DNA from: Catajapyx aquilonaris
Lineage: Eukaryota
Assembly: GCA_000934665.2 (NCBI GenBank)
Contig: JYFJ02003509.1
Span: 1-40,736, forward strand
DNA: 40,736 nucleotides
Reading direction: 5' to 3'
Part shown: positions 1 through 40,736 of the stretch, in pieces
Numbering within the stretch: position 1 is the first letter of the stretch
How the letters are laid out: every line of letters begins with the position of its first letter
Notes under the pieces: generated by a model
What the model was told of the DNA's origin: nothing
Seen by the model: the letters and a program-made list of their open reading frames with translations, nothing else
The model's database searches: none
Made by a program: the position numbers and the translations under genes

Positions 1-16
1 TCTGGATCCGCCCCTG
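1..16. mobile_element. Probable right-hand terminus of a short TIR element cut by the window edge
   Basis: TCTGGATCCGCCCCTG is the reverse complement of CAGGGGCGGATCCAGA, a common terminus of short non-autonomous DNA elements in invertebrates. The partner end lies outside the window. Confidence 0.4.
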
Positions 17-547
17 CCAGCCTGTGTGACCCTGCTAGTAGATGGCACTGTTACAGCTCTTGGGGGCATTGGAAAACTCAAACCTAATCGCCACTGCAAG
101 CTGAACATACCATTTGGGGGTGGGCCCTGTCAAAACATTTCCCTTCAACTTTTCCTAGAGTAGTCTTGCACCCCAGATATTTGTCCCTATATGTTCTGGT
201 TCTCTTCTGTGGAAGTTTTATTGAATAACGCTGATGAAGTATGTAAGTGCCACAGGCAGATATGCAGGTTGGTCTCTCACAGAACATGAACTTTACCTGC
301 GGTGCACAATAATCCGTATCCACTATTACATATTATAAATTGCCATTACATGTTGTCCATGAAATTAGGTCAAAAATTACCTACACTGTCTACTACTGAA
401 TCACTTACAGCCAGCCTAGTGGACAAAAGATTGTTTCAGTTGTGAAAGTTGCATTAACAATGTGGAGATTCTTTGCCTTAACGGCGCTCATTGAAACCAG
501 TAATTAGTTGCAAGGGTCCACAGAGGCAGCGTTTCCCTGGCGATTAC

Positions 548-694
548 CTGCAGCACGACTTCTACATCATAGCAGTTCCCCTTGGACTTCTGGTGCCCCT
601 GGAACTTGGATCCATTGTAGAGTAGTGACTTGGAGACACCAGGCTGCTTGGAGTTGGCCGGCGGAGGGGGAACTATGTCTATCTTCACAGGCAT
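548..694 (-). CDS. GID4: GID4 homolog (GID/CTLH E3 ligase Pro/N-degron receptor), first coding exon; the rest of the gene lies left of the window
   Basis: [49 protein letters not shown] matches vertebrate GID4 as I recall it ([42 protein letters not shown]). ATG at 694; phase-0 donor CAG|GTAATC at 548/547. Confidence 0.93.
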
Positions 695-1307
695 TGTCCC
701 TGTGGTGGTGGTGGTGGTGGTGGTGGTGGTGGGGCAGGGGGTGGGGGGGATGGGGGGACGGGGCCTGGGGTTGGCCCCGGGGCCGAGTAGGGGGGTCGGG
801 AGGGAAGTGGGGTCCGAGTCACCCCACTGGAAGGTCACAACTGGAGGCTGGACGGTGTGTGCCTAGTCCTCCCACCTCGTACGTCGTCAGGTGGTGGTGT
901 CTGGCCCCCAGGTGCAAGGGCTTCTGGTGGTGGTGAAGGGCTGGCTGCGAAAGCGAGGGCCACAAACGTGGCGGGCAAGACGAGGCAGGCGAAGGGCGTG
1001 TGTGTGTGTGTGGAGGGGGAGGCGCCAAATAAAATAAAAAAGTCCCAAGTCACACTCTGGTCAGGAGAGGATGAGGACTCACTCACTGGGCCCACTCTAC
1101 CACACGCTCTGGCAGGGTCGGGAGAGGATGGTTCCCTCGACGGATCACAGGTGGCGGGCGCACTGGCTGGACAGGCAGAGACACCTGTGGGGAGGCGGGA
1201 ACTGGGGGGCCACCTCAAAAGGGACGGAACGGAACCTACCGGCCACAGCGGCCAACTATTCCCGGAGTCCACTGATTACACCTTCCCTGGTCGGTGGAGA
1301 GGTGAAG
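695..1307. promoter_or_regulatory. GC-rich bidirectional promoter and 5'UTR region between GID4 and the KCTD gene
   Basis: Head-to-head ATGs at 694 (-) and 1308 (+), 613 bp apart. Contains (GTG)n at ~702-731, G-tracts at ~730-812 and (GT)n at ~997-1012. Confidence 0.7.
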
Positions 1308-4300
1308 ATGGCCGCTCCTGCTTCTGCTGCTCCATCCTCCTCGTCCCGCTGTGGCAGCCTGGAGATGGACTCGTGCTCGTCCTCCTCCGAGCCCATGGTG
1401 AACAACGTCGGAGGGATGCACCACAACTGCTGCCCCTGCTCGGGGTCCTCCTCGCTCCCAAGCAGCTGCTGCCACACCAACTCGGTAGCCAGCTGCGCCA
1501 GTGCTGCCCAGAGCCCGCCCGCCTCCTCCACCAGCAAGCAGTGGGTCAGGCTCAACGTCGGAGGGACCTGCTTCCTCACCACAAAGACCACCCTCTGCAG
1601 GGACCCAAAGTCCTTCCTCTGCAGGATCTGCCAGGAGGACTCAGACCTCATTTCAGACAGGGTGAGACGCTCACCTCTACACTTTGCTTATAGGGGAACG
1701 AGGAGGAGGAACAAAGCCCTGTTTGGTGTAACACATGCAGAGCCAAGGGTGGGGGAGCTACTGGCACTGATGTCATGCTGCATACATGAGGCATTTTCTC
1801 CCATGTGTTATAGGCTGCCCACCCTAACTTGCCATTGATGTCATAGTTTTGCATACCAATTCCTAGTCAGAGTAAATCTGCCACATGGACTCCTGGAACC
1901 TCGCACTTTTCAAGTCTCCATGGAGATGCCCGAACAGTTTTCTTTCGTCGACACTGTTTACTCTTATTTTTGTGAGGGCATCTACATGGAAATTTGGAAA
2001 GTGAAACAATGACGTCAATGGCAAGTTAGAGTGGGCTGCCTATACAATCAAGTTTCAGTGCAAGTCATCAGTAAATGGTACGGAAAAATTCAATTATGAT
2101 GTTCCTCTGAGGGTGTTCAAGTAACTAACCACAGGGGGTGGCTGAGACGGAAACGTCTCGGCTTGCTGAGTAGAAGGTCCCGGGTTCGATCTCCACCCAG
2201 GAGTTCCCTTTCACCTGCATCAGGAGGGTCTCTGACCCATGACTTGGAGGTGTCTGGCAACTTAGCCTTCAACCCAAGTATTCCAACATTGCACCTGCAC
2301 CTGTGTCTCCTCCCCGAAACATCCCCATCCCTACCTCATTATCCTTTCCTCCTTGCACGGTGACTGAAGAAAATTAAGTAAAATGGATGGGAAAATATAT
2401 GGTGGTGTTCCACCCCCCTAAGAACCCTGGCCCTATCACGGAGTAATACAAAAAAAGAGAAAAAGTAACTAACCACTTTGTCAGGCTGGCAAAGCAACAA
2501 ACATGATTGGGGACTGCATTGATGTCAATGACCATTCTTAAATGTCAGGTCTAGTTTGTACTCACTTTCATGGCTCTCTTCTTGTGGAATATCACCTTCC
2601 ATATTATATTTGACTGATTCTGGCATGCCTGTATAACCCATGGGTGGCCGGCATGCTGCAATAACTGAGGTAGATTTCCATCATTTTTATCCTTGTCATT
2701 TTCTGGTGGGAATGCTTCTGGTACCCTTCTAAAATAATGTTATGCTGAAAAAATGGGTGAGTGTACAGGGCTGTGAGAATAAGCAGGATCTGTTTCACAG
2801 TGCATATGAGAGTGTGACCAATCCCATCATCAGCTTTGAGAGGGGAACCCTCTATTCCATCACAAAGGATTAAGACAAACTCCTTCAGTATTTCTCTTTG
2901 CTCAATTGTTCGCTGTTCGGAAAATGTGCCTTTGCGATATACGTGGATTTCTATTTTCAGTGAAAAAAAATATCAAGTTCAGAAAGGATAATGCAAGTTA
3001 AAACCTCTCCTTAGACCGGCACACCTTAGTTTGACCGGCATGCCGGTATAGCCACCAGATCACGCATTTCTAAAAACTGTTCGACCTCGACTACACCAGC
3101 ATGCTGCTTTAAGTGAGGTAATATGGTACATGTGCCACACCATAGGACTTGACATGTTGTTGTTGAAGTGTTTCCCTCAATGCATTTCACATATTGAGTA
3201 CATTGCTAAATTCAGTGGCTGCCGCAGCGAAATAATCTAGTAACAATAAAATAACAATAAGTAACCAATAGGAGACCTCAGCAGTGCTGACAGCTCTGAG
3301 TTTAGCAACGCACTCATTGTTAGTGAGAATATTGTTATCACAATAGTATCCAAGTTACCATGCAAAAAACTGAAACATCTTGATCTGTACCAAACACAGC
3401 GGTAACATGGAATAATATTTTATTTAATGATATGGCTTCCTGCACAGTGCTTCATTTGTAGTGTATTTCATCTGAGTAGTTTTAACAAAAATTTTAACAA
3501 ATGAGAAGATTGCAGTATGTAATAGTGTGTGTCTGTTCACGCAGCCATATCTCTCCACAAAATTCACTTCCGCTATTCCACTTCTGAAGTGTGGTAGATA
3601 CCAGCTACTTGTTGATTACTTGGGTGAACAGAAGTGCTTGTGACTAAAATCTATGTAGATAATATAAGACCTCCAGCAACTAATCATGGCCTCTTGGTCT
3701 CATGTTTGAATTCTGGAATCTTGATGTTCCATGATGTTGCCATGATGTTCTATGGTGCTGCCAGCATTATTCGCATTTAAATACTCAATGATGTGTGTTT
3801 CCTTCTTGACCTCAGACCTTAACAAACCTGTTCCTAGGTGGCCTTGGAAGTATTTCAAACTGCTGCATCATAAGCTACATGAATTCTGTCAAGTGGAGTG
3901 TGGAGGATAACCAAACCTACCATCCTGCAATACTAATTTCTCTCAGAGGACTGTCATTAATATAAGGGTGTAGAGGAAGTTTTCCTCTTGAGCCACAAAA
4001 GGTGCTAAAGTACTTGCCAAGATCAGGATGAAGCTGAGATTTATATTCAGATATGCCAGTAGGCTAGGCATTCCCCTCCCACCTCCCCCCAGAACTGTCC
4101 ATAATGTTGTTGGATGACAAATTCAGAGATTCTGCAGCAACAGGCATAAATTTGTCAAAAATTATGTTGACAGAAAATAAAACCTGGTGGCCTTTCTGAG
4201 CCAGTCACAATCGTGGCTCTAAACCAGAGTTTCCCAAACTGTGCTCCGCGAAGCTTTTCCAAGTGCTCCGCGAGGAGGTTGGGAAAAAAATGAATTCTTC

Positions 4301-7296
4301 AATAAGCTATACCAAGGCTATACCCATTCAAATCTCTCAGTAGCTTGTGTGACCTTGAACCCAATTTTTTTTTTGCCTGCGGGCTCTTTCGCCCCTCCCA
4401 TTCTAATTGACTAATTTGGTGCTCCCCCTCCCCCCTCCAACCCGGATTTTTTTTCTGCTTACGCGGCTCGATGATCTTGGTGCTCTGTCTCGAATATCTC
4501 TCCTGAAATGTGCTCCGCGACTCAAAAAGTTTGGGAACCTCTGCTCTAAACAATCTGGATGGGATGGTGGTGTGGTAGTTAGAGGCACAGCCTTCCACCT
4601 CTGAGATTCTGTGGTTGATTCCCAGGTCGGACAGGATACATTCTCATTTTGAAGACGTTTTGATGAGTTTTTTTTTCAGAGTATTTTATTCTTCTTCTTT
4701 TAAGTGTCGTTTAACCTCTCAATGGTGCAACAAAGATCCCGTAAAAGAGCCTCTGCAGGCATATCACAGGTTATCCAATCAGATATTAGTTGTGGTTTTG
4801 TACTGTCTGACCACTTGCAATGGAAATCTTATTTGTAAGGGTTATTTTATGGGTAGTTCTTTTCAGTTTTACTTTTAAGATTTTAAAAAAATTGCCCATC
4901 CCATTCAGAAGTAGCCTACACACATATGTGACCATGTTCTGGGATGAAGGGAGATCTCCATCATTGCTTTACCTGAATGCCACCTAGGCTGTGATAATTA
5001 TTATTACAGCCTGATATCGCCCTCAGTTATTGCAGTGGGTTGTGTTTAGGTAAGGCAGTCACTTGGATTCAAACATGGTCATATTGCACAACATATTAGA
5101 ACCTGTGTTGTGGATGTAATATTTCATCATTAATACGATATGTATATTCGTAGATTCACTTAGTTGTTCATTTAGTTCACTTTAATAAACAATTTAGCAA
5201 TGATTTACAAATTATTGATATTACAGGATGAGAGTGGTGCCTACCTGGTGGATCGTGATCCAACCTATTTTGGGCCAGTCCTCAACTATTTGCGGCATGG
5301 GAAGCTGGTAATCAACAAAGATCTGGCAGAAGAAGGTAGATCAGACTCAACAGAAACTGTGATTTTCTCTAATACACTACATTTGAGCAGGTGTGTTGGA
5401 GGAGGCCGAATTCTACAACATAACAGAATTAATTCGACTGGTTAAGCAGCGCATTGTTGAGCGAGACAGACGGCCCCGGGATGGGAAGAATCATGTTTAT
5501 CGGGTGATTCAGTGCCATGAAGATGAACTTACTCAAATGGTCTCAACCATGTCTGATGGGTGGAAATTTGAACAGGTATATGTTGCATTGGTATAGTGTA
5601 CAGTGCTGGACAAAATAGCCGTCGCTGAATGTTTTTTTCCGGCGGCGGAGGCGGCGGCGTTACCTGGCAACCCTGTCCGGCGGGCCAATTCAAACATCAG
5701 CCCATGGAGACTGCTTCCATTGTTGCCACTGTTTACAAATCGAACGAGTGACGCGGATGACCCATCGACGGGTCTCTTCTGCCTGCGCACTCACTCACTC
5801 GATTTGTAAACAGTGGCAACAATGGAAGCGCTCTTCATGGGCTGATGTTTGAATTGGCCCCTTGGATGGGGTTGCCAGGTAATGCCGCCGCCGCCGCCTC
5901 CGCCGGAAAAAAACATTCAGCTATTATATCCAGCACTGTACTATAACTCTCAAAAACATAGAGACATCTCTTATGTTTTTGAGCAATATAGTACATGATT
6001 AATAACTTGTCCTGTGACTTTGTGATCAAACCATTCATGACTGGAGATCACAAATGCAAGTCATATATTTCCAAAAAGCCTGTTTAGATCTGAACAATTC
6101 AGTCACATGGCATAATTTGTATTTTTCAAGAACTGATGTTTAGAGGACTATGTCTTGAATTGCACATTTTCCAGAAGAATTTTAAGTGACTCACTGCTGA
6201 GAAAAAAATTGCATTTTAAACTGGAAGTGGGCATTTCCACGCAAACACAGACATATTGTCCGTTTGTTACGCAGGTTTTGCAGACATGTACTGGCGTATT
6301 TTATTGTAACAATACACACACAATCATGGCATGATATGGATTAGTATGCATACTTAATCCATTTCATGCCATGGTGTATTGTTACAATAAAATACGCCCG
6401 TACATGTCTGCAAAACCTGCGTAATGAACAGACAGTATGTCTGTGTTTGCTTGGAAATGCCCAATTACCCATGAAGTTGTCTGGATATTTCTGCTACCCT
6501 TTAGATTGAATGCATGATTGACCTTGCTTGGCAGGATTTTCAATTTTTTAAAAATAATACAAAAATTAAAGGGTTGAGTGGGTTACATTGCATGATGTAG
6601 AACAAAAATAACATTTGCTTTCCGTGAACTAGGATTGATTCATGATGGCTCTTGATGTTTTCTTTCAGCTGATAAACATAGGATCTCAGTACAACTATGG
6701 GAATGAAGACCATGCGGAATTCCTTTGTGTGGTGTCACGCGAGTATGGTGCATCTGCTTGCGACTCAAAGGACAGAGAGAACGAGTCCAGCGACAGGGCA
6801 AAGGTACCTTCTTAGAGCAATACTACTCTGGCCTTGTTTCTGTTTGCTGCACTTTTGGTTTGGACCATGGTTTGACCTTATTTTGCTACAACCAAAAGAA
6901 GGGTGAAAAATGTACTAACCCTTACCTTGTCACTTTCCTGTCATGTACTCAACAAAATAATAGACCCTAGGTTTTTTTGTTCATTAATTTTACCCTAATT
7001 TTTGAAGATTATATTTCCCCCCTCCATTTGCTAACCTAATAAAAAGTGAGCTTGGAATGGACCTGTGTGTTAGTTTTGCATGGCTCCCATTTTTAATTTG
7101 TAATTTTGTGTGTAGATTTTACCTATCCCATTTGTTGTGGCTTGCCATGTTCTTATCACATAAGGCAACGGACTAATAAGAAATGAGAAGTATAGAATTT
7201 GTTAACAAACATGTGAAGTATTGATCATCACAATTTCTTCTCTACTTTTCTTGCTCTTTCTCGTAGGTTCTTCAGCAAAGAGGCTCCCGAATGTAA
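1308..7296 (+). CDS. KCTD5: BTB/POZ protein of the KCTD5/KCTD2/KCTD17 (insomniac) family, CUL3 adaptor, ~270 aa; exons 1308-1661, 5227-5335, 5391-5575, 6669-6803, 7267-7296
   Basis: Motifs [116 protein letters not shown] and C-terminal LQQRGSRM. All introns GT-AG and in phase (813 nt). Start codon uncertain: in-frame ATGs also at 1365, 1395 and 1416. Confidence 0.95.
2133..2462 (+). mobile_element. Full-length tRNA-derived SINE (~330 bp) in KCTD intron 1
   Basis: Pol III A box TGGCTGAGACGG (~2139-2150), B box GGTTCGATC (~2183), A-rich 3' tail, and an exact 14-bp target-site duplication AAGTAACTAACCAC at 2119-2132 and 2463-2476. Confidence 0.9.
4225..4543. mobile_element. hAT (Charlie-like) MITE, 319 bp
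   Basis: TIRs CAGAGTTTCCCAAACT / AGTTTGGGAACCTCTG; exact 8-bp TSD CTCTAAAC (4217-4224, 4544-4551); subterminal motif GTGCTCCGCGA present three times. Confidence 0.92.
5601..5938. mobile_element. Fold-back MITE with TA TSD (Tc1/mariner-type), 338 bp, in KCTD intron 3
   Basis: Ends TA|CAGTGCTGGA ... TCCAGCACTG|TA. Imperfect inverted arms of ~140 bp (e.g. TTGCCACTGTTTACAAATCGA / TCGATTTGTAAACAGTGGCAA) around a ~55-bp loop. Confidence 0.88.
6229..6462. mobile_element. Almost fully palindromic MITE (GGG...CCC ends, PIF/Harbinger-like), 234 bp, in KCTD intron 3
   Basis: GGGCATTTCCACGCAAACACAGACATA ... TATGTCTGTGTTTGCTTGGAAATGCCC; arms pair in to the central ATGCAT (~6346-6351). Flanks AGT/AAT are an imperfect TSD, so the superfamily is tentative. 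Confidence 0.8.
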
Positions 7297-8110
7297 AGCT
7301 GGCATTTTAGGCAGGGGGCATAAAAAAGGAGGGGCAGAAGAAGATTAATGAGTCACAAATAGAACCACACCAAGTGTTCTTTGACGGATACTCAGAGGAA
7401 GAGAAATATTAACAAACCATTAAAGAAAAAAAATAATAGTGAGCGGACTAGATGAGAGGTAAAGACAACTTAGGATTTATTTATACTGAAAATAATAATG
7501 AAACAACAAAAAAAACAGAAGCCTGGGCCTTATAAACAATTCACAGTAGTACAGTATTTGCATATTAACTGTATTGTGGCAGCAGGGAAGGAGATTAATA
7601 CCAGTAAGAAAACGAAGTGGCAGTTAACCAAGTAATTCTTTTGTACATAATGTCAATTTAGACGCCCACTTGGCAACAGCCTTTTATCAACTGCAAACCA
7701 CCATGTGCATAAAGACAGAACAAGAGATAAAAAGCAAACCTAGTTGTTGTGACAAAAGTGTCTTTTACACTTAACTCTTAGCTGTTTTATGTGCTTTTTT
7801 TTCCTTTCCATTTTTAAAAAAAACACAGCAGCTAAGTGCTTTCCTTTGGAAGTCTGGGTTGTGGCTTTTTCCCAAGAGCTAAAGAAAGAAAGAAAGTAAG
7901 AAAAAGAAGAAACTGAACTGCAAGGAAACAAAATGAATTTATTTATTTTCTTTGTCATGGGAGATGTTGAGGGGGGTATGAACAACAAAATAATGACAAA
8001 CCATTTTGAATGTGACCTTTTTCTCTACTTTTGTTATAAATTTTGTAACGCATTAAAAGAAAGGGGCACAATAAGTCTCATTGGATCCTTCTCATTTTCC
8101 CACTCACTCT

Positions 8111-9476
8111 TCACGAGGCAGCAACTTGTTTGAGTGGTCCTTCCAGGTAGGTGGCAAGAGCTTGTGCCTTGGCCTTCAACATGCCGAAGCAGACTGGCTC
8201 CTTGGCATAAAGACACAAAAGAAGATTGGCCACACGAGTTATGGCAACTTTTCCTTCCTGTAAAATGAACGAAACATTTCAGGTAAGTTAAGTTAGCACT
8301 GACAAAGTTTGGATTGATACTTCACATCTCAAGTCATACATTTCTTTTGAATTTGCTTCATGTAGTTAATGTTACATACATTGATGTTTACAACAGTTCT
8401 GATCTATGGCAGCTTTTATCATCCATTATTACAGAGAACCTAGGTTTAAAGCATCATTGAGGAGCCACTGTCCCAAAAATTTGAACTCTAATTTGTATTC
8501 TTATCACCTTCAAACATGCCAGTGCAGGTCCTATATTTTTTTTGATGCTCCAAAAGAAGACTAATTTTTCAAGTTTGTAATTGGTGGGACCACATGGACA
8601 TTACGTGTAGCCCATAAAGTCATAGACAATGATGGAGCATGGCATGGCTATGGATTGGTAGGTGTTTGTTGCCTCCTACAGCCACATTTGGTGTCAGATG
8701 TGACTATCCAAAGGGGAGGATCTTTCCTTGCTTTTCCTAGGTTGTGAAGCTCCAACATGGCTAGATCAATTTGAAATGGGTGGCAGATGTGGGCATTGGT
8801 GAGCATGTCTATGCAGTATGTCATTAGGACTGGCTCATAGTCTAAAATAATGGTGAGAGGTCACTCCAAAGCTGGACATCCTAAATGCCCTCAAAGCATC
8901 TTGATTCCTTGCAGAAGTTCACCTGCTTCCAATACTTTACCATGCTTTGATTGTTGATTGGTGACAGATGAAGTCACAAGTAGCACAAGAACTTTACACA
9001 GCAATAATGACAGCAGTGCTTATGCTGGTGTTAAAACCAGTGCAACGCCTGCTTATATATGACAAGACCGAATATTAAAGCCAGTCAAATTAACACAGTT
9101 GGCTGTCGTGGAAGCACATTATTGGTCAGCATTGCGGAAATGAGGTGTGTGCGCCTGATAATCCATCCCAAACCCTGCCTCAACTTACCATGCACTCTAA
9201 AAGGACAAAGTTGAGCTTGTCCTCATTGAAGGCATTCCTCCCGTTCTTCTCATACGCAGCCCAGATGTTGCTGGCAATTGCAGCAGGAACCCTGGCATCC
9301 TTGTCTCCATACCCGCTGTAGGCCAGCAGCGACCCTTCGTGGTTCAGCAGCCTGATAACAAGATCCATGTTAGGGTCACATTTGACATTTGAATTGCATG
9401 TAACTCACAGCGTGTTGTGTATTCCTCCAGTGTTGGCCTGGCTCAGCACCTGTGTCAAAGCCTTGGGTTTCAGCAT
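8111..9476 (-). CDS. LAMTOR2: Ragulator subunit LAMTOR2 (p14, roadblock domain), 125 aa; exons 9476-9409, 9351-9189, 8257-8111
   Basis: [18 protein letters not shown]...[38 protein letters not shown]...[48 protein letters not shown]. In-phase GT-AG introns, 378 nt. Minus-strand AATAAA at 7942-7947. Confidence 0.97.
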
Positions 9477-9479
9477 CCT

Positions 9480-10950
9480 TGCAGACTGTGGTGGTGATTC
9501 CTCCTGATGTCACAATCTGGCACGTGATGACTCCCCCCTGTGCCTTTCCACAGATCCCAACAGATGTCTCCTCCGTCCTTCCTCACCTCCTCACCGGCCC
9601 CCTACCTTCCCCTCCCCTCCGCTAGATGTCCCTCCCATCTGAAGCCCCGCCTCCAGCCCTACCCGATCAGCCAATCAGCTCCCACCTTCCCGAATGACAG
9701 TGTCGCCAATCAATCAAAAGAAAAACCCGGTCTCATTTGCCCAATCCCATCCCAACGCAATTATAACTCCCCCCCTCCCCCTCTCCTCCCCTCCACACAG
9801 CTTTCCCTCCCCACCAATCTTTGCATGGAAATCACAGCCAAGGGGGAGGGGGGGAGGATGGGTGATGCAGGAGGGAGGGGAGGGGAGGGGGGGGGGGTGC
9901 AATTTTTTTGCCCATATTCCAACCACCCCCCCCAAAAAAAGCCTTTATCCCCCTAGTTAGAAGTCCTTTCTCTCTTTCGAGCCCGTTTTTCAATCCGGCG
10001 GTGACGAGGTGAATCACTCTTCTTTTTTACACATATCTAACTCTGGAATATTCCAACCCCTCCAAAAAAATAATTGGAGTGGGGGAGGATCGGTGTGCAA
10101 AAAATAAGTGCGATTTTTTTGGAGGGGGAGGGTGATTTGTGGGGGATGACCGCAAAATGTGACGTGTTGTGACGTGCACTCTTTTGTGTCCGCAATATTA
10201 ATTCCACCCTGTTTTAGCCCCATCTACTTTCAAGCCTGGTAGTTTCATCGCCCCCCACCTTCCCCAGCCACCCTGCTGCTTCCATCCCCCCCCCCCCTCC
10301 CGCCGCCTTCATTTCTTTATTGATTTCAATTGGAATTCCGCATCCCGGATACATGTCATTTAGCCGCATTTTCTCTTCATGCAGGGGGTACGTTTTGTGT
10401 GTTCTGATTATGACGTCGCGGAGACATTTTTTTAAAAAGGCTTCTAACCAACCCTGCTCGGAACTCCCCCCCCCCCTCCATCGCCGCTTCCCCCCTCTTT
10501 CCCCCCCTCTATCTTTTCATTCTGGCAATTCATTCGCCAGGAGACATTAAAAGGAATAATCCGTTTTACAAGATGGCTTGAAGCGGCAGCCATTGTTGCA
10601 CCGAGGGTCAGAACCCCGGGAAAGGGAAAAAAGAGTGAGCGAGGATATTGCGGTGGGGCAAGGCAGGCAGACAGCAGCTAGAGGAGCGAGAGTGGCGCTG
10701 TGGTGCGGCTTGTTTTTGTTGTTTTGTTGCCCTGCCGCGACCTTACCCGGCAGATAGGAGATAGCGTGGGTTTACTAAACAAAGGCAGAGGGAGACGCGT
10801 ACTATCTCCGCAGCCTTGCTCCCTCTTTCTCGTGCTGGTGGCGTTGCCTTCTCTCTCTTTTTTTTGTACCGTTATTGGGGGCTTATTTACGGTTGTGTGT
10901 GTGATGAGGGTGCAGTACGAGTTATGTATGCGGCAGGGGTGATTTTCTCG
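9480..10950. promoter_or_regulatory. Divergent promoter and 5'UTR region for LAMTOR2 and the Cys-repeat gene
   Basis: CpG-rich, with long poly-C and poly-G tracts (e.g. 9841-9898), TGACGT elements (~10159-10175, ~10411) and a YY1/Pho-like CAAGATGGC (~10569). The plus-strand gene has an acceptor at 11862 upstream of its ATG, implying a non-coding first exon here. TSS not localised. Confidence 0.55.
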
Positions 10951-11450
10951 GGTGCAGTGCGTGCTGTTGGCAGGGTGTCAAGAGAGTGGGTCGGTGAACT
11001 GGGATGCAATTTCACACTGCGTTATTGTTAATGGTGCATGGAAGGGATGCATTGGGAAGCAGTTGATGTTAACATTTAAGTAGGTTTATTGACATGTGTC
11101 GGGCCTACAAGGTTTTTACAGTACTATATGAAAAGCTGGCCAAAGGTCACTGCGGTTGTCTCAGACCTGCATGAAATGCAAATAATTTTTTTAAAGCGAT
11201 GAAATCTGTAGTGGGAGTTGCAGCATACCAAAAAACTTCTTGTATGAATGAAGTATTCATTACATGTGATAAAAATGTACATATAATGTCATCTTGGACA
11301 AAAACAATTTTTTGTGTGTGGGACAAGGTCTATTATGGGGTCATTACATGCAGGTTTCATTGCACAATATTTTCAGCCTTAAAGTCATGCTGATATCACA
11401 CTGATCAACAATGTAACTAACAAATGCATGTGATGCTAGTGCACTTCTAA

Positions 11451-11777
11451 GGCCGGGTCCCACCGGCTCCCGGAACATTTGTCTGGCCGACAAATAGCCG
11501 GGTTACTTTGCTATTGTTGTCAACCAACTAAAGGCCAAAACACAAAAGATTTTGCGGCAGCGTCAAGCGGCAAACGCCTGCCCCGCCAATTATTATTAAT
11601 TATTGGCAATAATAAATATAAATAATAAATATGCTGCAACACGCACGTTTGCTGCGCGTTTTTTTTTTTTTTTTGCGAAATGGCCTTTACTGTCAACATG
11701 CTCTCAACAATGAACAACAAAGTAACCCGGCTCTTTGTCGACAAGACAAAATTTCCGGGAGCCGGTCCAACCCGTCT
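11451..11777. mobile_element. PIF/Harbinger-type MITE with TAA TSD, 327 bp
   Basis: TAA|GGCCGGGTCCCACCGGCTCCCGGAA...GCCGGGTTACTTTG and CAAAGTAACCCGGC...TTCCGGGAGCCGGTCCAACCCGTCT|TAA; imperfect TIRs of ~60 bp. Confidence 0.82.
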
Positions 11778-11899
11778 TAATGTTGAATACATTACATTAC
11801 ATCAGAAAAGTTACAAATTGGCAAGTAGTACTGAGTCTCATGGTGATTTCTATTTTTGACAGGTGATGGGGGGTTGTAGGCACTGAGGAAGGAGTTACA

Positions 11900-14405
11900 A
11901 TGGAGGTGGCAACAATGTCACCACCAACAACGGTTGCGGAGGTGGCAGTTCCCTTGTCTCTGGTGCCATCTGGAACAACGCTGACTTTGGTCACCAAACC
12001 AAAGGAATCTCTGGCACCACTTGTGATAAAGCCGGAGGTGACCCCAGTTGTGATCAAACCAGATGTGGCATCATTGTTGGAGGTCAAATTGGACAGTCCT
12101 GTGGAGACTCAAGTTGAGCCTCCAGTGGAGGCACCAACTGTGGAAACTTCTGCATTGAAGACTCCTACTTCAGAAGCTTCGGTATTGGAGACCTCAACGT
12201 CTGAGACTTCCGCGACTCCAAGTACAAGTGGCTCCAACCCAACTCCAGTTTCACCAACTGCCACAACCCCAACCGTCCGCCGTCGCCGCCGCAGGCACTC
12301 AGCCAACACGTATTGGACCAAACGGGCTCGTAAGAAGATATTGTCTCCAACGTCAACTACACCACCTGCATCACTCCCTGATTGTTGCTGCAACAATGGT
12401 TGCCTTGACAAAGTTGGTGCTGAGGACCGTGCTCGATTGTTCCGTACCTTCTGGGGGCTTGGAAGCCTTGGAAAGCAGCGAGCGTATTTATCAGAGCGTG
12501 TCAAAGCTGCAGGGTCACCAGGCGGCCCCACACTGGAGTATCACCTGGATGGTACAAAGCCAGGTGACACTGTAGTGGTGTGCCGACCATTTTTTAGGTC
12601 GACATTGGCTGCTTCCAACAGGATGTTAAATCGAGTAGTCTCGGCCAAGACGGAGGAGGTAGCACCAACACCTAAATCTCCTGAACCATTCCGATGCCCA
12701 TATTCGTTAAGGTCGCCAGAAAAGAAGAAAGAACCGGAGCGCAATGGTGTTGCCAATGGTAGTTACTATTATGAGGAGGAACTTGACGAGCTGGATGAGT
12801 TGAGTGACACTGACAGTGATGCTGGTATGGTTGACGTCACACCATCTGCAGCATCTCTTCTTCCAAATTTTTCTTGGCCCAAAGAGCTCTCAGTAATGGT
12901 GCAAAATCCGAGTCCATTGTTGTCAGATCCAGCTTCACACCATCTGCAACCTGTGAGCTGCAAGTGTTGGCATGGCTGCAGTTCTAAAATTACAGAACAG
13001 CAGCGGCAGAAAATTTTCCGCCACTTCTGGAGTTTAGATCCAACAGCCCAGCAGGACTACCTCAATCGCCAGATTTTTGAGATGCGCAAGAAGAAGACTC
13101 AGCTACGTGGCGGGAAGCCAAGCAGGCGTAAATATTCTTGTGAATATTATTTGGAGGCAGATGGCCACAGATACCAGGTGTGTCTGAACTACTTCGTCAA
13201 GACCCTGGACGTCACCATCAACATGGTGCGAGTCATACTCAAGAACCGGAGAGTACGTGACTCGCAACCACAGCAGGGAAAATTTGTAGTAGCTGTTGTC
13301 AAGTCTCCAGATGTTGCTGCTCATGAAGAGGAATCAGACGACTATGTTGATGTTGCTGAGAAACTGGAAATCATCTTAACCGTTGGCTCCGAGGTGTTGA
13401 AGCTTAAGGATGAAGAGCAGTATCCTCAGCTCCACCATCAGCTTGACATGCCACCATCTGTTCCAGCACCATACATGCATCACCTTCCACTGTCATTGAC
13501 ACTTCCTCAGATGCTTGATGCAGTGCCGCCTGGCACCAGGTCAGCCCGACCTCCCCGTCGCCTCGAGCCAGTTGAGTGCCGCTGTTGGAACCAGTGCAAC
13601 ATGAAGATAAGTGAGAAGCATCGGCAGCATATTTTCAACCATTTCTGGCAACTAGGTTCCTACAGTCTCCAGAGGCAGTTTCTACTACAACATGTGGTTG
13701 ACAAGAAGAAGAGGTGCATCCGATCGCCAAAAGGGACCGATTCCAGACGGAAGTATACCTGCGAGTATTACTTGGATGCAGGTGGACATAGAGTGCAGGT
13801 GAGCACGTCAACCATGAGTGCAACAGGCTTATATTTTCAGTTGCAGCCGACTTAATTGTTACATCTTTCAGGTGTGCCAGCGCTTCTTCATCAAAACCCT
13901 GGGCATATCTGGTTCTCTGGTTCATCTGACTCTCCGCAAGAAACGTACCTTTGGTATCGAGATGGCGGGAGTGGACAGGAGGGGTCTGTGGAGGAGCCTT
14001 CAGACCGAAGGTGCCGGTGGACGCCCATCTGCCTCTCCACCTCCACCACAAGCACCCACTCCCCTCCCTGCACACCAAATGCAGCCAACCCATCACCTCC
14101 CCCTCTCATTCCACCATCCCCAGCTCTATCATTCATCTGACCCACTGTTGGACACTATCACCAAGAACCCCGAATTGGAGATCACTGTCCGCAATGGATC
14201 AGCGTCTAGCAATGGTGGCATGGGTAGGGCGCCCATGTATCAGCCTACCCAACTCCTCTCCTCCCACCCTTCCAATGCTCCTTCATCTGTCTTTTACTGC
14301 CTCCCAGACATTGTGGTAAGGAAAAGGGAGATGCCTGCTCCAGGGATGCAGAATGGGACTGGACAAAGCGCAAGTTTCTTGCCTCAGCCTGGTCTTAGTG
14401 TCTGA
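11900..14405 (+). CDS. Uncharacterised ~810-aa, probably nuclear, protein with three Cys-rich modules resembling a transposase N-terminal domain; exons 11900-13798 and 13872-14405
   Basis: Acceptor at 11862 and an in-frame TGA at 11864 fix ATG 11900. A 73-nt GT-AG intron joins HRVQ|VCQRFF, completing repeat 3. Three modules CxCxxxC..K(I/V)....R..(I/L)F..FW.L....Q..(Y/F)L ... EY(Y/H)L ... VC..(F/Y)F..TL at ~12383-12640, ~12959-13240 and ~13577-13935. Basic NLS-like RRRRRRHSANTYWTKRARKK. Confidence 0.85.
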
Positions 14406-17400
14406 GGAGGGACCCACTGGTGGTATTTCTTAAGAGGAGTGGACAGGGTGAGTCAGGAGAAAATGCAGGCATATTGCCACCCTCACACAATATTGAGAAG
14501 TGAGTAATGAGTGAAGGAAATTGAAAGCTTACCCCCCTTGTCTACATCCGGCATGGTAGAAGGCAAGAGGTCATGATTGCAGTTTCATGTATGATTAACT
14601 ATTGTGATGCAATCCAGTTCTGAGTTCAGTCACTGGCTCCTTGTCTTGTGGTGATACTTCATTTTCACTTCTACTCTTGCACATGTCATTAATGGCCTGA
14701 TGTATGCTGGTTGGTTGTAGTCCATCTGACAGATTGTCCCAACTTTCGAGGACATGGTTTGCTTGGAAGAATCTCATACCAGAGAGGTGGTAAATGCCAG
14801 ATGGTAAATGATATTACTGTGTCCCCATTCCACTCCTCTCAATATTGCGTTTTGCGTCAACACTCGTTCTCAGTGCTTGTGTGCCTGGCGTCAAATGCCG
14901 AAGAGACGGGAGCCATTCCCCCATTTTAAAAATTTCTTTCCACACGAGGAAAAAAAATGAAACAGTATTGTCTCCAAGGCGCCCTCATATCAGGTGGCTC
15001 GGGAAAAGTACCATTTTACAAACCAATGTCCCCTCCTGTTAATTGTTCCCAGTCAACCAACCCCTCCCTGCCCCCCAATCCCCCCCTTGCCTCCATGACA
15101 AACAGCAAAAAAGAGTTGTGAAGCAAGTTATGTGAGTGAGAGTGATAGGGAAATCTAGTTAGGTAGATAATATTCTTAAGGTGTCATTTTTGAATTCCCC
15201 TTTCCCCCGCCCCTTACAATGGAGACAGGGCCTAGGGAAAAAAAATCATGGTTGAACTTGTGAGTGAATGCAATCATGTTTCATGGTGTTTAGGTCTAGG
15301 TTTCTTTTCCCTCTTGCCCCCACCCTCTCACACGTGACTTTGATGCATGTATGAATCAGGTGGAAGTTGTTTTTGTGTGGGGACAAAACTCAAAAGACTG
15401 ACCACAGTTGGCAACTGATTGAAAATGAATGGTTATAGATAGTTAAGTAAATGCTAGCCCTTCTGACAGCTCTATGCAAAGTCTCCGCTTCCATTGGGAA
15501 ATGAGGAAACTTTAGTTTTTCTCCAATTTACACCTTCCATTCGCTTGTTGAAATTCCAGTGCGTGTTTTTTTTACAAGACTGTGGTGCTGAGCAGGTTGT
15601 GTATTTGTTCTGGCAACTACTACTTGTATGTCTTCATCACTTTGATTTATCTTTCTAGCAATGGTAACTCAGGACAGTCAGGATTCCAAATGGTAGGGGC
15701 AACATACACAGAGAGACTTGAAACAGTCTGCAATAAAACACACTCACACACACACCCACACACACTATGCGCAGCTGATGGGCAACTTAAACAATTGTTG
15801 ATACTTAAAGCTGCATCTTCCCCTACTTAAAAAGATAACGACTGATTTTTTGAAATGTTAGTGATAATAGCAATGCCAGCTTGGATGCAAGATATTTTTG
15901 TTGTGGGAATACATGCTGAGCTTGACGCAGCAATGGCCCTGTCTCTGGATCCCCTCAGCCTGCGTTAATGGCCCCCGCAGTGGGTTTTATCACAACTTGT
16001 TATGCAGTACTTAGGGATGACAAAAAGTAGGGATGGTTGGGCAAAGGGGAGGTATTGTTTTTTAAACAGAACAAAGGTTTCAAGTGTGGTGTAGAAGGAC
16101 TGGATGCCTTCTGCGATAATGTTGGCAAGCCATACTTAAAACAGCCATGTAAAAAAAATCTCACTCAGTATTTTGTAGCGTTTGAAGGGAAAAAGAAGTG
16201 ACCCTCCCCTTCTTCCCACACCCAGATAATTTATGTCACAGTCCAATATGTGAATGAAGAATGATGAGTGACGCGGCAGGTCTCCTTTGCATTTTAGCCT
16301 CTTGGCCGGTTTTAATTTTTTTTAAACTTCGGACCCCTGCTATATTTATTATTAGCACATTGCGCAGTGATCTATTGTATTTATTGCAAGGGAGGCCTGC
16401 ACCGTTGGGTTCCTATGCAACCAAAGGAGGAACGATTTTTACAGGTCACAAGACCACAACTCGAGTTTGGATGGCTGAAGCATGCAGCCCCAATGACTAA
16501 TTATTTTCTATTCCGTCTCCCCCCCTCCCATCAGAACAGTATTAATATTAATCGAATCAGTCCTTTGCTTTGTGATGAGTTTTATGTTGCTTTTATAACT
16601 TTTATTATATTATTTATCTTTTATTTGTAGGTTTGTACTTTTATTTCGATTTAGGAAATGCATTTTGTTGGGAGTAAAACTAGTGAGAAGGAAAAGTGGA
16701 TTTTTTTAAAAACCCAAGAGCCAGGCAGTATTTTTTGATGAGTTCTCTGCAAAAGCAAAAGGTGAGATGTGACCAAGGTTGGTTGTGGTGATTACTTAGA
16801 TGCATTTTTTTGAGGAAGGGGGAGGGTGTAAGTGACAAAATGAATTGCAGCTAGCACAATAAGCTTCCTCCCCCTTTTTCATTTTGACCAACTCTCTCCA
16901 GTGCACCCTCAATAATTGTTGCAACTATGCTACAGATTATTTATTGCTGAAACTGAACATGGTTTTCTCCATTATGTGCTGTCAATAGTGGAATATTGTA
17001 ATCCTCTCCCTTCCACCCCCCACCGCATCCCCTGTTAAATGTGAATCATGAAAAAGAAGTGAGATGCACGCGAGATAATCTGCAGGGACAAACTTGATTC
17101 TCGTGCACTGAAAGTAAGTTTTTCAAATTCCCTTCCCTCGACAGTAGTGGCAACTCTGCAAGAATGAACTCGTGTTCGACCTCGAGAGGCCTTAATGGAT
17201 CTTATTTTAAGTTATTGTCGCCCATTTCCAGTGACCTGGATTGTGGTGCCCAATAAGAAAATGAGCAAACCCTTCCCATTCAACCATGCTTCTTGACAAA
17301 AAAAAAAAAAAAAGCTGAAAATGTAATTGGAAAATAAAATCCCTGTAGTTGTAAGTGTCCCATGTAGCGCAATAAAGAGAAAAAGGCACACTGAGAGGTT

Positions 17401-17586
17401 AAGAGAAAAACTTATGTCCACTTATTTTCTTTCTTCGTGTCTTCCAATTTATTAATAATTTGTAGGCAATACTCTCGGCGACCATTGTTATGATGTTGGG
17501 GCAGCAGCCACACAAAAAGTCCAGGAAATGCGTCTCCACTCAGGCTTAGCCTCAGCAGAGAGAGAAACTGGGAACCAGCAGGCAGA

Positions 17587-20500
17587 CTAATCGTCCAACA
17601 CGGTTTCTTCTTCCTTGACAAAAAATTCCACCACTTCCTCATCCAGGTTGGTCTGGTCCACATCCACATCGTCTGTGTCTACATCTGGAAATGTAAAGTT
17701 TTGTGTGGGTATCATCAAGTACACTCTGCAAGGAAGTTTACAAAGGTTGGACTTTTGTGCGAGGTGAGGACTGAAACTTACTGCTCCTGAGCTCAAGTCT
17801 CCTCTTCTTCTGTGCCTGATACTGGTCTGCCTTCTTCTGCCGATATTCCTTAAACTCTGCTGTGAGCCGCCGCCTCTTCTCGGCAAGCTCCTTGTCTGCC
17901 TTGAACATTCCTTCTCTGTCCTTCAATTCAAATTTCGCAGAATATTTCTTCATGTTGCGCTTGATTTCTTTCAGGTTGTTGGGACCCAGCAGATTTGGAG
18001 GGCGTGGTCTCCACAACAATTGACAGAAGCGTTCCATGTTGTATCGTTTCAAGATTCGCCCCTGGAACGTCCACAGCCAGTATGCATTGTCCACCTGTGG
18101 GATAAATGTAACAAATCATCTCGGCTGAAATTTCCACGACAATTTCTCAATTCTGTTACACATGGTACAATGGTGGGGGGTCTAACATGGGCAAACTCTA
18201 CCTAGGGTTTCATCTACCATGGGACAGAAGGGAGGCAACAGTATACAACTACACATTTCCTAAGCTTCAAATATGCAGTTTCCATACCTTGTGACCCCAC
18301 CAGGACACTCCTGTGGCCACATATCTTCCTGTAGGATCCCACTCAACGTCAGTAGCCATGAAATGCTCAGTGGTGTTCATGATGGTGAAGTCGGAGGTAT
18401 CGACAAACTCCAAAACACCATTCATGTTTCTAAGTCCGGCCAATACGATGAACTGTCCTTGAGGGGCCCAGAACAGATGGTTGCATTGCTTGCGCTCATA
18501 TTTCTTAAGCATGACAGGGGCCTGTCCAGTCTTCACGGCATAAAAGCTTACACAGATGTTAGGGATGTCCCCATGAATAACAGCAAACTTTGACCCCACA
18601 GGCTCCCATGCAAATGCCTGCACAGTCTCTTTAATCTCCACGCTGTCAACAGGGACCTGCTTCTCCCGCATGTGGAATATCTCAAAGTTGTGATGGATGC
18701 CCTGTTAAAATAATACACATTAACATAATTTCCAGAGCATGTAACATGCATCAAGATTGCAGAGTAATTGATTGAGAATCGACTGCAGTGCCTGGCAATC
18801 CTGAACGAAATGACTAGGGGTGGAATTTTCGTCTTCTTACTAGTTACTGCTAACCTGAGCAGTACCTGCTGTCCAACAAGAATTGTCGCAGCGGCCTGGG
18901 CAGCGCACGAACTACAGTCTCTCGTGTCCCTGTGCTCGTAGATTGTAGTTCGTGCGCTGCCGCTGCGACAATTCTTGTTGGACTGATAGTACCAATGCAC
19001 TACACTGGCACTAACAAGTAAGTTAGAAGTAACTAGTAGTACGACGAAAATTCCACCCAAGGTGACAAAGGCAACAGTGCTAACAGTGCTCAATTTCTTA
19101 GATAAATTATAGGGAGCTCAGTACTGATGCAATCTTTCCAAAATCACGACAATGAACTTGAAAAAAAACATCGCATCACATCAATCAAATATGAAATGAC
19201 GCCTGTCCAATCATGTAGAAGTGGTCATACTTACAGTAAACTTGAGCTCATTTTTCTCCTTCTTGGCTTTGCTGTATCGATCCACTTTTACACAGAGGAA
19301 GTCACCCGACTTCTGCCAGTGCATCTTGCAGTCGATCACGTTGAACAAATTCTTTGCTCGGATTTCTATTCGGCTGGAAAGTAATTTCTACATTAATGCC
19401 AATCAGCCAACTACTGGTGTAATAAAATCTCCATATTTATCATGTCTGTTCAGAAAGGGCTAAGCTGTTTCGTCAGACTTGAACAATCCGATAAGTCTCA
19501 AGTCAAAATTCATCACAACAGACATTTTTCTGTGTCGACTTCTCTCAAGTGCAGAACTCATTAGTACAGAATCATAGATGATGTCGTCAGTAGAAAGGTA
19601 CCAATATTTCAAGGCTATCACTTTTCGCATTTCTTCACAGAGGGATGTAATTTTTAGTCATCTGGTTTTAGCTATTATTAAATTTACTAAGGTTATTAGT
19701 TATTTCAATTGTTATCTAAGTGCACCTATTGGAATTCATTGACTTCGCAGCCTGTTGAGAGAATTGCCTCTCAGCTGCAACCAAAATTACCATATCCGTT
19801 AAGAGCAAACGAAGAATTTGAACACAATTTTGGCCATTACATGCCAACAACAGCAGCAGGTTTTCTTTGCTGACCACTCCCAAAATTTTAAAGCAAGCAC
19901 AAATTGGCACTTGCCCAATTATAGTAAAGGGGTTCCTGGAGGAAACAACCCATAACTTCTTTCCCTACCCTCTTTGGAACTGGGACCTCAATAGTGCACC
20001 ACTATATTTCCACTCTAGTAACAAATTATTAATACTTCTACACAATTGATTTTTTTCTTTCACACCTTGGAATCTCAAGCAGCACGACTCTGGAAGGCAC
20101 ATCTTTCTCCTCTGCCACCCAGTAGGCCATCTGATTATCTGTGGGACTCCAGCTGAAATCCCGGATCCCAGGCACCTTAATGCTCTTCTTGTCCAGCAAA
20201 CCAAATGATGGTGTTTCATACACGCTCAATAAATCCTGACCCATACGTGCAAAGTAATGGTCATCATGAGACCACTTAAATATAGGCCAGGTGGACTGGA
20301 CTGCATCTGCATGGAACATGCGTTTCATTGAGCCATTGCGAATCTCCCATACAATGATGGGCTGGGTGACTCCTCCTTCAATTCCAGTGCCAGCACTTCC
20401 ATGGTGGTGGTGGTGATGCTCCTGCATTGGGCTGAACATAACCACATATTTTTCAAGCGGACTGAAGTCAATAAATTGGACCCCTTGTTGCCCAAACTTG

Positions 20501-23500
20501 ACAATTTGTTTGAATTGCTCCCCACCCCATAGTGCAATTCCTTTAGAGTGGAAAGTGGCTATGTAAGTTCCTAGTGGCGACCAACGAACATAAGTTTCTG
20601 TCCATCGATTTCGCTCCTCTACCAATTCCCGCTCTGGGACAGTGTTGAGGTATATCTGCAGCTTTTCACCACCTTCATTCAGGATGCAGTACTGGTCACA
20701 TGCATCTGGTTCAAGCAAGTAGTACCACATGTTCCCTTGATCCTTGTATGGTTGCGGTTTCGGGGGAATCCATTCATCAGGTGTGTCCTCATACCTGCAA
20801 GTTAACAGATACTTTATCCAACAATGTCCATATGGTAGTAACTATGGGTGGAATTTTAGTCCCACTGCTAGTTACTGCTAACTTACCCAGAGCCATGGCC
20901 AACACTGGTACTACTTTTACTATTGCTACGTTAGCAGTAACTAGCAGTGGGACGAAAATTCTTCGCTATACAGTATTTACAGCATTGGTAATGAATTTCA
21001 GAAAACAGCTTAATGGGGCTGGCTCAGGCACTAACCAGTAGGGCGGCGCTAGTGGGCGAAAGGTTATAGTTCAGTATTGGAGATGAAGCTCGAACCTTGC
21101 TGAGACAGTGCGAAGCAAAGGTCTGAACCAGCAAAATGCCACAGTACTGTTGTGTACCGAGTTGCCGATGCAACATTTCCGGCCATCAATTTCCCAAAAA
21201 CCCATCGCTTTGGAAACAGTGGCGAGTTGCCATCAAACGCGTGGATTCACGAACTGGAAATCTTTGAGATCAGGTTGTTCATGATGTCGTCTGCCATTTG
21301 CACTTCAAGCCTGAGGACTACAGAATTTGCGAGTTTGCGGTCGATGTGACCCTTTTGGTTTTGGTCTAGTCACGCCAAAATTTTCGACACAGTTTTTTCC
21401 CCCCCTCTCCTTATGTTCGCCCCTGCACCCTCTCCTTGCCCCTCTCCTCCCCTTCCGGGGGAGGAGAGGTTGCTGGGGCGAATATACCATGCTATGGGCA
21501 AGGTGGGGCAGGCACCGGGCCGAGACGGAGAATGGGTGGGCTTGGCCGCTGTGAGAGCGAGGCATAGCGGGCTCAAGGAGGAGTGGGGTCCACTCGCAGG
21601 GTTACCTCTGAAAATTCATTGCGGCCAATCTAGGGGTCGCCCTGGTTTGACAGTGCCCCCGTTGTCGAGACGAGATTCCGAGGATGCCGTCGAGGTCCAC
21701 ATCGGCCATAAATAACCACGGTTTATTTTACTGGAGAATTTAATAGCGAATATGAGGGTAAAAAGTGGGACATATAGCCTCTGGGAGGGTGAGAATCTGG
21801 CGGGCTGTAACCCAACGGGTCGAGAGTGCAGGGTTGTCTCTGAAAATTCATTCCGGCCAAACTGGGGGTCGCACGGGTGTGACAGTCCCCATGTCGTCGA
21901 GGGGAGATTTCAACGTTTCCGTCGAAGGCCATATCGGCCATAAATAACAACGGGTTAATTTACGGGGGAATTTTATTCTTTTCTTCTTCCCCTCATATTC
22001 GATATTAAATTCTCAAGTAAAATAACCGCCCGGTATTTACGGCTTATATGGACATTGACGGAATCCTCGGAATCTCCTCTCGACGATGGGGGCACTGTCA
22101 CACCAGGGCGACTCCCAGTTTGGCCGGAATGAATTTTTAGAGGCAACCCTGCACTCTCGCCCGTGCATGCGGCCGTATATAGAGAGAAAAACAATAACCT
22201 TCCGCACACTAATGCCACCCGTCGGCCGAACTTTCGGTGAGCCAGCCCCATTACACAATAATTAAATTTTCGTTACGACTGTAAAAGTCAAGTGTACCTC
22301 ACTTTCAGGGTACCGCTACCATTAACCAATATTGATGGTTCTCTCAGATACAAGCAAGAATAGAAGCAAGAACCTACTTTTCAAAGTCAGTGAATAAATT
22401 GACACTGAAGATGTGGTGTTTGTCCAACTTATATCCATGAGTTGTCTTGACAGCCTCCAACGCATTGGCTGCACTGCTGTACTCAAGGAAAATATACCTG
22501 TAATGAAATATGAGTATTAGCATCTTGTGTAGCTTTAACTCAGCCATACAACAATCCTGCTAATGCATCCACTCAGAAAGGGCTAAGCTTTTTCGTCAGG
22601 AGATCCGACATGTCTCAATCACATTACTCATCACAATGGACACATTCTGCCCTAGATTCAAGGTTCAAGTCATGATTGCTTGGCATACATACAGAAAAAA
22701 AAGAAATCAGCCGAGCTTATAAGGCGTTACATGAAAAATTTCACATTGCTGAGGATTGCCTTCCTTTCAGAAATATCAACCCGTCAGCCAATTTTAAAAA
22801 TAACGACAAATGGCTCATCCATCAAAATATTTGTTCCATCAACACTAACCCTTTCGTTTTCTTGTCTTCCGTAACAGGGTAGTCCTCATTGATGATGTTG
22901 CCAAACTTGGAGAAGACCTTGTGGATGGTGTTCCTCAGCTTCTCCTGTCTGTCTGGACCAACCTCTGGCACACCATCCACAACAATGACTGCCTCAACAC
23001 CATCAGTCTCTTTTGGCTTCTGTTTCATAAAGTCTGTCAAGAGCTCTGGAAAAAAAGGTTAGTATAACAGTAACAGCACAATGAATTGACGGTCCATATG
23101 TAGAGGAACCTTTCTATAGATATGGACAAATGAACATGCTGAAGGTGTCAAGCTTGTGTTGCAAGGAGTAGGCCATCACGTCACTGCCATATTAAGTTAT
23201 CAACAATTGCATTTGCAATGGCTCGTTAGCACCCCTGGATCAAACAGTAGCCAAAGTCATGTGACCCCCCCAAAAATTTCACCTACATCTACACCTTTTT
23301 AATGTTTTTGATAGCAAAATAATCCGCTTATAAGACCTGGATAAAAGAAGCCATAAGTCTTGGCAAACAGAATAAAACTGCTGACAGTGAAAATTTATCA
23401 CGAATTTACTCACAAATTATTACTGCAGTGCAAGTTACACAGGAATACCTTGTTAATAGGGCATGTTTGGTTCCAGACAACTGCCACAGGCTTTTTTTGC

Positions 23501-24498
23501 CACCTGCTACTGCACATGAAAGTCTTGAGACATGTTTATACTGTCATACATTACGTTTTTCTAGTCATATATTAGTTTGCAATAGCACAACGCTGCGTAG
23601 TGCTATCGCAAACTAATATATGACTAGCGTAGTCTACGTAGGAAAAAGAAGACATTAAAGTAACAAGCCATTGCACCACAGCAACAAGCAATTGCACCAC
23701 TGTTTGTCAATTATGTTCACACCTGCTCTTAATAANGGGGGGCGCTCTACGGCCTAGACTGGGTCAGACTGTAAATCTCTCAAAGTAAGTGCAAGCAAAG
23801 TGCCAAAATTAATAAATAGGATGTACTTGAAATTGCTACATATTCCTACATTCAATTCTGTGAAATCATTTCTGGGCTACGTAACGCCCATATGGATCCG
23901 GGCCATACGATCCACCCTTAAACCCATCCAACAGAAAGGGGGGATTGGGAGAATAGGCCATGAATTTTGCTGGGGCAGGTATATGTCACGTTTTCCAAGC
24001 CTGATCTACACTGGATTTATTAGCGTTTGCGACTGCAGGCCACAACAGCTGTGCCGTCCTGCTTGCTCCTAATCCTCATCCTGCCCTACTTCCTGCCAAA
24101 GTTGCAACACAGCTCTCAACCATTTTATTTTGTTAAGTGTGCAGGGTAGCCCACATGCCACATAATTCACTCTTGGACCGCAGCCTTCAGGTCCTGATCA
24201 AGGGACATATGTGACATGCGCCGCACTCCTCTGCGGACCACCCCTGTGCCCCACCGGCCCCCACATGCACGTAGTGTCGGAACCCTTCCATCCCTCTATA
24301 GTTGGGGGGCGCCGTACCATCTTCCTCTATGTCATCGACATATCCCTCCGAGTCGCTGAAGTTGGGCTCCTCATCGTATCCCCCTCCTCCTCCTCCTCCT
24401 CCTCCTCCGCCTCCTCCGTCTCCCTTGTTGCTGCCCTCCCCGTCCTCCTTAGGGTCGTGCCCGCCACCGGTCCGGTCCCCTTCCTTCTTCTTGGCCAT
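17587..24498 (-). CDS. EIF3B: Translation initiation factor eIF3 subunit B, ~729 aa; exons 24498-24318, 23045-22850, 22497-22378, 20794-20066, 19373-19235, 18701-18288, 18094-17782, 17684-17587
   Basis: [29 protein letters not shown]...TKGYIFLEY; propeller motifs [86 protein letters not shown]-terminal [12 protein letters not shown]. All seven introns GT-AG and in phase (2190 nt). Minus-strand AATAAA at 17448-17453. Confidence 0.97.
18818..19058. mobile_element. MITE, GGGTGGAATTTT family (PIF/Harbinger-like), long copy, in eIF3b intron 5
   Basis: TIR GGGTGGAATTTTCGTCTTCTTACTAGTTACTGCTAAC / GTTAGAAGTAACTAGTAGTACGACGAAAATTCCACCC; flanks TAG/AAG. Confidence 0.8.
19442..19525 (-). ncRNA. Intronic box C/D snoRNA, copy 1 (eIF3b intron 4)
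   Basis: Minus strand: stem ATGTCTGT, C box GTGATGA (19516-19510), internal TGACGA (C'), guide AGCTTAGCCCTTT, D box CTGA (19453-19450), stem ACAGACAT. Same strand as the host gene; D box ~76 nt upstream of the 3' splice site; paralog in intron 2. Confidence 0.85.
20846..20966. mobile_element. MITE, GGGTGGAATTTT family, short copy (121 bp), in eIF3b intron 3
   Basis: TAT|GGGTGGAATTTTAGTCCCACTGCTAGTTACTGCTAAC ... GTTAGCAGTAACTAGCAGTGGGACGAAAATTCTTCGC|TAT; TIR shared with the 18818-19058 element. Confidence 0.8.
21136..21321 (+). pseudogene. THAP zinc-finger domain remnant (transposase N-terminus) with one in-frame stop
   Basis: Hand translation from ATG 21136: [61 protein letters not shown], giving the C2CH THAP signature (CCVPxC, FP, W, CxxHF). 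TGA at 21265 sits where Trp (TGG) is expected. Confidence 0.88.
21596..22159. repeat. Three diverged copies of a ~145-170-bp unit: direct at ~21596-21758 and ~21828-21973, inverted at ~21989-22159
   Basis: Shared blocks GCAGGGTT..CTCT.AAAATTCATT.CGGCCAA.CT.GG.GTCGC..TGACAGT.CCC..GTCGA..GAGATT..GCC.TAAATA. Confidence 0.9.
22565..22643 (-). ncRNA. Intronic box C/D snoRNA, copy 2 (eIF3b intron 2)
   Basis: Minus strand: stem GTGTCCAT, C box GTGATGA (22634-22628), TGACGA (C'), guide AGCTTAGCCCTTT, D box CTGA (22576-22573), stem GTGGATGC (with G:U pairs). D box ~75 nt upstream of the 3' splice site. Confidence 0.85.
23561..23627. repeat. 67-bp near-perfect hairpin in eIF3b intron 1
   Basis: CTAGTCATATATTAGTTTGCAATAGCAC / GTGCTATCGCAAACTAATATATGACTAG; 28-bp arms with one mismatch and an 11-nt loop. 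Confidence 0.85.
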
Positions 24499-24813
24499 GG
24501 CTCCAAGCTGGTCTCTCTCCCGATGCCCTCCCCAAAACCAGCACTAGTCTACAAGCTGCAGGATGGCCGCCTGGATGCCGCGTGGTTGGTGGGACTCGCC
24601 TTTCTCCAAACCTCGCCTCTCGTTCAGATGCTGGCCGACAGGGAGGGACAACGTCACAGGAAGAGAAGCCGCACACGCCTGGTGCAATCCCTGATCTTCC
24701 AATGCCAGCCACTACTCACCTAAATTCACAAAAGTACGGATAATTGCATTTATTTTGTAAGTCAATTACCGTACGGATTACTGGATGGGAAGGGGTGAGA
24801 GTGGGCGGATTAG

Positions 24814-24832
24814 TGGCCGGTAGATGGCGTTG
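24814..24832. promoter_or_regulatory. CTCF-like motif upstream of eIF3b
   Basis: TGGCCGGTAGATGGCGTTG resembles the CTCF consensus (tggCCasYAGrkGGCrs). A similar site, TGCTAGTAGATGGCACTG, lies at 33-50. Judged by eye only. Confidence 0.4.
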
Positions 24833-27796
24833 GGGTGGCGAATATCTGAAAGAGATCGTCTCGGATCGTCTGATACGGTACTGTCACTAAAAAAAAGGGG
24901 GGGGGGGGGGTGGTTATCCATACCAGCACCTCGGTTGATAATAATCCCATTGTTCACTAACTTACTGTCAGTTATCATATTAGCAGTGTATTTGCAGTTG
25001 AATGTTATTTTTATCAATTTCGAGAGCCTCTCCTTTCCACTTGGGTGCTGAACCCTCTCACCTCAGCAAAATAATTGCAATAACCTACTTTCGCACCTAT
25101 CGATTCCGTGTCATGTAAGACATTTACTTCCAGTTTGCCAATATTATCAGAGGTAATTTTGTAACCTGTTAACCTTCAGATTGCTGGTATTTAGACCTTC
25201 AGGGAAATTTCTTGCCAACGCACAATTTATAGGCAAAAACTTGCTGTCGTTGAAAGATTCAGTAGTAAAATCAATTGGAAGAATGTTTCAATTAGGCTAC
25301 CTGATCATATTCCCAATTAAAAACGATGTGATTTAAATACTGTATTATTAAAATGCAGAACGATTGTCATAACTGATTCACTTTCGAGGTGTGATGGTTT
25401 GAGTCTTTAACGCTTTATCCCGGCATCGCTTATGGGGTCAATTTTTAAGCATTTCTGTGGAGAACTGTAGCCTATAATTTCTCAATCAGAAAACTGATTT
25501 GAGAATGTACGCGTCATGATCACATTACACCTAACTCAACTTTGACCTGACACTGATCGTTGTGCATTCCAGGTCTTTACATGCAGAAAACGCAGTCCAC
25601 ACGCTATACTGAATTGGCACGTAATTTTGTTAAAAATTGTGAGCTATGCAGATGTGAAATAGACAATTGCCGGTCTCATATCTCATATTAAATCCTCATC
25701 ATCTGCCAATTTTTATTTTGAAAAATTGCAAACATGGTGACTCGGCAAGAGCTATCTGAACACATCGGCACAAAAATGTGCGGCTAAGCTCTAAGTCATT
25801 CACAGTAAGTGCTGAGTACAGAGGGCAATGTAAGGATGACGCAGTGAGTATAGTGGGTAGGCACACATACACGCACGTGCTGCAAATTCCTGGCCAAATT
25901 TACTGCGTCTAAAATAAGTCACGCACCAGGCTGGGCTTAACAGGGGTACTTGGAGCATCTAGCAAGAAGAGACCTCCAGGGTCGAATCATCATGTACCGT
26001 ATGACCGGCTCCACCCTGTAATGGTTCTCACGCTTGTGCCCTGCTTATTATTGACATTATTGTTGTTCACTTGGAACCGAGTCACGCATCAAGGGGGAGG
26101 ATGGGCCAAAGCAATTACGTCAGAGTTGAATGGCTCATTCTTAGCTGGTGAAAAATAACGTAATATCAATCATGCCCAGCTATGGTATTTTGTCATCTCC
26201 TGTATGGAAAATAACGTCCATGGAGGCTGCCAATATTGCAACACAAACATGACGTGGTCAAATTCAATTAGCACAAATTAGACCTTCATCAAAGGCACTG
26301 ATTTACATTCATTCCTTCTTCAATGGAGAGATGAACTGACGTGGTATTTTTTTTCCATGTCTCATTTAGGCCTGCATTCCCTGGAAAATTGTCTGAATCT
26401 CTTCGGCAATTCGTTCTCATATGCAAGCCATATGACCACATCTCGTGATGCAGCGTGTTTTTTTAAATGGCTCGAGCTTCCTGTCCGACTTCGGTTCAGG
26501 ACATAGGCCTAATGTTTGGCAATTTGGCTTCATTATGGACAAAATTGCATTCCAATATTTATTTTTCAGGTACCGAGAATATCCTGCACGTGTGGGATCA
26601 TTGGGAGGTGGAATAACCTGCAGGATGACCCTTATTCAATTACTGTATAAATTTTTTTACAAAACAAAAATCAACATGCGATTGTTTTTGTAATGAAACC
26701 AGAACTGTCAAAATCAGTTAGGGGAATGAGTGAACCTGAAATGTGTGAATCATTTTTTGTTGCCTCGGTGTTTCGTTGGTGACCTGAGCGTGCTTACCCT
26801 TTTTTTAACGGTGGAATGCTATTTGGATAAGTATATCCTGTTTATTTCGCAACCAGATTTCTGATATGTTTACTTCAGATTGCCTATGAGTTTCTTGGGT
26901 TTAGACTTCCGTGTTTGACTTTGTGCGTCTTGGATCGACTCCCTTTTGATTTGGCTTTGGACCAGAAGTACATGTTCGGGAGTTTTTGGGGAGTGTTGTC
27001 TATGTTCAGTCCAAGGTCCTTACATGGTGTTTCTCCTTTTTCGTATTCACACGAAGTGAGATATTGTCTCTAAGTCTTTAGGTCTTCCTTCTGCATTGCA
27101 AGTACCTTCGGTTCGCAGGTATACCTTTGGCTTAACCTCAGACTATTTTAAAGTCAGACTTATAAATATTGGAGGGAAGTCATCTTTTCACTTGTTACAA
27201 CAATGATCTCCATCATATATAGCAAAATTCCACATCCCTTATTTATTTTGTAGTCTACCAAGGCACCTACTCACTTCCTTTTCTCTTCGGCATGAGCCCA
27301 ATAATTAGTAGCTTGGTGAATGACAGTTCACACTCGACTTTTGTCACCCCGAGGTTGTGCTCCTTTGATTGCCACCGATTGCCACATTTTGGGATTGTTG
27401 CCACATCCGCACTATCAAGGGGGCCAATTCATCAATTGAGAAGTTGACCCTTGAATTAACCGTTTATTGTGCAAGCGCCGTTGGTGACGAAGAGCAGCAT
27501 GCGAAGTGGATATACATTGTCTTCCTTCGGTTGGAAGCAAGAGGAAATAGGAGGAGAGATGAGCTTACTACAAGGGCATGCTGCCCAATTGGCCATCCAC
27601 TTCTTGGGTCACCCCCACCCCATAACCCCTTCCTCTATGCTACCACCCCCTGCGCCCCCGTGCGTTCTCGACCCTTATACCCGTATTCCTGCACTTCATA
27701 TTGCATAAAACGCAAGTGCCACAACCGACAAGAAGAGTTAGTTGCTGGCTGGCACTGGATGCAAATATCAGGCTGGAAGTGACAGTTCGGTTCAAA

Positions 27797-30474
27797 ATGG
27801 ACTGCAAGTGCGGGCTTTGGTCTTCCCTGTGCATCTTGCTGCTCTTCTCCGCACCTGGTTCAGGACTAACAACCACTTCTACTAATTACTGCTATGCTGA
27901 GGACCACAATCCTTACCTACAGTTCGGAACCAAGACATCCTACGATGTGGTAGGCAGGGAGGACAGTTCCCCTCTCTATTATCCAGGTACGCAACTAATC
28001 ATATAGGGTGGGTTTCTATATGCCCAAGTTGACGATCCGGAGAGGATGAGGGAGAGTTGGTGGATTAGTCACTCCTGACGATGTAAGCAAATTAGGCGGT
28101 ATGCAGAAAAGTCAGTAGATTTCCACCCAGTTTCTTAATTAATATTTTTAACATGATATGACAGCAGTGTGTGCTCTTATTTGTAGGACATGCAAATCAG
28201 GAAGAAAATCGCCAATTCTGACTTTCTTGCCACTATGAGTGTAATGTCGAAAGTGCTGGTTCACCCATAATAATGTAGCCTGCTGTGTAAAAGTAGCTTC
28301 TATTAAGAGTCGCGCCGAGTTTCCTCTCTTTCCCAGACGAAAGTGGCATTTTAATGTACACATACTCTTGAGATCTTGAGCTCTTGAAGTTGAACCCGCA
28401 GTATAGACAACAGGCTTAAGTGAGCTTATGTTACAAATTCTTTTACCCCGAGAGGCCTTCGAGTGGAGATGCCATGGTGCCCATTAGCATATCAAGATCA
28501 TATATGTATGAGGAAGCTACTATGGGCAGCTTAATAAGAATAGTCCGTTAAGTAGAGGGTGATTTCGTAGGTGATGGCCCAGTCACCCTTGGCCGCCCTT
28601 ACATTATGCATGGAGCCAATGAAAGCCATCTGGTCACTAATGAGCCTCGGCCTCAGGGATACTTCAGCAACAGCGACCTGACATTTGCATGCACACACAT
28701 GCCATTACGCATGCGCTGAGCACACACATCGATCTCAAGGTCAACTCACATGTCCAACGCATCTGTCTGGATCTTGCTATAATTGCCACAAGGATAATGT
28801 GCTCTTCTCAACACTTTTTTAAATACTGTTTGCCAGCTGCTAGGTACTGCTGGTGCTATTTTTACAATGCACCATGCTGAGTTCATGTCGTTCCCATGTC
28901 ACCTTTCAGTGAGGTTTTTATGGTGCATGAAACGGACGCTGTGAAATGTAAACTAAACTAAAATTTGTTGCAGGTTGTAGACCTGTGCAATTTTGGTTTG
29001 TGTCGAGAGAAGGAAGCAGCTACCCGGATGATGACGAGACTCAAGAGATGAAGACGGACCTGTACAGCTTGCGAGATACCATCACCCGGAACCACGACAG
29101 CAGGAGAGGAGAACTCTGCCGCGAAGATCAGGATGTGCTAAGGCACTGGCGCTTGCATGTCGACCAGACCTACGACAACCTCTTGTCCCCTGCCGGTGTG
29201 GAAGAGATGAAAGAGTTAGGAAGAAGATACAGGATGAGGCTGCCCACTCTTCTTTCATCTTCTTACGGATGGCAGTTCTACGAAGTGAGTTTATTGGTTG
29301 CTTTGGGGATCATCCATCACGATGGTTGTTTTTCTTTCAGTTCCGACATTCACCAGCCAAGAGGTCAGAGCAAAGTGCTAAGGCTTTTGCGCAGGGACTT
29401 TTCGATAGCCGGGAACCATTGATGTCACTCCCGAGGCCCGTTGATTATGACCCCAACCAAGTTGTAAGTGCTGGAGGCGATATTGCGGGGACGAAAATAT
29501 TGACAAACCATTGCTTCACCGCAGGACTCGAGGCACTACTCGGCACCCCCGACCATGCACCTTCAGTACTACGAGAATTGCCGTCGTTGGAACAAAGCGG
29601 TGAGGGACTCCAGGATGTCAGAAGAGCTGGAAGGATTCACAGACAGCTACGAGATGCAGGTCACCATAGCTAAAATAAGCCGGCGGTTGGGATTCAGAGG
29701 AAACCTCAGCCTTGGTCAGTGTTTTTTTTTCTAATTCGTTAAAATGTGATGTGCCTAATTACCTTCGACCAACACAGATATCCTCAGCTTGATATACGAT
29801 TCCTGCGGGTATGACAAGGCGCTGAAGCCGGACGAGCCTTCCCCCTGGTGCACCGCCTTCACTAAGGATGACCTCAGGGTACTAACACCATACCGACCAA
29901 TCTGTTCCAACCTCTCCATATTCCCATGCTCTTGCAGATGTTCGAGTTCAAAGAAGATCTGGAGTCGTACTACAAGTATGGCTATGGCACAGACTTCAAC
30001 TACTATATGGGCTGTCCCCTGATAAAAGACATGATGGCCCGCTTTCGGAGCATGCAGCGACGAGGCGACGGTGGTCCATTCGGCGTCTTCTACTTCGGGC
30101 ACGCTCCTCTGATCCAGCTCCTGTTGACCTCCCTGGGAATATCCCGCGACCGTAGTGACCTCCGGTTCAACTCCTGGAGCGCTGACCGCCGCTGGCGCAA
30201 CAGCCGCATGGCCCCCTTCGCCGGCAACCTAGCCGCGGTCATGCTCAACTGCACCAACAACTTCAAGGTGCAATTCTACCTGCAGGAGAAGCCAGCGGAC
30301 GTGTGCCAGGCAGGCCTTTGCACCTGGTCAGAGATGGAGAGGCTGTACCGGGACCTGGCACACGAGTGCGATGAATCCGAAATCTGCGACGCCGGAGTCT
30401 CCATCACCAGCAGCACACTCCTTGTCGGACTTGTTGCCGTACTCGTGTACCTCGTCCCGCAGAATTTGCGCTGA
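27797..30474 (+). CDS. MINPP1: MINPP1-family (Mipp1-like) histidine phosphatase paralog A with a degenerate catalytic motif, ~469 aa; exons 27797-27986, 28974-29284, 29341-29463, 29567-29714 (or 29525-29714), 29778-29878, 29938-30474
   Basis: Signal peptide (MDCKCGLWSSLCILLLFSAPGSG); FGTKTSY, GCRPVQFWFVSREGSSYP, GELCRED, RSEQSAKAFAQGLF, SPWCTAF, EDLESYYKYGYG, YFGHAP, RRWRNSRMAPFAGNL; hydrophobic C-terminus. In-phase GT-AG introns, no stops or frameshifts. Confidence 0.92.
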
Positions 30475-31853
30475 AGCCTGCCCGTTTCTCTGTCGCTCAA
30501 CATTGCCGAGGTCATTCCATGCAACTGGCTCATACACACAGATTATGTTCAGTAATATTGGATGGATTTTCATCTTCAAGGCTGGTTTAGTTATGTACTC
30601 TACGAACGACTATGAAGGTGCACGTTGACCGGATTTGGGAAAGAATGGAATCTAGAAAGTCGTGTAGTTATTTTCAGCTCAGGTAGAGCAAGAGTAATTT
30701 TCAGGCAAAAGTAGGTCTGCAAGACTTTTATCAAATCCAATGCGTCTAAATTGTACGAATTCTCAAGTAAATCCAGGTGATTTGGCGAAAATAATTTTTA
30801 CAATTCATGTGCAGTTCAAAATGCAGGTTTCTGATATTAGAAGAAAAAAAATGAAAACTATCCCTTCAACCTCTCAACTAAATTATTGAAAAAATTATGG
30901 AACATGTAACCTCGATCGCAGCATGTAAAATCATTGTTATCAAATAAGAGCCTGTACATTATTGATGTAATATACTGAAGTTCAATTCCTTATCACCTTC
31001 ATAATGTGATATGGCTGAATTAATAATTGTTGTTGTCATGTTTTCATTACTATGCAGTACAACTCTCACAAGGCAACGAGTTTTAACGAATAGCAGATAG
31101 ACCAATACTGTGCCTGGATATTTTTTCACTGTTGCAAAATTGGACACTTCCGGAAAGAGGCAATGATGGATCCTGCATGTTCATTGTGAATGAATTTACA
31201 ATATATTGTGTTCACTTCCCACTCTCTGATATATTCTTCTCCCTTTGCTTCAGTAATAGTATGGACATAAATTCCCTCCCATTGCATTGTAGTGGCCAGC
31301 AACAGGTGCATGATGTTTTTTTTCTTCTATTTTCAAGAACGTATGTACTGATAACTTGTCAGTTTCCGCAACCGTAATAAAGGACGTGAATCACGTGATC
31401 TTTGTTCCTTACTCGCATTTGTGTGACGTGTCCTCTTAACATTCCCACAAATCAGTGACGCACCAAAACTACTACACCTGACATCATAGTTGCGTAAGGT
31501 CATCACATTGCACATGTTTTTGAGATTATTTACTATAACCTCGACCCTGTCGATAACAGCCTCATAATTTTTTAAAGACAGATAGTCGATGAAATATGAT
31601 ATGAGAATACTCCTCCAGAACAATCAAGCGGTCTACATAGGCGCAGAGGGGGTGCTTCCAAGCCACTAATTAACATCTATGATTATGTGTGGGAGACAAA
31701 GGCCGAGAGAGGTGGCTTGAGGGTGCTATGATTAAGCCCTTGCCATTGCGTAACTTCCTAAATAGAAGCATGACTCGACACACTGAAGGCCACAAACTAT
31801 TATGGATTAAGTAATTTCTGCTTTGTCATTCCTCAATTCCTGAATTAGAATAT

Positions 31854-31926
31854 AAAATTGTATGATGTATCAAGCAGGGACTGTTCAATAATTGAATTGT
31901 CCCTGCTTGATATATCACACAATTTT
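31854..31926. repeat. 73-bp hairpin, probable MITE remnant
   Basis: AAAATTGTATGATGTATCAAGCAGGGAC..TTCAAT / ATTGAA..GTCCCTGCTTGATATATCACACAATTTT. Confidence 0.8.
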
Positions 31927-32504
31927 TAACAAGACGTCTTGTTGAAATATTATTATACGTAATCATGTACATTTGAAAGTGGAGTGCTTCTTGCATTAAT
32001 TATTTCAAATCAGTCAAATACATATGATTGCATGTAACGAGCAAATTCTGATAGTTATGACTTATTTCAGTGACACAATCGGAAGCATCCAGCCCCGGCG
32101 AGTAATCATTCCGACAGGACACGAATCACACGAATTCCCAGCAGACACACCTTCTGAGCCTCTGAGCCCCCAACCTCCCAACCGATGACTCAACCCAACC
32201 TTCCGACAGGAAAAAAGGGCGTGCCACACCACAAAAAAAAGCACACGCATCTTCTCATGTACCCATCCTCATTTATTCTATATAAAAAAGGTAAAAAAAT
32301 CGAGCAATGACTCCAGTCCAAAAATGGCGCCGCCTGGATGAGACAAGGCCATGTAAAATCTTAAAACCTTTTTCGTTCACCTTCCAACAGTCTTCCTCCC
32401 CCCCTCTCTACCACCTTCCCACCCACACCTTCCTCTGATGTTTTGCCCTCAGGGGCTTGAAAAAGAGCGGGTTCCGCCTCTTCCTCCACACAACCGGTTA
32501 ACGG

Positions 32505-32557
32505 TCAGTGAGTGGTGAGCAAGCATCGTGGCCGGTGAAACAACATATTCTGTCCAG
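32505..32557 (+). promoter_or_regulatory. Candidate initiator and non-coding first exon of MINPP paralog B
   Basis: Arthropod Inr TCAGT at 32505 followed by donor CAG|GTTAGT at 32557/32558. An acceptor TTTCTTTGCAG ending at 34111 precedes the ATG at 34130. YY1-like AAAATGGCG at ~32321. Confidence 0.45.
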
Positions 32558-34129
32558 GTTAGTTTCATATTGTTGGGGGGACACACGCAGCATATGAGTC
32601 TGATTGTTTAACCTTGGGAAGGGGACGCGCCTTCCTTCATATAAGATGTTGTCCGCTCGTTATATGCGGGGCTCTAATTAGTGCCAATTGCTCGGGTGGG
32701 GACGACCCTTCTCTCTTAATCATATTCAGTTTGAGCAGTTGGGGTTGACCCTCTTCTTATTCTGGCCTGCTGGTTTCAAACCAATATGTGATGGTTGTAA
32801 CGAGTTGTACTGGAAAAGGCGGTTATAAAAAGAAAGGAAAAAAGTATTCAAGTGGCGCACATATAAAAATTTGTGACGTCACTCGCCCTATTTTAGAACT
32901 TGTCACATTTTGCCGGCAACTAAATGACGTCATACAGGTCTAGGTGCTTGTACTTCAATAGGTAATTTGTGATACAGTATGAGATTCGTGATATAAACAA
33001 GGATGTCCACTAGAGGACATCGTCAATAAACAAAGATAAGATGAAGTGGTGGTACAATATAATACGTGTAGCTAATATTGCATTTTCAGAAAGCTGACAG
33101 GCATTGTAAGTACACATCTGCTCGCCCACTTACCGTGCATTGACTGTAAAATGTCGACACGCGTTCATTATTCTTGCTATCAGCTCAGAGGTTAAGCATC
33201 ACTATGGTGGGCTTATGTTAGAGGTTAGAGTATATTTGGCTTGGGTCACTGCTCGCAGAACCAGGGAAAAATAGTTGCATATCATTTTGATCGATTGTTC
33301 AAAGGAAGAGGAAACCAAGTTGAAGCTGAAAGGTAGTAATCAGCATGACAAGGGCATATGGTGGTCATCACAGAATCCACGAACAACATGTGGACATCAC
33401 GACAAGCGGTCAGTTCTATCGTGATCATTTTTCTACGACGTAGCGCGCATCAGGAAATTGATTTTACATATTTATCAGTATTGTTATTATATTGCGTATA
33501 GCATTCGGTAGCATCTGACATGTCTTCCCATTATCGTGACAATAATTGATCATGACACTGTCCTTCCGCTATCGACCGTACCACTCTAAAAAAAAACCCC
33601 CATATAAAAAGAACCGCTTAAGTTACCGGAGCTTCAATACGTGAAAAAACATTCAAAAACGTGGGTGTAGACACCATGAAACGGTGAACAAGGCGAGGCA
33701 CGTTACACTTACTCTGTTTTTATCCGCTGAGGTTCATACCCCGTGCAGCCGATTTCTAGTATTTGGAAAAGATAGTCCAGCTAAAAAACCGGTCAGCCTG
33801 TGGACCGGACATGAATATTCCCTCGCCTTCCTCATTTTTCCCATGCGTCCAGCAGGTGAGGCATAAATTCACTTCCGGGTGTTTTTTATCCCCCCCTAGG
33901 TATTCCCCCTCTGAATGCGGCTTCACAGGTGAGAGATGAGAGTGAAAAGGGCCGCGAGGCATGAAGGCGACAACGCCTCCGCTACTCTTCGTCCATTTTT
34001 TTTTTTTCCACATCTCTTTCGCGTGTCTCAATGGTCCCGACCCCAACGGGGCCCTGATAAAATCAAGGGGCTTGACAAACACAATGGTCAACAAGTGAAT
34101 TTTCTTTGCAGTGTGGTGCAGCTGTTGAG

Positions 34130-37100
34130 ATGCATCGGTTGTTCTTACTTGCACTGGCCCTATGGGCGGTCCAGGTGTCCAATGCACAATTCCAGCAGCA
34201 GCCTTATTGTTATGCGGATGATCGAGACCAGTATGTGTATTTTGGTACTAAAACAGCATATGAGTTTGTCAACAAGGAAGATTCTGGACCCACATATTTC
34301 GAGAGTGAGTACCCATTCTTGGAGCTATATGAGAATTTGAATGTAAACATGCCTATTGTTTTCAGATTGCGAGCCATTTCAGTTCTGGTTCGTGAGTCGG
34401 CATGGGACTAGGTACCCTGATAAGGAGGACATTGTGCAAATGGATCAGGAGCTGGAGAAGCTGAGCAAAGGAATTTTGCGGAACCACCAGGAGAGGAGAG
34501 GTGAGCAAGGCTGTCTGATACGTATTTTGTTGAGCAAACTAGTCGTCCCTGACTCACCTCCGTACCATGCAATTTTTTCAGTGTATTTCTTTCACTTGAG
34601 ACATATGAGTATTAGAATGAGGTCGTTCTGCGTAATATTATCAGAGGGTATAGCCTTCTATTCAGTCATATATTCACGATGTGATATGTGCGGTTTACTT
34701 GAATGTAGGATAGCGTCAAGGCCATGCGATGACTCAGACATTTTTTTAAAGGAAATCCCTGAGGCGACCGGCTTTTCAAAGTCCCTTCGTGGTTTCAATA
34801 CATTCAGTATATGGGACCGGTAAATGGTTTTTAACGAGCTTGTTTATACTCCAATCATAACATGCGCTGTAGTAAACATGAGCTATAGTGGCATTTTTAT
34901 GTTATAGATTTTGCATCCTACCATTTGTGCCACATGTTACTCGTATTATGCAGTAAATGTGCTACGGGGACGTATCTGGGGGTGTGTGCCGCAAGTTATA
35001 TCAAGCGTAATAAGCTTGCCTAGTCTCTTCCATTATCTGTTACGTAAAAAATAGGAAGGAATGAATGTGTTGTCAGGAGTAGGCCTATATATATCTTTTA
35101 ATCTCCCAGTGTGGTCGCAAGTTCTGATTAATTTGCATGTGGTACATTCAAGGCTGAATTTATAGCAGATCTATGATACATCAGAACACCCCCCCCCCTA
35201 AATAAATAAATAAATAAATAATAATCACATTCATAACTTAATTAATCAGTATAATAATTACGAAGTTCGATACGACTACGAAATTGTTGGACGCAGAATT
35301 AATATAGCAATGAATGAAATCGATTCACATTGACTCCTGTAATTCGGGCTCCTCACGCAGTCCCGTGATTGGCAAATAGATATCATTTACATGTTACGTG
35401 ATATCGATACCAGATGGCAATCCTGTTGGCCAATATTTTCTGCAGCAATTATCAGTAAGCAGATATCATCTTTCGACTACTGCACTGTAGTCCTACATCA
35501 CAGTCATATTACGACACCCGTTTTAACCAGCTTATTTGATTTGAAGCAACTCCGAATATATTCATGGATATCAAAACACCCATTCAGACAGCACTGTCAC
35601 TCGGATTAAATTTTGCAAATTAAACTATAAAACACGCGGTCGCAATTTGCCGCTATGGTCATGCCGCATAATTACAAAAAAACAAAAAACAAAAAAACGC
35701 TGAAGGTGTCGCGCGCCAAACTGGAAAGCTTCTTGCTTGATGCTCGACCGGTGTAATTCTGACACCAACATATGTAAATCCTCCTTCTACAATGTAACGC
35801 AATGTCACGCTGGATAGTTGTTCCTCCACCCATCAATCATCTCACAGTCAGTGTAACACAGGTTAATTGACGCAGGGTCGTATGGTGCAAAGCGTCGTGG
35901 CTAGTGGAGCATTGCAAATTACTCGCATTATTTGCATGGTAAACAAGAGGGCCGATTTTAATCATGACAGTGACTAACAAATTATCGTTGCATTTAGGAA
36001 ACCTGTGTCGCCGTGACCTTGACCTCCTGACCCAGTGGAGGAGCCTGGGAATTCCAGAGCATTTTGAGAACCGTCTGACCCAATCAGGATGGGAAGACTT
36101 GGACTACCTGGCTCGTCGCTTCAAAGGTCGCCTCCCAACCCTGCTGGCCCGTCCCTATCAAAAGGACATGTTCGAATTCCGTACCACCGACACAGAGAGG
36201 ACAGAGAAGAGTGCCAAGGCATTTGTCAATGGCCTCTTCAATGGCCAGAGCTCGCAAGTGGTCATCCCACCACCTATTCCCAAGGACCCTCTCATTAAGG
36301 TAAGAAACATCTCAGCATCACTGTCTTATCATAAAAATGACCAAATAATGACAATTGATTCATTTTACAGTACTATTCAAATTGCACCAAGTGGGAAAAT
36401 GCGGTGAATGCTTCTGCCCGTGCGGACGAGGTTTATGCTTTTGAGCATGGGTCTGAGGCAATGAAGACCATTAGAAGTGTCAGCCAACGACTTGGGTTCC
36501 AGTACAACCTTACATTAGGTTAGTTGCACTTCACTGTGTAGTATGTTATTGATGTCAAGGCTTGTTGGTGTATTTTATTGAAATACAATATGAAGTTGTG
36601 TGATGGCGGGCCAATTACAGGAGAGATTTATCAGCCAATCTATTACTGGTAATTATACCTCCCTGTAGATTTCAATTCATTAGGGAATAAAGCACCATGA
36701 AAAAGAGACTGTTTATAAAATCATACATATCCAGCATATTGGCCTTTTAATGCATTACAGTTCATTACAATACTTTTGATGTTACACAGCTACATACCAG
36801 TATATTTCTTAACTTCCTAATTAACTACATGAGAGTAGTTGGCATTCCAACGCACTTAACACTATAGTTGAGTATGTTGCTCTCATTGAGTTCAGTTTGT
36901 CATTACTACCCAGTGTAAAACCACATTATGGCAAAATGAAAAATGCATCTATTGACTCTAATGAAAAGTTTCTGAACATTGAATTAATATTAATAAGCTT
37001 ACTGTATCTCTCTTTCAGACCTGATTGACCTAGCATTTGAAGCCTGCCGTTTCCAAAAGGCCTGGGACATTGAGAAGAACTCCGCTTGGTGTGCAGCCTT

Positions 37101-37662
37101 TACAAAAGAAGACATCCGTGTACTGGAATACCTTGAAGATCTCAAGTACTACTACAAGTATGGGTATGGTGTAGAACATAACACACGTATGGGATGTCCA
37201 CTGGTCAAAGACATGATGACCCGCTTCCGAAAGATACGATCAGGCGAAGAGCGAGGCCCATACGGTGTCTTCTACTTTAGCCACTCTGCTCTGATCCAAC
37301 TCTTCCTGACAACTTTGGGAGTTGGCAAAGACAGTGTGCCATTGAGATATGACAACATGGACAAGGATCGCAAGTGGAGGACGAGTTTCATGTCTCCGTT
37401 TGCCTCCAACGCGGCTGCTGTCCTTCTCAACTGCTCCTCAGAGTTCAAGGTGCAGTTCTACCTCCAGGAGGAGACAATGCAAGATGTGTGTCATATGGGG
37501 CTCTGCACATGGGACCAGATGGAAGCAAAGTTTGGGCAGATGGAACAAGAGTGTGATCTCTATCACCTATGTGACCCAGACAGTGGAGCCAATGTGGTTT
37601 CTGGTGTGTCTGGACTCGTCCTGGCAGCTGCACTTTCTGTCACAAGATGGATGGCGATGTAA
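34130..37662 (+). CDS. MINPP1: MINPP1-family (Mipp1-like) histidine phosphatase paralog B with intact RHGxRxP, ~467 aa; exons 34130-34304, 34366-34500, 35998-36299, 36371-36518, 37019-37662
   Basis: Signal peptide MHRLFLLALALWAVQVSNA; FGTKTAY, CEPFQFWFVSRHGTRYP, GNLCRRD, RTEKSAKAFVNGLF, SAWCAAF, EDLKYYYKYGYG, YFSHSA, RKWRTSFMSPFASN; GPI-like tail DSGANVVSGVSGLVLAAALSV. In-phase GT-AG introns (1404 nt). Confidence 0.95.
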
Positions 37663-38431
37663 TTTTGTGCCTGAGAATGACTCGTTCTAGTGTCAATCAG
37701 GTGGAATGAAAATGAAGGCAACTATGATTTGGACTTCAAATGAATAGTGATGTCTCACACATACTAAGATCTTGATGATGTGAGATGTCGCTAAATCTGG
37801 TTGGCCTGTATATTTTCGTTAGAGCTATAGTAATACGAAAATTGTATGAATTTTTCACTCACGTTGCCCTTATTCATACAGTGTTACTGCTGAAGATGTT
37901 AATAAGTATGATTCAACGTGTTTATTAGCAATGGCGCAGTTTTTTGTGTGCCATTCAAAAATAATTTTAGAAAAATTATGCCGTAGTCAGACTGATGACA
38001 CTTTGGTAAAATAATATTTCATAATTGGTAAGCTTCATGCTACAAAACTGTGACGATGGCTTTTTCCTTCTTCTTGGACTTGCTTTATTGTACAGTGTAC
38101 TTTACTTTTCAATATAAGTTGCATTCCAAACATGCCTGCTTTTGAGTTTTTGTAAGAGAGAGAACGGAATGGATAAACTCCACACAATTGAAAAGAGTTT
38201 CACACAAGAAGGAGAGTTTGATACATTTAACATTATAACACTGACACGTAGGAGTATCAATCTACGATTATACATTCTCGTAATAATAATAACTCAACAC
38301 CCAGTTTTCTACCTCTCAGGATAGATTCCAAGGCTTTTCTCCTCCAATCCAGTGCTTTTGTGTAGTTAGGCTACTTTAAAGGGGTGTTAAGGGCTGACCA
38401 GCCAGTCCGGCTCTACAGCCTCTCGTACCCG

Positions 38432-38499
38432 GGTTTTTCTGTGTGTAGCACATTTTGCATTCCAGAAGCACTGCACAATGTACTACACACAGAAAAACC
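38432..38499. repeat. 68-bp hairpin, probable MITE remnant
   Basis: GGTTTTTCTGTGTGTAGCACATTTTGCA / TGCACAATGTACTACACACAGAAAAACC. Confidence 0.8.
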
Positions 38500-40473
38500 T
38501 TGTCAGGACTGGTGAAGATGCTGATAACTTATTGAATTCTCAGAAGTTGATGAGACAGCCATGAGACAGTCGTCTGTGGCTACATTTTGGTACAGTATAG
38601 GCTATATCTACTTAGTTTCCTTCTTTCATTTTTTAAAATCAAGCATGTGTTACTATCAGACATTCCTATAGAGAAAATGGGCATATAGGTTTTATTAAGC
38701 ATTTGGTTTAATTTTAAGTGACACACATGTTTTATGGGATGACTTCCTGACCATGCACGGCTTGATATGCGAGTTAGTGCATTTTAAACAGCTAGAAAAT
38801 CCTAGCTACCATACACCAAAGTGGAATAGTTTAGCTAATTGCACTTTATCAGAAGAGGGCTTCTACCCTTTTCTCAGACAGGCCTAAGAAAAATATGCTG
38901 GAGTATGTGTGATGACAAAGTCCCAACAGCCTTTCTGCAGTCAATAAAAATTTATTACAAAAGGTATTCTCAGCGCTTGCTAATATTATGTATGATGAAT
39001 GAACTGTATGATACGAATCATATACGTTCCAATGATTTGGTGAAGTAAGAACAATCATTTGTATATTGAAACATGGTTTAGGGTTAGGGTGCTACATGAA
39101 AAAGTGACAAGAACCCCAGTGTCATTGAAAGACAGTGGTATATATGCATGATTGCATGCATCTATCTTGTGAGCGACCTATAGGAATTTGGCTACTGTCA
39201 CCAGAAGTAAAATAGGAATGATATTATCAGTACCTGGTAAAATGTACATTTCAAGCATTCTTAGGAAAACGTATGACAACTGAAGTAATGGTCTATTCAG
39301 CCTGAGAATTTTGTGTATTGCTGAGCCAAAAAATTGTCTGATGTGTTGTAACTTTCAATAAATCTGAAGATGGCGTGCAAGTGCCTTAAAAAACAAAACC
39401 ATGCAACGAATGATATCAGTAATTATTCACAATTCACCTTGTATTTTTGTTGGTTGTAATAAATATGCGTTAATTTTCTGTATACATAACGTCATTATTG
39501 TATCGGATTGGATACCCGTATCGAGAGTTGTCCCCATGTCCCAAAAGCCAAAACACTGTCACATTCGGTGCAATAATTCCAGCTTCCAGGGTATATTACA
39601 TCCTCCGCATGGAAGAAATCTTTGACCAAATCAACTGAAATGAGCCTTGCCCACGCAACATTCTGCGCCCGGATAAGACTCCGTGTATTTCGAAATGGCG
39701 CCCATGAGCCACACATGTCATATGTTTTCTAGTGGGTAATTTAAGATCACTAAGTAAACTCATTATATTACTCTTTTTACCATTAAAATTTGGTTTAAAG
39801 TTAAATAGATTATGTGGTGTTTTAAAATTAATGCGTTGGGTGCGTAAAGATGAAAAAAAGGTGTCGCTGCCGTCGGTTAGGTAATGGCGGCGCCCTGCAC
39901 GGCCTGAAAGCAAGTCTGAAAGGGAGGAAGGAAGTACGCCTTGGTTTGGGAAAAGCCGGTTCTTGGTCGCTCGTCGTGCTCCACAGACCCATCAAATCCC
40001 ACGGGAACATGCTGCCCGTGGCCACACTCGTGCTCCGTGCCCTTCCGGGTGCCTTGCGATGCACCAGGTGACTGACTACTAAACAACTCTGCCATTTGCA
40101 CTCAGGCCGCATGGTGTGTCCATGGCCCTCGTGGTGGGAGTACTTGTAGCCATGGGCACACCCAGGCACATAAGGACAAGTGGTCTGGTTTAGCCATAGG
40201 GTTTAGCTTACACAGTCATCTTTTTAGGATCGGTTGCTTTGCCTAGCTAGGAAACATTTCTGGCAGACAAACCTTTTAGGCTCATTTCCAGCCGGAAATA
40301 ATTCCTGGTATCCTGGAGGCAGTGCAACCAGCTGTTAGTAGGAAAATAACTAGCGTGTTGAGTGTTGTGTAGTCGTAAAATCGCGATGCGTTGGAAAGTC
40401 AATGCAGTTGGGGGAAACCTTTAATGTGGACATAGATTACTTCTGACATTTTGTTCACAGCTGCCCCCATTAT

Positions 40474-40580
40474 CAGCGCCACCACGGCAAGAAGTGTCAA
40501 CCTGTGCCCACTAACAGCGGCACCACGGAAGAAGTGTAAAGCTGCGCTTGCTAGCAGTGTCACAGTAGCAAAGTGTCACC
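40474..40580. repeat. Degenerate ~40-bp tandem repeat, about 2.5 copies
   Basis: Units begin at 40474 (CAGCGCCACCACGGCAAGAAGTGTCAA), 40515 (CAGCGGCACCACGGAAGAAGTGTAAA) and 40555 (CAGTGTCACAGTAGCAAAGTGTCA). Confidence 0.65.
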
Positions 40581-40682
40581 CAGATAAATTGTCATGAATT
40601 CCTGCACATTTTGAATCATATATCACTTCCGTAGGTGTACTAGTTGGAAAGTGATTCGTAAATAAAAATAGGTACCTGGTAC

Positions 40683-40736
40683 CAGTGGCGGAACTAGCCG
40701 CGCGGGGCCCTAGTTCGAAAGTATCGGAAGGCCCCC
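40683..40736. mobile_element. Probable left terminus of a short TIR element cut by the window edge
   Basis: CAGTGGCGGAACTAG followed by GGGGCCC/GGCCCCC subterminal motifs, typical of hAT-like MITE ends. Partner end not visible. Confidence 0.45.

Follow-up and report, generated by a model that had tools for sequence, protein, structure and literature searches.

We analysed a 40.7-kb stretch of DNA from Catajapyx aquilonaris (40,736 nucleotides, hereafter the window), in which a two-exon open reading frame of 810 codons was found on the plus strand (11900-13798 and 13872-14405), encoding a protein of 810 amino acids. Its ATG lies at 11900, and an in-frame TGA is present just 5' of it (11864-11866). 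The gene is located between two housekeeping genes, both on the minus strand: LAMTOR2 is divergently oriented about 2.3 kb upstream, and eIF3b is the convergent downstream gene, about 3 kb away. The features of this region are the following:

9183 to 9404, minus strand: LAMTOR2 exon (Robl_LC7 domain, 3e-09; solved LAMTOR2 chains, 2e-24; spliced contig of run X5)
11900 to 13798, plus strand: coding exon 1 (aa 1-633; open frame and translation)
12278 to 12337, plus strand: basic stretch RRRRRRHSANTYWTKRARKK (pI 12; NLS-like in appearance)
12365 to 12664, plus strand: module 1 (aa 156-255; hmmsearch envelope and alignment)
12941 to 13264, plus strand: module 2 (aa 348-455; every family-conserved residue present)
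13559 to 13798, plus strand: module 3, first part (aa 554-633; ends in GGHRVQ at the exon end)
13799 to 13871, plus strand: intron inside module 3 (73 nt, GT..AG, phase 0; read from sequence)
13872 to 14405, plus strand: coding exon 2 (stop codon TGA included)
13872 to 13967, plus strand: module 3, second part (aa 634-665, the whole module being aa 554-665; the exon 2 frame matches positions 258-298 of the full-length profile described below)
13974 to 13985, plus strand: DRRG motif (counterpart of the D.RG found after the module in relatives, consensus D.RGKH)
18270 to 18704, minus strand: eIF3b exon (eIF2A-type propeller PF08662, 1.6e-37; named eIF3b relatives at most 81% identical)

Gene model and genomic context

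A preliminary description of this DNA had placed the gene head-to-head with LAMTOR2, and the strand of the LAMTOR2 exon and its matches to Robl_LC7 and to solved chains confirmed this arrangement. Contigs from two sequencing runs, X5 (kind not stated) and X1 (DNA), were compared with the region 4000-23700. The contigs of X5 join exons of the neighbouring genes across GT..AG introns, and this run thus behaves as RNA-derived; five CT..AC joints were observed in eIF3b. Contigs of X5 also fall on the gene studied here, for example at 12929-13557. Among the contigs listed for the two runs in this region, none bridges 13799-13871 and none lies over 9913-11226.

The same description had proposed one intron in the third repeat and another in the 5'UTR. 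With regard to the former, the GT..AG borders are present and the exon junction (...VQ joined to VCQRFFIKTLGIS) restores the module consensus, with no indel relative to module 2 after joining; the sequence agrees with this part of the claim, and a bridging RNA contig was not found among those listed. With regard to the latter, only a candidate acceptor, tttttgacag at 11853-11862, is visible.

From the gene into eIF3b, the DNA is covered by a single unbroken contig of 7183 nt (11705-18887); at repeats in other parts of the window, contigs are interrupted. The locus looks unique, in the sense that the unbroken contig is consistent with unique sequence but does not give a copy count. The earlier claim that no terminal inverted repeats flank the gene agreed with our search of 10000-16500, in which no inverted repeats bracketing the gene were found and only short pairs of 14-27 nt, resembling chance matches, were observed. 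In addition, the full-length profile detected no further copy of the module in the 40.7-kb window beyond the three present in the gene. A high-copy MITE-like element (11454-11774) is located 126 nt upstream of the ATG.

One may suppose that the gene still is, or recently was, part of a mobile unit: a larger non-canonical element, with ends beyond the examined stretch, for which it would serve as an accessory or regulatory gene; the inverted-repeat search indeed covered only 10000-16500. We consider this highly improbable, considering that the gene is closely flanked by two housekeeping genes, that the DNA contig is continuous into eIF3b and that the window has no second copy of the module.

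Three copies of a cysteine-rich module

Exon 1 encodes, in this order, a Thr/Pro/Val-rich acidic N-terminus, the basic stretch, module 1, a linker, module 2, another linker and the first 80 aa of module 3. Exon 2 encodes the rest of module 3, beyond which a Pro/Ser/Gln/His-rich tail of approximately 145 aa is found. The modules are about 100 aa long and similar to each other (pairwise BLASTP: 6e-10 for modules 1 and 2, 1e-14 for modules 1 and 3, and 1e-36 for modules 2 and 3), so that the three Cys-rich units of ~90-100 aa noticed previously could be recovered. The acidic linkers (pI 4.3-5.0, whereas the modules are basic with pI 9.0-10.1), the DRRG behind the third module and the NLS-like stretch, which had been placed at ~12278-12336, were also found as described.

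Columns that are invariant in all three modules include the three cysteines of CxCxxxC, FW, L, Q, EY and L, and the four Cys as well as the FW, VC, FF and TL positions are retained in each copy. Sixteen of the 18 cysteines of the protein fall within modules. Module 1 is the most diverged copy: its four Cys and FW are present, the SRR..Y loop is absent, and it forms a long branch in the module tree. Module 1 may be degenerate. Its match to the full-length profile begins at profile position 109, before the Cys cluster, and RRRRRRHSANTYWTKRARKK corresponds in the alignment to the basic W..N.RK..R stretch found ahead of the module in transposase-like relatives.

No Pfam family matches the modules; at E<=10, neither the whole protein nor the single modules matched THAP, BED, FLYWCH, HTH_Psq or other such families. 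Atlas cluster look-ups with the module returned unnamed clusters only.

Relationship to DUF7869 transposase-like proteins

A phmmer search with exon 1 against 1.84 billion representatives revealed 961 proteins at E<=1e-3. A protein search by word index, with exon 1 as query and restricted to near lengths, gave no match, the index probably being swamped by low-complexity words. In support of the link to DUF7869 proposed in the preliminary description, PF25273 (DUF7869) follows the module on its C-terminal side in 11 of the 48 relatives scanned and in 19 of 24 long matches of a module profile. Named DUF7869 relatives include proteins of Rhodnius prolixus and Ignelater luminosus, and in five full-length relatives DUF7869 is the sole Pfam listing at E<=10.

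We also built a full-length profile from 22 relatives (714 positions). Against the exon 1 frame it gave an E-value of 2.7e-75, solely through positions 109-298, which matched three times; the start of exon 2 was matched as well. Positions 300-714 had no match in any frame of the window, which means that no catalytic remnant is present there. The window protein had no match to PF25273 at E<=10 and scored 0 for both the SHY/PKKD.C..C middle region and the catalytic region. The absence of the SHY, CxxC and catalytic parts, which the preliminary description had noted for the gene, thus extends to the whole window.

DUF7869 proteins (such as P0086, P0105 and P0069) share with the window gene a basic W..N.RK stretch, the Cys cluster, ..IF..FW.L...Q..F.., SRR..Y.L, VCK.FF..TL.IS and then D.RG. 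On the other hand, they have one module and the window gene has three, and the SHY/PKKD.C..C middle and the RNase H-like part that they possess are absent here; the window gene also differs in having an intron, in lacking flanking inverted repeats and in its location between housekeeping genes.

The structural model of the relative P0105 (pLDDT 79.1) contains, at residues 289-496, a part resembling Mos1 (Z 10.4, rmsd 3.1, 164 aligned residues). This core is also similar to Metnase (Z 10.3), the integrases of SIV, PFV and HIV (9.4-10.1) and Sleeping Beauty (8.0), and Foldseek retrieved the same kinds of proteins weakly (E 3e-3 to 3e-2). The catalytic part of the parent family thus models as a DDE transposase/integrase fold with an RNase H-like core, and the designation of the module as transposase-like appears justified by the DUF7869 of its relatives and by this predicted core. 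In Pfam, the parent family has only a DUF entry, and a full-text literature search for 'DUF7869' returned 0 papers. Literature searches on the Sola superfamily, the putative affiliation given in the preliminary description, and on domesticated cysteine-rich transposase domains yielded no motif for comparison and nothing usable, respectively.

Predicted fold of the module and candidate zinc site

The AlphaFold2 model of module 2 (pLDDT 89.7) has a predicted helix-turn-helix-like pair at its end. Foldseek searches with the module model found nothing at E<=1e-3 in the PDB and no match in BFVD. In a wide structure search the top Z was 4.6, for type VII secretion chaperones, a result that does not by itself make the fold novel; the helix-turn-helix proteins KorB, ParB, TrpR and ArdK had Z of 2.6-3.3 against the model, which is at chance level. 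A search of PDB sequences with the module profile gave a single chance match (E 1.1).

All four Cys show no or almost no variation across 41 module sequences, and none across the 22 full-length relatives. From these residues, and from the position of the module in transposases, we infer that the module may bind zinc and DNA. A different possibility is that the gene has been domesticated by the host but its module has no DNA-binding role and serves as an RNA- or protein-binding or assembly/oligomerisation unit, for instance in a decoy titrating out the parent transposase. Truncated transposases acting as repressors are known in other families, such as the KP repressor of the P element, and such a role would fit the module: no solved DNA-binding fold resembles its model significantly, and neither a Pfam family nor a named Atlas cluster matches it. 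However, DDE transposases usually carry an end-binding domain at the position of the module; the module is strongly basic (pI 9-10), is predicted to end in the helix-turn-helix-like pair, and in Lepidoptera is joined to ZAD, a domain that insect DNA-binding proteins of the zinc-finger type carry at their N-terminus. We regard this alternative as unlikely.

Constraint between modules 2 and 3, and closest relatives of the gene

Modules 2 and 3 are mutual nearest neighbours in the module tree. Between them, pS is 0.735 (silent sites are saturated) and pN is 0.391, and the resulting dN/dS of ~0.19 rests on saturated silent sites and could partly reflect selection during the transposon stage. The comparison shows this pair as an apparently old duplication under protein-level constraint. 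The protein search revealed no orthologue of the window gene, and the closest relatives are 28-37% identical and match through the modules only. The shrimp protein P0330 was considered as a possible crustacean orthologue and rejected, as it is a single-module truncated transposase.

Four relatives (P0015, P0018, P0037 and P0063) have three modules plus the catalytic region within one ORF. Since such ORFs exist, the array could have been inherited from a multi-module transposase, and the triplication may, on this comparison, predate capture. These proteins bear on the view that the gene is a transposon relic, i.e. the surviving front part of an old element of the DUF7869 type, possibly one with three modules, which has lost its catalytic half and its ends, is transcribed incidentally and has no host function: with them, the array need not have arisen in a host gene. 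The lack of an orthologue in the protein search and the MITE-like element close to the ATG point in the same direction. Against it, 810 codons are open with a spliceosomal-type intron inside, the family-conserved residues of modules 2 and 3 are retained in spite of saturated silent sites, and no catalytic remnant is present in any frame of the window. A front part that is perfectly open while the rest is erased without trace is unlike the neutral decay of one insertion, and we give the relic view only a small probability.

Other multi-module proteins

Two to eight modules were found in 58 of the 150 best relatives, mostly without the catalytic part. These uncharacterised proteins come from insects, molluscs and a sea urchin. 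Examples of multi-module proteins that lack the catalytic part are as follows:

Gastropods: Aplysia LOC101856214 and LOC101854718; Physella LOC131955823; Elysia GFR64323.1 and KAK3727349.1
Others: S. purpuratus LOC100893552; mosquito LOC131689897, LOC128742300 and LOC131436562

Aplysia LOC101856214 and Physella LOC131955823 are collinear, with 41% identity over 1130 aa including the linkers, and in several gastropod proteins the modules pair position by position between species. In two lepidopteran proteins (KAI5635822.1 and CAK1548721.1) a ZAD domain is fused to modules. These gastropod and lepidopteran proteins serve as a precedent for host genes with such an architecture. Three relatives, P0006, P0016 and P0007, contain near-identical internal repeats; instead of host genes, these could be tandem fragments of a transposon that arose recently, or gene models that were fused.

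Like the window gene, the multi-module proteins contain 2-8 tandem modules and long low-complexity linkers and have no DUF7869. The window gene is not an orthologue of theirs, however, and its modules 2 and 3 group together. Most of these proteins repeat a longer unit that includes the region after D.RG (profile positions 300-420), which is wholly absent from the window gene.

A broader interpretation, which we put forward only tentatively and hold to be somewhat doubtful, is that the ~100-aa module of a metazoan DDE transposon family represents a nucleic-acid-binding fold, stapled by zinc and so far undescribed, from which hosts have repeatedly made proteins with tandem arrays. Among these, the window gene would be an arthropod case and the most stripped-down one. 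Other cases would be the lepidopteran ZAD fusions, the sabethine mosquito proteins with 7-8 modules, the heterobranch gastropod genes with 4-5 modules conserved position by position, and the three-module gene of the sea urchin.

Discussion

The best reading of the locus is a domesticated host gene, which is derived from a transposase domain, has lost the catalytic part and is apparently fixed at a unique position between LAMTOR2 and eIF3b. More specifically, we lean, with some reserve, towards a putatively single-copy host gene that originated from the module at the N-terminus of a DDE transposase of the DUF7869 type, and in which three diverged copies of the module were kept and everything beyond D.RG was lost.

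If the gene is domesticated in this way, its product could work as follows. The basic stretch would allow the protein to enter the nucleus, where every basic module would fold round a single zinc ion, with the four invariant cysteines as ligands, and would offer to DNA a helix-turn-helix-like helix pair plus a beta-hairpin. The three modules, carried on flexible acidic and proline-rich linkers, might recognise three sub-sites, in the way that a transposase recognises repeats at the ends of its element. The acidic linkers and the Pro/Gln/His-rich tail would be the effector regions. On this reading, the protein would act on chromatin or transcription as a sequence-specific factor, and might recognise relics of the parent transposon family.

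Several DNA-binding domains of transposases have been domesticated, such as THAP, ZBED, CENP-B/pogo-derived domains, HTH-Psq, FLYWCH and FHY3/FAR1 (PMC10027918 and general knowledge), and the accessible part of that catalogue of domesticated domains (PMC10027918) names no domain of the kind described here. In genes of the THAP, ZBED and CENP-B type, the end-binding front part of a transposase was kept and the catalytic part was lost, and by analogy the same may be true for the window gene. It differs from them in that its module has no Pfam family or convincing solved fold and is arranged as a tandem array.

Tandem arrays of zinc fingers are found in the KRAB-C2H2 and ZAD-C2H2 proteins, which provide a functional analogy. 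They likewise have several small cysteine-dependent modules in a row together with effector regions, a likeness that would hold for the window protein if its linkers and tail act as proposed, and the N-terminal ZAD of ZAD-C2H2 proteins is the domain joined to window-type modules in Lepidoptera. In contrast to C2H2 arrays, the modules of the window protein are ~100 aa and not 28 aa long, are separated by acidic linkers of 90-100 aa and have another predicted fold, and their DNA binding is putative.

The THAP, BED, CENP-B-like and paired-type regulators of animals stem from tamed DNA-binding domains of transposases. Should the proposed origin be true, the module described here would be one more domesticated source of regulators beside these. 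Under the broader, tentative interpretation given above, it would also represent a second, transposon-born route to modular DNA readers in addition to C2H2 arrays, perhaps one that targets parent transposons. Arrays of this module recur in at least three phyla; conservation between species is seen in some of them, and fusion to ZAD in others. The module family would then be a target for structure determination and for the mapping of binding sites, and would add a test case for the origin of modular DNA-binding arrays.

Gene model and modules

The gene lying between LAMTOR2 and eIF3b encodes a product of 810 aa, with the following features (module limits were set with a profile built from the three repeats):

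11900 (+): ATG start codon, with a TGA in the same frame upstream (11864-11866)
11900-13798 (+): coding exon 1, frame open throughout
12278-12337 (+): basic, NLS-like stretch
13799-13871 (+): intron of 73 nt, phase 0, with GT..AG ends
13872-14405 (+): coding exon 2, with the TGA stop at 14403-14405
13974-13985 (+): DRRG motif, directly after module 3
aa 156-255 (+): module 1
aa 348-455 (+): module 2
aa 554-665 (+): module 3

The evidence for the intron consists of its GT..AG ends and the restored register of module 3, which is completed in register with module 2 once the exons are joined; no contig of sequencing run X5 bridges it among the contigs listed. The only visible sign of the putative 5'UTR intron is an acceptor-like site at 11853-11862.

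The preliminary description of three related modules of about 90-100 aa, separated by acidic linkers, accompanied by a basic NLS-like stretch and followed by DRRG, was confirmed. In BLASTP between modules, similarity was far above chance (modules 1 and 2, 6e-10; 1 and 3, 1e-14; 2 and 3, 1e-36). All three share the CxCxxxC cluster, ..F..FW.L..., Q..(Y/F)L, EY.L and VC..FF..TL, and the SRR..Y loop is absent from module 1. Modules are basic (pI 9.0-10.1), whereas linkers are acidic (pI 4.3-5.0), and 16 of the 18 cysteines fall inside modules. A profile check against Pfam found no family for the whole protein or any single module, even at E<=10.

Relationship to DUF7869 transposase-like proteins

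Searching 1.84 billion representatives with phmmer, we identified 961 proteins with E<=1e-3, of which 55 reached E<=1e-10, with no close orthologue among the matches; the best relatives were 28-37% identical, with the alignment confined to the modules. DUF7869 (PF25273) was found C-terminal of the module in 11 of 48 relatives scanned and in 19 of 24 long matches of a module profile, so the kinship proposed in the preliminary description was correct.

A profile of 714 positions, built from 22 full-length relatives and run on the entire window translated in six frames, matched solely in this gene and solely with positions 109-298. The match of module 1 starts at position 109, so the NLS-like stretch is homologous to the W..N.RK..R stretch of relatives. 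No part of the 40.7 kb matched positions 300-714, where the SHY and PKKD.C..C motifs and the acidic core lie, in agreement with the reported absence of the SHY, CxxC and acidic catalytic regions.

The parent family does deserve the name "transposase-like". In the AlphaFold2 model of P0105, a full-length DUF7869-type relative (pLDDT 79.1), the core at residues 289-496 resembles Mos1 (Z 10.4, rmsd 3.1, 164 residues aligned), Metnase (Z 10.3), retroviral integrases (Z 8-10) and Sleeping Beauty (Z 8.0); Foldseek with this model returned the same kinds of protein, weakly.

Residues 206-287 of P0105, just past the module and D.RG, align with a chain of a nucleosome-bound RFX5 complex (Z 6.0, 66 residues). 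Judging from the model, this region, which is missing from the three-module gene, may form a further small domain, DNA-binding-like in character. One further relative, P0073 (1074 aa, a module plus a weak DUF7869 match), is deposited on a 6.5-kb contig of a MAG recorded as bacterial (Sedimenticola sp.) and seems to be animal sequence that binning assigned to a bacterium.

Predicted fold of the module

Module 2 was modelled from an alignment of 41 sequences (pLDDT 89.7, pTM 0.78). From N- to C-terminus, the model comprises a cysteine knuckle, two helices, a strand, a basic loop (..SRRKY..), a beta-hairpin, the fourth cysteine and a helix-turn-helix-like pair, and the same elements recur in the independent P0105 model. 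The invariance or near-invariance of the four cysteines in both alignments (modules and full-length relatives) suggests one predicted structural zinc site. Zinc binding and DNA binding of the product are what we infer from these cysteines and from the place of the module in the transposases.

The Foldseek comparison proposed earlier yielded no solved relative at E<=1e-3. The best VIA score was Z 4.6, helix-turn-helix proteins reaching only Z 2.6-3.3, and neither BFVD with the model nor PDB sequences with the module profile gave a match. No solved structure is convincingly like the module, which does not by itself prove a new fold.

Multi-module relatives across phyla

Of the best 150 relatives, 58 have between two and eight modules, in a ranking that favours multi-module proteins because the query has three. 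The catalytic region is present in 6 of them, partial in 1 and lacking in 51. Those with names, all annotated "uncharacterized", include:

Gastropods: Aplysia, Physella, Elysia
Bivalve: Mercenaria
Sabethine mosquitoes: Topomyia, Sabethes, Malaya
Beetles: Diabrotica, Dendroctonus
Sea urchin: S. purpuratus

A tree of 278 modules groups those of several gastropod proteins by their position in the array (m1/m1, m2/m2, etc.), and Aplysia LOC101856214 and Physella LOC131955823 are collinear, linkers included, with 41% identity over 1130 residues. These gastropod arrays are therefore older than the separation of the species, as host genes would be. In two lepidopteran proteins, Phthorimaea operculella KAI5635822.1 (P0024) and Leptosia nina CAK1548721.1 (P0047), an N-terminal ZAD (zf-AD, PF07776) precedes the modules, with 30% identity between the two across the ZAD region. 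Internal repeats are near-identical in the multi-module relatives P0006, P0016 and P0007, which may be recent or artefactual.

In the same tree, modules 2 and 3 of the Catajapyx gene are mutual nearest neighbours and module 1 lies on a long branch; the gene is an independent case. It is also the most reduced of the multi-module proteins: unlike most of these relatives, it has kept nothing past D.RG.

The preliminary description had the module captured and then triplicated. The three modules stand, but four relatives (P0015, P0018, P0037 and P0063) combine three modules with a DUF7869-type catalytic region in one ORF, so modules also multiply inside transposases with the core retained. The present array may thus date back to a multi-module transposase and not to a time after capture.

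Genomic context

The reported head-to-head layout with LAMTOR2 and absence of flanking TIRs were both borne out, no inverted repeats bracketing the gene having been found within 10000-16500. Features of the surrounding sequence were:

1038-1835 and 5176-5442 (+): exons matching BTB_2 (potassium-channel tetramerisation-type BTB)
9183-9404 (-): LAMTOR2 exon, upstream of the gene (Robl_LC7, 3e-09; solved LAMTOR2 chains, 2e-24)
10233-10487: C-rich 37-nt direct repeats, between LAMTOR2 and the gene
11454-11774: MITE-like element, with 62-nt inverted arms (11454-11515 and 11713-11774) 84% complementary
29872-30471, 35943-36404 and 36997-37659 (+): His_Phos_2 (acid-phosphatase-like) exons

The downstream neighbour, eIF3b, is on the minus strand, and its best named relatives are from branchiopod crustaceans (81% identity), which marks the window as arthropod-like. 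In one DNA run, a single contig of 7183 nt spans 11705-18887, which fits unique sequence and is no copy count in itself; at known repeats of the window, contigs of the same run are broken and depth is piled up. Contigs of X5, whose kind is unrecorded, join LAMTOR2 and eIF3b exons over GT..AG introns, which are retained in the DNA run, and also cover parts of the gene (e.g. 12929-13557).

The MITE-like element ends 126 nt upstream of the ATG, and word depth in the DNA run is about 1445 over bin 11227-11883 vs about 28 in flanking unique sequence. The stretch holding the C-rich repeats may be a shared promoter region of LAMTOR2 and the three-module gene; no X5 contig was placed on 9913-11226. 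Elsewhere, X5 joins 5333 to 5389 over a 55-nt GT..AG intron in the BTB_2 exon region, the first 2 kb of the window are GC-rich (0.55), and the histidine-phosphatase exons look like those of two tandem genes. Word depths of about 18900 (5314-5970), 8900 (18454-19110) and 4800 (20425-21081), vs about 30, mark high-copy repeats, at which the DNA run shows odd joints and numerous loose ends; two of these repeats lie within introns of eIF3b.

Host gene or transposon remnant

The gene is homologous to the front end of a transposase, has lost the remainder and occupies a non-mobile locus, and to this extent the proposal of a domesticated transposase is supported in part. For domestication itself, we lean towards it as the best reading, because the reading frame stays open through 810 codons, intron included, neither transposon ends nor a catalytic remnant occur at the gene, the site lies between two housekeeping genes, and amino-acid change is limited. 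Between modules 2 and 3, all family-conserved residues are retained, and dN/dS is about 0.19 (pN 0.391, pS 0.735), a value that relies on saturated silent sites and may include time inside a transposon. Besides this saturation, the loop missing from module 1 counts against domestication or as a caveat.

In the literature searched, subscription journals lying outside its scope, 'DUF7869' did not occur, nor was the module found under Sola and domestication, ZAD and transposase-derived domains, or cysteine-rich HTH transposase domains. The sources consulted include a catalogue of transposon-derived transcription factors (PMC10027918) and a bare list of superfamilies (bioRxiv 10.1101/2021.09.26.461848). 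On the favoured reading, the gene would be a new example within the known class of domesticated transposase domains, and its added interest lies in an unannotated module, an unexplained fold and tandem arrays that recur across phyla.

Follow-up and report, generated by a model that had tools for sequence, protein, structure and literature searches.

Gene A of Catajapyx aquilonaris, an insect-like arthropod, is an intact MINPP gene that reads REGSSYP where its tandem twin, gene B, reads RHGTRYP, and its sequence makes it very probable that the product is catalytically dead on normal substrates. We see about an even chance that A is a transcribed duplicate of B whose dead product, probably GPI-tethered at the cell surface, acts via its fold rather than by handling InsP6. 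Taken alone, A is a modest find; its weight comes from the repeated conversion of such proteins across insects.

The window, that is, the whole stretch of DNA that was analyzed, is the forward strand of contig JYFJ02003509.1 (assembly GCA_000934665.2; 40,736 nt), in which A and B lie as tandem twins, both on the plus strand. Matching DNA was present in five sequencing runs, none of them on record as RNA, and three of the five (X1, X4, and X5) were compared with the window on the basis of contigs, in which rare variants could be hidden. X1 and X4 are DNA runs from one sample, possibly the assembly's own source. X5 comes from another sample and another study, its library type is unrecorded, and it was treated as RNA because its contigs are spliced. 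The features of the two genes are as follows.

27797..27986, plus strand: exon 1 of gene A, with the start codon, a likely signal peptide (about residues 1-23), and a KTxY motif
28974..29284, plus strand: exon 2 of gene A, containing the degenerate nucleophile motif
29006..29026, plus strand: REGSSYP of gene A (AGA GAA GGA AGC AGC TAC CCG), with Arg75 kept, His76 replaced by Glu (codon 29009-29011), and the second Arg (79) replaced by Ser (codon 29018-29020); identical in the spliced X5 contig
29341..29463, plus strand: exon 3 of gene A, with the third catalytic Arg175 kept (29362-29364)
29525..29714, plus strand: exon 4 of gene A, the first 42 nt of which (29525-29566) encode 14 residues absent from B
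29778..29878, plus strand: exon 5 of gene A, from the spliced contig
29938..30474, plus strand: exon 6 of gene A, with the second motif, hydrophobic tail, and stop codon
30475..31263, plus strand: 3' untranslated part of gene A, covered by the spliced contig
32503..32557 (start approximate), plus strand: non-coding first exon of gene B, joined from 32554 to 34109 (GT..AG)
34130..37662, plus strand: coding span of gene B, 5 exons, 467 aa
34130-34304, 34366-34500, 35998-36299, 36371-36518, and 37019-37662, plus strand: coding exons of gene B

The frame of A comprises 483 open codons in six exons (27797-30474), with no internal stop and with GT..AG boundaries at all five introns. A single 2,247-nt contig of X5 skips all five introns and shows 0 other letters relative to the genome; the gene is likewise matched without differences in X1 and X4. 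These comparisons establish both altered codons, Glu and Ser, as genuine and show that A undergoes transcription and splicing. The initial annotation had set REGSSYP in A against RHGTRYP in B (34398-34418), had argued that a single sequencing error is unlikely, and had described the splice sites as intact; all of this is confirmed, the altered codons also in independent RNA-type data. A sequencing or assembly error behind REGSSYP was rejected on the basis of the 0 other letters in contigs of two DNA runs and of X5, and the possibility that A is an unspliced or silent pseudogene was rejected as far as one spliced contig shows. At the transcript level (one contig, one independent run), A is thus an expressed intact gene, as is expected of a pseudophosphatase. 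The length of about 469 aa given in the initial annotation needs correction: the X5 transcript uses the acceptor at 29525, giving 483 aa, and the shorter length fits a second in-frame acceptor 42 nt downstream within exon 4 (exon start 29567), a form that was absent from the one spliced X5 contig but may exist as a minor isoform. The signal peptide and hydrophobic tail that had been proposed for A stand as far as hydropathy goes, with peaks at both ends that suit a signal peptide and a GPI-type tail; the tail itself (about 30388-30471) resembles a GPI signal by the same measure. B is also spliced in X5, the same run as A. A separate 1,094-nt X5 contig (38377-39470) overlaps the end of the B transcript and probably represents the 3' end of the following gene.

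Other features of the window were noted as well. Head to head with A, about 3 kb apart, lies a multi-exon minus-strand gene (about 17600-24540) with a Pfam match to the eIF2A family, which we take to be eIF3b. Inside an intron, at about 21600-22160, a unit of roughly 150 nt was seen by eye in both direct and inverted orientation, as in a small mobile element. On the plus strand, a 662-residue open stretch (11867-13855) contains three Cys-rich repeats (CxCxxxC, then an aromatic helix-like motif); it has no Pfam match and is possibly transposase-derived. The start of a BTB_2 (KCTD-like) gene (1038-1838, plus strand) is divergent from a minus-strand exon (488-862) that has no Pfam match and that we take to resemble GID4/Vid24.

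To place A within a family, the exon pieces of both genes were scanned against Pfam. All five pieces, two of A and three of B, match His_Phos_2 (PF00328), and three of the five pass the cut-off; exon 6 of A scores 28.6 bits against a cut-off of 23.6, and exon 2 of A alone, at 14.1 bits, falls below it. A search of exon 6 of A against 1.84 billion representatives gave 901 matches at E values up to 0.001, the best 150 of which were used, and a profile search gave 76 matches that added 68 new sequences. Thirty proteins among the matches listed were looked up by cluster; where the names are informative, they denote MINPP1-like proteins of arthropods, and the rest are unnamed. No ortholog of A was found among the 159 near-full-length homologs in the matches listed, the best identity being 40% to A and 44% to B, and two word-index searches with exons 2 and 6 of A against longer proteins returned nothing, which is weak evidence. 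A groups with MINPP1-like proteins, as sister to B inside the insect group, and carries the third Arg (Arg175) and the second His (His360) of the family; RHGxRxP with its nucleophilic His is absent (REGSSYP). As judged from sequence, A is a MINPP by descent that lacks the motif of an active enzyme. Elsewhere in the genome, a third MINPP-like gene has exons at G000:C8686:3961-4665 and G000:C7891:5683-5850; its second motif is THSG, it is closer to the non-tailed group, and no first motif was found for it. A large tandem cluster of acid-phosphatase type (G000:C183, about 2.7-121 kb) holds 33 of the 44 PF00328 matches of the genome, with nine canonical RHG motifs found in the loci inspected by a pattern blind to degraded motifs.

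In histidine-phosphatase chemistry, no phospho-His intermediate can form without the nucleophilic His. A lacks this His (Glu76) and the second Arg (Ser79) and retains four of the five basic pocket residues, namely, Arg75, Arg175, His360, and Lys46 (27932-27934, within the KTxY motif of exon 1), the last presumably equivalent to Lys50 of human MINPP1. Its second motif is His360-Ala-Pro (30100-30108), without an acidic donor. Among the 48 columns conserved at ≥80% in 90 homologs, all 48 are retained in B and 45 in A, which departs from the family at the His, at the Arg, and in one Tyr-to-Phe change. Thus, A has lost 2 of 5 catalytic columns, compared with one of the 43 remaining conserved ones (Fisher p 0.025, post hoc); under a toy model in which decay is neutral once a first hit has occurred, the probability of this pattern is at most about 2e-4. 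Of 37 structural columns defined from 106 intact rows, A keeps 35, which is the median of the intact rows, and all 11 family-conserved Cys columns are present, as the initial annotation had claimed for the Cys pattern. Over 413 codons, the comparison of A with B gives pN 0.355 and pS 0.718, or dN 0.48 and dS 2.4, values that are near saturation and averaged over both branches. In this alignment, the loss in A is selective for catalytic residues, with the structural core retained; the 45 of 48 conserved columns and the low pN relative to pS support the earlier description of A as intact, selectively kept, and probably catalytically dead. In the histidine phosphatase family, the His serves as nucleophile and three Arg residues hold the scissile phosphate (excerpts of PMC7762957 and PMC9181005). 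Because the counterpart of the lost Arg contacts both the scissile and the neighboring phosphate in AppA (pockets A and B; excerpt of PMC9181005) and serves as an anchor in each of the two main docking hotspots of human MINPP1 (excerpt of PMC13386463), binding of InsP by A in the normal pose looks weakened by analogy.

B carries RHGTRYP together with Arg171 and His342-Ser-Ala and is likely, from its motifs, the active Mipp1-type twin; "Mipp1-type" is a label chosen here, and Drosophila Mipp1 itself was not identified in the alignments. The acidic donor of active MINPP is found neither in A (HAP) nor in B (HSA). B shares this absence with 86 of the 116 relatives that have an intact first motif, and since just 30 of those 116 have D/E there (HAE or HD), the donor does not separate A from B. 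According to PMC9181005, AppA without its proton donor is still active; because of this precedent and because donor absence is common in the set, B is probably an enzyme. The argument that B is also dead since HAE is absent was rejected, donor absence being the norm in this set.

In trees built without the motif columns, A and B come out as sisters, with a support of 100 in FastTree (95 rows and 161 rows) and 97 in IQ-TREE, which, like the AU tests, was run on 24 of the 161 rows. Since they are sisters and about 45% identical (210 of 462 aligned residues, about 45-46%), the trees place the loss of the His in A after a lineage-specific duplication. The branch leading to A measures 0.68-0.78 and that leading to B 0.46-0.51. 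Among the matches listed, all five catalytic residues are present in 106 of the 148 near-full homolog rows; the His is missing from 13, and 28 are without either the His or two or more of the five. These fractions are not rates, because each row represents a cluster and was found with queries based on A and B. Two of the 13 His-less rows (P0009 and P0108), apparently faulty gene models, were left out, after which the tree shows nine changes of the His state, including that in A, although the FastTree placements of long branches are unsure. Apart from A, the changes include those of Nicrophorus with Onthophagus as its sister, of a thrips clade, of the bedbug, a lacewing, and Adelges, of two ant copies, and of an unnamed Asp-bearing transcript. 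The Nicrophorus protein (XP_017777674; sister XP_022917053 in Onthophagus) reads REGTSIP, with the same His-to-Glu and Arg-to-Ser changes as A, and the unnamed P0090 has Asp in place of the His; the other His-less copies carry Pro, Asn, Gly, Val, Tyr, or Arg at this position. AU tests reject trees that join A to the beetle pair (p 8.9e-5) or to the thrips clade (p 0.010), and an ancient dead subfamily common to A and beetles or thrips was accordingly rejected on these 24 of 161 rows.

Degraded copies also form clades of their own. For example, in a thrips clade of three clusters (P0174, P0176, and P0178, the last clustering with Frankliniella occidentalis XP_052120129), Pro replaces the His, and 36-37 of the 37 structural columns are kept. 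A bee/ant clade of 12 rows (P0182, P0188, P0191, P0196-P0199, P0201, P0205, P0206, P0208, and P0210; support 100) has the motif [AT]HGTRCP, in which the His is mostly kept and the first Arg lost; the third-Arg region is disrupted, Asp replaces the second His wherever that position is covered, the tails are strongly hydrophobic, and the database name is MINPP1. Both clades persist across species on short branches, and the bee/ant clade is probably, by its sequences, a dead subfamily as old as the split between bees and ants. The 11 His-less rows other than A keep between 0 and 5 of the five basic pocket residues, two of them losing all five, and 8 of the 11 keep at least 33 of the 37 structural columns. 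A strongly hydrophobic tail is present in 10 of 12 His-less rows (A included) versus 52 of 102 intact rows; longer cleft-side segments occur in 4 of 12 versus 5 of 105, numbers too small and rows too related to count. As a stand-in for A, the Nicrophorus REG-type protein was modeled with AlphaFold2, confidently across the domain; the model resembles fungal phytases and bacterial MINPPs (best E 2.7e-16), so that retention of the phytase/MINPP fold is predicted for this copy.

We propose that a Mipp1-type gene duplicated and that copy A then shed its nucleophilic His along with one of the Arg residues that bind phosphate. Glu76 would be placed where the scissile phosphate binds and would pair with Arg75 and Arg175, shutting the pocket, and the 14-residue insert of A may alter the cleft further. 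The protein would be secreted and tethered at the cell surface by a GPI-type tail, as the hydropathy at both ends suggests, and its conserved fold would there bind a protein or matrix partner. Such a fold-based role is favored because the His-less rows vary in their basic pocket yet mostly keep the structural columns, and because A has lost an Arg and carries a carboxylate at the phosphate site. Counting against it, the four pocket bases retained in A fit residual anion binding equally well, and some pseudophosphatases with odd motifs retain activity, according to an excerpt of PMC13216928, which counts against the dead reading. The anion-binding version, in which A is a non-hydrolyzing surface binder of InsP6 or another polyanion that buffers or presents substrate near B and so tunes extracellular inositol phosphates, strikes us as rather unlikely. 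It would draw on Lys46, Arg75, Arg175, and His360, on the presence of both A and B in one RNA sample (X5), and on substrate competition, a recognized mode of pseudophosphatases (excerpt of PMC13573052). However, a carboxylate stands in place of the His, the second Arg is gone, and this is the residue whose counterparts contact the AppA pockets A and B (PMC9181005) and both human MINPP1 hotspots (PMC13386463); moreover, the other His-less copies lose pocket bases variously, two of them all five.

It is improbable that A is a dead subunit pairing with B to regulate, stabilize, or traffic it. The presence of the tandem twins in the same RNA sample would suit such pairing, but a shared contig set means the same sample and says nothing of the same cells, and MINPPs are mostly described as monomers. 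A complex prediction for a stand-in bee pair (intact P0193 with degraded P0198, not A with B) scored 0.00 and is uninformative either way. Many pseudophosphatases do heterodimerize with an active partner, as described for cysteine phosphatases (excerpt of PMC13573052), a precedent that comes from another fold. Quite improbable, too, is the reading that the His of A was lost recently and that the gene, free of constraint, is decaying into a pseudogene, with its conserved core reflecting past selection on the enzyme. The longer branch of A (0.68-0.78 versus 0.46-0.51 for B) would suit such decay, the homologs found include no ortholog that would date the loss, and birth-and-death turnover can produce repeated losses in a family that is expanding. 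Conversely, at least three replacement changes fall in two catalytic codons and almost none in the other conserved columns, A has neither a stop nor a frameshift, and the degraded clades of thrips (3 clusters) and of bees and ants (12 rows) persist across species on short branches. The lowest probability is assigned to changed catalysis in A, for example, with Glu76 as nucleophile or base acting on another substrate. Two Arg residues and the second His remain for such chemistry, and an acid at the His position recurs independently (Glu in Nicrophorus and Asp in P0090). Against this, the residue in other copies is Pro, Asn, Gly, Val, Tyr, or Arg, so that the position looks released rather than re-specified, and the exceptions in this fold that are documented as active retain the His (excerpt of PMC13216928).

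Returning to the preferred reading of A as a dead surface protein acting via its fold, a broader proposal can be made tentatively. The insect surface MINPP may have turned non-enzymatic at least nine times, in some cases by an identical His-to-Glu change, with the Mipp1 fold having a hidden second surface function as a receptor or scaffold, possibly that of the sought extracellular inositol-phosphate sensor; A would then belong to an unrecognized convergent class of extracellular histidine pseudophosphatases. A second, non-enzymatic role of the fold is proposed because likely dead copies arose repeatedly in insects. The extracellular role of InsP6 is poorly understood, and a dead copy beside an intact sister is a clean pair with which to separate the role of the MINPP fold from catalysis outside the cell.

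Drosophila Mipp1, which is GPI-anchored, is likewise an insect MINPP, and A and B group with insect MINPP1-like proteins that bear a putative signal peptide and a hydrophobic tail. Mipp1 acts outside the cell and promotes tip-cell filopodia (Cheng and Andrew 2015, as cited in PMC10820837 and PMC8664455) and is reported, by the title of that paper, to do so by extracellular activity, whereas in A the catalytic His and one Arg have been replaced. With human and bacterial MINPP (HP2, PF00328; RHGxRxP plus HAE), A shares the Pfam family and the motif order. Equivalents of Lys50, Arg88, Arg186, and the second His of human MINPP are present in A, but those of His89 and Arg92 are not; the acid of HAE is absent from A and also from B and most relatives of the set. 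Vertebrate MINPP rows carry an ER-retention signal, in place of which A has its hydrophobic tail. The bacterial MINPP fold is matched by the model of the Nicrophorus stand-in.

Within insects, the His-less MINPP1-like proteins of Cimex (XP_014259492), Chrysoperla (XP_044732938), and Wasmannia (XP_011699298) resemble A in having a degraded site on a kept fold, as does the bee/ant THGTRCP clade (Apis XP_006565014 cluster). Most His-less insect copies also share with A a putative signal peptide and a hydrophobic tail, although their origins are separate. The named His-less or degraded records that were checked carry ordinary MINPP1(-like) labels, so that expression studies in bee, thrips, beetle, and bedbug may credit activity to dead proteins. 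A MINPP1 is present in a psyllid gut membrane proteome (excerpt of PMC12858984), and a honey-bee MINPP1 is the top gene in drone semen (excerpt of PMC7793254). A full-text literature search, with most subscription papers outside its scope, found no description of catalytically dead MINPP/Mipp paralogs and no study of His-less insect MINPP1-like proteins, and "Mipp" occurs 0 times in the main text of the FlyBase pseudoenzyme survey (PMC12869072). The repeated conversion of insect surface MINPPs into dead proteins is thus apparently undescribed. Pseudophosphatases have been described mainly in cytosolic cysteine-phosphatase families. STYX, MK-STYX, and the yeast Oca proteins illustrate the same concept as A, with the catalytic residue lost, the fold kept, and a regulatory or binding role; these, however, are cytosolic proteins of cysteine-phosphatase folds, whereas A has a histidine-phosphatase fold and probably belongs to the secretory pathway.
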